Below the pieces are notes generated by a model. That model saw nothing but the letters and a program-made list of their open reading frames with translations. It was not told the DNA's origin and did not search any database. A stretch of DNA of 64,000 nt from the NCBI GenBank assembly GCA_001643675.2, contig LSRY02000015.1, forward strand, positions 682,001 to 746,000, read 5' to 3'. A program made the position numbers and the translations under genes. Source of the DNA: Monocercomonoides exilis PA203. Its lineage: Eukaryota > Protista > Preaxostyla. Each line of letters begins with the position of its first letter. Position 1 is the first letter of the stretch. This document shows, piece by piece, positions 1 to 64,000 of this stretch.

Positions 1-30
<30 letters not shown>
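1..30. repeat. Poly(A) tract, truncated by the window start
   Basis: 30 consecutive A. Confidence 0.95.
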
Positions 31-32
<2 letters not shown>

Positions 33-511
33 AGAGCAAGAAAAATGACTTTTTCAAAAATATCAACAGGCTTTTCAAAAATGAGATTTCCAAAAATCCA
101 AAACAAACTGAGGAATGATGTGAAACAACAAAAAACAGATGATAAAAATTTTGAAAGTTGCTGGATTATGAACAAAAAACTTGATATCACAAAAAAAAAT
201 CTGATTCCTTTAAATAAAACAATTTCACATGAATAATAAACAGAAGAAAATTGACAAACAGAATTCAGGCAAATGCAAATGCAAACAAAAGTGAATGCAC
301 AGCAGCGGAAGATGCTGCTGATTTCACAAATAAAAACACAAAACAGGGAGCTACAAAAATCTTTCAAAGATTCAGGATTTCAAAAAATCTTCATTTCCTT
401 TTTTTCTTTTCCTCCTCAGCTCAATTGAGTGCTTTTTGAATTGTTTGACTGATTATCATTTGATGGATTCTTTGTTTGAGCTGACTTCTTTATTGCTCTC
501 TTTTTTTTCGC

Positions 512-3500
512 TCATCTGTCTGTTGCGCTTATCTGGCAGCTTCCATCTTGTTCTGAGTCTTCGATATATATCACTGCATCTGACATCGTGAGCATCACCG
601 CTCCTTCTGGAAATCGCTGGATGAACTCGCGCTTCAGACCTTGAAGAGACAGCCGCTTTTCTGACTCGGATGACAGGCACGACAGAATCATGGGCAACAG
701 CACCGACTCTTCTGCCTCCTTCATGCTTGGCCTCTCTCCATTCACTATCTTCTGCCCTGCCACCTCTGCCTCATACTCTCCAAACGGGATTTGAAGGGTC
801 AGGCACTCCCACAGCATCATCCCAATCGAGAACGACACTGACTCCTTGGTTGCTCCCATCTTCTTGTTCATCTGCAGCTCTGGTGCCTTCCATTTCAGAC
901 ACTCTTTTTTGAAACTATCTTCATCCTCAAATGCTGATGAGGGAAGGGAGTCATCGTCATCATTGCCACTGGCAGATGTCACAACAGTTGATGATGAGAT
1001 GGATGATGAATCTGAATCATCATCTGACAATAAGTCTGAATGCATCACAATGCAGATCACCATGTGTTCTGAGAAGAGAACAATGTGAGGACTCAAGTTG
1101 GAAAGAGATTGAAGAGGATTTTCCATTTCATCAAATGAATGGAGAGCGAGATTTGCCACCCAAAACAGGATCTGGGCAGCTGTCTGTTCTCTTTCCTTCA
1201 ATGTGCCAATCGCCATCTCTTTTGTCTTATTCAGCCCATGCAAAAGCATGAACAGCGAATCCCTCAAATCCACTATCAGCTTCTCATGAGGAGATGAACA
1301 GGCCATTGCATCCACCAGATTCGACATAGATGAGGTGGTTGGGCATAGACTCTCTGATCGAACAAATGTCGAATCTGAATCAGTTGAACATGTCGAAGAA
1401 ATTGATGGTGATGGAGTCTGTTTTCTTATTTCCTCTTCCTCGACTTTTTCCAATGCCCAATCAGGAATCTTGTCTGAATCTTTTCCCAAGATGTATTCAG
1501 TGGAACCACTCTCACTCAACAAATGCTCTGATGACTCAGAATGTTCCATGTTCGTATCATATATTCTCTTCTTCATCCTCTCATCATTCTTCTTCTCTGC
1601 CTCCCTCTCTGCTCTCCTCCACTGTGCCTCAGGTGACATCTCCATCGTCACCATCTCAATCAGCTTCGGATCCTTTTTCACTGTGTCATTCACAATCTCT
1701 TCCAATTCTTCTGTTCTTCTTTTTTGCTTCCTCCATCGAACAGCCAATATTATTGAAACAATCAGAATGATTAGAAGAACAAATGCCATGATAATAACAA
1801 TCAACAACAAATACGATTTCCCTTCTTTTCCTCCTTCAACAAGCTTTCCTTCTCCATTCACCTTTGCTTCGCTTGCATTCTTCAGAATGAATGAATTTGT
1901 TGAGGTAGGAGATTCTGCATTTCCAAATAAAACTAACACACTCACCTCAATATCACTTCCACAACTGCTGATAAGATCTTTTCCCACACTTCCCTCAACT
2001 TCTCTTTCTGACAAGAATCCATTTGAATCAAAATCATGCTTTTCAATCTCTTTTTCTTCTCCCTTCCTCTTCACAAATGAGAATGACAGATTGCAAGGAA
2101 TAAGAAGCATTCCTTTGAATGTCAGCTTCATTCTATCTGTTGATTCTTTTGCTTCTATACTCTCCAACACAGGAATGAAAAATGATGAATCCCTTTCTGA
2201 AGCAATCCCTTCAAAGCTGCACCCTTCATTCAACGCCCAAAGAGATGAATTTGGCAAAAATCCATCTCCTCCTTTCAAACTGGAAATAGACAGTGAAGCA
2301 GAATCAGAGCAGATGATATTTCTTCTCAATGATGGATATTTTGTATTCGCAGGGTTGTTGTTGCTGAAGTTTCCTGCTTCAATCTTCACATTCCCACTTG
2401 AGATGGATAATCCACCTGAAGAAGCATTCAAAATTGTCACATCCTTCATCACCAATGAAGAATTAGTTGAATGAACAAGTGATCCATTCCACTCACATAT
2501 TTCTTCAAAAGAATTTTTTCTTCCACTCTCACTCTCTTTCAAAATCATCCCTTCAAATCGACAAGAATCCATCAAAACATCATTCGCATTGTTCATCTCC
2601 ATCATGCTTCCTTTGCTTGACAGAGAATAACAGTTTGAACAGGAACAATTTGAAAGAGAAATTTGAGTCGAAGTGGAAGAAGTGGAAAGAATTGAAGCTC
2701 CTTCTGAATTCCTCGAGCAGTTCTTGAATGAGGAGCTTCCAACCGAAACACTTCCCGAAGCTAAACTGCCAATCGAAAGGATGCAACCCTCAGACAACTT
2801 CACTCCATTTGCATCAATTCCATTCAGCACAACATTTCTGCATTGCCCAATCTCAACAACATTTCTTGTTGATTCAATCTGTCCCAGTTTCATATTTGTG
2901 AATGAGACCTCATCTCCATTTAACAGAAACGAAGGCTTCATGAACGAAAGGAGTGACACTGAGCAGTTGTCAACATGAAGAATCCCTTTTGCAATGCTCA
3001 CCAAGGTCGAGTTGAGAACAACAACAAGTTGATTGTTGTTTGACCCTCCAACAGAAGAGAAGTCAACAAATGAAAGAGAAAGCTGGCCACTTGCTTCATG
3101 AATGAGAGAACTGCCTGAATATGAAAATGACTGGTCAAAGTTGAATTTCACACTCTCAATCCTGACTTTCTCAGAGGTTGTGAGAAGATTGCACTCATTG
3201 ATATTTATTGTTGAGTTCAGATGCACCAAAGCAGTTGAGGGAGACTCAAGTGAGCGGATGATCACATCATGCACATCACATTCCCCATTGATGATCGTCT
3301 CTTCTGAGATCAACAGCTGAGAATATGATGAAGGAATGATGTGTTGAACTCCAACATCCAATGAGTGGCAAGGCATTTTGAACTCTCCACATTGCTTGCT
3401 GTCTCCGTGGTTGCCTGTTGCTGAAGAAACAAATATCGTCTCGCTCTGGTATTTCACAACCCTCAGCAGAAGATCCTCTTCCCCCACAAATGAGTCTGTT

Positions 3501-6500
3501 GTGCATCCCCATATTGCAAGATCCTTCACAAATGGTGTTCTGAAATCCAAAAGGAATTGTTCAGCTACTATCTGTGTTTCGATTGAATGGCATCGAACAT
3601 ACACATCTCTCCCTCTGAAAGCAGAGTTGTCTTTGAATGTGATGTTCGACAGAACAAAGTTCAGAGGCTTCTCAACCAACGAGGTGCATTCCAGAAACAG
3701 CCACCCGCCTCTTCCTGTGGTGGAGCAGAAGCACTCAGAAATCGTGCAAAATGAGCAGTCAAAGCTTCCTCCCTCATTCAACACACAAAACATCCCTCCT
3801 CCCTTTCCACACCTCGTTCCTCCACACTTCTTCATCGTTGTGTTTCGAATCACAATTTTCAATGGCTCATCATCATTGTCATTTCGGATGATCGGAATAT
3901 CATCTGTTGTGTTCTGGGTGACTTCTTCGCATACACTCCACTCAATAACAACATCTTGTTCAGCTTCATTTTTCTCTCTCCCTGAGCTCTTTGAAATACT
4001 CAATCCGCTTGCTCCTTCAAGCTCAATATTCTTCATCGTCAAATTTTTAATGTTCAAAATCGTTGTTGGCAACACAGAAATAACATCCTTTGAAAAGCAA
4101 AGTGATTGCATTGACACAAGTTCCAATTTAACTGTGCCTTTATCTGCCTTTATCAGTCCAAAGTTGATCGTTCCATCTTTGCTTTCTTCATTTTTTGTGA
4201 ACGAGCAGTCTTTCAGAGTCAACAGTCCTTCACTTGATCCAACATGCATCAAATAATTGACTCCACTTGTGAATGAAGATGGAATCACAAACATAATCAG
4301 TTCGAAACTGGTAATGCCACAAATCTTCATTGCTGCTCCTTCTGCTCCTTCAAGCGATGAAACACATTCCAATGAGCACTTATTGTTATCATTCGATTTC
4401 ATTGTTATTCCACTCACATCAACACTCTTCTGAAGAATCGCTTTTTCAATGATGTTAATATTCTTTTCATTTCCCTCAGGCAATCGATCCAATGAATAAT
4501 CAATTGACAGGCATGGATAATCTGAGAATCCGCAAGCACCCATGTCTCTTCCTTCACCCCCAACAAATATCTCTGATCCAAGTGCGAACCAGAAATACAC
4601 CAGTGGAACGGCATTCGTTGTATCACTTCCATCAAACCCTCTCATGGAATTCAATGAAATACCATCCAGATGCTCAGACACAAATGGAAGAGAGGTGTTT
4701 GTGATGCTCTTTGTCAAGTTGGATGACTCAACAAACAGGTCATTTCCATATTTTGCAACATTTGGTTTTTCTAAATCAAAAACAGGGGATGATATCACAA
4801 ATGAAGAATATTCATCAATCAACTTCAGTGCCATCCCTCCACCAAAGCCAGTCTTTCCTTCTTCAGCTGGTGCTGTGCATCCTGTAAATGTGCATGAGAT
4901 AACATTCATTTGAATGCTCCCTTTCAACTGAGCATTGATAGCACCTCCTCTGCTTTCATCAGCCAGCACTGAACATCCATCAAATTCACATTCTTCAATA
5001 TTTATTTCACCATTTGAATCTTCATTTTCATCGTTGCTGTTGTCGATACTCACGCAGCCTCCACTTCCAACTGCTCTTTCTATTTCTGTGAAATTGTTTT
5101 TCGTCATGTTCAACCATTTGGAGCTCATTAACTCTGCGTTTAATCCACTTCCACACAACGAGATCAATGGATTTCCATTCAAAGTGATTGATGAAGCAGA
5201 AAACGATTCAACGGTCAATGTCCCGTACTCAACAGATAAGAACAGAAATGTCAATTCAGATAAAGGATCTTGAAGGGAAAGAGAGCAATGAGACAAAGTC
5301 AGTTGTGAAGAAGATGATATGAAAGTGGAGTGTGATGAAAAAGACGGAGGAAGAGAGAAGATGAGCTTTGATAATTCTGTTTCAACGCTTGTTGTTATCA
5401 TCGCTGAATTGGATGTTGAACTTGCATCAGAGACTGTCCAACCACTTTCATCATCATTTCCTCTGATTTCATGTTTTTGTTCAGAAAATGCCAATTCATC
5501 GCTTATCATAATCATCCCTTCAACAACAATTTTCTTTGTTCCTGTTTGACGTGTGAGTGAGTGCTTCATTGTCAAGCAAGGGAATTGGACAATTCCACAA
5601 TGAGAATGATCAGATGTTTCAATATTGCTCACATATATTTCTTCTGGTGTGGGAAGAAGATAGATGCACAGAGGGATGGCCAAACTCGTGTTTCCCTTGT
5701 CGTATCCTGTCACCTTGTCAAACGAATCCAAAGAAGCTGTCAAACATGCGATCCTTTCACTTTTTGCTGTTGTTTCCAGATCGATTGAGTCAACAAAAAT
5801 GTCACTTCCCCATTTGGCTCTGTTCCCTTCAAATCCTGATGAAATCAGAAACTCTGCATTTGTGTCTTTCACTTTCAGCCCAATCCCTCCTCCTCTTCCT
5901 TGAGCAGCCAAGGCATAACAGTTCTTCACAACACCTCCATTCATCTTCAATGAACCAACATTCCCCACCTCAACCATCACACCCCCTCCAAACTCAGAGG
6001 CTTCACTCCCACAGCCATCAATCGTGCATCCATCAAAAGTTATTGAATGTGACCCTTCACCCACATTCATCAGCGATGATCCTGCTGTTGTCCTCACAAT
6101 GTTGTTGAATGTGCAGTTATCCAGAGTCAACGAAACTGTTGCCTCCTGAGGCAGAGATATCACACTCGTGGTGCTGAATGTTTGTGACCATCTCACATCT
6201 TTCATCTTCAAACTTCCCCCATCCATCTTCACAAGTGAGTTCTGAATGCTCCTCTCCTCTGAATGTGCTGCATCCATCGAAATATTCATTCTCTCCAAAT
6301 TGATCCCTCCAGCCCCTTTAACCTCAAATAATCTGCTTCTTCTGTTGTTTTCAAGCGAGGTATTGTGAACCACTGACAGATCATTCACACTCAACTCCCC
6401 TGTTCCAACACAAAGCAGACTCAGTCCATTTGCCTCAAACTTTGTTTCAATGACTGAGCCAGATGGCAAAGCTCCATTCACAGAGATTGTTTTCTCACCA

Positions 6501-8221
6501 ATATCAACTCCCTTTCCCTCCACAACTGTTCCACTCAACACCTTCATTTCCTCCACAAACCCCACAATCATTTGGGAAAGGCAATGGCTGATTGTGAGGC
6601 ATGCACAACTTTCATTCAATCCACAGCTGAATGTGTCCTTTGCATTTGTCTGATTTTGAGTTGAAGCCACAAATCTGCATTTCCCTCCATTGTTTGGAAG
6701 CCACTCACTTTTATCTCCTCCTGCATAATATCTCACTCCTTCTGTTCGTGTGGAATAGCACAAAACAAGTTGAGAATCTGTGGAGTTATCATAAATGCAT
6801 ATGTCATTTCCTTGAGGAGCACTGTTGTTGTGGAAAAAACAAAACCACAAAAGATTTCCGTTATATCCATTTGTTAGAACACTAACAGCACCTCCATGGC
6901 GAGCTGAATAGCATCTTTGAAACAAACAATTTTTCGCAACAATTTTGTCAATGGGATACCAAGTTATTAATCCCCCACCCCCAGAGCTGCTTGGATGATG
7001 TCCACTACAATTCATGAATGAACAGTCCAAAACGCAATCTTTTGTTTTGTTTGCTTTTGAACTCCAAATTCCAAGTCCACCTGCATCGTCTCCTGACCAT
7101 CCATCTTTGAAAAAGCAATTTTCAAAAAATACTTGAATTGTCATTCCTTGAATTTCTGCTCCTGCACCACCCAGTGTTGTTGATGCAACGCAATAACACT
7201 CAATAAATGTGGAATGTCTCACTGTGCATTCAGCAATATTAAAGGCAAAAATACCTCCACCTCTTGTTGAAGTTGCATTGCACTTCACAAATGATGAATT
7301 CTCAACTGTTAATGTGGCATTTGAATTGTCATGCACATACAGTGCACCACCACATGGAGCTGAGCATTCATTCCATTCAGCATTCTTATATGTCTGTGTT
7401 TGAGTTGTTGAATTTCTTTCTGTATTTCCCACTCTCCAATCCACTCTTTCGTTGTGGAGGAATGTGCAGTTGTTGCAGGAAAATGCAACGGATCCTTCTG
7501 TTCCACTCACAATCCCTCCCTCCAGCACATTCATCGAACTTTCAACTTGGCAATCCTCAATTGAACTCATTTTCATCATTGGCACTTTCTCATTTGGCAT
7601 TTCATCTTCCTTCATGAATTTCATTGTGATGTTTGAAAAAACACAGTTTTTGATTCCTTCAAATGACCCTTCTCCATTTCTCAAAATGCTTCCACTCCCA
7701 CAAAACACAATGTTCCTCCACTCACTGTTTCTCACAAGCAACGATGCATCTTCTCCTTCCATCTTCGCAAGGCTTTTCATCAACTCACAATTATCATTTC
7801 TTCTTTCGATGTTCAAAGTGGTGTTCGTCATTTCGCATGTTCCTTCATTGAAGACAAAATATCCATCGAAACCTCTTTTTCTCATCAACAAGCAGTCATC
7901 AAGGCGCAGGAATGACTTTGCTCGAATATCAAATGCCACGCCATCATCTGCCTTTTCCAACATTATTTCCTTCAATTCGACTGAAGAATTGTGTATTTTG
8001 CAGAATAGCTGAACAATGCTTCCTTGCTCCAAAATATGACTTTCAGGCTGAGCGGGAATGTGATATTCTTCATGTCCATTCCTTTGTGCATCATTTGAAT
8101 CTATGCCACAAAATGTGAAACACAAACACTCAGTCAAAACCAAAAGAATCATTGTTATAAGGAAATAATGGGTCATAATAAACCATATTTTTATATATAA
8201 TACAAATATTATTTTGAACAT
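512..8221 (-). CDS. Giant single-pass membrane protein, paralog 1: beta-helix/pectin-lyase-like ectodomain, TM, degenerate TKL/tyrosine-kinase-like C-terminal domain
   Basis: Uninterrupted 2569-codon ORF. Hydrophobic N-terminus; the likely start is MTHYFL at ~8176. Repeated GGA(I/L)/FxxC motifs and CG..C.T..H modules. TM segment LLLIVIIMAFVLLIILIVSIILAV followed by RWRK. C-terminal WKAPE, FSIGMMLWECLT.QIPF and GERP motifs. Confidence 0.85.
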   Translation of the reverse strand: MFKIIFVLYIKIWFIMTHYFLITMILLVLTECLCFTFCGIDSNDAQRNGHEEYHIPAQPESHILEQGSIVQLFCKIHNSSVELKEIMLEKADDGVAFDIRAKSFLRLDDCLLMRKRGFDGYFVFNEGTCEMTNTTLNIERRNDNCELMKSLAKMEGEDASLLVRNSEWRNIVFCGSGSILRNGEGSFEGIKNCVFSNITMKFMKEDEMPNEKVPMMKMSSIEDCQVESSMNVLEGGIVSGTEGSVAFSCNNCTFLHNERVDWRVGNTERNSTTQTQTYKNAEWNECSAPCGGALYVHDNSNATLTVENSSFVKCNATSTRGGGIFAFNIAECTVRHSTFIECYCVASTTLGGAGAEIQGMTIQVFFENCFFKDGWSGDDAGGLGIWSSKANKTKDCVLDCSFMNCSGHHPSSSGGGGLITWYPIDKIVAKNCLFQRCYSARHGGAVSVLTNGYNGNLLWFCFFHNNSAPQGNDICIYDNSTDSQLVLCYSTRTEGVRYYAGGDKSEWLPNNGGKCRFVASTQNQTNAKDTFSCGLNESCACLTISHCLSQMIVGFVEEMKVLSGTVVEGKGVDIGEKTISVNGALPSGSVIETKFEANGLSLLCVGTGELSVNDLSVVHNTSLENNRRSRLFEVKGAGGINLERMNISMDAAHSEERSIQNSLVKMDGGSLKMKDVRWSQTFSTTSVISLPQEATVSLTLDNCTFNNIVRTTAGSSLMNVGEGSHSITFDGCTIDGCGSEASEFGGGVMVEVGNVGSLKMNGGVVKNCYALAAQGRGGGIGLKVKDTNAEFLISSGFEGNRAKWGSDIFVDSIDLETTAKSERIACLTASLDSFDKVTGYDKGNTSLAIPLCIYLLPTPEEIYVSNIETSDHSHCGIVQFPCLTMKHSLTRQTGTKKIVVEGMIMISDELAFSEQKHEIRGNDDESGWTVSDASSTSNSAMITTSVETELSKLIFSLPPSFSSHSTFISSSSQLTLSHCSLSLQDPLSELTFLFLSVEYGTLTVESFSASSITLNGNPLISLCGSGLNAELMSSKWLNMTKNNFTEIERAVGSGGCVSIDNSNDENEDSNGEINIEECEFDGCSVLADESRGGAINAQLKGSIQMNVISCTFTGCTAPAEEGKTGFGGGMALKLIDEYSSFVISSPVFDLEKPNVAKYGNDLFVESSNLTKSITNTSLPFVSEHLDGISLNSMRGFDGSDTTNAVPLVYFWFALGSEIFVGGEGRDMGACGFSDYPCLSIDYSLDRLPEGNEKNINIIEKAILQKSVDVSGITMKSNDNNKCSLECVSSLEGAEGAAMKICGITSFELIMFVIPSSFTSGVNYLMHVGSSEGLLTLKDCSFTKNEESKDGTINFGLIKADKGTVKLELVSMQSLCFSKDVISVLPTTILNIKNLTMKNIELEGASGLSISKSSGREKNEAEQDVVIEWSVCEEVTQNTTDDIPIIRNDNDDEPLKIVIRNTTMKKCGGTRCGKGGGMFCVLNEGGSFDCSFCTISECFCSTTGRGGWLFLECTSLVEKPLNFVLSNITFKDNSAFRGRDVYVRCHSIETQIVAEQFLLDFRTPFVKDLAIWGCTTDSFVGEEDLLLRVVKYQSETIFVSSATGNHGDSKQCGEFKMPCHSLDVGVQHIIPSSYSQLLISEETIINGECDVHDVIIRSLESPSTALVHLNSTININECNLLTTSEKVRIESVKFNFDQSFSYSGSSLIHEASGQLSLSFVDFSSVGGSNNNQLVVVLNSTLVSIAKGILHVDNCSVSLLSFMKPSFLLNGDEVSFTNMKLGQIESTRNVVEIGQCRNVVLNGIDANGVKLSEGCILSIGSLASGSVSVGSSSFKNCSRNSEGASILSTSSTSTQISLSNCSCSNCYSLSSKGSMMEMNNANDVLMDSCRFEGMILKESESGRKNSFEEICEWNGSLVHSTNSSLVMKDVTILNASSGGLSISSGNVKIEAGNFSNNNPANTKYPSLRRNIICSDSASLSISSLKGGDGFLPNSSLWALNEGCSFEGIASERDSSFFIPVLESIEAKESTDRMKLTFKGMLLIPCNLSFSFVKRKGEEKEIEKHDFDSNGFLSEREVEGSVGKDLISSCGSDIEVSVLVLFGNAESPTSTNSFILKNASEAKVNGEGKLVEGGKEGKSYLLLIVIIMAFVLLIILIVSIILAVRWRKQKRRTEELEEIVNDTVKKDPKLIEMVTMEMSPEAQWRRAEREAEKKNDERMKKRIYDTNMEHSESSEHLLSESGSTEYILGKDSDKIPDWALEKVEEEEIRKQTPSPSISSTCSTDSDSTFVRSESLCPTTSSMSNLVDAMACSSPHEKLIVDLRDSLFMLLHGLNKTKEMAIGTLKEREQTAAQILFWVANLALHSFDEMENPLQSLSNLSPHIVLFSEHMVICIVMHSDLLSDDDSDSSSISSSTVVTSASGNDDDDSLPSSAFEDEDSFKKECLKWKAPELQMNKKMGATKESVSFSIGMMLWECLTLQIPFGEYEAEVAGQKIVNGERPSMKEAEESVLLPMILSCLSSESEKRLSLQGLKREFIQRFPEGAVMLTMSDAVIYIEDSEQDGSCQISATDR

Positions 8222-10150
8222 CTTTCAATTTTAATTCTTCCTGTTTTATTTCCATTTGTTAATTTGATAATCATTCCAATTATTCTATCTAGAGATAATT
8301 TTATCATTTTGCTGTAATAGATTGATTTATTTCTTTTTCACCACTCTTTTATTTCTTTGATTCTATTATATTCTATCTGAATGAGGAACAACAACATTTT
8401 GAGGTCATTTCAAACGATGTACTCTTCAATGTGTAATTATCTATCAATGAAAAGAAGAATAGCTATCAAATAAATGTTTTCATGAGAAAAATTTGAAAAT
8501 TGAAATTGGAATAAAAAAAAAGAACAATAATTTTCACAAACTTCGAATGTTCAAAGAGAATAGCTTATTCGTTTGAGAAGTGAATCTGATTTTCATCAAT
8601 TATTCCATCATTTCAAATCTTTCCTTGTTTCAGAAACTTCATTTCGAATTTCTTTTTTTAAATATTTTCCCCCTCATTTCTCTCTTCCTTTTCAATTATT
8701 TTTTCATTCGTTATTTCCGAATTTTTATTATTTCTTCAAAGCTGTTTTGTCAAATTTATTTCTGTTGTCTTCACTTTTTCCATTTTCTTTCATCGCTCAT
8801 GCATCATCTTCAAATCGTTCAATATTTCCAAAAATAACTTCCGAATCATCAATGGCCTTCCTCCAAGCGCAGCGCAAATCTTTCATTTTTACGCGTATTC
8901 TTCCGACCCTCCTTCAAGATTCTTTATTTCTGATTGTTTTGAAACAAACTGGAAAACATCTCATTTCGAGCTTCATTTCTTTTTTCGAAAAACAGTCATC
9001 GTTCATCAATGAATCTTTTAGAAAGAAAAAAGAAGCGATTTACAACATTGACTCAAATTCTTCGTCACTTTTCCTGAAATCCTTTTATCTCTTGATTTTT
9101 CAGGTGATGACTTCAAAACTTTTCATCAAAAACAAAAGATTAATAAATATATGAAACAATGAAGAAAATAATTAAAAAACCTTCTATTTTGTTTGAGCAG
9201 CGATTGAAACCAATGAGTAATAAGTTTCACATTAGGTTTTTGAGTCAAAGGCATCATTTGTCTCGTTTCACCTTTCTCCAAAGGAATAAAGACCATCTTT
9301 GCAAATCAAATTTTTAAAGATGCATGAGCCAGAAAATTAATCCATTTCATCTTCAAAGCGCTTTGGATCTTTCTCAACAAACGTTTTTCGTTCAAAAAAC
9401 TCCATAAACTGAACTGAAATTATTTCGAGATAAAAATTGAGTTTCTATTAAAAAACAAAAAGGAATATAAAATTCAAATCGAATAAAAGTCTTTTTTGTC
9501 CTTCATGCCTTCAAAATCATCCATTTCCTACAAAGAAAAAATATCTGACAGAGACAAAAAAAAAAAAAACCCTTTGAATTCGAAGAAGAGCATGAATAAA
9601 ATATAGTTTTGCTTTATAGTTGCATTTGAACGTTCAATTGAGTCATAAGACCGGAAAAAACAGAAAATACAAAATGCAGGAATAGAAGTTTTATTATGGT
9701 CCAGAATGGTTTTTTTATTTGCTTCGAATTTCAGAGAAACATCAATGAAAATATAAAAAATAATTATTAATGCTTCGAAAACAGAATCAATCTTTTTCAA
9801 ATTATTGAATTTTCCTTTTTTTAATTGTTTTATAAAGACAATCACTTTGTTTATTATCCAATTGAAATTTAGAAAAAAAAAATAAAAACAAAAATATTTC
9901 GAAAATTGTTTTATTTGAAAAAAAAGGCAAACCCACTTTGAAGTCATTCTTATCTTTTCATCTTCCTTCTCAAAAATTCACAAAAAAAACATCAGTAATC
10001 GAGAAGTAATAATCTTAATCTCCTTTGCAAAGAAAAGATAGAAATTTCTGAAAGCCAAAGATGATATCTTCATTTCCCTCATCTTTCATCTTTTCAAACA
10101 CTTTCCTCTTCGACTTTTTCCTTTTCGCTTCTTCCAATTCATCCTCCTCT
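8222..10150. repeat. Diverged segmental duplication (upstream region of paralog 1), homologous to ~45773-48140
   Basis: Colinear blocks shared with the second copy, e.g. aatatttccaaaaataacttccgaatcatcaatggccttcctcc and gagtcataagaccggaaaaaacagaaaatacaaaatgcagg. Confidence 0.85.
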
Positions 10151-10240
10151 TTTTTCTATTTGTTTGAAATCGAACGCAAAAATGTCAAATATTCATGTGT
10201 CATATTGTCATCCAACGTTAATTCCTCAATCTCTTCCGAC
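10015..10240 (-). pseudogene. 3' remnant of a lineage-specific alpha-helical multigene family member, paralog of 47996-49363
   Basis: Translates ...EEIEELTLDDNMTHEYLTFLRSISNK*KKEEDELEEAKRKKSKRKVFEKMKDEGNEDIIFGFQKFLSFLCKGD*, matching the C-terminus of the 47996 gene. It has an internal stop and the 5' part is missing. Confidence 0.75.
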
Positions 10241-13200
10241 AGGCTCCGCGACAACATACGCGAGTGAAACAGCAGCATAGTCTGAGCATTTGCCTTCTTC
10301 ACAATTTCCCTGAATGAGACTTCCATTTTCTTTTGGAGGCGCTCCACAACCACCACAAGCATCCACCGTGAACTACATATGATTCACAATAAAGTGTCCA
10401 TTAATGGTATGAATATATTGTGATCTTTGTCATTGTCGCTGGCGGCGTATGTGCCGATCGCTTCTGATTCACCAATAACGGCTCAGCTATCCAGAATAAC
10501 TATTTCTCTTGCTGAAACAACATATGCCAAAGTTTCGCTGTTCTATTCATTTCCTTGCTCTGAAGAAGCAATAACATGTTGCGTGCGACTTTCATGGGGC
10601 TTCTAAAAAAAAAAAACAACTTGATCGTCAATGTTTAGCATCTTAACCACCTTTCAATCTATTTGTTAAAGCATTTGAGAGTTTGGAAAAATAGAAAACC
10701 ACCAAAAAGGATGATTCTCACATTCAATGAATTTCTTCTCGCTCTATGCAATCTGTCATAAGCTATTGTGAAGGACTAGGTCTAAGAAAATGAGGTTGTT
10801 ACTAACGACTTTGATGAAAATGGATCATTGCTGGAAAGAGAATCTGAAGGGAATGAGGCAGAAGACCTCGTCAGCAGCTGTGGAAGTGAGATAGAGGAAA
10901 GTGTATGCATATTGTTTGGAGAGGAAGCACGACCTTCTTCAATACAGTCATTCATTCAACACAATCTTTCCTCTTTAACCGATATAATTGAATAACATAT
11001 TGGAGACCTTCTTTTGAAAACTGCAATTTCCTCATTTTCATCTTTCACTTTCCTTTGCTCATGATAATCATCCTTCCTCGGAATCTCTTCTTCTCAACAA
11101 CTGAATGTCAGGCATATACGAAATTAGCTGCGTTTTCGCCTTCTCCATTATTAGTTCTTCTCACATTCTCCTTTTTCATCACTTTCTAATTGTCTTCTTA
11201 TTTGTCGTGCGATCTCCAATTCTTTTAATATCCTGAATGTGAAAAAACACATTTTGAAAACCAAAAATAATAATAACAAACCTCTCAAAAATGTTTGAAA
11301 TCCATTTTCAGTATTATCCCTTCCAAATCAAAAGCATTCATCATTTTAGCGCGTCACTTTCGCATTCAACCGTTTAGCAAGCAGATTCTTCAATAATCCT
11401 CTTTTTGGCAATCTTTTCATATGCCTTGTTTTCACATTTCTTTTCAATGCTTCGTTTATTTCCCTTATGCTCTTTCTTGGAAAAGAATTTATTCTCTTCA
11501 TGTATCATGGAATCTCTATCAATCTTTCATTCCCAACACTGTCTTTGGTTTTTTTAACATGAATTCTCTTTTAGGGATTTCAATCTTGACATGTTTCTTC
11601 TTCATCTTCCTCCTCCTCCTCATCTTCTTCTTCCTCTTTTTCTTTTTTCTTTTTCTTCCTCTTCCTCTCATCCATTCGTTCAGATATGATGCAATGGAAG
11701 ACTACCCCAACCCGTATGTCCTGACACTCGCAGCCCGACTGAACAACTGTCATGACATAATTATGAATTATGATGATCCGTCTGTTGCGGTGAAATTTGT
11801 TGACTGAATAGAAATTGCAGAAGTCAAATTGAATACTTCTGGAACAGTGTTTGCAGCATGTGGGAGAAGAGTGAGACAGGCAGTTGGTGTTCAAAGGAAG
11901 GAGAAAGACATGAGGAGTCATTTGGGATGATTGAAGAATGCATGAATGAATCAAACGTGATTGAATGCTGCGAGTGGAGCAGAGCAGCCTGCTGAATGAT
12001 ATTCCTTCGGTGGAGGAGGATTCGTAAAAGAAGAAGAAGAAGAAGAAGAATGTTGTTATAAACTTGAAGAAAGTGGAAGATCTATCAAAACCAACATGTT
12101 GATGGCTCGTGGCAGCTCTGGTTGTGCTTGTGATATTGCACAAAGAAGATGAACCACCCATTGAGAATATCAGAGGCAAAAGATCTTTTCTGTAGAAGCT
12201 GATGAAGATAAAGAGGCCAAGTGGTGCAGTTGATAGGCGGAGGAGAAGGAAAGCTGGAAGGTGATGGAGAAGAAATTTATTCAGATGATAATTGGAGGTG
12301 GAGGAAAAAGAGAGGTCTTTTGTTGGAAATATGAAAGGATGTTTGCTTTGGATGAAGGGCGCTTGACTGAAACGAACAAGGCGGAGATGAAGCTATAGGT
12401 GGATTGTTGATGTGAAAAAGAAGAAGATGAAGAAGGCGATGGGAACGAAGAGAAGAAATGTCAAGAAACCGATGAGGAGAGGAAATCTGGTTGTATTGGG
12501 AATGAACAGCAACTTGTATCACAGAGAGAACAAAGGCAACAGAAAGGGCAAGGAAGATGACTTGAAGTTCAGTCTTTTTCATCGGCTCTGACTCCAATGC
12601 TGAAAGAAATAGTGGAGGGCGATCGTTGAAGAGACCCATTTCACACGCTTTAAAGATAATGAATGAAATATAAACGTGAAAAGTGATGGTTCATATCTTT
12701 CAACGTCAATTGATGAAAAATTATAAATGAGAGTTTGAAAAAGTTTGAAAAAGAAAACCAAGAAATATAATAAAAACAACGAAAACAATATGATAAAAAT
12801 ATGACACACATTATCAAGTCAGGAATTGCACCTTTATCACTTCTTGATCTGAACATATTGGTTATTGATTGTTTTAGTCCAAGCAAACTGGAAAGATAAA
12901 GCGCCTCAATGATTTCTCTGCCAATGCAGTTAACGCAGGCGATGCGCTGCAGATTGTTTATAAGCGCATTCACAAAATGAACGTTGAAATCAACTCACAA
13001 GAAAAAGATGAAGTTCATAATGAATAATGAAAAAAAAGTTCTTAAAATTGCAAAAATGAAAAAAAACATTAGACAATAAATATGCAATAATTCTTTGTTG
13101 TGATTAAAAGAAAATATCAATGCACACCACATCGCTTCAGATCTTCGTTATTGCTGAAGTCGATCTGTCTGAAATTCTTTTCTTTTCTCAATCTGAACTC

Positions 13201-13399
13201 AGAATCTCCTCCGCCTTCTTCTTCTTTTCTACTTTCCTGACTTCTCTATTCTTTGATAATCTTGTCAATCTTGCATTAAATAAGCTAAGTCACATCAAAG
13301 ATAGAAGTGTTCTTTCACAAGTCAAACAAAGCTTAGTTCTCTAGGCGCATCAAACTTTGCCTTTTCAAATACCTCCTCTTCATGTGAAATGAACTGTGT

Positions 13400-14152
13400 C
13401 TGCTTTTCATTCGCAATCCCCTTCGGCTATATTATCTTCTTCTTCACCAGTGTGCCTGCCCTCCTTGATGCAGACATTTACAAATCAAAAACAGACAGAT
13501 CGATCCTTCTAATATTTCCAACCACACCTTTTTCTCCTCTGCTGCTTCCACCGCATTCTTCAGTAACTGGTCTGCGTATTGTGACTCAAATACAACCCCA
13601 CAAAGCTTTCCTCACTCTCTTCTATTGTTTCCTTCCAGACAATACGAAAAACAGCGCAGGTTAGAGAACTTTGCAGGGGGGGTACGCACCTAAAATGAGC
13701 TTGTCATTCGTCGTATCAAATTTCTCATCGACAGCGAGTCTGTCGTTTAAAACAATCGAGTTCTCATTCAGCGCATGAAACAGATTCGTGACAACATCCA
13801 ACTCCACACACGAAATATACAATGAGCGCTCAATATTCACAAACGGAATCTTCTTCGTCTGCTCCTGCTCATGCTGCTTTCTTTTGAACAAATCCATCAC
13901 ATATTGAGAACCAGATAGAAGCAAATGTGTTGACACGTGCTGAGAGCTATTGTGGCAAGCGCGGTAAGTGTTCCGCACATGTTGTGAGCATTGGAAGATG
14001 TCTATCTTATTCTCTTCGGCATCTGCTACATCGCTCCCATCAAATCTCCTTTGCTCCACAAGCACTGCAAGCGCACCTTCCTCTCCTTCTCTTCCTGGAT
14101 TATCTATCCTTTGTCCCATTTTTTTCTTCATCATCTTCTTCTTCAGCAACAT
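13400..14152 (-). pseudogene. Degenerate gene fragment, possibly CFAP61-like (FAD/NAD-binding-like region)
   Basis: LFHALNENSIVLNDRLAVDEKFDTTNDKLILGA resembles, from memory, the CFAP61 F.A.N..LV.DGRLVID..F.TND..I.A motif. Stops follow immediately downstream. Confidence 0.4.
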
Positions 14153-15284
14153 TATGATTGCCAGATCTCGTCAATTTCTTCTTTTTCGTTCTTTATAAAT
14201 TGAACCAACTTCGTCTGAATATGTTTTGTGACTTTACAAGAAGGAAGATCCATCTGTTTCATCTGCTTTTCCTTCTATTGTTGTTGTGTAACTTCTATTG
14301 CTCTCAAACTTGTTCCCGTTTCGCCCATGATGCCCTATGAAGATGACAATCCAATCGATGTCAAATCATTCTATCCTCCTTCGCTTCATTCATTTCTATC
14401 TCTTCTGCTCGAAAAATAGCCATCATCCATTTTTCCCATCTCTCCCACGTCACCTCTGCATGAAGCACATTCTCTGAGCATCTTTTCAACTATCTTCCGC
14501 TTGTCTTCTTCTTTTGTTTATATCTTCACAAGCATTCGAGTTGGTTAATTGTGGAAATTCTCCAGAGCTGCAACATGCTTTGCATTCTCTTCTTCTTCTT
14601 CATTCCAAATCTCTCTTTCTGTTGCTCTCTCCTCCTTTTCTCCTTTTTTTTACTCCTCCTTTTTTGATGCAAAATGCTCCACTTTCATCTCCTCCAAATC
14701 TGCCAATGTCTCTCAATCAAAGGCGTTGAGTGTAATAAAATCTGCTCTGAAGATGAGCTTCGATTCAGCTTTTCGTTTTTTCAGACGAGTGTTTCGCGAG
14801 CTGCATGGTTGTTTGTTTGTTTGAGTACAAAATAGCAGTGAGGGAATACATCATCTTTCAGAACATGAAGCAGAGCAGGCAAATAAAGTGAGAGAATGAA
14901 GGAAGAGAGAAGGAAGAGCGATGATTTATGAGAAGCATTTTATGTGTGCTCTGATTGCATGCATCTGACGCAAATGAAAAGAGTTGAGTTATCTTTATCG
15001 CCAGGTCGTTCTGTTCGAGATTGCACTTGAAGAGAAAAGCACGTGACAGAGAAGATGCAGATATCCAGAAAGAAGAAGAAGATTAAATTCTTTGCAAAAA
15101 CACAAATTTTGCTGAAGAAAAAGAAGAATTATTCGAAAGAATGAAATTTGAATTTAAAAAAATATCAATAAAAAATCCCCCTTTCGCCCCTCTTTTGTGA
15201 ATTGCGGAATTTTTTCTGACGGAGAGGCAAAGAAGAAAGTATTTCTAAATTGAAAGAAAAGAAGAAGAATAAGAAATAAAACAA

Positions 15285-15362
15285 GAGGAAGAGGAAGAGG
15301 AAGAGGAAGAGGAAGAGGAAGAGGAAGAGGAAGAGGAAGAGGAAGAGGAAGAGGAAGAGGAA
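15285..15362. repeat. (GAGGAA)13 microsatellite
   Basis: Perfect hexamer tandem array. Confidence 0.95.
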
Positions 15363-16787
15363 GAAGATGTTGTTTCTGTTGTTGTTGAAAACAAACATCA
15401 AATGTTAATTGCTAATTTTTTTCCCCCTCAAAATGGCTGTCCCTTCGAAGAATGAAATCCGAAAGCGGCTGGCCTGGATGCCCTTCGACTGCAAGCTAAT
15501 ATACGATAATTGGATGTCTCGTAGTTGGCGTTTCTCCACTCTTTTGAAGCAAAAGCGGAATCACAAATAGAAATTCGCAGCCTTCCATGCCTGCCTAGCA
15601 CAGTCCGAGAAACAGGAAAACCTTATAAATATAATTGACATTTTGGGGCTCTCCTTTTTTCCATTGAATTCTTGCCTTTTTTTTGTGATAAAAATCCTTC
15701 CCTCGATGTTTCCACTCACTTTTTTTGCCAAAAAATGCCCCAAACTGCTCTCTCTGCCTAACATACCAAAATGCTATATAATTTTGTGCAGATTTTGTCT
15801 TTCACAGAATTCCTTCTTATTATCTTCATTCAACAAAACATCAGTTGAATTTGTTTTCACTTCTTTCACCAAATAAAAAATAATAAAAATTATGTATCTT
15901 TCATAATTTCATTAATTTTCCAATTGCTATACATTAATCAGCTCCATCCTCATCATTTTGCTCTCTAAAGAGGAGATTGGCCATTTCAACAAAGATTCGG
16001 ATTCCTTTTCAAAGAGAAAGAAGCAAATTGTGCAGTTTTCTAACAGAATGAAAAAACTGTTGCATTATCATAAACATTAAAAAAATTGAAAGAATTGGCA
16101 AACTTGCAAAAAATGGGAAAAGAAAGTGGTTTAAAAAAAAATGAAAGAAACAAAACTCCAGGGTTAGTGGGCAGATTACGACCGGTAAAAAAAATCGATT
16201 GACATGATTATATTTAATTTAACAATTATCAATTAATGTAATTATGATATGTTGAAAGTGATTTTCGTATAATAGTGATTCAAAGCTGAGAAAACCTATT
16301 CTAAAATTCTAACAGGAGTGTTTATTGAAAAAACTTCCCCACTAAAAATAAAAAAAACCCTCATCAGTTGATTAAATAAAAAGTTTTCTTCAAATATAAC
16401 CCTAATAAACACATTGACAATGGATAAATCTTTATTTCCAAAAAAAACCTAACAAAAATAATCTCTCTTATTAATCTTAGGGGTTTGATCATTAATTTTA
16501 AATGTCAACTGCTATTTAAATACGGATTCGCAATGGAGCGAATCAACAAACGCAAGGAGCAGGTTTGCTCCTCAATAATGAGTATTAATATTATTTATGG
16601 GTGGTTTAAGATCAAACTTCGCCAACAATTTAACTTCTTTACATACCATTGTCCGCAATTTAAATGACGCAAGATACTGCTAGAGGGTAAAATAGTGACG
16701 GCGAAGACAGAAAAAATGATTTGAGGTACAGGCTTTCAAAGGGAAGAAGACACGATTGAAGAAATCACAAGAAGCCTAACACTGTCT

Positions 16788-17997
16788 ATGCAGTCTGGAG
16801 CTACGGGGATGCTGCCAATGAGAAAAGTGAAGAGGGAACGAGCTTGGAGAAGAAGCAGATCGAGATCGAGCGAGTCGGAGTCGGATGTTAACTTCGGTGA
16901 TCTGATCGCGAAGCGGAAACAAGGAAAGCGTGAGAGATTGCATCGTTCAATTAGCCGTACGAGAAAATGGGAAGACGAAGAGGTTAGCGACTGGGATTCG
17001 GAAGAACAAGAAGTTCAGCAGGAGAAAGGAGGAATTGAAGACTTTTCCAGAATCTTTCCCAGAAAGTGGTTGACACCCCGGAGACAGGCGAGCGAGTTGA
17101 GGAAGTTCATTGAGTTTTGTAAGGCTGGATCGTTAAGAATGAATGATGATTTACTGAATACATTTATTCCAGAGAGTGAGAAGGAGTTTTTTAACAGGAC
17201 ACACAGACACAAGCAGGAACGCGCTAGCTAGGACAGCTATTACAACGAAGGGGAGAAGAGACTTACCAGAGGCTAGCCGAGCAATCGAACTCCTCCAGCC
17301 TGCCCCCTAATCTGGCTTCGAAGCAGCGAAAGTGATCGCCGCCCTCACGGTGAAGGAATTGGAGAAAACGCACCTCATGGAAGAGGAGAAGGAACGACTG
17401 AGAGGATTGTTTTGCGCCTATGCGCTTATCGCCGACTGTATCAGCAGAATTAACCTACTAAAGGTTATTCCCCAATCGGGTTGGGAAAGCGCGAAAGGCT
17501 TTTTCGAGGGAGGAATGTCTAAAGAGGTGCCGGAGAACCTGAAAAAACTGGTTGAGAGCACTAGCTTTTTTCATGCAGAGGGAGATGCAGCAGGATACGG
17601 TGCATCTCCCGACTCCACAACAGGTTTCGGACCCACAACAGCCAGAGGTGGAATTACGAGAAGATACAGTTCGGGAAGGAGCACCCAAGGGTTTGTAAAC
17701 AGACAGCTCCAGAGAAGAGGATACGGCAGGAACTTCACAGACTTCAAGGGAAAGAAGAGAACGCCACAGTTCCAGGCCCAGTTCCTCCCAACCATCACGG
17801 GAAAGACAGTCCCCATTACGGGACCATTACCACCAGCTCCCCCAAGGACCCAAGGAGGGACAGCGATGGAACCATCAATCGGATCCAACAAGTGGCCTCA
17901 GGAGAAGAGAGGAAGAGGAGAGAGAGAGAGTGGAGAGAGAAGAGAGAGCCGCGCCTTGCAGCGAGACCGAGAGAGGAGAGAGAGAAGCAAATTATAG
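16788..17997 (+). pseudogene. DIRS gag-like ORF1, broken into 147- and 221-aa pieces
   Basis: Position upstream of RT. Basic RS-rich start, a helical core (LFCAYALIADCISRINLLK) and an R/G-rich tail. Interrupted by stops. Confidence 0.6.
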
Positions 17998-18419
17998 CGA
18001 GATGAATACACGACGAGCAACCGTAGCTCCGGGTGAGACGCGATCAGGGACGGAAATACAGAAACAACAGGTGGACGTCAGAGAGACTCTGAGCTCATTA
18101 GACCAAAGGAAGGAGAGAGAACGAGAAATCACAGTGGATTCGGCGAGAAAGATATCTATAGAAGATGTGCGACACAAGACAAAGAGAACAGAAGGAGACT
18201 CCGAATATCCCCGAGTGACGAGACAGATGAGCGAGAGGGGGAACGGAAAGATAGTTTGGAGAGCTTCTGGGCCTGTTATCGGGCCCCCAATTGGGAGCGC
18301 CCTGGAAGTGAGCTCGAAGACAGCTATATTAGATACTCTCGAAGGGGAAGAGATTACACAGGTGCAGCTTGGCCACAATACGCAAGGAGTGAAGAGGAGA
18401 ACAGCGAGTGGACCACCGA

Positions 18420-20350
18420 AGGAGCCACTTCCTGGGAGACTGGTGAACAGACTGAGCGAGTGGAAGAAGATTGGGGGAGACAAACTAGTGAGCCGTTGTA
18501 TAAGAGCTCGATGGAAGAGTCCCCAATCCCCAATCTCACATGAGGAAAGAAAACACAGACAAGAATTTCTGGTGACGACGGAGATGATGAACAATTATTT
18601 ATCCATATTGGAGGAGGAATTGAAGGAAGGAGTGGTGAAGCCCGTGCCATAATCGGAGGTGAAGTTTTTCAACCTAACATTCATATTTCGAAAGATGTGG
18701 AAAGTGGAGGAAGATACAAGATTGCAGAGCTCTTAACGAAGAAGTGCAGGGAAAACACTTCAAGATGGATACCCAGGAGACAGTGGTGGAACTCCTGGAG
18801 GAGAACGATTGGATGACCATTTTCGACATATCGAGTGCATACCAACATGTCAAGTTGGACGAGCAATTCAGTCCCTATCTGTGTTTCAGCTTTCAAAGTC
18901 AATGCTACGCTTACGAAGGGATACCATTTGGAGCAAAAGACGCGCCCAGAGTTTTCACGAAGATAATGAGGCGGGCAGTATCATTCATCAGAGAACAGTG
19001 GAGAGCGAAGCTAGTGATACACCTGGACGACATTCTCCTCATGCATCCAGACAGGGATGCACTGAGATTAATCACATTAGAAATAGCCCAGATTTTGAGG
19101 AGTCTGGGATGGATACATTCAGAAGAGAAATTGAGCTTGTAACCCACAAGGAGTGCGTTGTTCCTGTGATTGCTTTGGTACTCGGAAAGGATGGAAGTGA
19201 AGCTCCAAGAGAGGAAGAGAGTGCTGCTGCTAGAGGATGTGCGAAAATGGATAGCACATGCAAAGGAAAGGAGGAGACAGAAAACGAGGGATTTAGCAGC
19301 ACTCCTCTGGAGGTTGAATTTTGTGAGGTTACAACACCCACCAGCGAGTTTGTGGACGACGCGTTTGCAATATGTGCTGAGGCGGGCAACAGCCCATGGG
19401 GGCTGGAACGGAACTGTTATGGTCAACCCAATGATGCTGGGAGAATTAACACATTGAAGAAAGATCCTGCTTGAGAACAGACCGAGGTGTCTGAAGAGAA
19501 GGAACAGACCAGCGTTTCTAACGACGGACACTTCAGAGCTGGGATGGGGTGCAGTATTAACAATACCGAGGGAGAACAAAGAGGAGAAGATATATGTCCA
19601 TGGCAGTTGGGGTAACCAGGAGAGCGCGTTGGCGATAAACGTGAAGGAGTCCAGAGCAGTGTTGAGGACATTTGAGAGAAAGGGAGCGTGGCTGCAACAA
19701 CTGAAGATAGATCATATTCGTCTGAGGACAGACAATATGTCCACGAGATGGACAGTACAGAAGAAGAGGGGAGCGCCATCGCTCATTCCAACACTGAGAG
19801 CAATAGAGAAGAAACTGAACAGCCTGGACATTACAATACAGACGGAACATCTCCCGGGAGAGCAGAACACGAAAGCAGATGCACTCAGCCGGATGGCGAA
19901 AAAGCCGGACTATGCACTGAGAGTGATAAGGTCGCAGAGACATTTCAAATAGTCGCACTGAGAACACTAGATATTAAATCAGAACCGATTGCTTCGGTGC
20001 CCTGAGGAAGTACTTGGAGACTATCCTCTCTGAGAAAGAAGAGAGAGAAAGACATGCCAGGAGACGAGATAGTGCTAGTCCACCCGTTCCTGAGAAACAT
20101 TGGACGAGTGATGAAAGAGAAGATGAACGAAGCTCAGAGGGATCTGACGATTCTGATTCTACCAGCTAAGCAGGGGCAGACCTGGACCCCGCTACTGCAG
20201 CCTGGGCATTCGATAAGGACTATGTGGACCTTTCAGGAGTGCATGATACATGGAACCAAGATGAGGAAGGAAGGCTGGAAATTACCCCCAGGAGAGGTTA
20301 TAAGCGTTATACTGGAGAAGAGAATATTCAGGGGAGAGACCTCTTCTTAA
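18420..20350 (+). pseudogene. DIRS pol: reverse transcriptase, RNase H and methyltransferase-like domain, with several stops and frameshifts
   Basis: RT: PGRLVNRLSEWKKIGG; HFKMD; IFDISSAYQHV; IPFGAKDAPRVFTKIMR; VIHLDDILL. RNase H: TTDTSELGWGA, INVKESRAV, LRTDNMS, EHLPGEQNTKADALSR. DIRS MT-like: VHPFLRNIGRV..LILPAKQGQTWTPLL. Confidence 0.9.
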
Positions 20351-20422
20351 CATGGGGAGAACACGTTGGAGCAAAAGAGATAGCAGCAGCAATACTTAGA
20401 AATCAAAAGAGCGAAAGAGATA

Positions 20423-22733
20423 GGCATAGGTCTAAATTGTACCAGTAGTAAATTTAACGTTTTTATTCAAATTTTCAATATATTATTAATTAACTTAATT
20501 ATTTAATTCTATATTATCGAAAATATCATAGAAATATTGCAATTAAAAACAAAAATTAAAAATGTTGATCTGTCCCATAAAAATATTTATCAAATTATCA
20601 TTTTAAGTTTTTTGAGTGTTAAGGAGAGATTATGTTGTTATTTGCGTGTGAAATGCTTGTCAAAAATTCATTATTTACATAAATCTTTTTTAATTATATT
20701 GACATGCGTTATATTTTTCATTATAAAATTCTATTCGTAATATGATTCTTGTCTGATGACATTGAATTTTTGTCCAGAGCGAAACATTTGTTGAATAGAA
20801 TTTTTTATTTTGGTGTGAGGGGGATGGATAAAAAGCGGCTTTTGCAAATAATGAAGTTACAGATGAAATTTCAAAATGTGGAGCGATTTGCATGAGAACC
20901 AGAGTTCGGGAACTCTTTCAGTCCAATTTTTTTTCTTAATTAATGCAATGTTCATTATAGAGGTGGAGGAATTTTGTGTGTTTCTGTTAATTCTATCAAA
21001 ATAGAGAACAACTCGTTCAATGCATGTACTGCAAAAAATAATGATGGAGGAGAGATGAATGTTGGCTGTATTTTTAGAATGTGTCAAGATCGGTGGTTGC
21101 GAATTAAAGAAATGCAAAGCAAGTAGAACGGGAGGGGGGCTTGTGCGTTTGAGTGCTTATTCACTTCATACTCGCTTACAAGTAATTGTGGTGGAGGGAT
21201 GTTTTGTCAAAATGTTCCAGCTGCATTCAAAATGTGGAGCCTCCAGTTTATTTCTTGCTCTGTATTGAGTTATGGTGGAAAATTTTATTTCGCGCCAAGT
21301 CAATCAACGGCTCCAAGTTGCAACACTTATTACTATATCTTCTTCTTCCACGATTGTGGATGAACCAATACTACTCCATATGTGCATGATGTGTATTTTG
21401 TAGATTATTACAATCTCTTTTCGTCACACAACCCGTTCTATGAATCGTACACAACAAATACTTATGATACGAGAGTGTGCCGTTTTTGCTATTCGAGCGG
21501 TTGTACGTATCAGGCCACAGAAAAGAAGGGATGGCTGAAGAAAGGGGTTTTTGATTCACTTGTTGCAGTGAGCGGATGCAGAACAGACAAGTTGGACGGA
21601 GTGGATAAGCCAACTGCATGTAGAACCATTGGTATTGCTGTTAAAAAGAGCGTGATCTAATTGATCTTATCAGTGATCTTGATGGAAGGGAGTAATCAAA
21701 GGGTGACAGCAACAATCGATTTTGGATCCATGAACATTTCTGTTTTGGAGAAAGGAAGAGAGAGGAGTGTGATTGGGACAGGAGCACTTTCTTTGTCACC
21801 GACAACGCTGTTCAGTGTGACGAGTGGACAGCTGGAAGTGAAACATGCAGGGATCGATCACAACTCAAAAAGTTCATCGCTGAGTGCGTTTGTGGTTTCT
21901 GATGGGAGCGGATCACTTTCATTGGAGGATATGTTGATCTCGTCAAGTGTTAGTGGAACAAATGTTATATCATCATCGATATTTGTGATGGCTCTGTCGC
22001 AATTGAGGATGAGTGGTGTTATGATAGAAAACATGAAAATAAGCCAACTTCTGTTTTCCGAACCATCATCAGCAGTGTCAACATCAGGAGAGAGTGTGCT
22101 GGAGTATGTGACAGTTCGAAATGTGACTCTAACAGGAGAAGATGGAGTGGTGATTGCAAGAGCGTGAAGGGAAACTACACATTTGTGGTGTGAAACGCAA
22201 CGATTGAGGTATGTGAGTGTGTGAATGGAAATGGAGGGGGGATAAAAGTCGAACTTTCATCATCAACAATCAAAACTCATATTAGAACAACCACATCGCA
22301 AGATGGAGAACAATGAAGGTTTGTGAATGAATTTTTCTCAAATAAAATGAAAATGCTATTCAAATTGTTTTGATAGAAAATGTTTTTTTCAATTCTTTCT
22401 TTTCAAAATGCGCAGAATGTATTTATTAAAATAAGAAAACAAAGCATTAACTTATCCATTCTTTTTGATTAGCAGTCATGCCAAAAAAATATAGCAAGGC
22501 TGAAACAAAATTTAACATTCAAAATATAACTCTTATACTCCAAAAAACTAAAAAAACAAAAAATCAAAAATATTTTTATGGGACAGATCAACATTTTTAA
22601 TTTTTGTTTTTCATTGCAATATTTCTATGATATTTTCGATAATATAGAATTAAATAATTAAGTTAATTAATAATATATTGAAAATTTGAATAAAAACGTT
22701 AAATTTACTACTGGTACAATTTAGACCTATGCC
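20423..22733 (+). mobile_element. Non-autonomous 2311-bp TIR DNA transposon (Pack-type, Merlin/hAT-like 8-bp TSD), copy A
   Basis: 166-bp TIRs starting GGCATAGGTCTAAATTG (20423-20588 / 22568-22733). Near-identical inverted copy at 24961-27270. No transposase inside. Confidence 0.92.
20950..22290 (+). pseudogene. Captured fragment of a beta-helix surface-protein family gene inside Pack element A
   Basis: Broken frames encode FNACTAKNNDGG, HDVYF, PTACRTIGIAV, IDFGSMNISV, LFSVTSGQLEV and GNGGGIKVEL, which parallel the ectodomain modules of the giant proteins. Confidence 0.75.
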
Positions 22734-23453
22734 TGCTACGCTTCATGAATTAACATCTAACAATATCAAATATATTTTTAAATTTTTAATAGAACGGAGA
22801 GAAAGACAAGTTTTCTCTGTATAATGAGTATTGATCACGATTTATGGGCGGTTTAAGTGAAAACTTCGCCCTCCAAAAATGACATGGAAAAAAGTGCGAT
22901 ATAAAATTCTGAACAATAACATTTAAAATTGTAAAATAAAAATAATGCATTGTCCGCTTCACTTCACTTCCCAACTTCGCCTTTTGCCATGGTCTCGAAG
23001 ACCAGGGGGCAGGGGACATCGCCCCTCGGAGCTGTCTCCTGCAGGCCGTGCAGGGACCCGGTGAGGCGAGTGTTCTGTTCGGAGAAGAAAGAAAAACCAC
23101 TCTCGCTTTCTCGAGGCGTGGAAAAGAAAACTGCGTGTGATACGCTCTGCCTCCCGCTCTTATGTTGATCCAGCAGAGCAAACCCTTTCATCGCGCACTG
23201 TATGGACCGACCTGACTCATCTGTGTAACGAACAATCGTTATCGCGTTGGATAGAGAGCTTTTGATTAAACTTGTTTGTTCGTTTTGTTTGCATCTTTCC
23301 ATTCTCCCGGTGTGCACTACTCACTTCGGGCGTTTATTCTTTCTATCTCTCTTTCTGTATCTCGCCCTTTTATCTAGTCATCTCCCAACACACTTCCGGC
23401 TCCCCCTCGCACCACTCCGCCTATCGTCTCTCCATCCGCATTCCTGTTATCTC

Positions 23454-23542
23454 GGAGCAAACCTGTCTCACTGCGTTTTTATTAATTCGCAATGGAGCGA
23501 ATCAACAAACGCAAGGAGCAGGTTTGCTCCTCAATAATGAGT
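23454..23542 (-). repeat. DIRS internal complementary region (ICR)
   Basis: 23485-23542 is a 58-bp exact copy of the left end 16526-16583. 23454-23485 (gagcaaacctgtctcactgcgtttttattaa) resembles the reverse complement of the right extension 22786-22820 (gagaaaacttgtctttctctccgttctattaa). Confidence 0.8.
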
Positions 23543-23651
23543 CTCGAAATCCCTTTTATCTCCGTATGTGTGATCTAAAACCCCTTTCCTAGCACGCTCT
23601 TGTGCAGCGGATGAGTTGAGAGCGTGCGTGGAGTGGTGCGGACCTCTTGCT

Positions 23652-24812
23652 CTACACCCGCTCCCTCTTGGGATATCTTTGAGGAGACATCGGTCTAGCC
23701 CTTGCCTCCTCATTGTTATCCCCTATCTGTCCTATGCTTCTTCCATTGCGCTTTCTCCGATCCTTTCCTCTCTTCTTCAGCGGAGTTGTATCCTTCTCTC
23801 CCATCAGCTCACAGCTATTATTGGGGATAATGGAGGGTGTCCTCTGACTGCCTGGTCGTCGGGGTGTGGAGCTTCGTGACTGAACCGTTTCACTTCTCTT
23901 TCCTTCTTCACTCAGTAGTTTCTTTCCTCCTTTTGATCGCTTTCTCATAGGTTTCTTCCCTTCTTCAAGACCAGATTTTGGTGATTCATCGGAATGATTT
24001 TTCATATCTGCCTCTGCTATCTCCAGCGTCCCTTCCTTCGTATCTCCGCTCTTATCTGACTTGTGATCTTCTCCCCTCTGGGGTACTGATCCGCCGATTG
24101 TCTCCAGGATCCAATTTGTGTCTTGCACCGGTAACATGGCATTATATTCCTGGACCACTCTCGAGCCTAGCGCCCATCTCGCGTACGCATTAATTGCTTT
24201 CCAATCTGCCGCTTGTTGTTTTGCCAAATGTGTTATCACAGTGTGTCTTATCGAGTACGCGGTAAATGTGTCGGGTATTCCGTTCTCTCTCAAGACAGCC
24301 ACTAATTCTTCTTTAATCCTCTGCATGTTTGCAGGTTGCCTCTCCTTGATATCGAACCACACATGTTCGTCTCTAAAGGTTGTCTTTGTATAACCCATCC
24401 AACGTTGGAGCGCTACCACCGCATCGATGCGTGGATTTGGATGCTTATTTATAATAACCTTTACAGTCTCTCCCCCTGATGTTTTCGTTCGTACTTGTGT
24501 CTGGACTGAATCCTCTTTAAGTATCGTTGTCTCTCTTCTCATCCTCTCCAGCTCTGCTGGACTTAACGCACCAAATATCATAGTTAAAATGAGAGCCCTC
24601 CTTTGGAGGGTCTGTGGGTCTTTCATATCGTGAGTGGCTTCAGCCCATTTCGTGATGATTGTCAAGTCCCACATCGATTTGTATCGTTTTCCTCTTCTTG
24701 GTTTCTCCCCCACATAGGTCTTTAGAAATATCTCTATGTCTTTCACGTCAACCTTAGTCTCTCTGAAGAGGTTAATAGAATCCAGCACTTTCCGTACTGT
24801 TAGATTTATCAC
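23652..24812 (-). CDS. Tyrosine recombinase of the DIRS element, probably inactive and separated from its N-terminus
   Basis: YKSMWDL..I, ALILTMIFGALSPAEL, VRTKT, YSIRH, ARWALGS.VVQEY follow the YR R..K..HxxR..W..Y layout. The first R and the H positions appear as S and Y. Confidence 0.85.
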   Translation of the reverse strand: MINLTVRKVLDSINLFRETKVDVKDIEIFLKTYVGEKPRRGKRYKSMWDLTIITKWAEATHDMKDPQTLQRRALILTMIFGALSPAELERMRRETTILKEDSVQTQVRTKTSGGETVKVIINKHPNPRIDAVVALQRWMGYTKTTFRDEHVWFDIKERQPANMQRIKEELVAVLRENGIPDTFTAYSIRHTVITHLAKQQAADWKAINAYARWALGSRVVQEYNAMLPVQDTNWILETIGGSVPQRGEDHKSDKSGDTKEGTLEIAEADMKNHSDESPKSGLEEGKKPMRKRSKGGKKLLSEEGKRSETVQSRSSTPRRPGSQRTPSIIPNNSCELMGEKDTTPLKKRGKDRRKRNGRSIGQIGDNNEEARARPMSPQRYPKRERV

Positions 24813-24960
24813 TCCGCTTGAGAGGTTTGTATTCGAGAGTGTTTAAATGAACTCCGCCATAATCCACTTTGCATCTTTGTTTGTGAGGGGGTCAGTGTCA
24901 TCCATGCTCTCTCTATCTTGGAACTGCTTGAATCTTCGCAGCGCTCTCCACGTATCTCTT

Positions 24961-27270
24961 GGCATAGGTCTAAATTGTACCAGTAGTAAATTTAACGTTT
25001 TTATTCAAATTTTCAATATATTATTAATTAACTTAATTATTTAATTCTATATTATCGAAAATATCATAGAAATATTGCAATGAAAAACAAAAATTAAAAA
25101 TGTTGATCTGTCCCATAAAAATATTTTTGATTTTTTGTTTTTTTAGTTTTTTGGAGTATAAGAGTTATATTTTGAATGTTAAATTTTGTTTCAGCCTTGC
25201 TATATTTTTTTGGCATGACTGCTAATCAAAAAGAATGGATAAGTTAATGCTTTGTTTTCTTATTTTAATAAATACATTCTGCGCATTTTGAAAAGAAAGA
25301 ATTGAAAAAAACATTTTCTATCAAAACAATTTGAATAGCATTTTCATTTTATTTGAGAAAAATTCATTCACAAACCTTCATTGTTCTCCATCTTGCGATG
25401 TGGTTGTTCTAATATGAGTTTTGATTGTTGATGATGAAAGTTCGACTTTTATCCCCCCTCCATTTCCATTCACACACTCACATACCTCAATCGTTGCGTT
25501 TCACACCACAAATGTGTAGTTTCCCTTCACGCTCTTGCAATCACCACTCCATCTTCTCCTGTTAGAGTCACATTTCGAACTGTCACATACTCCAGCACAC
25601 TCTCTCCTGATGTTGACACTGCTGATGATGGTTCGGAAAACAGAAGTTGGCTTATTTTCATGTTTTCTATCATAACACCACTCATCCTCAATTGCGACAG
25701 AGCCATCACAAATATCGATGATGATATAACATTTGTTCCACTAACACTTGACGAGATCAACATATCCTCCAATGAAAGTGATCCGCTCCCATCAGAAACC
25801 ACAAACGCACTCAGCGATGAACTTTTTGAGTTGTGATCGATCCCTGCATGTTTCACTTCCAGCTGTCCACTCGTCACACTGAACAGCGTTGTCGGTGACA
25901 AAGAAAGTGCTCCTGTCCCAATCACACTCCTCTCTCTTCCTTTCTCCAAAACAGAAATGTTCATGGATCCAAAATCGATTGTTGCTGTCACCCTTTGATT
26001 ACTCCCTTCCATCAAGATCACTGATAAGATCAATTAGATCACGCTCTTTTTAACAGCAATACCAATGGTTCTACATGCAGTTGGCTTATCCACTCCGTCC
26101 AACTTGTCTGTTCTGCATCCGCTCACTGCAACAAGTGAATCAAAAACCCCTTTCTTCAGCCATCCCTTCTTTTCTGTGGCCTGATACGTACAACCGCTCG
26201 AATAGCAAAAACGGCACACTCTCGTATCATAAGTATTTGTTGTGTACGATTCATAGAACGGGTTGTGTGACGAAAAGAGATTGTAATAATCTACAAAATA
26301 CACATCATGCACATATGGAGTAGTATTGGTTCATCCACAATCGTGGAAGAAGAAGATATAGTAATAAGTGTTGCAACTTGGAGCCGTTGATTGACTTGGC
26401 GCGAAATAAAATTTTCCACCATAACTCAATACAGAGCAAGAAATAAACTGGAGGCTCCACATTTTGAATGCAGCTGGAACATTTTGACAAAACATCCCTC
26501 CACCACAATTACTTGTAAGCGAGTATGAAGTGAATAAGCACTCAAACGCACAAGCCCCCCTCCCGTTCTACTTGCTTTGCATTTCTTTAATTCGCAACCA
26601 CCGATCTTGACACATTCTAAAATACAGCCAACATTCATCTCTCCTCCATCATTATTTTTTGCAGTACATGCATTGAACGAGTTGTTCTCTATTTTGATAG
26701 AATTAACAGAAACACACAAAATTCCTCCACCTCTATAATGAACATTGCATTAATTAAGAAAAAAAATTGGACTGAAAGAGTTCCCGAACTCTGGTTCTCA
26801 TGCAAATCGCTCCACATTTTGAAATTTCATCTGTAACTTCATTATTTGCAAAAGCCGCTTTTTATCCATCCCCCTCACACCAAAATAAAAAATTCTATTC
26901 AACAAATGTTTCGCTCTGGACAAAAATTCAATGTCATCAGACAAGAATCATATTACGAATAGAATTTTATAATGAAAAATATAACGCATGTCAATATAAT
27001 TAAAAAAGATTTATGTAAATAATGAATTTTTGACAAGCATTTCACACGCAAATAACAACATAATCTCTCCTTAACACTCAAAAAACTTAAAATGATAATT
27101 TGATAAATATTTTTATGGGACAGATCAACATTTTTAATTTTTGTTTTTAATTGCAATATTTCTATGATATTTTCGATAATATAGAATTAAATAATTAAGT
27201 TAATTAATAATATATTGAAAATTTGAATAAAAACGTTAAATTTACTACTGGTACAATTAAGACCTATGCC
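24961..27270 (-). mobile_element. Pack-type TIR transposon, copy B (2310 bp), inverted relative to copy A
   Basis: Reverse complement of 20423-22733. I noticed only a 1-bp indel and one substitution in the terminal TIR. The ORF track mirrors copy A. Confidence 0.92.
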
Positions 27271-27456
27271 ACGTAGCATTCGAAGAAACAGCATTATTGC
27301 AAGGCCTCATCTAATATTTTGTGAATTATAATCGAAATGAAATTTCATGTTTTATTTTTTTTTTCAATCAAGAATTTAATATATATTTAATTAAGTCCAT
27401 TTTGATCCTTCAAAAAATAATTTCATTCATCATCTAAATTGTGTTATCTCATCGAA

Positions 27457-30400
27457 ATGAATGTGCATTTGCAGTTTTTAGCGTGCTTGCTCCTTGCAAA
27501 CATGTTTGAAATCCAAGGTGTTTCTGGAAGTTCCACATGGAAAAGCGAAGGTATTCTCACAAATATTCATTTTTCATATTATCATGCATTTTCAGGCCAA
27601 GGCAATGCAAGTGATGTTCGATTTCCATCAAAGGTTGATGACAACTGTTTATTTGAACAGCAAAATGCATATGGAGTGAAAAAGTGGAAGTCAGGAATAT
27701 CTACAGTGATAAATGCATTTTTGGGATTCTGCAATACTTCGGTTGGACTGAAAAATTTGGCATTTGAATATTCTTCTCCATCATGTGTGCAAATAGCAGA
27801 CAAGTCAACAATAATGATGGAATCGTGTGTTTCCCACCAAACAACAACAACTCCTTTTCTTTTGCAAAGTGGGTCAATCAACATTGTGAATTTGACTTTG
27901 ATCCCTCAAATCAGTCTTTGTTCCAGAAGCCTCACATTTTCGTCGGATGACTCAAATTGTGTCGTTTTGAGAAATTCCATCATGACAGATCTGGCTGTTT
28001 CCTCTTCAGATTATTTTCTTTTGTCTGGAAAGAGCAAAAGTGAGCAGATCACTAATTGTGCCTTCAGGAACATGTCTATGGAATTTGACAAGAAAAGTGA
28101 TAAAAACATTGATCACTCATGCTTGTTGAGTTTGATGGAGAATAGTCTCATTTATTCGTGTGTGAATATGTTTGAAGGAGGGATCTCAGGTGGATCGTTT
28201 TTGTCAGAGGAATTCATCTGCAAAAATGTCACAACACATTTTGGGAAAAGAGAAATGAATGCTCTTGAGAAAAATGGACAAATGAATACAACTGAGAGTC
28301 AATCATTTTCATTGTGCGAATGGACTGATTGCATAGCACCACAGGGAGGGGCTCTTTATGTGCATGACAATTCAAATGCCATTCTGAAAGTTGAAAATTC
28401 GTCATTTTCAAGATGCAATGCTTCATCCACAAGAGGGGGTGCAATATATGCACTGAAAATCGCTGAATGCATTGTGCTTCATTCAACATTTATTCAATGT
28501 TCATGTGCTGCAACTACAGACCGTGGAGGCGGAGGAATAATGGTGGAGAATATTAACATTCAGTCAAAAGTCGATGATTGCTCTTTTCAAAACTGTTCTT
28601 CTGGAAACGATGGAGGGGCAATAAATGTACGACCAACAATGACGAAAAAGCAAAAGCCATGCATTATTAATTCAATTTTTTCAAACTGCAAAGTTAATCA
28701 TACAACCTCATCCACTGGAGGTGCTGTTGAACATTGGGACTGCACGGATCAAGTTGTAATTTCGAATTGTTTGTTTCGTAATTGTTATTCCAAGTGTGGA
28801 GGAGGAGCTGTGTGTCAATTGATAAATGAGAATAATAATGGAACATTGTTTTTCTACTGTTTTTTCCACAATAATTCTTGTGAACAAGGGGGACACGATA
28901 TTGCTCTTCATGATTCAGAAGCAAACAACATAGATTCAAGTTGTTATTCTACCAGGCAAACATCAAACAGAGTCAGCACAAAATACAATTCAGTTGTTGA
29001 TAAAAGCGATTGGCTTCGAAACGATTTTGGAAAAGTGAGGTTTGTCTCATCAACACAAACACAACCAAATTCCAAAGATACATATGCCTGTGGAATGGAT
29101 AAAAGCTATCCTTGCAGCACCATCGGCCATTGTTTAACACAATTGATTCCAGACTTTGTCTCCAATGTTGAAGTATTTTCAGAGACGATAAGAGAGACGA
29201 AGGGTGTGGACTGTGGAACAAATGCTTTCACAATATACGGTCAAAGTGATTCAACAACAACTGTGCAGACAGAATTGGAAGCAGCTGGGTTGGCTCTTTT
29301 TTCAGTCTCGACAGGAGCATTGACAGTCAATGATCTTGCCCTTGTGCATGACTCAGCATATGAAAATAATCGAGCCTCAAGGCTATTTGAGATCACTGGA
29401 ACTGGAAAGATGCAAGTAAGCAGACTGAACATATCTGTTGGAAGCGGACACTCAACAGAAACAACATTCACCACAGAGCTGATAAATGTTCAGGGAGGAA
29501 TGTTTCAAATGGAAAATGTGAACTGGGTCAAGACTATCTCAACAACTTCGCTGATTTCGCTTTCTTTGATAAATGAGATTTCATTGACATTTTCAGGGAG
29601 CACCTTTTCTGGGATAGAAAGAACAAGGAATGGAGCAGCTGTGATATCGTTTTCCAACTACAATGCAAACATCGACCTGGATTCCTGCACCTTTGAAGGT
29701 TGTGGAAGCACAAGTTCAGAAAATGGAGGATCGATGATGCTGTGTGTGGGAGAAGAAAATGAAGTGAAAGTGGAAGGTGGATCTTTTGATGAGTGCTATT
29801 GCTCAGCAACAGATGGCCTTGGAGGAGGAATCCACCTTCGATTATTGAATGAAAATCCCAATTTCTTGATCTCTTCTTCCTTTGGCACAAACACAGCCAA
29901 ATGGGGAAGTGACATTTTTGTTGACTCAATCGATCTGGAAACAACAGCAAAAAGTGGAAAGATAGCCCCGTTGACAGCTTCAATTGAAACGATAAACAAA
30001 ATTCGGGGATTCCACAATGGTGATGAAACGATTCCGATTCCTTTGTGTGCCTATCTGATTCCTATGCCAGATGAGATCTTTGTGAGTAATGTTGATGCAT
30101 TCAATCACTCTCGTTGTGGGTTTGCTGAGTTTCCCTGTCTAACACTGAAGCATTGCTTGACAAGACAAGAAGAGGAAAAGAAGATTATTGTTGAAGGGAT
30201 GATATTGATGAGTGACGAATTGGCGTTTGAAGAAAAGAAACACAGAATCCGAGGAAACGATGAAATCAGTGGCTGGACAATCTCTGATGCAAGCTCACCA
30301 TTAAACTCAGCGATGATAACAGCAAATGTTGAAACAATCTTTTCAAAGTTGATATTCTCTCTTCCTTCTTCGTTTTCTCTTCACTCCACTTTCATATCAT

Positions 30401-33400
30401 CTTCTTCACAACTGACTATGTCTCAATGTTTTCTTTCCCTTCAAAATCCATTATTAGAATTGACATTTCTGTTTTTATCTGTTGAATCTGGGACATTGGC
30501 TATTGACTCGTTATCAGCTTCATCAATCACTTTGAATGGAAATTCATTGATCTCTTTGTCTGGAAGCGGAACAAAGGCCGAGCTAATGAACACCAAATGG
30601 TTGAACATGACGAAAAGCAATTTCACAGAAATAGAAAGAAAAGCAGGAAGTGGAGGATGTGTGAGCATCGATAACAGCGATGATGAAGATTCAAATTCAG
30701 AAATAAATATTGAAGAATGTGTTTTTGATGGATGCTCTGTGCTGGCTGATGGAGGCAGAGGAGGTGCAATCAATGCGCAGTTGAAAGGGAATATTCAAAT
30801 GAATATTGTTTCATGCACATTTACAGGATGCACAGCACCAGCTGAAGAAGAAGGGAAAACTGGGTTTGGAGGAGGAACGGCACTGAAGTTAATTGATGAT
30901 TATTCTTCGTTTGTGATTTCATCTCCTGTTTTTGATAAAGAAAAGCCAAATGTTGCGAAATATGGAAATGACCTGTTTGTTGAGTCATCCAACTTGACAA
31001 AGAGCATCACAAACACCTCTCTTCCATTTGTGTCTGGGCATCTGCCAGATATCTCGTTGGATTCTATGAGAGGGTTTGATGGGAATGATACGGAGAATGC
31101 CATTCCACTGATCTATTTCTGGTTCGTTCTTGGCTCGGAAATATTTATCAGAGATGACGGAAAAGATGTATGCATTTGTGGTCTTTCAGATTATCCTTGT
31201 TTATCAATTGATTATTCATTGGATCGATTGCCTGAGGGAAATGAAAAGAATATTAACATCATTGAAAAAGGGTATCTTCAGAGGAGTGTTGATGTGAGTG
31301 GAATATCAGTGAAATCGGATAATGAAGAAGTGTGCTCTTTGGAATGTCTCTCATCGCTTGAAGGAGCAGAAGGAACTGCAATGAAGATTCAGGGTGTTAC
31401 GAATTTTGAACTGATTATGTTTGTGATGCCATCATCCTTCAGAAATGGAGTCGGTTATTTGATGGATGTTGGATCAAGTGAAGGATCGTTGACTCTGAAA
31501 GACTGCTCGTTCACAAAAAATGAAGAAAGTGGAGAAGAAATAGAAAAGATGAATTATGGACTGATCAAAGCAGATGAAGGCTCAGTTGTATTGGAATTTG
31601 TGTCAATGCAATCACTTTGTTTTTCAAAGGATGTTATTTCTGTGTTATCTTCAACGATTCTGAACATTAAGAACTTGACAACGAAGAATGTTGAGCTTGA
31701 AGGAGCAAGCGGATTGAGGATATCAAAGAGCTCAAGGAGAGAAAATAATGAAGAAGAACAAGATGTTATCATCGAGTGGAGTTCATTCGAAGAAGTCACC
31801 CAAAATACAACAGATGATATTCCCATCATCAGAAATGACAATGATGATGAGCCATTGAAAATGGTAATTCGAAACACAACAATGAAGAGATGTGGTGGAA
31901 TGAGGTGTGGAAAGGGGGGAGGGATGCTTTGTGTGTTGAATGAGGGAGGAAGCTTCGACTGCTCGTTTTGCACGATTTCTGAGTGTTTCTGCTCGAGCAC
32001 AGGAAGAGGCGGGTGGCTGTTTCTGGAATGCACCTCGGTGGTTGAGCAGCCTCTGAACTTTATTCTGTCGAATATCACATTCAGAGACAACTCTGCGTTC
32101 AGAGGGAGAGATGTGTATGTTCGATGCCACTCAATCGAAACACAAATTGTTGATGAGCAATTCCTTTTGGATTTCAGAACACCATTTGTGAAGGATCTTG
32201 CAATATGGGGATGCACAACAGACTCATTTGTGGGGGAAGAGGATCTTCTGCTGAGGGTTGTGAAATACCAGAGCGAGACGATATTTGTTTCTTCAGCAAC
32301 AGGCAACCACGGAGACAGCAAGCAATGTGGAGAGTTCAAAATGCCTTGCCACTCATTGGATGTTGGAGTTCAACACATCATTCCTTCATCATATTCGCAG
32401 CTGTTGATCTCAGAGGAGACGATCATCAATGGGGAATGTGATATGCATGATGTGATCATCCGCTCACTTCAATCTCCCTCAACTGCTTTGGTGCATCTGA
32501 ACTCAACAATTTCTGGCAATGAGGGCAGTCTTCTCAAAACTTCTGAGAAAGTTCGGATTGAGAGTGTGAAATTCAACTTTGACCAATCGTTTTCATATTC
32601 AGGCAGTTCTCTCATTCATGGATCAAGTGGGCAACTTTCTCTTTCATTTGTTGACTTCTCATCTGCTGGAGGGTCAAACAACAACCAACTTGTTGTTGTT
32701 CTCAACTCGACATTGCTGAGCATTGCAAAAGGGATTCTTCATGTTGACAACTGCTCAGTGTCACTCCTTTCGTTCATGAAGCCTTCGTTTCTGTTAAATG
32801 GAGATGAGGTCTCATTCACAAATATGAAACTGGGACAGATTGAATCAACAAGAAATGTTGTTGAGATTGGGCAATGCAGAAATGTTGTGCTGAATGGAAT
32901 TGATGCAAATGGAGTGAAGTTGTCTGAGGGTTGCATCCTTTCGATTGGCAGTTTAGCTTCGGGAAGTGTTTCAGTTGGAAGCTCCTCGTTCAAGAACTGC
33001 TCGAGGAATTCAGAAGGGGCTTCTGTTCTTTCCGCTTCTTCAACTTCTGCTCAAATTGTTCTTTCTAACTGTTCCTGCTCAAACTGCAATTCTCTGTCAA
33101 GCAAAGGAAGCATGATGGAGATGAACAATGCGAAGGATGTTTTGATGGATTCGTGTCCATTTGTCGGAGTTCTTGTAAAAGAATGCGAAAGCGAGATAAA
33201 TGATGCATTTGATGAGATATGCGAATGGAATGGATCACTTGTTCACCTAGAAAACTCCAATACACATACAAAAGAAATAAGGATGGAAAATTCATCGAAA
33301 GGAGGAATATCGATAAAAGGAGGAAAGGTTGTTATTGAGATGGGAATGATGGCAAACAACAATCCATTCATTGAAAAATATCCATCTCTTCGAAGAAACA

Positions 33401-35220
33401 TCATCTGCTCTGATTCTGCTTCACTGTCTATTTCCAGTTTGAAAGGAGGAGATGGAGTTTTCCCAGACATATCGATGTGGATATTGAATGATGGATGTCT
33501 AATTGAAGGGATTGTTTCTGAAAGAGCATCACCATTCCACATTCCAGTGTTGGAGAGTGTTGAAACAAGGGAAGAAGGAGAAGAAGCTGAGGTTGTGTTC
33601 AAAGGGAAGCTTCTTCTCCCGTGCAACTTGTCATTCATGATTGTGAAACAGATTGGGGACGAAAAGCAGATAGAGAAATATGAGTTTGATGAGAGTGGAT
33701 TTGTGTCGGAAACAGAAGTCGAAGGGAGATTGGAAAAGGAGAGGATAAGCGAGGCAGGAGAAGAGGCAGAGGTGAGAGTGAGCATTCTGTTTGGGGACGG
33801 AAATAATCCATCGTCCACTGATTCTTTCATTGTGAAGAACAGAAGTGAGCCCAAGGCTAATGGAGATGAAAGGATTGCCGAGGGAGGGAAAGAAAGGAAA
33901 TCATATTGGTTGTTGATTGTTATTGTGCTTGTTATTTTATTGTTGATTGTTCTTATTGTTTCTGTTATTCTTGCAATCACATGGAGAAAGGCAAAGAACG
34001 AGAATAAAGATCTGAGAGAGATTGTGAACGATAACATCAGAAAGGATCCGAAGGCGTTTGAGATGGTGACGATGGAGATGTCACCAGAGGCACAGTGGAG
34101 GAGAGCAGAGAAGGAGGCAGAGAAGAAGAATGAAGAAAGAATGAAGAAGAGAGTATACGAGAAAAGTTTGGGACACTCAGAGTCATCAGAGCATCTTCTT
34201 TCTGAGAGTGGCTCAACAGAATATATATTGGGAAAAGATTCAGACAAGATCCCTCAATGGATGTTGGAAAAAGTTGAAGAAGAGGAAATTAGAAAACAGA
34301 CTCCTTCTCCATCAATTTCTTCAACATGTTCAACTGATTCAGATTCCACATTTGTTCGAGGGGAAGATTTGTGCCCGACCACATCATCGATGTCGAATCT
34401 GGTGGATGCAATGGCCTGTTCATCTCCACATGAGAAACTGATTGTGGATTTGAGGGATTCGCTGTTCATGCTTTTGCATGGAAAGAACAAGACAAAGGAG
34501 ATGGCGATTGGCACTCTGCAGGAAAGAGAACAAACAGCTGCCCAGATCCTGTTCTGGGTGGCGAACGGGGCACTCCATTCATTTGATGAAATTGAAAACC
34601 CTCTTCAATCTCTTTCCAATCTGAGCCCTCACATTGTATTGTTCTCAGAACACATGGTGATCTGCATTGTGATGCATTCAGACTTATTGCCAGATGATGA
34701 TTCAGATTCATCCTCCATCTCATCATCAACTGTTGTGACATCTACAAGTGGCAATGATGATGAGGATTCTCTGCCCTCGTCTGCCTTTGAGGATGAAGAT
34801 AGTTTCAAAAAAGAGTGTCTGAGGTGGAAGGCTCCAGAGCTGCAGATAAACAAGAAGATGGGAGCAACAAAGGAGTCGGTTTCATTCTCGATAGGGATGA
34901 TGCTGTGGGAGTGCCTGACCCTTCAAATCCCGTTTGGGGAGTATGAGGCAGAGGTGGCAGGGCAGAAGATAGTGAATGGGGAAAGACCGATCTTGGGCAC
35001 TGTTAGACAAACGCGATTGTTTGAGATACTCAGGGATTGTCTATCAAATCATGTGAGCAGCAGACCTTCATTGCAAGGCATAAAGCGAGTATTCATCCAG
35101 CTATTTCCTGAATCAGGGCAAATGATTACGATGTCAGATGCTGTGGATTATGAAACAGAATCAGAGGAGCATGGAGGCGGGAATAGCGGAGATGGAGAAA
35201 CAAGTATTGTGAGTTATTAA
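27457..35220 (+). CDS. Giant single-pass membrane protein with degenerate kinase-like tail, paralog 2
   Basis: Uninterrupted ORF; first ATG at 27457 (MNVHLQFLACLLLA, signal-like). Same architecture as paralog 1. TM WLLIVIVLVILLLIVLIVSVILAITW; LRWKAPE; GMMLWECLT. Confidence 0.85.
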   Translation: MNVHLQFLACLLLANMFEIQGVSGSSTWKSEGILTNIHFSYYHAFSGQGNASDVRFPSKVDDNCLFEQQNAYGVKKWKSGISTVINAFLGFCNTSVGLKNLAFEYSSPSCVQIADKSTIMMESCVSHQTTTTPFLLQSGSINIVNLTLIPQISLCSRSLTFSSDDSNCVVLRNSIMTDLAVSSSDYFLLSGKSKSEQITNCAFRNMSMEFDKKSDKNIDHSCLLSLMENSLIYSCVNMFEGGISGGSFLSEEFICKNVTTHFGKREMNALEKNGQMNTTESQSFSLCEWTDCIAPQGGALYVHDNSNAILKVENSSFSRCNASSTRGGAIYALKIAECIVLHSTFIQCSCAATTDRGGGGIMVENINIQSKVDDCSFQNCSSGNDGGAINVRPTMTKKQKPCIINSIFSNCKVNHTTSSTGGAVEHWDCTDQVVISNCLFRNCYSKCGGGAVCQLINENNNGTLFFYCFFHNNSCEQGGHDIALHDSEANNIDSSCYSTRQTSNRVSTKYNSVVDKSDWLRNDFGKVRFVSSTQTQPNSKDTYACGMDKSYPCSTIGHCLTQLIPDFVSNVEVFSETIRETKGVDCGTNAFTIYGQSDSTTTVQTELEAAGLALFSVSTGALTVNDLALVHDSAYENNRASRLFEITGTGKMQVSRLNISVGSGHSTETTFTTELINVQGGMFQMENVNWVKTISTTSLISLSLINEISLTFSGSTFSGIERTRNGAAVISFSNYNANIDLDSCTFEGCGSTSSENGGSMMLCVGEENEVKVEGGSFDECYCSATDGLGGGIHLRLLNENPNFLISSSFGTNTAKWGSDIFVDSIDLETTAKSGKIAPLTASIETINKIRGFHNGDETIPIPLCAYLIPMPDEIFVSNVDAFNHSRCGFAEFPCLTLKHCLTRQEEEKKIIVEGMILMSDELAFEEKKHRIRGNDEISGWTISDASSPLNSAMITANVETIFSKLIFSLPSSFSLHSTFISSSSQLTMSQCFLSLQNPLLELTFLFLSVESGTLAIDSLSASSITLNGNSLISLSGSGTKAELMNTKWLNMTKSNFTEIERKAGSGGCVSIDNSDDEDSNSEINIEECVFDGCSVLADGGRGGAINAQLKGNIQMNIVSCTFTGCTAPAEEEGKTGFGGGTALKLIDDYSSFVISSPVFDKEKPNVAKYGNDLFVESSNLTKSITNTSLPFVSGHLPDISLDSMRGFDGNDTENAIPLIYFWFVLGSEIFIRDDGKDVCICGLSDYPCLSIDYSLDRLPEGNEKNINIIEKGYLQRSVDVSGISVKSDNEEVCSLECLSSLEGAEGTAMKIQGVTNFELIMFVMPSSFRNGVGYLMDVGSSEGSLTLKDCSFTKNEESGEEIEKMNYGLIKADEGSVVLEFVSMQSLCFSKDVISVLSSTILNIKNLTTKNVELEGASGLRISKSSRRENNEEEQDVIIEWSSFEEVTQNTTDDIPIIRNDNDDEPLKMVIRNTTMKRCGGMRCGKGGGMLCVLNEGGSFDCSFCTISECFCSSTGRGGWLFLECTSVVEQPLNFILSNITFRDNSAFRGRDVYVRCHSIETQIVDEQFLLDFRTPFVKDLAIWGCTTDSFVGEEDLLLRVVKYQSETIFVSSATGNHGDSKQCGEFKMPCHSLDVGVQHIIPSSYSQLLISEETIINGECDMHDVIIRSLQSPSTALVHLNSTISGNEGSLLKTSEKVRIESVKFNFDQSFSYSGSSLIHGSSGQLSLSFVDFSSAGGSNNNQLVVVLNSTLLSIAKGILHVDNCSVSLLSFMKPSFLLNGDEVSFTNMKLGQIESTRNVVEIGQCRNVVLNGIDANGVKLSEGCILSIGSLASGSVSVGSSSFKNCSRNSEGASVLSASSTSAQIVLSNCSCSNCNSLSSKGSMMEMNNAKDVLMDSCPFVGVLVKECESEINDAFDEICEWNGSLVHLENSNTHTKEIRMENSSKGGISIKGGKVVIEMGMMANNNPFIEKYPSLRRNIICSDSASLSISSLKGGDGVFPDISMWILNDGCLIEGIVSERASPFHIPVLESVETREEGEEAEVVFKGKLLLPCNLSFMIVKQIGDEKQIEKYEFDESGFVSETEVEGRLEKERISEAGEEAEVRVSILFGDGNNPSSTDSFIVKNRSEPKANGDERIAEGGKERKSYWLLIVIVLVILLLIVLIVSVILAITWRKAKNENKDLREIVNDNIRKDPKAFEMVTMEMSPEAQWRRAEKEAEKKNEERMKKRVYEKSLGHSESSEHLLSESGSTEYILGKDSDKIPQWMLEKVEEEEIRKQTPSPSISSTCSTDSDSTFVRGEDLCPTTSSMSNLVDAMACSSPHEKLIVDLRDSLFMLLHGKNKTKEMAIGTLQEREQTAAQILFWVANGALHSFDEIENPLQSLSNLSPHIVLFSEHMVICIVMHSDLLPDDDSDSSSISSSTVVTSTSGNDDEDSLPSSAFEDEDSFKKECLRWKAPELQINKKMGATKESVSFSIGMMLWECLTLQIPFGEYEAEVAGQKIVNGERPILGTVRQTRLFEILRDCLSNHVSSRPSLQGIKRVFIQLFPESGQMITMSDAVDYETESEEHGGGNSGDGETSIVSY

Positions 35221-38200
35221 AAGGAATGAAAAAGGCAATGAAGAATGTAGAATGAAGAATGAAGATATGTGATGTGTGATGTGAAAGTTCGATGAAATGG
35301 AGAATCTGTGAAACCATTTTTAAAAAAATGTGTTTTCAGTCTCTCTTTGTTCTTTTGTTCTTCCCTTTTGACACATTATTCTGAAGCCTCAAGCAAAAAG
35401 TTGGAAATGAAAATGAAAGATAAGAAACGGTGCATGCAATTATGAGGAATGATTGATGGATAGATCGGATTTAGAAGCGATTTTCTGATGAAAGATTTTG
35501 AGAATGTGTCATTTTGAATGTTACATCTCTGTTTGATCGAGCAAGCATATGCTTTGAAGAGAAAAAGATTGCGATTTAACGATCAACCTGAATCTTTTTA
35601 GTATTCAAAGCAATTGCAACATAAAAAAAGAAAAAGAACAATTTTTTTCTTTCAGTGTTTCTTTCGTTATTTCTTTGAGCAGTTGGCGTTTTTTTTTATT
35701 ATACAAGGGGAAAACTGTTAAGCATTATCAGGAGAAGAGTTTTTATGTGATGGAAACTGATTATTTTCACTGAGAGCAAACAGTTCCACAACGCCTCTAC
35801 AACGGGAGATAATCATAGAATATTGGATTTCCAGTTTTCAAAATATGTTAAAACGGCAGCACTCAAAGTTGGAGCACAGCCAAGGTGGATGGTCATTTAT
35901 CCAATTATCTGGACAATTGGCAGCACAGGGCCACATAATTCTATCTGCATTAACACAAGTTTTGGCACATCTATTAACTCTTCCGGATGAAAGGACAGTA
36001 TTCCATTCTTCTCAAGGAATGAGAGGAATACAAAATTTGGAGACAAAGATTTGTTAGTAAAGTTGTAATTGTCAATGACTTCATTGAGCTTTTCGCGATT
36101 TTTTGTGATACAGGTGATTGTGATTGGGGTGGACTTTTTAATGGGACACTTTCCTTTATTGGCACTTTTTATTAGTTTTGATGTGCCAATCAAGTGAGAA
36201 TGCCAAATAAGTTTCAACTCCCCAACTGACCTTTAAAATCAAAATTTGCACTATTATTTGCAAGGTTGTTTTTGTTTTTGTTTATTATCCATTTCGAAAT
36301 TGAGGTGTTTTTTTTTGTTAATTTCAAAGTCATTCTAAACATCCAACAAAGATTTTCTCAAAAATCTGAAATAGAGATTTGAAGAAATATTGACTTTTGT
36401 CTATTTATCTTTGAAAAATAACAAAAGATTTTAAAACGTTTTTCTTTTTTTAAATGGAATTTTTTTCATTTCACAATTTTTCTACAAACAGAAATCTCAT
36501 TTTGTTTTTTAATGATGATGGAAAAAATTGAAAAAAATTAAAAGCTTATTTGATGAATGTAAAATTGGGTGACAATGTGTGAGAAATATTGTCCATCACA
36601 AAATTTTGATTGTCCTTTGCTTGCATTTTGTTCCTTTCTTGAATTGATCCATGGTCAATTGATAATGAATTTCACAACGAAACATTTGTATTTATTCAAA
36701 TATAGATTTATTCAAATCTCCAAATTTCTGTTAAGTTCGATGATAATTATTAATGATTTTCCATCATCATTAAAAAACAAAATGAGATTTCTGTTTGTAG
36801 AAAAATTGTGAAATGAAAAAAATTCCATTTAAAAAAAGAAAAACGTTTTAAAATCTTTTGTTATTTTTCAAAGATAAATAGACAAAAGTCAATATTTCTT
36901 CAAATCTCTATTTCAGATTTTTGAGAAAATCTTTGTTGGATGTTTAGAATGACTTTGAAATTAACAAAAAAAAACACCTCAATTTCGAAATGGATAATAA
37001 ACAAAAACAAAAACAACCTTGCAAATAATAGTGCAAATTTTGATTTTAAAGGTCAGTTGGGGAGTTGAAACTTATTTGGCATTCTCACTTGATTGGCACA
37101 TCAAAACTAATAAAAAGTGCCAATAAAGGAAAGTGTCCCATTAAAAAGTCCACCCCAATCACAATCACCTGTATCACAAAAAATCGCGAAAAGCTCAATG
37201 AAGTCATTGACAATTACAACTTTACTAACAAATCTTTGTCTCCAAATTTTGTATTCCTCTCATTCCTTGAGAAGAATGGAATACTGTCCTTTCATCCGGA
37301 AGAGTTAATAGATGTGCCAAAACTTGTGTTAATGCAGATAGAATTATGTGGCCCTGTGCTGCCAATTGTCCAGATAATTGGATAAATGACCATCCACCTT
37401 GGCTGTGCTCCAACTTTGAGTGCTGCCGTTTTAACATATTTTGAAAACTGGAAATCCAATATTCTATGATTATCTCCCGTTGTAGAGGCGTTGTGGAACT
37501 GTTTGCTCTCAGTGAAAATAATCAGTTTCCATCACATAAAAACTCTTCTCCTGATAATGCTTAACAGTTTTCCCCTTGTATAATAAAAAAAAACGCCAAC
37601 TGCTCAAAGAAATAACGAAAGAAACACTGAAAGAAAAAAATTGTTCTTTTTCTTTTTTTATGTTGCAATTGCTTTGAATACTAAAAAGATTCAGGTTGAT
37701 CGTTAAATCGCAATCTTTTTCTCTTCAAAGCATATGCTTGCTCGATCAAACAGAGATGTAACATTCAAAATGACACATTCTCAAAATCTTTCATCAGAAA
37801 ATCGCTTCTAAATCCGATCTATCCATCAATCATTCCTCATAATTGCATGCACCGTTTCTTATCTTTCATTTTCATTTCCAACTTTTTGCTTGAGGCTTCA
37901 GAATAATGTGTCAAAAGGGAAGAACAAAAGAACAAAGAGAGACTGAAAACACATTTTTTTAAAAATGGTTTCACAGATTCTCCATTTCATCGAACTTTCA
38001 CATCACACATCACATATCTTCATTCTTCATTCTACATTCTTCATTGCCTTTTTCATTCCTTTTAATAACTCACAATACTTGTTTCTCCATCTCCGCTATT
38101 CCCGCCTCCATGCTCCTCTGATTCTGTTTCATAATCCACAGCATCTGACATCGTAATCATTTGCCCTGATTCAGGAAATAGCTGGATGAATACTCGCTTT

Positions 38201-41200
38201 ATGCCTTGCAATGAAGGTCTGCTGCTCACATGATTTGATAGACAATCCCTGAGTATCTCAAACAATCGCGTTTGTCTAACAGTGCCCAAGATCGGTCTTT
38301 CCCCATTCACTATCTTCTGCCCTGCCACCTCTGCCTCATACTCCCCAAACGGGATTTGAAGGGTCAGGCACTCCCACAGCATCATCCCTATCGAGAATGA
38401 AACCGACTCCTTTGTTGCTCCCATCTTCTTGTTTATCTGCAGCTCTGGAGCCTTCCACCTCAGACACTCTTTTTTGAAACTATCTTCATCCTCAAAGGCA
38501 GACGAGGGCAGAGAATCCTCATCATCATTGCCACTTGTAGATGTCACAACAGTTGATGATGAGATGGAGGATGAATCTGAATCATCATCTGGCAATAAGT
38601 CTGAATGCATCACAATGCAGATCACCATGTGTTCTGAGAACAATACAATGTGAGGGCTCAGATTGGAAAGAGATTGAAGAGGGTTTTCAATTTCATCAAA
38701 TGAATGGAGTGCCCCGTTCGCCACCCAGAACAGGATCTGGGCAGCTGTTTGTTCTCTTTCCTGCAGAGTGCCAATCGCCATCTCCTTTGTCTTGTTCTTT
38801 CCATGCAAAAGCATGAACAGCGAATCCCTCAAATCCACAATCAGTTTCTCATGTGGAGATGAACAGGCCATTGCATCCACCAGATTCGACATCGATGATG
38901 TGGTCGGGCACAAATCTTCCCCTCGAACAAATGTGGAATCTGAATCAGTTGAACATGTTGAAGAAATTGATGGAGAAGGAGTCTGTTTTCTAATTTCCTC
39001 TTCTTCAACTTTTTCCAACATCCATTGAGGGATCTTGTCTGAATCTTTTCCCAATATATATTCTGTTGAGCCACTCTCAGAAAGAAGATGCTCTGATGAC
39101 TCTGAGTGTCCCAAACTTTTCTCGTATACTCTCTTCTTCATTCTTTCTTCATTCTTCTTCTCTGCCTCCTTCTCTGCTCTCCTCCACTGTGCCTCTGGTG
39201 ACATCTCCATCGTCACCATCTCAAACGCCTTCGGATCCTTTCTGATGTTATCGTTCACAATCTCTCTCAGATCTTTATTCTCGTTCTTTGCCTTTCTCCA
39301 TGTGATTGCAAGAATAACAGAAACAATAAGAACAATCAACAATAAAATAACAAGCACAATAACAATCAACAACCAATATGATTTCCTTTCTTTCCCTCCC
39401 TCGGCAATCCTTTCATCTCCATTAGCCTTGGGCTCACTTCTGTTCTTCACAATGAAAGAATCAGTGGACGATGGATTATTTCCGTCCCCAAACAGAATGC
39501 TCACTCTCACCTCTGCCTCTTCTCCTGCCTCGCTTATCCTCTCCTTTTCCAATCTCCCTTCGACTTCTGTTTCCGACACAAATCCACTCTCATCAAACTC
39601 ATATTTCTCTATCTGCTTTTCGTCCCCAATCTGTTTCACAATCATGAATGACAAGTTGCACGGGAGAAGAAGCTTCCCTTTGAACACAACCTCAGCTTCT
39701 TCTCCTTCTTCCCTTGTTTCAACACTCTCCAACACTGGAATGTGGAATGGTGATGCTCTTTCAGAAACAATCCCTTCAATTAGACATCCATCATTCAATA
39801 TCCACATCGATATGTCTGGGAAAACTCCATCTCCTCCTTTCAAACTGGAAATAGACAGTGAAGCAGAATCAGAGCAGATGATGTTTCTTCGAAGAGATGG
39901 ATATTTTTCAATGAATGGATTGTTGTTTGCCATCATTCCCATCTCAATAACAACCTTTCCTCCTTTTATCGATATTCCTCCTTTCGATGAATTTTCCATC
40001 CTTATTTCTTTTGTATGTGTATTGGAGTTTTCTAGGTGAACAAGTGATCCATTCCATTCGCATATCTCATCAAATGCATCATTTATCTCGCTTTCGCATT
40101 CTTTTACAAGAACTCCGACAAATGGACACGAATCCATCAAAACATCCTTCGCATTGTTCATCTCCATCATGCTTCCTTTGCTTGACAGAGAATTGCAGTT
40201 TGAGCAGGAACAGTTAGAAAGAACAATTTGAGCAGAAGTTGAAGAAGCGGAAAGAACAGAAGCCCCTTCTGAATTCCTCGAGCAGTTCTTGAACGAGGAG
40301 CTTCCAACTGAAACACTTCCCGAAGCTAAACTGCCAATCGAAAGGATGCAACCCTCAGACAACTTCACTCCATTTGCATCAATTCCATTCAGCACAACAT
40401 TTCTGCATTGCCCAATCTCAACAACATTTCTTGTTGATTCAATCTGTCCCAGTTTCATATTTGTGAATGAGACCTCATCTCCATTTAACAGAAACGAAGG
40501 CTTCATGAACGAAAGGAGTGACACTGAGCAGTTGTCAACATGAAGAATCCCTTTGCAATGCTCAGCAATGTCGAGTTGAGAACAACAACAAGTTGGTTGT
40601 TGTTTGACCCTCCAGCAGATGAGAAGTCAACAAATGAAAGAGAAAGTTGCCCACTTGATCCATGAATGAGAGAACTGCCTGAATATGAAAACGATTGGTC
40701 AAAGTTGAATTTCACACTCTCAATCCGAACTTTCTCAGAAGTTTTGAGAAGACTGCCCTCATTGCCAGAAATTGTTGAGTTCAGATGCACCAAAGCAGTT
40801 GAGGGAGATTGAAGTGAGCGGATGATCACATCATGCATATCACATTCCCCATTGATGATCGTCTCCTCTGAGATCAACAGCTGCGAATATGATGAAGGAA
40901 TGATGTGTTGAACTCCAACATCCAATGAGTGGCAAGGCATTTTGAACTCTCCACATTGCTTGCTGTCTCCGTGGTTGCCTGTTGCTGAAGAAACAAATAT
41001 CGTCTCGCTCTGGTATTTCACAACCCTCAGCAGAAGATCCTCTTCCCCCACAAATGAGTCTGTTGTGCATCCCCATATTGCAAGATCCTTCACAAATGGT
41101 GTTCTGAAATCCAAAAGGAATTGCTCATCAACAATTTGTGTTTCGATTGAGTGGCATCGAACATACACATCTCTCCCTCTGAACGCAGAGTTGTCTCTGA

Positions 41201-43385
41201 ATGTGATATTCGACAGAATAAAGTTCAGAGGCTGCTCAACCACCGAGGTGCATTCCAGAAACAGCCACCCGCCTCTTCCTGTGCTCGAGCAGAAACACTC
41301 AGAAGTCGTGCAAAACGAGCAGTCGAAGCTTCCTCCCTCATTCAACACACAAAGCATCCCTCCCCCTTTCCACACCTCATTCCACCACATCTCTTCATTG
41401 TTGTGTTTCGAATTACCATTTTCAATGGCTCATCATCATTGTCATTTCTGATGATGGGAATATCATCTGTTGTATTTTGGGTGACTTCTTCGAATGAACT
41501 CCACTCGATGATAACATCTTGTTCTTCTTCATTATTTTCTCTCCTTGAGCTCTTTGATATCCTCAATCCGCTTGCTCCTTCAAGCTCAACATTCTTCGTT
41601 GTCAAGTTCTTAATGTTCAGAATCGTTGAAGATAACACAGAAATAACATCCTTTGAAAAACAAAGTGATTGCATTGACACAAATTCCAATACAACTGAGC
41701 CTTCATCTGCTTTGATCAGTCCATAATTCATCTTTTCTATTTCTTCTCCACTTTCTTCATTTTTTGTGAACGAGCAGTCTTTCAGAGTCAACGATCCTTC
41801 ACTTGATCCAACATCCATCAAATAACCGACTCCATTTCTGAAGGATGATGGCATCACAAACATAATCAGTTCAAAATTCGTAACACCCTGAATCTTCATT
41901 GCAGTTCCTTCTGCTCCTTCAAGCGATGAGAGACATTCCAAAGAGCACACTTCTTCATTATCCGATTTCACTGATATTCCACTCACATCAACACTCCTCT
42001 GAAGATACCCTTTTTCAATGATGTTAATATTCTTTTCATTTCCCTCAGGCAATCGATCCAATGAATAATCAATTGATAAACAAGGATAATCTGAAAGACC
42101 ACAAATGCATACATCTTTTCCGTCATCTCTGATAAATATTTCCGAGCCAAGAACGAACCAGAAATACACCAGTGGAACGGCATTCGTTGTATCACTTCCA
42201 TCAAACCCTCTCATGGAATTCAATGAAATACCATCCAGATGCTCAGACACAAATGGAAGAGAGGTGTTTGTGATGCTCTTTGTCAAGTTGGATGACTCAA
42301 CAAACAGGTCATTTCCATATTTTGCAACATTTGGTTTTTCTAAATCAAAAACAGGGGATGAAATCACAAACGAAGAATAATCATCAATTAACTTCAGTGC
42401 CGTTCCTCCTCCAAACCCAGTTTTCCCTTCTTCTTCAGCTGGTGCTGTGCATCCTGTAAATGTGCATGAAACAATATTCATTTGAATATTCCCTTTCAAC
42501 TGCGCATTGATTGCACCTCCTCTGCCTCCATCAGCCAGCACAGAGCATCCATCAAAAACACATTCTTCAATATTTATTTCTGAATTTGAATCTTCATCAT
42601 CGCTGTTATCGATGCTCACACATCCTCCACTTCCTGCTTTTCTTTCTATTTCTGTGAAATTGCTTTTCGTCATGTTCAACCATTTGGTGTTCATTAGCTC
42701 GGCCTTTGTTCCGCTTCCAGACAAAGAGATCAATGAATTTCCATTCAAAGTGATTGATGAAGCTGATAACGAGTCAATAGCCAATGTCCCAGATTCAACA
42801 GATAAAAACAGAAATGTCAATTCTAATAATGGATTTTGAAGGGAAAGAAAACATTGAGACATAGTCAGTTGTGAAGAAGATGATATGAAAGTGGAGTGAA
42901 GAGAAAACGAAGAAGGAAGAGAGAATATCAACTTTGAAAAGATTGTTTCAACATTTGCTGTTATCATCGCTGAGTTTAATGGTGAGCTTGCATCAGAGAT
43001 TGTCCAGCCACTGATTTCATCGTTTCCTCGGATTCTGTGTTTCTTTTCTTCAAACGCCAATTCGTCACTCATCAATATCATCCCTTCAACAATAATCTTC
43101 TTTTCCTCTTCTTGTCTTGTCAAGCAATGCTTCAGTGTTAGACAGGGAAACTCAGCAAACCCACAACGAGAGTGATTGAATGCATCAACATTACTCACAA
43201 AGATCTCATCTGGCATAGGAATCAGATAGGCACACAAAGGAATCGGAATCGTTTCATCACCATTGTGGAATCCCCGAATTTTGTTTATCGTTTCAATTGA
43301 AGCTGTCAACGGGGCTATCTTTCCACTTTTTGCTGTTGTTTCCAGATCGATTGAGTCAACAAAAATGTCACTTCCCCATTTGGCT
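29895..43385. repeat. ~6.6-kb inverted duplication (arms 29895-36525 and 36757-43385, 231-bp spacer)
   Basis: Mirror-image ORFs, with coordinate sums of 73282 near the centre. Arms are near-identical, including non-coding DNA. Confidence 0.93.
36127..37155. mobile_element. Foldback/MITE-like element (~400-bp arms) at the centre of the large palindrome
   Basis: Begins GGGTGGACTTTTTAATGGGACACTTTCCTTTATTGGCACTTTTT, clearly related to the terminus of the 50828-51838 foldback element (GGGTCAACTTTTTAATGGGACTTTTTCCCTTATTGGCACTTTTT). Similar ~1-kb size. Confidence 0.75.
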
Positions 43386-45772
43386 CTGTTCCCTTCAAAT
43401 CCTGATGAAATCAGAAACTCTGCATTTGTGTCTTTCACTTTCAGCCCAATCCCTCCTCCTCTTCCTTGAGCAGCCAAGGCATAACAGTTCTTCACAACAC
43501 CTCCATTCATCTTCAATGAACCAACATTCCCCACCTCAACCATCACACCCCCTCCAAACTCAGAGGCTTCACTCCCACAGCCATCAATCGTGCATCCATC
43601 AAAAGTTATTGAATGTGACCCTTCACCCACATTCATCAGCGATGATCCTGCTGTTGTCCTCACAATGTTGTTGAATGTGCAGTTATCCAGAGTCAACGAA
43701 ACTGAAGATCCTTGAGAAAGAGATATCACACTTGTGGTGCTGAATGTTTGTGACCATCTCACATCTTTCATCTTCAAACTTCCCCCTTCCATCTCCACAA
43801 GTGAGTTCTGAATGCTCCTCTCTTCTGAATGATCTGCATCCATCGAAATGTTCAATCTCTTCATATCCATCAACCCACTTCCCTGAACCTCAAATAATCT
43901 GCTTCTTCGGTTGTTTTCAAATGATGAATCGTGAATCACAGACAGATCGCTCACATTCAATTCCCCTGTTCCAACACAAAACAGACTCAGTCCATTTGAT
44001 TCAAATTGTGTTTCAATAGCTGAGCCAGCTGGCGAAACTCCATTCACAGAGATTGTTTTCTCACCAATATCAATTCCTTTGACTTCCACAACTGTTCCAC
44101 TCAGCACCTTGATTTCCTCCACAAATCCAGAAATCATTTGGGAAAGGCAATGGCTGATTGTGAGGCATGCACAGCTTTCATTCAATCCGCAGCTGTATGT
44201 ATCCTTTGCGTTTGTCTGATTTTGAGTTGAAGCAACAAATCTGCATTTCCCACCAGTATTTGGAAGCCACTCACTTTTATCTCCGCCTGCATAATATCGG
44301 ACTCCTTCTGTTCTTGTTGAATAGCACCAAACAAGTTGAGAATCAGTCGAGTTATCTGAAATATAAATATCATTTCCATATGGTGCTGTGTTATTATGGA
44401 AAAAGCAAAACCAAAGCAAACTTCCTCCAAAACTCAATACCCTCATAGCGACACCACCACCGTGATAATTTGAGCGGCAATCTTGAAATAAACAGTTTTT
44501 TGTAACAATTTTATCAATTGGATTCCAATTAATATAGGCCCCTCCGTCTGTGCTTCTGGGATCGTGCCCGCTGCAATTAATAAAAGAGCAATCCAAAACG
44601 CAATCTTTTGTTTTTGTAGCATTTGAACTCCAAATTCCAAGTCCACCTGCATCGTCTCCTGACCATCCATCTTTGAAAAAGCAATTTTCAAAAAATACTT
44701 GAATTGTCATTCCGGAAATTTCTGCTCCTGCACCTCCAAAATGGTTTGATGCAACGCAATAACACTCAATAAATGTGGAATGTCTCACTGTGCATTCGGC
44801 AATATTAAAGGCAAAAATACCTCCACCTCTTGTTGAAGTTGCATTGCACTTCACAAATGATGAATTCTCAACTGTTAATGTGGCATTTGAATTGTCATGC
44901 ACATACAGTGCACCACCACATGGAGCTGAGCATTCATTCCATTCAGCATTCTTATATGTCTGTGTTTGAGTTGTTGAATTTCTTTCTGTATTTCCCACTC
45001 TCCAATCCACTCTTTCGTTGTGGAGGAATGTGCAGTTGTTGCAGGAAAATGCAACGGATCCTTCTGTTCCACTCACAATCCCTCCCTCCAGCACATTCAT
45101 CGAACTTTCAACTTGGCAATCCTCAATTGAACTCATTTTCATCATTGGCACTTTCTCATTTGGCATTTCATCTTCCTTCATAAATTTCATTGTGATGTTT
45201 GAAAAAGCACAGTTTTTGATTCCTTCATATGACCCTTCTCCATTTCTCAAAATGCTTCCACTCCCACAAAACACAATGTTCTTCCACTCACTGTTTCTCA
45301 CAAGCAACGATGAATCTTCTCCTTCAATCTTCACAAGACTCTTCATCATCATATCGCAATTGTGATTTCTTCTTTCCGTGCTCAAAGTGGTGTTCATCAT
45401 TTCGCATGTTCCTTCATTGAAGACAAAATATCCATCGAAACCTCTTTTTCTCATCAACAAGCAGTCATCAAGACGCAGGAATGATTTTGCTCGAACATCA
45501 AATGCCACATCATCATCTGCTCCTTCAAACAATATTCCCTTGAATTCTACTGATGAGTTATGTATTTTGCAGAACAGTCGAACAAGACTTCCCTGCTCCA
45601 AAATATGACTTTCAGACTGAGCAGGAATATGATAAATGAGATGTTCATTCCTTTGTGCATCATTTAAATCTATGCCACTTATAGTGAAACACAAGCACTC
45701 AGTCAAAACCAAAAGAATCATTGTCATAAGGAAATAATGGGTCATAATAAACCATATTTTTATATAATTCAT
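38062..45772 (-). CDS. Giant membrane protein paralog 3, chimeric between paralogs 1 and 2; two 1-bp homopolymer frameshifts (~41365, ~40553) may be real or sequencing errors
   Basis: ORFs of 1476, 295 and 820 aa join into a full-length protein. The breaks are G6->G5 and A4->A3 relative to paralog 2. Confidence 0.8.
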
Positions 45773-47405
45773 AATAATTTTGAACTTGCATAAAAATAGA
45801 TTCTTTTAGCCTTTCTTCTATTTGAAAAACCGATCGTCATTTCAATTATTCTGTCTAGAAATAATTGTATCATTTTGTTATGAATGATTAATTTTTATTT
45901 TTTCATCACTCTTTTATTTCTTTGATTCTATTATATTCTGTATGAATGATGAATATCAGCATCTTGAGGTCATTTCCAACAGAATATTCTTCTTGGAGGA
46001 ACTTCCTATCAATGAAAAGAAGAATAATAATTCAAAAAGATATTTTCATGAGAAATATTTGAAGATTGAAATTGGAATAAAAAACGAACTATATTTTCAC
46101 AAACTTTGAATGTTCAAAGAGAGGTCTTTATTCGTTTGAGAAGTTCATTTGATTATCATCAATTATCCATCATTTCAAAACCGTCCTTGCTTCAAAAACT
46201 TCATTTCGAATTTCTTCTAAAGTTATATTTTCCTCTTTTCTCTCTTTCTTTTCTTTCATTCTTTCATTCGCTATTTCCGGGTCTTCACTATTTCTTCCCA
46301 ATTGTTTTGTCAATTTTGTTGCAATTGTCTTCACTTTTTTCCATATTTCTTTTGTCGCTCACATTTCATCTTCAAAGAATTCAATATTTCCAAAAATAAC
46401 TTCCGAATCATCAATGGCCTTCCTCCTCGGCTCAGCGCAAATCTTTCATTTTTATGTGTTTTCTTCTTCAATCCTCCTTCATGATTCTTTGTGTATGATT
46501 GTTTTGAAATAAACTGGAAAACATCTCATTCCGAGCTTTCGTTTCTTTTTTCGCAAAGCAGTCATCGCTCGTCGATGAATCTTTAAGAAAGTTTAAAAGA
46601 TTGGTCAACAGTATTGAATCAAATTCTTCATCATCTTTCCTAAAAGTCTTTTATCTTTCGATTCTTCATTTGATGACTTCAAAGCTTTTCATCAAAAACT
46701 ACAAAAAAATAAATTTATAAAGTTAAAAAGAAAATAATAAAAAAACCTTCAATTTTGTTGATGAGTCCATTGTTGCCAATGACAATTTTCTTTCCATTCT
46801 GTTTTTAAGTCAAAGGCATCGTTTGTCATTGCATTCCCCCTTTCCCCAAGCGAATAAAGGTCATAGAAGAAAGTCACCATTAAAAAGGCACTTGAGTCAG
46901 AAAATTAATCTATTTCATCTTCAAAGCGCTTTGTGTCTTTCTCAACAAACGTTTTTTGTTCAAAAAACTCTTTTAACAGAACTGCTTATATTTCAGATAA
47001 AAATTGAATATTGTCTTGAAAACAAAAAGGAATATTAAATTCAAAACAAATAAAGACTTTAAAGTCTTTCATGCCTCAAAATCATCCATTTCCTGCAAAC
47101 AAAATATATCTAGTGGGAACAAAATAAAACCCTTTTGCATTCAAAAAAGAGCATGAATAAAATATTGTATTGCTTTTTAGTTGCATTTGAGCGTTCATAT
47201 GAGTCATAAGACCGGAAAAAACAGAAAATACAAAATGCAGGAAAAGAAGTTTTATTATGGTCCAGTATGTTTTTTTTTTTTTTATATTTCAAATTTCAGA
47301 GAAACATCAATAAAAATATTGATAAAAATGTGTTAGTTGAAAAGAATTATTGGCATATTCACAGAGAACGGGGCAGCTTTGATCTGACCCAGTATTTTTT
47401 TATTT

Positions 47406-47566
47406 TTAGGGTTAAAATTCCAAAATAATCACTGTATTAATTGATTGGTTTAGGTTTTAGGGTTAGCGTAACAGATCTTGGGTTTAGGGTTATGTTCCCG
47501 CTCTTCTTTTTAGGGTTAGCACTCGAAAAAACTTGATCTTTTTTGGATTTTTTGGGTTAGGGTTAA
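47406..47566 (+). repeat. Five dispersed telomere-like TTAGGGTT motifs inside the MITE
   Basis: TTAGGGTT at ~47406, 47457, 47484, 47510 and 47557 (GGGTTAGGGTTAA), all on the same strand. Confidence 0.8.
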
Positions 47567-47603
47567 GCCAGGTTTAAGTTGAGTCATAAGAAAGCAAAGC
47601 TGG

Positions 47604-47700
47604 GCTTTGGCTCGAGTAGCGCAAGCGGTAGCTACCTCGACCATTGATATTCCGTTGGTCAAAGGTCGGGGGTTCGACTCCTGCCAAAGCTCTTTTTTTT
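47604..47700 (+). ncRNA. tRNA-like Pol III transcription unit (non-canonical cloverleaf)
   Basis: A-box TAGCGCAAGCGG (47617-47628), B-box GGTTCGACTCC (47671-47681), closing stem GCTTTGGC/GCCAAAGC, and a T8 terminator at 47693-47700. Confidence 0.7.
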
Positions 47701-47995
47701 CTGTGTTTTTTATTATTTTTTTCAATGAAATTTTTTTGCCCCGTTCTCTGTGAATATACCGAATTATTTTTATTATTATTATTGAATCTTCCTTTTTAAA
47801 AAAAAAGTTTTTTAAAGGCAACCACTTTGCTGTTTGTCAACAAGGGATGAAGAAAAATAAAAAATAAAAGTCAAAATGTTTCGAAAATAGTTCAATTTCG
47901 AAAAATGGATAACTCTATTTTAATGTCACTCTAATCTTTTCATCTTCCTTCTCTAAATTCACAAGATAAGCATCAACAGTGGAGAGTCAATAATC

Positions 47996-49363
47996 TCAAT
48001 CTCCTTTGCAAAGAAAAGATGGAAATTCCTGAAAACTGATGATGATATCTTCATATCCCTCATTCTTTTTTTCAAACACTCTCCTCTTCAGCTCTTTTCT
48101 TTTCGCTTCTTCCAATTCATCCTCCTCTTCTTCTTTCAATTTCATTGAAGAATTCATAAAGAACAGAAAGTAACCAAGTGTCACATTGTTATTTAATGTT
48201 TGTTGTTGAATCTCCTCCAAAATGAAGTCAATAGCCCCTGCGCTTAGCAACGAGCAAACACTCACAGTTCGCAGAGGAGCCATCATTTGAAAAAGTACTA
48301 TGCATTTCCAGTGTAGCTCTCTTTCATTTCCTCTTGTGGCTTTGCACAGATTGACAAGACAACGAATTAATTCTTCATTTTCGTCATTCAACTGTTGGAT
48401 GAACCAAAAATAGGAACTCAGTGTTTGAATCCATTTTGTTGTAATCTGCACTTCTTTTATTTCTTTCAATTTGAAGTTCAATTTCTTCAAATCCACACTT
48501 CTTGTCAGTTCTTCCAATTCTCTTTTCGCCTCTCTCACAAAATGCAACTCGTTTACAACCACTCCTTCCAAACATTTATTGGTGGACAATTGGTTTATCA
48601 TTAATTGCCAGACAGACTGATATGCAAGTTGTGTCAGATTGAAATGTTTTTGATGATATTCTATGATTTCTTTGATTTTTTCCATGATAAATTCTTGTGT
48701 CATTCCCTTCCAAAAAAATAACAAATATATCGATAAATGAAGCAAAAATAAAATCATTAAATAACATAACGAATTATTCAAACTTCCCAATGTTCAATGT
48801 TGTTCAACGCGAGCAAAGACATTTCCACTTCGTTTCGTGCATCTCCGTTTTCATCTTTGTTTGCAGCCGCTTTCAGAAGGCAAGACACACACACAAGAAG
48901 CAATTTCGATGAAGCTCCGCTTTTCAGAAAAAGACAGCATTCGCAAAGATCAATCAAGATCTTATCATTCTTTTTTTCATTTTTCTTCTCTTCCTCAATA
49001 ATCATCCAAACAATTCTGTTGCCCAACGAGGATTGATCAAATTCGAAACCTGATATGTTTTTAATCGCTTTATAATATCCCATGTTCTTCAAAAATGTTA
49101 TAGCGTTTTCTGCAGACAGTTTCTTTTCTTCAATCATTTGTCCTTTTTTATTGAACAACTCTTTTGAAAATGTTGATTCAAATTCTTTTTCATCCATTTC
49201 CTCCATCAAATCGTTCATTTTCATGATTTTTTCTTTCAATTCATCTTTTGTGCAATGATCCAGTTCATGGAGCAATTCTTTTGGAATTGCAAATAATAAA
49301 TGTTGAGCATTCTTTGAAACAATCAAAATTTCTCAAACGATTTATTTTTTCTTTTGTAGACAT
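47996..49363 (-). CDS. Lineage-specific alpha-helical (ARM-like) multigene-family protein, 2 predicted introns
   Basis: ATG at 49363 (MSTKEKIN). Two GTTTGA...AAG introns join the 182- and 264-aa ORFs in frame. Motifs LIDLCECCLFL, CVSCLLKAA, EVEMSLLAL and EGYEDIIISF. Confidence 0.65.
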
Positions 49364-49409
49364 CTTTCGATTTCCACAAGCAGGTTTATCACTATCATTC
49401 GCTTTCATA

Positions 49410-50341
49410 CACCAAAAATAATTCAAATTCGAAAAAGAATAATTCAATTTCGTAATTAATAATTCGAAATCGAAAATTAATAATTCGAATTCGAAATTAA
49501 TATTTCAATTTCGAAAAAAAATAATTCGATTTCGGAATTAATAATTCAAAATCGAAAAAAAATAATTCAATTTCGTAATTTATTAATTCATTTTCGAAAA
49601 AAAATAATTCGAATTCGAAAAAAAATAATTCGATTTCGAAATTCATTATTAACTGAAATTTTTAATTTTTCTCGAGAATGGATTTCAGAAAAGTTCAAGT
49701 TATTTTTTAATTAATCAAATTTTATTTCTCATAGAAAACTGTTTTTTTTATTGCAACAATCAATAAATCAATTTTTTTAAATTTTTTTTTTCATTTTCGA
49801 AAATCATCACTCAAATATTAATAATTTTAAAAAAATTCATTCTATTGAATAACCAAATAAAAATTTAAAAAAAATTTAATCACGATAATTGAATTATTTC
49901 TTCACAATAATGTGATTGTTTCATTGGCAAAATTCTGAATAATATCGGTTTTAAACATGAAAATGTATTTCTTTCCTTTTCAAATTAACTTTAAAATTAA
50001 TAAATTTCAATCAAAATGAATGAAATATGTTGAATGAAAATGCGTCATTTTTCAAATGTTGATAAACAAAATTTGCTGATGAGATAAAAATTTAAAGAGT
50101 TTAAAACCCCAAACACAAGTTATTCATTCCACAAATCAAAAAAATTCACGTTTCGAAATTGAATTATTCTTTTTCGAAATCGAATTAATAAATTACGAAA
50201 TTGAATTATTAATTTTCGATTTTGAATTATTAATTCCGAATTTGAATTATAAATTTTCGATTTCGAATTATTAATTACGAAATTGAATTATTCTTTTTCG
50301 AATTTGAATTATTTTTTTTCGAATTAGAATTATTTTTGGTG
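49410..50341. mobile_element. Non-autonomous TIR element (CACC...GGTG) with tandem ~21-bp subterminal repeats, TA flanks; copy 1
   Basis: TA|CACCAAAAATAATTC ... GAATTATTTTTGGTG|TA. Arrays of AATTCRAWTTCGAAA in opposite orientation at each end. Core shared with 52932-53591. Confidence 0.85.
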
Positions 50342-50628
50342 TAATACTTATATTGATAAAACAATATTTATTCAAAATTGTTATTCGCCTGACAAAACAA
50401 AAGATATCCAAAACATCGTTGGTTCAAAATCAAAATAAAAATATTTCAATTCAAACTCACGTTGTTTTTGCTTTTGGAAAAGGTGTACCAAAGAAGAATT
50501 TTTAATGAATCGATTTCTCCTGTTTTATGAAAGATCATATATGTTATTTTTATTATGAATTTTTCGGTAATTGCACAATTCACGACCGGCTTGGATATTT
50601 CATGAAAAGGTTAATTATGATATAACAT

Positions 50629-50630
<2 letters not shown>

Positions 50631-50706
<76 letters not shown>
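50631..50706. repeat. (AC)38 microsatellite
   Basis: Perfect dinucleotide run. Confidence 0.95.
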
Positions 50707-50708
<2 letters not shown>

Positions 50709-50827
50709 TTTAAAACGTGAAAATTAATGTTGAAACTCACAAAAAAAAATAAAATTGAAATCATCATATGCAAATATGTCTAGAAGGAACGATCAAATTT
50801 TTTGATCAACACATTTTCAAAATAATT

Positions 50828-51838
50828 GGGTCAACTTTTTAATGGGACTTTTTCCCTTATTGGCACTTTTTTTGTTTTTGACTGCCAACTTTCAACAAAC
50901 GTTGATTGGCTTTCAGTACTTCAAAAAACCTTTTTTTACAAGTTTAACACAATTTATTTACAGTTTGTTTTTTAATTTTTGCTTATTACACATTGAGAAA
51001 TTACGTTTTTTTGTTAAATTTGAAAGGACTTTTACCAGCCAACTAGGCAACGTCCAAGAAATTGGATACATGTTTCAAATAGCAATTACTATTATCTAAC
51101 TACTTTTAAATTCTTTTTTTTCATAAACACTTTTTTCTTGTTTTTTTCACATTTCATTTTTTTAACAACATTCTAACATAAAACCGATTATTTCTTTGTT
51201 AATATAATGAAATGATAAAAATAAAAATTTGATATGATAAACAAATAGTCTAATAATAAAGTATTGGAAAAATGAAACATTAATTTTTTCTATTTGTCAA
51301 GAACTTATCTTTTTTTACAAAAATTTGATCATCGATTATTTTAAGAAAGCTCCATTTGTCCGTTTTAGTTAAATAGAAAAAATAAATGTTTCATTTTAAC
51401 AACACTTCATTATTAGGGTATATGTTTTTCATATCACATTTTTATTTTTATCATTTCATTATATTCACAAAGAAATAATCGGTTTTATGTTAGAATGTTG
51501 TTAAAAAAATGAAATGTGAAAAAAACAAGAAAAAAGTGTTTATGAAAAAAAAGAATTTAAAAGTAGTTAGATAATAGTAATTGCTATTTGAAACATGTAT
51601 CCAATTTCTTGGACGTTGCCTAGTTGGCTGGTAAAAGTCCTTTCAAATTTAACAAAAAAACGTAATTTCTCAATGTGTAATAAGCAAAAATTAAAAAACA
51701 AACTGTAAATAAATTGTGTTAAACTTGTAAAAAAAGGTTTTTTGAAGTACTGAAAGCCAATCAACGTTTGTTGAAAGTTGGCAGTCAAAAACAAAAAAAG
51801 TGCCAATAAGGGAAAAAGTCCCATTAAAAAGTTGACCC
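50828..51838. mobile_element. 1011-bp foldback element (~370-bp perfect, ~470-bp imperfect arms)
   Basis: GGGTCAAC...GTTGACCC termini. Mirror ORFs 50842-51099 and 51567-51851. TAATT flanks both sides (possible TSD). Confidence 0.88.
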
Positions 51839-51864
51839 TAATTGTTTTCAAAAAAAAATTGGAA

Positions 51865-52730
51865 GATCATGAAATGAAAATACATCATCTGAACAAGATG
51901 TCCCACAGCACTGATGATACATGGGATTGGTTTCAAAGGGATGTTTTGGATGGAAGATTCAAACAGTGCACGCAATGAAGAATAGAAATGTCTTTATATA
52001 AAAAAATCCTATCTCAAGACAATGAAGATGCTACCGATGTGACAGAATTATTTGTTTGCTTTCAGGTTTATCCATTGAAAATCAAAAAGTGGGATTAAAC
52101 AAAATCATGCATATTCTGTTATTCAAATGAATAAAATTTTCAATTACACAAACTTTTCTTCTTCTTGGAATTCACAGAAACTCTGTTTGTTTTTGTCATT
52201 TTTTGGCTGCAGCTTCCGTGTCCAAAATTGCAGTTAATTCCTTTGAACCTCTTAGTGGTCTGAATTCATTCGTGGAAATTGACGATGTAATTTTGCACAT
52301 AAGGAAATTTCACAAAGGACGTTTGGAAAAGCAAATTTAGTTGTTTGGAGCAGTTCAAAGAAATCCTGAAGGAAAACAAGGAAAACTTTTCATTATTCGT
52401 GTTCGAAACAGGAAAAATTACACATTAATACCTATCATCAAATCCAATAGTTTGCCTGGAACGAAAAATAATAGCGATGAATGGAAAGCTTATGTATCTC
52501 TGGAAGAGATAGGGGATACACATAAAACTGTTTGTCACAAGTATCACTTTCGTGATTCAGAAAGCGAAATTATGATGAATATGATTGAAGGCATTTGGAG
52601 TCAGTTTCGCTGGGATATGCCAAAAAATGGTATTAGAGAAAAATTTTTAGACGATTATATGCACTCATTTGTTTTTTGCAAGACAAGAGAGCTATCATTT
52701 GTGGAAACAATCAAAGCCATTTGCAGATAG
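51865..52730 (+). pseudogene. Merlin / IS1595(ISXO2)-like DDE transposase, degenerate
   Basis: RCYRC Zn-ribbon remnant; SGLNSFVEIDD...RKFHKGR...*LFGAVQR; TLIPIIK...PGT..SDEWKAY..L; HKTVCHKYHF.D; N.IEGIWSQF. In-frame stops are present. Confidence 0.85.
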
Positions 52731-52931
52731 AAGCCATAAGAATTTGTTGAAGAAGAGAAGGAAGACAATGAAGAAGATGATGATGAAGAAAACGTTCCTG
52801 AAATGGAAACTGAAGATGAAACAACTCATAATGATTCTTTGGAAGTTAGTGACGGGGCTGAACATTCTGAATATGAGCCAGAATAAATTCAAAACAATTT
52901 CTTTTGCTCATCATTGTTTATTCGCATCATA

Positions 52932-53591
52932 CACCAAAAATAATTCAAATTCGAAAAAGAATAATTCGATTTCGGAATTAATATTTCGATTTCGGAAATA
53001 AATAATTCAAATTCGAAAATGTTTATTTCAATTTCGAAATTCATTGAAAACAGAAATTTTTTATTTTTCTCGAAAATGGATTTCAAAAAAGTTCAAGTTA
53101 TTTTTTTAACCAGTCAAATATTATTACTCATTGAAAACTGTTTTTTTTATCGCAACAATCAATAAATCAATTTTTTAAAAATTATTTTTCATTTTCGAAA
53201 ATCATCACTCACAAAATAATAATTTTATAAAAATTCATTCTATTGAATAACCAAATAAAAATTTAAAAAATCCAATCACGATTATTGAATTATTTCTTCA
53301 CAATAATGTGATTGTTTCATTGGCAAAATTTTGAATAATATCGGTTTTAAACATGAAAATGTATTTATTTCTTATTCAAAATAAGTTCAATCAATAAATC
53401 TTCATTCAAAATGAAAGGAAATTTTTTAATGAAAATGCATCATTTTTCAAATATTGCTAAACAAAATTTGCTGATGAGATAAAAATTTAAAGAATTTAAA
53501 ACCCCAAACACTAGTTATTCATTCCACAAATCAAAATAATTAACGTTTCGAAATTGAATTATTCTTTTTCGAATTCGAATTATTTTTGGTG
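52932..53591. mobile_element. CACC...GGTG TIR element, copy 2 (660 bp, fewer subterminal repeats)
   Basis: Same termini and core as 49410-50341, in direct orientation. Left flank TA, right flank TT. Confidence 0.85.
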
Positions 53592-54616
53592 TTCCTTACA
53601 TAATAAATACTGAAAAAATAAAATTTATATCTTTTTCTTTAGGTAAATGGGATTTTGATCATTTTTTTGTAATTAAAAATCTTCACATTTCCGCAAGGAA
53701 TCAATAAGAATATTGCACGAGAATGATATAATGTTTCATGTATTTGCTATATTTAACAGAATTTCAAACGGTCGTATATTGTGTAATAACCAATTTTTCT
53801 TGTAATGTTTTCATTATCACAGAATATTTTTGATTATTAATCGAGAAATGTTGCTAACTTCTTTTCAACAGATTGTTGTTTTCAACTCAAGGAATGGGTC
53901 AGTTTTTAATTTCAAAAATTATCAGAATAGGAGATTTCAGATTTTTGAGTGAATAAACGTTACTATTTTGGTGATTTTTTATGAAAATATGAATTTTTTC
54001 GGGGGGTTGAATTATTTATTATCTTCTGCAAACAGTTAGATAATAATCATCTCCAAATTTTCTGAATTGAAACGATTGCAAAAGTGGATGTTTTTGTTGC
54101 ATACAAAACAATTTTTTTGAAGATAGCATTTTCACTTTTCAATGCTCATTATCAAAAATGCAATTCAAATATTCAAACAGAATATAGTGACAGAAAAAAT
54201 ATGATTTCATAAATAATCACCCAAATGCACCAAAAATAATTCAAAAGGAGGTTTTTGTAATCAAATTGACAGTTTGAAAGTTCGAAAAAAAAAAGAATTC
54301 AATCGAAATAAAAAATTTTGCATTCGAAATGAAAATATCTTATGTTTTAATAGAAATAAAATATATTCGAAATTTTAGAATTTTCAGGAAAAATAATTTT
54401 TTCCTGAAAAAATTTCTCACGCATATGATAATAATAACAACACAAAATAATTACCGATTCAAAAGTCTAATGAATGATTTTTTTATAAAATTTCGTGAGA
54501 ATGTGAATTAATTTTTGTTCAGTTTCAAACAATTACAAATTCAAATGCAAAAAAATCTATTTCGACAGTCAAATTTATTTATTTGTTTGCATAATATCCA
54601 TTTTGAATGAAATTGT

Positions 54617-54618
<2 letters not shown>

Positions 54619-54650
<32 letters not shown>
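54619..54650. repeat. Poly(T) tract
   Basis: 32 consecutive T. Confidence 0.9.
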
Positions 54651-54652
<2 letters not shown>

Positions 54653-55269
54653 ATTAATTCTCATTTTGAATAATTATTGGCATATAAAAACTTGAGAATG
54701 TTTGATATTGAACGAAAAGACCTTCAACATTTTTTAAATTAATCATTGTTTTTTTCACAAATGAAAGTGATTTGTCCCATGTTCTGAAATTATCTGAAAT
54801 CAAGAAAACATTTGAAAAAATTTGAAAAAGATAATTAATGGAGTGTGAAAACTATTTATGTTCCTTTTTTGAAGGAAAATACAGACATTCAAGCCTTTTT
54901 GACACAATGCATAATATTATTGTTTCTCCCATATCTTTTTTATCCAGTTCATGTTTCAAAATAAATCTGAATTTCATATCCGAAAACGAACAACAATGAT
55001 ATAATAACATAAATTTTACAACATCAACCAACAGTCCAAAAATTATCCGATTTTATTCATTTTTAAGATCACAAATAGATAATCAAAAACACATAATTTT
55101 TATTTAAGAATTCCTGAAGTTAAATGTTTTGTCCAATGTCAAACTTATTTTCATGAGATAAGTGAATGAATAATAACTCCTGATGATACGTTTTTTCTTC
55201 CAAAAAAATATCAGTTTTTATGAACCATTCGATATTGAAAAGCGTATTAAAGCCATGGAATGATAATTA

Positions 55270-57466
55270 CCATGGGTGCTTAACCCGCACCCCGGTGCCA
55301 AACCCGCACCCTGCAAATTTCTTGAAAATAAAGATATTTATTTTTGCTTATCACAGTTGTTCATTGATAGTGAATTTGATTGAAACTTATTCAAAAAAAT
55401 ATAACATTTTATTTTTTTATGAAAAGACTTTCAAAAAATTGGATTTATAATATTTTTATTTGGAAAAGAACTTTATCTATATTTACTGAAAAAGAAAAAA
55501 AGAAGAGTTCAAAAAATATGTGCATGCTTGTTTGTTAATGTATTTTCAAATATCTTTATTAGTTTTTTGGATTTGAATTATTCAGCAACAAATTTCACTT
55601 TTTATTTTATTGATCAATTCCATTAAAATGTGAAAAACGAATCGAAAGTTCAGTTGCTGCATTGATAGAGGTTTGTGAAAATTGTTTAAATATGTTTCTA
55701 TTTAAGTTTTGTATTTTTGATATTATTGCTAATTATTTTGTTCTATAACTCATCTGTTTTTTAATTTGAATTATTCAACCAAGTTATTCATTTATTAATT
55801 TGTTTTGAATATTTTAAATTTGATAAATTGTTTCCATGGTTTAATTGTTATAACATATTTATTGTTGATGTTGGTCAAGTTCTAATATTTTTCTTTTGTG
55901 AGTTTTGGTGATACTGATTTTTTTGACGATTATTTTAGTTATTTTATTGTTTTCAAAATTGTTATTTACGTTCTGCGTATTAATGTTGTTGAACATTTGA
56001 ATGTTTTATTCACTTGTCACAAACATGTCAGATTTGCAAATTATGAGCTTTTTGTTTTTATTGATATTTTCTTAAAAAAACTGTTGTTTTCAAAATAGCT
56101 ATTTTTTTACAATGATTGTGATGGAATTCATTTAATCTTTGATTTTGTATTCATTCTATCACCAAGTTATATTTAACCTGAACTGTCGTATTCAAAATGA
56201 TAATCACACTGAAAAAATGATATTGCTTTTTTCACTAAGGATGATAATGGAAAAAATATTTAATTATCAGAAAAATAAATTAGACATTCATCGATATAAC
56301 TTTGAAAATGTGAAAAAATTTCCAAAATGTTATAAAAAAAGTTCAATATGAAAATTAGCTCACAATTTTCATGAAAATACGTTCATCCTTGACAACAAAT
56401 ATTTTTTGCAAATTATTATTTAAGAATAAAAAATAAAAAATTGTTTCAAGAAATTTGAATGATATGATTGGACTGTCTTTGCTTATCAAAAGCAAAAATT
56501 TGCAAAAAAAATGAATTGAAAAGAGCTCTGAAATACAAGTGAAATGAGAAGAAAAGTATATGAACTGACAAATGAAAATATGTTTAATAAATAAAATAAC
56601 AATTTTCAAATGAAAAATCTGCATTCATGACAATTCAGTCACATTCAATTGCATGATCACAAATTTTTAATGAAATTTAAAATTTGGAAAACACATGCAA
56701 TTTGATATTATTCACATGATAAATACTTTCAACAAGCCAATGATAACAAGAAATTTTGATGATAATATTGAAAGTTGCAAAATGTTTCCTGATCAGTGAA
56801 AAACAACAATTCAAAATTTGATTTCAAAAACAAAAAAATAATAAAGTGAATAAAAATAAAAGTGTTTGAAAATTATGAAAATAATTATCTTCATTAAAAA
56901 AAGTTAAAAAATAAAACATAAATCATTTTTATCATCAATCAAATATAAATGAAACACAAATCAACCAAAGATATCGTATACATCGATAATAACATTAAAC
57001 ATTCAAGATTTTAAATAATAAAAGCAAGTTTTCATTGAAAAACATTTGAAACAATTTTCACAAACCTCTATCAATGCAGCAACTGAACTTTCGATTCGTT
57101 TTTCACATTTTAATGGAATTGATCAATAAAATAAAAAGTGAAATTTGTTGCTGAATAATTCAAATCCAAAAAACTAATAAAGATATTTGAAAATACATTA
57201 ACAAACAAGCATGCACATATTTTTTGAACTCTTCTTTTTTTCTTTTTCAGTAAATATAGATAAAGTTCTTTTCCAAATAAAAATATTATAAATCCAATTT
57301 TTTGAAAGTCTTTTCATAAAAAAATAAAATGTTATATTTTTTTGAATAAGTTTCAATCAAATTCACTATCAATGAACAACTGTGATAAGCAAAAATAAAT
57401 ATCTTTATTTTCAAGAAATTTGCAGGGTGCGGGTTTGGCACCGGGGTGCGGGTTAAGCACCCATGG
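55270..57466. mobile_element. 2.2-kb non-autonomous element with 418-bp TIRs, TA(ATTA) flanks; Tc1/mariner-like by target site
   Basis: TA|CCATGGGTGCTTAACCCGCACCCCGG ... CCGGGGTGCGGGTTAAGCACCCATGG|TA. Arms 55270-55687 and 57049-57466. AT-rich interior with no long ORF. Confidence 0.85.
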
Positions 57467-58026
57467 TAATTAAAAAAAAAAAAATTAAGATAAATAAAAA
57501 TGAAAATGAATGAATATCAATAAATAAATAAATTGATAAATTGACGAAAAAATAAAAAAAATTAAATAAAAAAACACTTCAAGGAACAAAGGGTTCATTA
57601 ACATATCTTCTCTGTTATATCAGAAATATATAGATAAACACAAAATCATTGATAATAGTGGTAAATTTTGTGTTTGTTGATAATTTTCTTTAGTGATTTT
57701 AAATGTGATTAAAAAATATCACACAAAATATTAATCTCTATTCTGTTTGATAATATGAATATTTTCAATAGCATGCATATATTTATTCGAATATCATTAA
57801 ATATTTTGAAACATATAATTTCTTCAAAAAACTGCATTTCATCACTTAACAATCTGATATTCAAATATGCCTCTATTGTATTTCATTTCACAGTTATTTA
57901 AAATCATTCTATCACTGAATTTATAATAAAAAAAATAAGTTATCCAACAATTGCGAATTTTTCTTTCAAGAAAATTTTTTATTTATACAACGATCTGATA
58001 GTTTTTTAAAAGAGCAGTAACTCAAC

Positions 58027-58718
58027 ATGTCAGAAATAAATATTGACGACGAACTTGCTGCTTTACCTATATTTTATCCTGGATACAAAAAAATTGAGGG
58101 AGACGAAAAATACAAAACTGTGGAGGTGTTCAACAAAGTCGTTGATATAACATATAAAATAACGCTTCATATTGAAAAATATCCAAAAGAACCTGCATTG
58201 CATGCTCATTTTTTGCTTTATTTTATTTGATTTGTTGTTTGCTAGGGTATCAATTTCAGATTACTCGAATGTCACAAGACCAACTGTTTTAAAAATTGAA
58301 GCTGATGCAAATAAATTCTCGCAAAGTCATCCAGGAGAATTAATAATGATTGAACTTCTTGATGTATTTTTATAATTTTTTAAAACAATCAAACAGATAT
58401 TTTTACTCTTTCATCTAATTTTCTCAGGAAGTTCAAACTGCTTTTAGAGAAGTTGACCCGGGAAAAGAAAAGGCATGCGGACCTGAACAATGCCCAACAT
58501 GCATTGCAAAGGATTCTTGCACACAAGATATTTTAGATAGCGTAACAGATGAAGACATTGAAGCTGTTCCACAACCTTCTTTTATTACTTCAGTTTCAAC
58601 ACAAAATAACATTTTAAGCAATGAAGAAGCATTGAAACCAAAGCAAAGCCTTGTAACATCCGGGCAGTTAAAGCCAGACACCAGTTTTGATCCAAAAAAA
58701 GGCATGGACATCTTTTAA
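58027..58718 (+). CDS. RWD-domain-containing protein (exons 58027-58199, 58246-58363, 58428-58718)
   Basis: DDELAALPIFYP start, the KYPKEP (YPxxxP) motif, and a GELIMIELLDEVQ final helix typical of RWD. The predicted introns keep the frame to TAA at 58716-58718. Confidence 0.7.
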
Positions 58719-58894
58719 ATTTGAAATTTCATTTTTTTTCCCAATATATTCAGAATTATTTTAGAAACTCACGTCAGCTTTAGTTCTAAAATTATTATTT
58801 TGAAAAATTTCAACATTTCATGACATATCATTAAACAATCATTTTTCATGCTTTTAATTGAAATTATATTAAAGATCGTTATAAGATCATTTCT

Positions 58895-59854
58895 ATGGAG
58901 GAAAAGATTAGAAAGAAGTATAAAAAATACGCAAAAGACCGTTCAATTAGCACAAAAGAAGTTAAAAAGTGCGTTGAAAAAGTTGGAGGATCAATTACAG
59001 AAGCACAAGCTCAGCAGCTTTTGTTTCAAATGGCTGGGTCTGATCGTCGAATGACAGAAGATGAATTTACATATGGAATTATGAACTATGTACGCCCTGG
59101 ATCTGCGCCAGTCCTTGGAGGTGGACCGATGCCTTACGGAGCTCCTCCAATGTATGGCTCTTCAACTCCTTATGGCGCTCCAGCTCCTTATGGAGCACCG
59201 TCTCCATATGGAGCGCCACCTCCAGCTGCTCCATTTGATCCATTTCAAGCTCGGCAGCAACTTGTTTCATATTATGCTGGAGCTTGTTCCGATGGTGTTG
59301 TTGAAACAAAAGAAGTTCAAGCTGCAGTTACAATGTTTGGTGTTGTGTGCGATCCAGCAACTGCAACGTCTTTAATTCAACAAATTGCAGGTCCAGAAAG
59401 AAGAATTACTCAACAAAAATTCGTCGAAACAATTTTAGGATTTGTTTGCTCAAGAAAAGGTCTTCCTCCTCCACCTCCTCCAGGATATGGTGCACCACCA
59501 CCTCCTCCTGGTTATGGAATGCCTCCGCCTCCGCCTGGCTATGGAGGATATGCACCACCTGCGCCTGCTCCCTCTGGCTATGCACCACCTCCTGGTGCTA
59601 TTACCTATGGTCCTGGAGCTACATATCCAAATCAGACTGTTGCTGCAGGGCTTGCTTCATTTTATGCTCGTGCTGCTGCCGATGGAGCAATCGATTCAGG
59701 GGAAGTAATAAAAGCTTGCAATCAGTTTGGAGTTGGATGTGATCAAGCAGGTGCCGCTCAATTGTTATCGATTGTTGCTGCACCAGAAGGAAGAATCACA
59801 CAAGATAAATTTGTACATCATATTGGTGTATACGTTACAAGAAACATGAATTAA
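58895..59854 (+). CDS. Protein with three EF-hand-pair-like modules separated by Pro/Gly/Tyr-rich linkers
   Basis: 319-aa ORF. Three repeats of Y...D..I...EV......G......A..L....AG.E.RIT...F, with PPPGYG/PYGAP repeats between them. Confidence 0.75.
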   Translation: MEEKIRKKYKKYAKDRSISTKEVKKCVEKVGGSITEAQAQQLLFQMAGSDRRMTEDEFTYGIMNYVRPGSAPVLGGGPMPYGAPPMYGSSTPYGAPAPYGAPSPYGAPPPAAPFDPFQARQQLVSYYAGACSDGVVETKEVQAAVTMFGVVCDPATATSLIQQIAGPERRITQQKFVETILGFVCSRKGLPPPPPPGYGAPPPPPGYGMPPPPPGYGGYAPPAPAPSGYAPPPGAITYGPGATYPNQTVAAGLASFYARAAADGAIDSGEVIKACNQFGVGCDQAGAAQLLSIVAAPEGRITQDKFVHHIGVYVTRNMN

Positions 59855-60726
59855 TTTTTGGGTGGAGCGTTTTTATAAGAGAAGGATGAATACTTTTTGA
59901 ATCTTTAAATGTGGAAGCCATTGAAAGGTAGAGTTTTCGTACATAGCAATGAATGAGTGAATTTTAGCAGGAAATTACAAAAGATGATTTTTATTAAGTA
60001 TCTTTTCAAAGTTAATTTGAATTGTGTAAAAATGAAATAATCTATTTTTTTCTGTAACAATTTTATAATTTTTTTTCTTGAATACAAAAAACTATCATCA
60101 TTTTTAATTTTTTTGACTTTTCTTTTGTTAAATTTTCTGCTGTTATTCATTCATTTTTTCAAGACACAGAATTTTCTTGTTGCTTGCTTGTTTGAGTTTT
60201 TTATTGCTTGATTTGTATTTTTTTTAGACGTAACAGATTTGGATATTCAAAGTTTTTCTTGTAGATTGAAGCACATCAACTGTATCTACATGTTTTGAAT
60301 TATACATTAAATGATATTTCAGAAAATCAACAAAGAATTCTTATTAACAAAGTTTAAATCCTTTTAACAAATTTGTCAACTTATGCATTCAATTTTTTAA
60401 CGAGAATTGTGCAAATTATTTTGCAGCAGCCCTCCAGTCACAAAGATAAATTAGCAACTCGAATTTATTTCCCTCAAGTATTTATCATTCCCACTTTTTT
60501 ACCCCTATTCTGAAATATTTTCTAAGATTCAGATAAAACATATTTCACATTAAAATGATCCATTGGATATTCGTCTCTTTGAAAAGTTATCTTAAGGAGC
60601 ATCCAAAATAATCAATAGCATTATGAAATCAATTTTTTAAATATTAGTTTGTTCATGGACTTGCAAGAGAGAGAAGATTATTCCATTTCTTTCAAAAATG
60701 AATAAAATGGTTTCAAGATCTTAGAA

Positions 60727-63700
60727 ATGACAGAAGGAAAGCAAGTTCAAGGGATAAAAATTATCATCGATGCCATTCCCATGTTTAAGTTTAAAGAAAT
60801 TAAAACTTCTTGTGAAACAGTGAAAACTCTTGTTTCAAAGAAGGATTGCACGATTTGGTTGACAAATTATTAATGTTTTTTAAAATTTTTTATTATTGTA
60901 TTAAAAACAAAATTTTAACAGCAAAGCTGTCCACATTGAGCCTATAAAAATGTGCATTAACTCAAACAACGTTAAGCTCATTGAAGCAAGTCTTTCTTGC
61001 TTGAAGATATGGATCAGCTGTGGTTTTATCAGGGGAACATCCGCTGCCGGATATTATTCGAAAAAGAAAACAGCTTTGGATATTGTAATTGATCTTCTTG
61101 ATCAAGCAAATCATAAAAGCACACATCTTATTCCCATTTCGATTGTTGAGGTGTGTTTTGGAAATACATTTTGATATTTTATTACGTCAATAATTTTTCA
61201 GGTACTCGAAGCAATTTTTAATTCAAAATATTGCACGGTTCGAGAGGAGCGACTTACGACTGCACTTACAATATTTTTAGTTGCATACACAAATTGTGAA
61301 GAACCTGAACATCAAGATCATGCGTTAAACGCACTGAATAATTCCGTTCATAACGTTTTTATGAAATTGCAGGAGCAATACGAAAAACATGGAGCCATTC
61401 AAGGAGCAATTTTAAAAACATCGCATGTCAATAAATCTCAACGAGCAAGATTGAAGGCAAAACACGGTGCTGCTGCTCCGAAAGAGAATGACAAAGAAGA
61501 AAAAGACGAGGCAGAGAAAGGACTTGCCGCAGAACTCACAGATCAGGAGCTGCTGTTGCAGTTTATAGCGCAGCGCCAACCCCAGTTTCAGAGTCAGTTT
61601 CGACTTGAAACGCTTAAGAAAGGAACAAGCAAAGCCGAGCTGGAAGGAGCAGAAGGGGAGAATGGAGAAGGAGAGGGAGAAGGCGAAGAAGGCAACCGAA
61701 AAGAAGGAGGAGACGGACAAATTGAAGCGAATGGAGGAGGAGGAGGAGGAGGAGGAGATGATGACGATGATTGGAAGCTGCCTGTTGCCGAAGCCAAGCT
61801 GATCACTTTGGATGACGACGAAGAAAATGAGGCGGAAAGAAAAAGAGAGGAAGAGAAGAAGGAGAGAAGGAGGAAGAGGAGGGAAAGAAGAGAGAGGAAG
61901 CAGAGGGAAGCGCAGGGGGTTGAACAGGGAAGGGTTCCGTCGCCTTCTTTGAGCCCTGCATTGGATGAGTCGAGTGATGATGATGATGATGATGACCTTG
62001 ATGACGACAACGAAGATGATGAAGAAGAAGGCAAAATGAATGAAAAAGCGCAAGAAGCAGCAAAGACGGGAACAGAGACAGAAAAGGAAAAAGAAGCTGG
62101 AGAAGGGAAAGAAGGAGAAAGCAATCAAACATCCACAGCCTCACTCACTGTGCCTTCTTCTTCCTCCTCTTCTTCTTCACAAGCAGAAGGCGACGGAGCG
62201 GATGTTCCGTTCATTCCGTCCCGCAAGCCTTACATTGCCTCGTCTGCTTCCTCCTCTCTATTCACATCAACAGCTGCCTCATCTAACTCTTCCTCTTCTT
62301 CTTCTTCTTCTTCTTCTTCTCTTGCCCCGCTTGCCTCTGTCTCCCAACTCGCCCTCTCGCACTGCATCAACTCCGTAGTGAATGAGCACTTCAATCCAAG
62401 CAACGCTTTCCCCCACATCATGTCCTCGTTCCCTTACACCATCGATGCTCTTATCGATGCATGCAGGCTGCTGGAAGACCTGTGCAACATCGGCTCAGCA
62501 AGGCTGGAGGAGAACATAGGCATTTTGACGATATACGAGTCGCCACACATCAAGAGGCCTGGAGAAGGAGGGGAAAAAGAAGGAGGAGAGAAAGAAGGAG
62601 AGAAAGATAAAGATAAAGAGAAAGAGAAAGAAAAACCGGAAGACTCAACGGCGCGTGCTGCGTGCGACACGATGAAGCTTCTGTGCCTGTCTGCTGTGCA
62701 CAACCTGCTCTCCAAGTTTCCTCTTCTCTTCCGCTCGTTCCTCGACTTGACTCTGGCGGTGCAGCGGTGCGTGTGCCCGCTGGTGCTGGTGAACTTGAAA
62801 TATCCGCATCAGCACGCCTTCCGCTTCTCTGTCGCTATCACGACGCATCTGCTGACCATCACTGGGCTCAGATTTAAAAGAGAGATGGGAAAAGTGCTGA
62901 AGGTGCTTATTCAGATACTGAACACACAGCCGTTCCCGAAGAAGGAGGCGGATAAAAACAAAGAGAAGGAGAAGGAGAAAGATAAAGAGAAAGATAAGGA
63001 CAATCAGTCAGATCTTGTTCTTCCCAAGGGCCTGCAGCTTGAGGTTCTGCAGTCGTCCATTCTTGATCTGCTTCTCCCTGCGCTCAGAGACGGGAGCGTG
63101 ATGGCCAATATCTTCCTCACATTTGACTGCGACGCCTACGAAATGAACCTTTTGGAGCAGCTGCTGCACGCTGTGCGGAACTTGGCGGTGTGCGGGAGAG
63201 AGAGAGAAGTAGAAAGGGAGATTGAGAGAGAGGTGGAACTACAGAGGGACAGGGACAGGGACAGAGAGAGAGAAAAAGAGAAAGAGCAGCAAAGCAAGAC
63301 GGTTGATCAGATTGCGATGCATGCGATGAATGCGATTGTGATGGGGCTGACTGACTGGAGCGAGTCTTTGGGGAATCCAACTGTTGTGCCGGTGCTGCAG
63401 GACATGGCGATGGGGAATGCAAGCGGAAATGCAATTATCGCCTCTGCTTCTTCCACTTCTCTGGCTTCAGCTTCAAATGCTTCATCATCATCATCTTCTT
63501 CTACTGTGAATAACCAATCAACACAGAAGCAGTCAACAGGCTCAGCTAAGCCCATCCCGCCTCCCCCAACCACCACTTTCAACTCTTCTTTCCTCGCCAC
63601 TGCAGCCATCGACCCAATCATCACCCGCACAATCCGCCTGTTCAATGATTTTCCTTCGAATGGAGCACAACATCTGATTCATTTTGCACTGTGCCCGCCA

Positions 63701-64000
63701 ACACCTGAGGGAGTAGCGAATGCACTGTGGAGCTACTGCGAGCATAATGTGAAGACAGCCATGGATGAAGCAGCAAATAAATCATCATCATCAGAAGAAG
63801 AAGAAGGCAAAAAATTACCTCCATCCATCCCCTTCATCACGAAGCGAGCCTTAGGCAAGTATTTTGCTCAGCCTTGTGAGTTTGTGGTGTCTGTCCTTCG
63901 ATTCTTCCTGAACCATCTCCCGCTCACCACGCTCACGCCCGATGCAGCGGTGCAGCTGGCGTTTGGGTCGATCTTTTCTCTGATGGGCAGTGCGAATCGT
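60727..64000 (+). CDS. Sec7/BIG/GBF-family large ARF-GEF-like protein, N-terminal part (DCB + HUS); continues past the window end
   Basis: Introns at ~60858-60921 and 61151-61201. DCB-like NVKLIEASLSCL. HUS-like DACRLLEDLC, KLLCLSAVHNLL, RFKREM and ANIFLTFDCDAYEMNLLEQLL. The long last frame appears to run to the window end. The Sec7 domain itself is not seen. Confidence 0.75.

Follow-up and report, generated by a model that had tools for sequence, protein, structure and literature searches.

Palindrome formation with ectopic gene conversion as the probable origin of a mosaic receptor gene in Monocercomonoides exilis

The third of three receptor genes in a 64,000-nucleotide stretch of Monocercomonoides exilis PA203 (GCA_001643675.2 LSRY02000015.1:682001-746000; hereafter the window, meaning this stretch at its full length) is a mosaic of the other two, and the best reading of this mosaic, which we consider probable, is palindrome formation or maintenance combined with ectopic gene conversion. 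The mosaicism reveals no new kind of mechanism; the same patchwork is found across the whole gene family. The three paralogs were compared together with their flanks in a three-way MAFFT alignment:

512-8221, minus strand: paralog 1 (P1), an intact type-1 receptor gene of 2,569 aa, with five perfect tracts shared with P3
27439-35220, plus strand: paralog 2 (P2), an intact type-2 receptor gene of ~2,590 aa, the 3' 5.3 kb of which lie in the left palindrome arm
38062-45772, minus strand: paralog 3 (P3), the mosaic receptor gene, present as three ORFs in the assembly (41342-45772, 40503-41390 and 38062-40524)

For P2, the true start is probably the ATG located six codons 3' of the TTG given by the ORF finder. 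All three genes are members of a large M. exilis family that is concentrated on contig 9 (C9), and the closest database protein is MONOS_7495 of the same species. No other family of the M. exilis genome is as large as this one, and its proteins are predicted to lie at the cell surface (PMC6759080). The encoded proteins are predicted to consist of a signal peptide, a tandem right-handed beta-helix ectodomain of ~2,100 aa, one transmembrane helix and a degenerate kinase-like tail. A Pfam search of the ectodomain gave no match, and an Atlas feature search returned Beta_helix and Chlam_PMP. The AlphaFold model of the ectodomain is all-beta with a mean pLDDT of 64, i.e. moderate confidence only, and its top Foldseek matches are all parallel beta-helix proteins (E 1.7e-5 to 1e-3), yet at TM-scores of ~0.2. 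The only Pfam match in the receptors is to a kinase C-lobe, covering positions ~162-257 of the 258 in the profile from the APE region onwards; a complete TKL-group protein kinase domain, with Gly-loop and Lys in the N-lobe and HRD and DFG in the C-lobe, was rejected for this reason. The best solved relatives of the tail are ILK, a pseudokinase, and MLT, and from its sequence the tail is probably not an active kinase. Large single-pass surface families are also known from other anaerobic gut or mucosal protists, namely the transmembrane kinases of Entamoeba histolytica, which couple a repeat ectodomain to a kinase or kinase-like domain in the cytosol, and the Pmp-like or BspA-like proteins of Trichomonas. 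The M. exilis receptors resemble these in architecture and differ from them in the ~2,100-aa beta-helix without Pfam match and in that only a kinase C-lobe is recognisable.

The following segments of P3 were identified from the alignment:

44799-45181, minus strand: perfect P3/P1 tract of 383 bp (P1 7233-7615)
44260-44500, minus strand: third-gene tract, 118-119/120 identical to the gene at C9:637577-645271 (L004/L020)
43324-43704, minus strand: perfect P3/P1 tract of 381 bp (P1 5758-6138), adjoining the outer edge of the palindrome arm
42154-42361, minus strand: P1-identical patch of 208 bp inside the arm (P1 4585-4792)
40885-41123, minus strand: tract of 239 bp identical in P1, P2 and P3 (P1 3559-3321)
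40310-40554, minus strand: tract of 245-256 bp identical in P1, P2 and P3 (P1 3000-2745)

The 5' third of P3 (45772-43391) forms a type-1 head with 90% identity to P1, and its informative sites side with P1 in 940 cases, with P2 in 79 and with neither in 162. The 383-bp tract covers a stretch where identity across the family is just 0.5-0.8, and between this tract and the 381-bp tract P3 shows 58-90% identity to P1. At the third-gene tract, P1 and P3 share only 58-72% identity, and the matching gene is located ~75 kb from P3 in inverted orientation. The last 62 bp of the 381-bp tract are the same in all three paralogs; it is within them that P3 changes from matching P1 to matching P2. A first-pass annotation of the window had described P3 as a mosaic of P1 and P2 that starts with a P1-like segment of alternating identical and diverged tracts. 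This description was borne out by the alignment, with boundaries right to ~5 bp; both genes indeed appear in the mosaic, but the diverged tracts have other partners, as seen at 44500-44260.

Downstream of the head, P3 equals P2 from 43390 to 36757, bar few differences. Within these 6,636 bp, the first class of differences comprises 22 consecutive sites in the P1 state (42356-42167); the remainder are one P1-state site at the outer edge, a unique substitution at 41305 and two 1-bp deletions. Accordingly, 1,429/1,452 informative sites of the arm follow P2 and 23 follow P1, 22 of which are adjacent, a clustering with a chance probability of the order of 1e-45. The perfect run around these sites measures 208 bp (42361-42154 = P1 4792-4585), in line with the ~200-bp P1 patch proposed earlier, and differs from P2 at 22 nucleotides and 9/71 amino acids. 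In this region, the P2 version groups with the family gene L002, the same as both of its flanks, and the sequence pattern suggests that the patch likely moved from P1 to P3. At ~15% divergence the longest run of identity expected by chance is ~45 bp, compared with observed tracts of 208-383 bp. Identical tracts shared by P1 and P2 amid divergence, which had likewise been noticed before, correspond to the 239-bp and 256-bp segments listed above. The first-pass annotation had also let the P2-like part run to the end of P3; the identity itself starts at 43390 as described, but is not gene-bound and continues 1.3 kb past the stop codon at 38062 as the arm of a palindrome.

This palindrome (W) spans 13.5 kb and is composed as follows:

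29890-36525, plus strand: left arm, with the 3' 5.3 kb of P2 and 1.3 kb downstream (BLAST)
36526-36756, no strand: unique spacer of 231 bp (arm comparison)
36757-43390, minus strand: right arm, with the 3' 5.3 kb of P3 and 1.3 kb downstream (BLAST)
36127-37155, no strand: foldback-type transposon on the symmetry axis, made up of two inverted arms of 399 bp and the 231-bp spacer

BLAST aligned the 6,636-bp inverted arms at 99.6% identity, leaving 24 mismatches and 2 gaps. The arms differ in four places and are perfectly identical outside of those, i.e. over 96% of their length. The element at the centre is of the foldback type: long inverted repeats form most of it, and dispersed copies share its termini. 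These show 84% identity over 63-67 bp to both ends of a second foldback element at 50814-51852, which has 491-nt arms (96% complementary) and a 57-nt spacer, and the terminal 60-290 bp match inverted pairs on at least 12 other contigs. The termini of the copies align, and their flanks diverge from the first base of the repeat. No clear target-site duplication was found in the flanks of three foldback copies, where the palindrome flanks are mirror images by construction. The spacer of W further holds a 40-bp remnant with 80% identity to the inner arms of two paralogous palindromes on contig 9:

C9 302266-309009 / 319704-312935, inverted arms: palindrome A
C9 404930-415366 / 429005-418561, inverted arms: palindrome B

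In both, the foldback element of W recurs at the corresponding position, with a middle part of 3.2-3.9 kb. A 1.12-kb downstream element is common to W, A and B at 86-89% identity between palindromes, and nothing else in the genome scored strongly against it. In each of the three, the palindrome's own arms match each other perfectly over 82-96% of their length, although read correction by Canu or polishing by Pilon could make this match look better than it is, whereas arms of W compared with those of A reach just 82-94%. The differences within palindromes sit in a few clusters of 12-24% local divergence, which appear to be imported patches. For example, a 249-bp tract of A- is perfectly shared with a gene at a distance of 107 kb and lies within a patch where the arms of A differ. 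A+ pairs with P2, both having a type-2 head, and A- pairs with P3, both having a type-1 head. Segment trees do not recover the genes of W and those of A as sister groups in either the 5' or the middle block; the evidence for a common ancestry of the two palindromes therefore comes from the 3' block, the downstream element and the transposon.

Next, we looked at exchange across the family. Among 20 genes that are ~15% diverged, 38 perfect tracts of at least 120 bp were found. Perfect tracts of 120-390 bp span the whole chromosome-9 cluster, linking many gene pairs over 400 kb in both orientations, and fall anywhere along the gene including the part for the cytoplasmic tail. In a Sawyer-type permutation test, the longest shared tract was unreached in 300 shuffles for 120/190 gene pairs in the 3' block and for 15/55 pairs in the type-1 5' block, a significance that is overstated where subfamilies differ in blocks, because the test takes polymorphic sites as exchangeable. 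Trees built from three segments of the genes conflict with one another at SH-aLRT supports of 96-100: P3 is placed with L004 in the 5' block and (P2,P3) with L002 in the middle block, and the 3' block resolves ((P2,P3),(A+,A-)). Since the two N-terminal types occur in combination with intermixed 3' lineages, modules have been shuffled on an evolutionary timescale. The short perfect tracts are best explained by segmental gene conversion among family members, as judged from the sequences, and the earlier proposal of such conversion thus gains family-wide support from the permutation test, the 38 tracts and the incongruent trees.

A technical origin of these patterns has to be considered. Repeat consensus mixing by Canu, Nanopolish or Pilon could have produced the arm identity, the P1 patch or both, or the palindrome could be a nanopore fold-back chimera. 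According to the authors of the assembly, multi-copy regions are less well polished and homopolymer frameshifts remain (PMC8767320); the read N50 is 8.9 kb, compared with arms of 6.6 kb, and wherever near-identical arms of W, A or B differ by a frameshift, a single base has been gained or lost in a homopolymer run. This applies to both frameshifts of P3:

41355-41370, minus strand: frameshift 1, one G fewer in a G run than in P2 (alignment column 5591)
40548-40558, minus strand: frameshift 2, one A fewer in an A run than in P1 and P2 (alignment column 6401)

Both are probably nanopore errors. However, W is located inside a 1.8-Mb contig, its arms run into different unique sequence (a type-2 and a type-1 head, respectively), and its axis is a real transposon rather than a random read end. 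The two paralogous palindromes retain patches of 12-24% divergence next to perfect tracts, which indicates that the assembly pipeline preserves differences. Reads of P1 fit P1 perfectly and would for this reason not be recruited to P3, the flanks of which are 10-25% off P1, and perfect tracts comparable to the patch join many gene pairs over 400 kb. Altogether, an artefact of assembly or polishing is decidedly unlikely.

In the preferred reading of palindrome formation and ectopic conversion, a break near the transposon would have led to fold-back priming at its inverted repeats and thereby to a palindrome. When DNA breaks close to natural inverted repeats, fold-back inverted duplications are known to result, and repeat-mediated secondary events then stabilise them (PMC10622511). 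For W, homologous recombination within an oppositely oriented type-1 paralog would have resolved the fold-back event and left a chimeric gene, namely a type-1 head on a P2 body. Similar to the fold-back inverted duplications of yeast and cancer cells, W has an inverted repeat exactly at its centre and an outer junction in repeated (homologous) sequence, as predicted for a repeat-mediated secondary event; in contrast, the yeast and cancer duplications were seen to arise in experiments, chiefly with nuclease-deficient cells, and led to unstable dicentric chromosomes, while the mechanism for W is deduced from a fixed, internal and stable structure (PMC10622511). Arm identity may subsequently have been kept by continuing arm-to-arm gene conversion, which we favour, or the palindrome may have been re-formed recently; both arm-to-arm conversion and the fold-back origin are what we infer. 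Ectopic conversion would copy tracts of 100-400 bp between dispersed family members; parts of the P3 head would have been overwritten in exchange with P1 and one or more further genes, and the 208-bp P1 patch would have entered the P3 arm in the same way, presumably from P1.

Alternatively, W, A and B could each be an independent, very recent fold-back duplication at three old copies of a unit of gene, downstream element and foldback transposon, with no concerted evolution and with arms that are identical since they are young. The arms are essentially without scattered point differences, the outer arm boundaries differ, with B taking in whole genes, perfect identity in A starts ~370-450 bp further 3' than in W, and recurrent events of this kind are a known consequence of inverted repeats (PMC10622511), all of which would fit. 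Nevertheless, three independent events are needed, two of which would have been resolved within a type-1 paralog at almost the same point and with the same type-2/type-1 pairing, and tracts identical in P1 and both W arms are most simply explained as import into one arm followed by arm-to-arm spread. We regard independent recent origin as possible, but doubtful.

Segmental gene conversion from paralog segments is best known from antigenic variation, as in the VSG mosaics of Trypanosoma brucei and vlsE of Borrelia. As in those systems, the M. exilis genes are mosaics of paralog segments and some members are interrupted. The first-pass annotation had drawn this parallel, and in its strong form silent or partial copies would frequently feed expressed receptors, with palindromes and transposons as the machinery. 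The absence of any difference within the 208-383-bp tracts points to very recent, ongoing exchange, the proteins are predicted to be surface-exposed members of the genome's largest family (PMC6759080), and the patch alters 9/71 residues. However, 14 of the 18 best copies have full-length, uninterrupted open frames, most copies are complete genes, and type-1 copies including P3 keep a conserved upstream region of their own of at least 0.8 kb (~2 kb for P1 and P3). Unlike VSG and vlsE, the family is without a dedicated expression site or promoter-less cassette array: no sign of a single expression site fed by silent cassettes was seen among the 18 best copies, and no box-and-cassette architecture of alternating conserved boxes and variable cassettes appeared in the family identity profile along the gene. 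Tracts lie all along the gene, cytoplasmic tail included, in both orientations, and their lengths and endpoints fit homology-driven mitotic or meiotic conversion. The P2-identical segment of P3 was rejected as a VSG/vlsE-type conversion tract, being the arm of a transposon-centred palindrome that runs past the gene. In addition, M. exilis is regarded as a commensal (PMC6759080). Programmed diversification thus has very little probability; of the proposed module shuffling, the mixing of heads with 3' lineages on an evolutionary timescale stands, but nothing indicates programmed switching.

The closest precedent for P3-type mosaicism together with palindromes is the vsp family of Giardia lamblia (Adam et al. 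2010, PMC2996952), likewise a metamonad gut protist with a large surface-protein family. There, 14 identical gene pairs are arranged tail-to-tail or head-to-head at a distance of 2-4 kb, similar to the 3.2-3.9-kb spacers of A and B, identical vsp genes occur solely as inverted pairs, and recombination between members is supported by Sawyer/GENECONV evidence as in M. exilis (PMC2996952). In contrast to the Giardia pairs, the M. exilis palindromes have a foldback transposon on their axis, and the arms of A and W end inside genes, leaving the partners with different heads. The proteins are unrelated, those of Giardia being cysteine-rich and those of M. exilis having a beta-helix and a kinase-like tail, and in Giardia a single VSP gene is expressed at any one time, with switching under epigenetic control. 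Sex-chromosome palindromes (human Y P1-P8, VCY) resemble W in having >99% identical inverted arms around a unique spacer, and the M. exilis palindromes in general in that the arms bear members of multicopy gene families and are far closer within a palindrome than between paralogous palindromes (PMC6790999). The M. exilis arms, however, measure 6-10 kb compared with tens of kb to Mb, and they differ in their autosomal-type protist chromosome, their transposon axis and the comparison within one species. In a wider view, foldback transposons might be recurrent seeds of gene-bearing palindromes that fuse receptor heads to other bodies and, with very frequent short-tract conversion, provide a fast, possibly mitotic source of chimeras, a contingency system for surface variation convergent with the inverted VSP pairs of Giardia; at present, this seems improbable.

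Annotators should be cautious, as frameshifted 'pseudogenes' in palindrome arms are probably polishing errors. W represents a natural, fixed inverted duplication centred on an inverted repeat, in which a homology-mediated outer junction made a chimeric gene. For the 'protein tyrosine kinase' family, the largest of M. exilis, the assembly paper noted just an overlap with 'unclassified repeats'. The present analysis adds that its contig-9 members are predicted giant beta-helix receptors with a degenerate kinase tail, that short-tract gene conversion appears pervasive among them and that some reside in transposon-centred palindromes with identical arms, which offers a parallel to the Giardia VSP genes in a second metamonad lineage.

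Three paralogous genes, each about 7.7 kb long, lie in the window and encode predicted giant surface receptors with a putative beta-helix ectodomain:

512-8221, minus strand: P1, 2,569 aa, intact
27439-35220, plus strand: P2, about 2,590 aa, intact
38062-45772, minus strand: P3, read as three ORFs

The first-pass annotation had described P3 as a multi-segment mosaic of P1 and P2, and a three-way alignment confirmed this observation, with segment boundaries agreeing to within a few bases. Between 45772 and 43391, P3 carries the P1 state at 940 informative sites, the P2 state at 79 and neither at 162. Two tracts in P3 match P1 perfectly (383 bp, 45181-44799; 381 bp, 43704-43324), and between them identity to P1 is just 58-90%. 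Starting at 43390, P3 is the same as P2, with the P2 state at 1,429/1,452 informative sites. Inside this part, the P1 state occupies 22 consecutive informative sites (42356-42167), which sit in a perfect 208-bp P1 run (P3 42361-42154) that alters 9/71 amino acids compared with P2; that the P1-type sites should lie next to each other here has a probability of the order of 1e-45. The identical tracts that P1 and P2 had been said to share amid divergence were likewise recovered (239 bp and 256 bp). Chance runs of identity at about 15% divergence are expected to reach only about 45 bp. Mean pairwise identity across the family in such perfect-tract stretches is 0.5-0.8, i.e. they show no special conservation. 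A word search with the 147-aa stretch spanning both patch junctions returned only MONOS_7495 of M. exilis (77% identity), and searching a collection of 15 billion proteins for exact copies of the P3 and P1 ORFs gave no match.

The 5' part, or head, of P3 was only partly as first described. The P1-state sites and the two perfect tracts do make it P1-like, but P1 with diverged tracts does not describe it fully: over 44500-44260 it is identical at 118-119/120 to a third gene (C9:637577-645271, on contig 9), and over the rest of the head the best-matching paralog changes every 100-300 bp. As a whole, the P3 head groups with this third gene and not with P1 in the segment tree.

This pattern extends across the family. 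No fewer than 18 full-length copies are present in the genome, with contig 9 carrying most of them; 14 of the 18 best copies are uninterrupted. Two types of head exist, with about 54% identity across the first 2.4 kb, and the remaining 5.3 kb is 78-87% identical whichever head is present. Among 20 genes we found 38 perfect tracts of at least 120 bp, whose partners are up to 400 kb apart in either orientation and which occur in any part of the gene, the cytoplasmic tail among them. A Sawyer-type permutation test was significant for 120/190 pairs in the 3' block and for 15/55 pairs in the type-1 5' block, and separate trees for the 5', middle and 3' blocks conflict strongly. Ectopic gene conversion between paralogs at dispersed loci explains the short perfect tracts best. 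The 208-bp patch was probably copied from P1 to P3, since within it the P2 version groups with another locus of the same genome (L002), as do both P2/P3 flanks. For the two 5' tracts shared by P1 and P3, nearest-neighbour continuity gave no clear signal of donor direction.

The identity of P3 with P2 runs past the stop codon for a further 1.3 kb, to 36757; this part of P3 is the right arm of a palindrome (W), and P2 lies on the left-arm side. Two paralogous palindromes, A and B, lie on the same contig:

29890-36525: left arm of W, inverted-repeat partner of the right arm 43390-36757
36127-37155: foldback-transposon anatomy, made of the inner 399 bp of each W arm plus the spacer
50814-51852: foldback element, nearly all of it two arms of 491 nt (96% complementary) around a 57-nt spacer
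C9:302266-309009 / 319704-312935: palindrome A
C9:404930-415366 / 429005-418561: palindrome B
C9:299900-322300 (loci L012, L031, L023): region of palindrome A with in-frame stops
35897-36217 and 37065-37385, with 536-856 and 5073-5393 of locus L034: 106-aa ORF antisense to the receptor genes

The arms of W (6,636 bp, 231-bp spacer) are 99.6% identical and differ, beyond the P1 patch, at a single edge site and by one substitution and two 1-bp deletions. The termini of the central element match both ends of the foldback element at 50814-51852 (84% over 63-67 bp), and at least 12 other contigs have inverted pairs that also align with them; the comparison of termini and flanks used the copy in the window and one in locus L025, and the flanks showed no clear target-site duplication. 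A and B carry the same 1.12-kb element downstream of their genes as W, and their central element, which is that of W at the corresponding site, has a longer middle (3.2-3.9 kb). The downstream element has no strong match elsewhere in the genome outside the three palindromes. In A, the plus-strand gene has a type-2 head (P2-like) and the minus-strand gene a type-1 head (P3-like); the arms of B contain both genes whole. No Pfam match was obtained for the ORFs of the palindrome spacers or of the downstream element. Among them, the 106-aa antisense ORF is open in the downstream element of W and B; it overlaps the transposon terminus and thus may owe its open frame to chance. In the B central element, the 3.2-kb middle (C9:415367-418560, about 1367-4560 of L034) holds ORFs of 226 and 175 aa, also without Pfam match, and is 89-91% identical to the middle of A.

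Within W, A and B, 82-96% of the arm length is perfectly identical, and the differences are gathered in a small number of clusters (159-1,013 bp) that are locally 12-24% divergent, as paralogs normally are. One such cluster in the minus-strand gene of A includes 249 bp that match a gene at a distance of 107 kb without a difference. Arm differences come mainly from import out of third paralogs, and the P1 patch in W is one case of this general pattern. Arms of different palindromes are only 82-94% identical (86-89% for their private downstream element), which points either to concerted evolution or to recent regeneration at each locus. That the three palindromes arose in independent recent events would account for near-identity within each of them, and we regard it as the less likely reading. 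Arm-to-arm conversion is favoured as what maintains the identity of the W arms, because A and W have the same type-2/type-1 pairing and because the tracts that P1 has in common with the two W arms are accounted for most simply if they entered one arm and then spread to the other. An in-frame stop interrupts both genes of A at equivalent positions, and behind it each gene has an open frame of 876 aa; being common to both arms, the stop is either older than their homogenisation or was spread by it.

An artefactual origin of the W arms or of the patch appears quite improbable. The palindrome lies within a 1.8-Mb contig, its arms lead into different unique heads and a transposon, as opposed to a random read end, marks its axis; moreover, the paralogous palindromes keep diverged patches beside perfect tracts, and similar tracts link many gene pairs. 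The frameshifts of P3 are a separate matter. Both consist of one base lost in a homopolymer (a G run near 41,360 and an A run near 40,553), and the sole indels between the near-identical arms of A and B are likewise 1-bp homopolymer changes. According to the assembly paper, multi-copy regions were polished less well and keep such errors (PMC8767320). The frameshifts are therefore probably errors, and P3 is probably intact in the organism.

The likely origin of the palindrome would be a nearby break, followed by fold-back priming at the inverted repeats of the transposon and resolution through homologous recombination with a type-1 paralog in the opposite orientation. This pathway, whose steps are documented in yeast (PMC10622511), predicts an axis on an inverted repeat, mirror-image flanks and an outer junction in shared identity, all of which are seen; the switch from P1 to P2 in P3 lies within 62 bp identical in all three genes. 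Thereafter, arm-to-arm conversion would keep the arms identical. In sex-chromosome palindromes, arm identity is kept in this way.

Further repeats flank these genes. A 2,311-bp inverted repeat (20423-22733 / 24961-27270, 99.9% identical) lies on either side of an ORF (23652-24812) with a Pfam Phage_integrase (tyrosine recombinase) match at 1e-8, and stops 169 bp upstream of the P2 start. Considered as a donor of receptor sequence, it was rejected, as comparison with the receptor genes gave no nucleotide match at E below 1e-10. The AT-rich stretch to the right of P3 contains a 434-bp inverted pair (55264-55697 / 57040-57472, 99.5%) and a 650-bp direct pair (49540-50187 / 52939-53582, 89%).

On the protein level, a 601-aa ectodomain segment modelled with 14 paralogs was all-beta (pLDDT 64), and its top structural matches were all right-handed parallel beta-helix proteins, at low TM-scores; an Atlas feature search gave the same indication. 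One transmembrane helix follows the ectodomain. In the tail, Pfam finds a kinase C-lobe alone and detects no N-lobe, so the tail is kinase-like and probably inactive; its best solved relatives are MLT and the pseudokinase ILK. The P1 cytoplasmic tail (515-1654) has a long acidic, serine-rich insert ahead of an APE-like motif. The kinase-like tail fits the annotation of these genes inside the 'tyrosine kinase-like' expansion, which is the M. exilis genome's largest family (PMC6759080) and overlaps 'unclassified repeats' (PMC8767320). The family annotation 'tyrosine kinase' may cover many pseudokinase receptors.

The first-pass annotation had further proposed a module-shuffling system analogous to trypanosome VSG and Borrelia vlsE. 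This interpretation is partly supported: the perfect tracts, the permutation test and the incongruent trees argue for gene conversion, but the likeness to VSG or vlsE fails on structure. Those systems have an expression site and silent cassettes, of which this family shows no sign; here, most copies are complete, and type-1 copies including P3 have a conserved upstream region. P1 and P3 share homology over about 2 kb before both start codons (75-81% identity), broken in P3 by an insertion of about 460 bp (47320-47777). The conservation profile, fairly even at about 0.8 across the 3' 5 kb, revealed no recombination boxes between variable cassettes, and the box-and-cassette layout is thus absent. 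Closest to this among known systems is the vsp repertoire of Giardia, in which identical genes occur only as inverted pairs (14 pairs, 2-4 kb apart) and GENECONV gave evidence for recombination (PMC2996952). Altogether, the P3 mosaic is probably a case of concerted evolution and ectopic conversion, of a kind already known, in a surface-protein family with transposon-centred palindromes.

Follow-up and report, generated by a model that had tools for sequence, protein, structure and literature searches.

The analysed window is a 64,000-nt stretch of Monocercomonoides exilis PA203 DNA, and positions 47352-47760 of it are occupied by a 409-bp element. The element is bounded by TIRs of 24 nt, GGCATATTCACAGAGAACGGGGCA at the 5' end (47352-47375, plus strand) and TGCCCCGTTCTCTGTGAATATACC at the 3' end (47737-47760, minus strand), which pair at 23 of 24 positions (96% complementary). 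An 8-bp direct duplication, GAATTATT, flanks it on the left (47344-47351) and as an exact match on the right (47761-47768). Both the clean insertion with its 24-bp TIRs and the TSD had been predicted from the sequence, and both are borne out. For the empty paralogous site that the same prediction placed near position 9780 the agreement is looser, since the paralogue of the flanks at 9384-10168 (plus strand, 79% identical) lacks the 409 bp, but its junction (9755-9800) is too diverged to give one clean 8-mer.

The interior of the element reads on the plus strand. Element positions 20-213 (47371-47564) form an arm with five co-oriented TTAGGGTT motifs, located at 47406, 47457, 47484, 47510 and 47557. 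From element position 215 follows a stretch common to the 3' region of the autonomous relative described below (47566-47603), which includes, about 8 nt before the next feature, a landing zone that is occupied by nested transposons in other copies. The next feature is an 87-nt tRNA-like unit (47604-47690) with a terminal stem, a D-arm, a B box and a pronounced fold, and two bases past it lies a Pol III terminator-like run of eight T (T8, 47693-47700). The cargo thus corresponds to what had been predicted, namely telomere-type motifs in one orientation beside an A-box/B-box unit that ends in T8. The element holds five of the six TTAGGGTT of the window, where 1.18 are expected in 64 kb, and a search across the 64-kb window for further tRNA-like units or motif arrays found none. 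In the genome (TTAGGG)5 occurs 21,467 times compared to 5 times for a control pattern, and contig 1 has long forward arrays of it at its high-coordinate end. Due to these counts and the arrays at a contig end, the motifs of the element match the telomere repeat of the host.

The tRNA-like unit

The ends of the unit pair as a GCTTTGG/CCAAAGC terminal stem. Its B box, GGTTCGACTCC at 47671-47681, is perfect and represents the only match in the window, with 0.04 expected. An A-box-like D-arm, TAGCGCAAGCGG at 47617-47628, starts 54 nt before the start of the B box and resembles the D-arm of the host tRNA-Trp (TGGCGCAATTGG); the A-box consensus is TRGCNNAGTGG, and TAGCGCAAGCGG is one base longer. 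The D-arm and B-box sequences are both within the range of the host tRNAs. The unit has therefore the layout of a type-2 Pol III gene, with internal A-like and B boxes at tRNA-like spacing and oligo-T behind them. Its predicted fold reaches -39.6 kcal/mol (z -4.4 versus shuffled controls), and values of -45.3 (z -5.3) and -41.2 (z -5.2) were obtained for other units. All of them close with a terminal stem of 8-10 bp and fold far better than the shuffled controls.

A working tRNA gene was not recognised. ARAGORN at default settings called no tRNA, and Rfam RF00005 gave no match at E<=1 or E<=10, in the family of the window element (family A), its sister family (family B) or an old copy. At 90% thresholds ARAGORN draws the unit of family A, as well as that of the autonomous relative L017, as a cloverleaf with a long variable arm, in which the 'anticodon' loop has 6 nt and the D stem is weak, and at 80% the unit of family B is drawn as Val-like, with an intron of 5 nt. 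Neither an accepted cloverleaf nor the 7-nt anticodon loop of a genuine tRNA was thus found. The A-rich/CTTTTC/AAGAA pattern that precedes most host tRNA genes is also absent before the unit. Of the tRNA-like Pol III gene in the original prediction, the promoter boxes and the terminator stand, but the unit is rejected by tRNA finders at normal thresholds and belongs to a parent transposon instead of being an oddity of the MITE.

Merlin parent and copy family

The element is a non-autonomous Merlin (IS1016/IS1595-type) MITE. Its partner was found at L017:187-1694, a 1,508-bp element in which both 24-bp TIRs are identical to those of the MITE and which is flanked by the TSD TAACATAA. An open ORF of 355 aa (L017:251-1318) matches the Pfam domain DDE_Tnp_IS1595 over profile positions 24-150 of 153 (E 1.6e-23) and, weakly, Zn_ribbon_IS1595 (0.003, 17.9 bits, under the curated cut-off of 25.4). 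MITE positions 1-43 and 215-409 align to L017, while element positions 44-214 are missing from it and a search for TTAGGG in L017 found none. About 220 bp past the stop codon and on the same strand, L017 carries a tRNA-like unit with T-run that is near-identical to that of the MITE. Since the autonomous element has this unit, it is not a capture by the MITE; the comparison shows that the unit originates in the 3' subterminal region of the parent. It is a decayed tRNA-like gene inherited from a small parent transposon.

L017 is the likely mobiliser of the MITE. We scored 114 Merlin transposase loci out of 980 candidates, which indicates a large Merlin radiation, and among these 114 the L017 copy is the only one that is close and has an open frame; it is followed by a broken copy with 84-90% identity, and all others reach at most 46%. 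For Merlin a TSD length of 8-9 bp has been described (PMC4482050). An IS1595-type transposase in the partner, an 8-bp TSD and termini common to the MITE and L017 were all found here. The original prediction had further suggested the same transposase class for the element and the Pack element of the window. The GGCATA terminus is indeed common to both (the Pack TIR reads GGCATAGG...), and the superfamily found here for the MITE is Merlin; the two flanks of the Pack element, for which an 8-bp TSD had likewise been noted, do not match each other.

In the genome of 82,301,135 bases (101 contigs) the family comprises at least nine intact copies, 90-100% identical to the window element, and ~17 units in total. 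The nearest copy is 99.3% identical, and L018 represents an old relative with 75% identity. Most copies checked are flanked by 8-bp TSDs that differ in sequence from copy to copy (ATATGTTG, ATAATTTT, GCACAGTG, AAAATATC and AGATAGAC), although in four copies the two sides agree only once a single substitution or indel is allowed, and none was seen at L035. The T-run after the unit has a length of T5-T7 in the other copies. When the unit by itself was used as query in a BLAST-type genome search, only the family of the window element and one fragment were returned; the units of the sister family are too diverged for such a search. The assignment as MITE is based on the short length (409 bp), the TIRs and TSDs and the copy number, while a long ORF was neither sought nor seen. 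The element is a genuine miniature cut-and-paste transposon with recent activity, and there is good support for its being moved by a Merlin transposase provided in trans.

Five sister MITEs (L022, L023, L024, L026 and L027) constitute family B, with the TIR GGCAATATTTAAGAAAGGTGGGCA and 8-bp duplications. The arm is common to both families (~86-87% identity), while their TIRs match at only 14 of 24 positions. The unit of family B cannot be aligned with that of family A, but has the same length class and place in the element, with an A-box-like sequence (TAGCCGATCGG), a B box (GGTTCGAACCC), T6, a terminal stem of 9 bp and a predicted fold at z -5.2. Between the two consensus sequences 1 of 40 motif columns differs compared to 26 of 153 in the rest of the arm (one-sided Fisher p=0.011); in all, the comparisons cover only two or three diverged lineages. 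With a parent that lacks it and a sister family that has it, the arm is a separate module. Since the autonomous copy transposes without the arm, it is not needed in cis. Host tRNA genes, which the original prediction proposed to check for the same upstream TTAGGG motifs, do not have them, as only 1 of 28 distinct 300-bp regions upstream of host tRNA genes contained TTAGGG.

Nested insertions

Eight family copies are interrupted by other sequences. In seven of them (L031, L032, L033, L034, L035, L011 and L019) the interruption lies within -12 to +15 of the first base of the unit, and only in L010 is it located elsewhere (element positions 111-118). With uniform insertion over 409 bp, the chance that seven of eight fall in a 27-bp window is ~4e-8, and that of five of five in 14 bp is 5e-8. 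L031 and L032 harbour a 3.2-kb PIF/Harbinger element with the TIR AGAACTTAAACG... and a 3-bp duplication, whose 3' end is positioned 8 nt before GCTTTGG; the nested insert of these two copies may be a single event that was later mobilised as a composite. These 3.6-kb copies, which contain a DDE_Tnp_4 ORF, were also considered as autonomous partner of the MITE and rejected, since the ORF lies in the nested elements. A 969-bp Harbinger-type MITE is inserted in L035, likewise 8 nt before the unit (duplication AAA), and a Harbinger-type end lies 11 nt upstream of the unit in L019, a broken autonomous copy. L034 contains a 5.3-kb stack of at least two elements, L033 an insert with a doubled 17-nt terminal repeat at about +4 of the unit, and L011 another family inserted at about +15.

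At least two of the inserted families are also found 7-10 nt in front of genuine tRNA genes of the host. The Harbinger element of L031 and L032 occurs, with its orientation kept, upstream of tRNA-Pro (at a distance of 8 nt) and of tRNA-Phe (~10 nt). The terminus that is adjacent to the unit in L034 recurs 7 nt upstream of tRNA-Arg and 9 nt upstream of tRNA-Lys, and an X-like element, with termini of the type of the L033 insert, is present 4 nt before tRNA-Thr. Among the best-scoring 30 tRNA loci, which were not selected further, at least eight have a transposon end ~4-11 nt upstream. The short flanks between transposon and tRNA gene share no sequence, and due to this the targeting looks positional, in line with elements that find the Pol III initiation complex, while the inserted elements might also recognise DNA sequence or shape and not a bound complex.

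Since tRNA-homing transposons repeatedly landed before the unit, it probably passes for a tRNA gene in the cell. We consider it likely from these insertion positions, an indirect hint and the only functional one, that the unit is bound by the Pol III machinery. TFIIIC and TFIIIB would assemble there in the manner of tRNA genes, which would account for the repeated insertions ~8 nt before it, and production of a short RNA of ~90 nt from the unit by Pol III is plausible.

Readings of the unit and the arm, and related systems

On balance we favour the explanation as a whole in which a Merlin MITE carries a parent-derived unit occupied by Pol III factors and an arm read by a host Myb protein. The chief competing view takes the unit as a neutral relic to which TFIIIC is still drawn. 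According to this, the unit would be passive, a tRNA gene or SINE head that was captured by an ancestor of the Merlin clade, decays neutrally and attracts tRNA-homing transposons by its leftover TFIIIC binding without any gain, and the arm would be a hitch-hiker. The rejection of the unit by the tRNA finders fits such a decay, as does L018, which lost the B box and in which the motifs were lost at background rate. Insertions at the edge of the unit moreover disrupt copies, and the autonomous element works without the arm. However, two units that cannot be aligned keep the boxes, the terminal stem, the length, the position and the T-run, between the family consensuses the spacers have changed more than the motif columns, and the only open autonomous copy has an intact unit. 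We therefore regard the relic as rather unlikely.

Some long non-coding RNAs end in tRNA-like structures that are processed by RNase P and RNase Z, and the unit could work in a similar way at the RNA level. It would then be excised from a Pol II transcript by these enzymes and set the 3' end of the transposase mRNA, with the unit of the MITE as a leftover. The position of the unit behind the stop codon in L017, on the same strand, and the strong terminal stem that is kept in both unit types are in line with this. However, a perfect B box and an adjacent oligo-T are superfluous for RNA processing, the tRNA-homing insertions point to a complex bound to DNA, and the unit persists in the MITE families, which lack an ORF, so that this possibility is very unlikely. 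Hardly credible is the reading of the TTAGGGTT motifs as subterminal sites for the Merlin transposase with an incidental tRNA-likeness. In other superfamilies transposases commonly bind short motifs that are repeated in the subterminal regions, and the motifs of the element lie 30-200 bp from its 5' end, but L017 has the same TIRs and none of these motifs, they occur at one end and in one orientation only, the arm is also found in a family whose TIRs differ, and the combination of B box, D-arm, stem and T-run is far from chance. The reading as a PIF/Harbinger-type transposon with an unusual 8-bp duplication is already refuted by the boundaries of the nested elements: the L031 and L032 ORFs do match DDE_Tnp_4 (E ~1e-14), but this ORF sits in an element with its own TIRs and 3-bp duplications instead of the MITE having its own DDE_Tnp_4 and a 2-3 bp TSD, the nested Harbinger also occurs without MITE ends, including the sites before tRNA-Pro and tRNA-Phe, a Merlin partner with identical ends exists, and no PHIS group has been reported with 8-bp duplications (PMC4482050).

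For the Merlin MITE with its two candidate host-factor sites we propose that, in addition to the Pol III factors on the unit, a host telomere-repeat-binding Myb protein would read the TTAGGGTT motifs. Together the two sites may keep the ends of the element open or insulated, which would help the transposon and not the host. Such a benefit from unit and arm is speculative; the idea is based on the boxes kept in two unalignable units and on motifs that are better conserved than the rest. The role as landing pad is harmful to the copies, and due to this the unit need not be advantageous. Extended to the lineage, a clade of very small Merlin elements would have taken up two 'open chromatin' signals of the host, a TFIIIC/Pol III unit at one end and, in the MITEs, telomere-repeat sites for a Myb factor at the other, so that the termini stay accessible or unsilenced and Pol III sites are spread as landing pads. 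This larger scenario is doubtful as a whole, but if true, the spread Pol III sites let one transposon family shape where others live.

About 35% of the genome of the amitochondriate M. exilis consists of unclassified repeat (PMC8767320). One family of this fraction is now assigned, and the transposase loci point to many further Merlin elements. A cut-and-paste lineage that keeps a Pol III unit in autonomous and miniature members would represent a new use of host machinery. The nested insertions are a rare read-out, from sequence only, of a non-tRNA sequence that is treated as a Pol III gene, and they show that DNA transposons, besides retroelements, home to the starts of tRNA genes.

Merlin DNA transposons and MITEs with IS1016/IS1595-like transposases were reportedly described by Feschotte in 2004. 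The family presented here shares with them an IS1595-type DDE transposase with zinc ribbon in the partner, the 8-bp TSD, short TIRs that begin with GG, and short derivatives that are non-autonomous but have the ends of the partner. What sets it apart is the tRNA-like unit of Pol III type that the autonomous element has in its 3' subterminal region, together with the telomere-motif arm of the MITEs. In the literature searched we found no resident Pol III unit described for Merlin or for any other cut-and-paste family, and no telomere-motif arm for Merlin MITEs. Internal Pol III promoters are a hallmark of SINEs, which move through RNA. Like the element, tRNA-derived SINEs are dispersed in many copies, and their head derives from a tRNA whose A and B boxes are present but whose working fold is lost. 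However, SINEs lack TIRs, have TSDs of variable length and end in a tail or a LINE-derived 3' end, while the element has 24-bp TIRs, TSDs of a fixed 8 bp, no tail, and its unit on the 3' side.

The two motif types of the MITE are classic sites for host factors that form barriers or exclude nucleosomes, such as the boundary elements of yeasts formed by tRNA genes/TFIIIC and by Tbf1 (TTAGGG) or the recruitment of TRB proteins by the plant telobox. TEs that bear a telobox are mentioned in a preprint (bioRxiv 10.1101/2022.10.24.513474). For the oxymonad this likeness is no more than a lead. The nested insertions have their closest counterparts in yeast Ty3 and in TRE and DGLT-A of Dictyostelium, mobile elements that target tRNA genes and, as observed here, insert in a position- and orientation-specific manner a few bases upstream of Pol III genes. 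However, Ty3, TRE and DGLT-A are retroelements, while the homing elements in M. exilis are DNA transposons and their target lies inside a transposon.

PIF/Harbinger elements and other transposon ends upstream of tRNA genes and a tRNA-like unit

Copies of one PIF/Harbinger family occur at L031:1250-4413, L032, L055:1495-1640 and L059:1497-1588, and the family is defined by a DDE_Tnp_4 ORF, a 3-bp TSD and a TIR starting AGAACTTAAACG. tRNA-Pro, tRNA-Phe and the tRNA-like unit of the Merlin elements each follow the family's 3' end at a distance of 8-10 nt, and the orientation is constant at all three. To us the family looks like a DNA transposon homing to Pol III gene starts. Of the 30 tRNA loci with the best scores, at least 8 are preceded by a transposon terminus at a distance of 4-11 nt; the loci recorded here are L072/L073 (tRNA-Lys), L085 (tRNA-Arg), L076 (tRNA-Thr), L079/L080 (tRNA-Gln), L086/L087 (tRNA-Arg), L050 and L041. 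At some tRNA loci the transposons are stacked, the end of one element abutting the next, as if earlier elements had been displaced away from the gene by later arrivals.

Within the 25 nt upstream of the tRNA genes at L060-L089, those without an upstream transposon share a common pattern, composed of GAAAAAT, an A-rich block, at about -22, a block resembling CCTTTTC at about -10 and AAGAA or AACAA immediately 5' of +1. This pattern, which is absent from the Merlin units, may be an upstream Pol III promoter element of Monocercomonoides exilis.

Rearranged MITE copies and the Pack-type element

Two copies of the Merlin MITE, L005 (G000:C30:603818-604224, plus strand) and L006 (G000:C30:610247-610653, minus strand), lie 6 kb apart in opposite orientation with identical flanks, and this insertion sits within an inverted segmental duplication. 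Another copy is broken at element positions 111-118 into two parts, L010:1501-1798 and G000:C6:346190-346307, which are on the same strand, ~24.8 kb apart, and overlap by 8 bp, suggesting that a very large insert separated them and created an 8-bp duplication. In L010, an A-run of ~45 nt precedes the junction.

The Pack-type element named in the original prediction (window 20423-22733) has TIRs of ~53 nt starting GGCATAGGTCTAAATTG, and comparison of its flanks gave no match between the two sides (AAGAGATA vs TGCTACGC).

Foldback repeats and Merlin transposases

A 256-bp palindromic repeat (L031:1311-1566) is nested inside the Harbinger copy; with dozens of genome matches on both strands (67-99% identity), it is a high-copy foldback MITE. 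The window itself contains an inverted repeat at 51000-51666 (305 nt, 95% complementary, arms 57 nt apart). This foldback-type element adjoins a degenerate Merlin transposase remnant at window 52002-52877 (+), which lacks a long open frame and shares 33% identity with residues 42-344 of the transposase of the autonomous Merlin at L017. Genome-wide, 114 Merlin transposase loci were scored out of 980 candidates, many of the 114 with open frames of 340-400 aa; the Merlin radiation in this genome is large.
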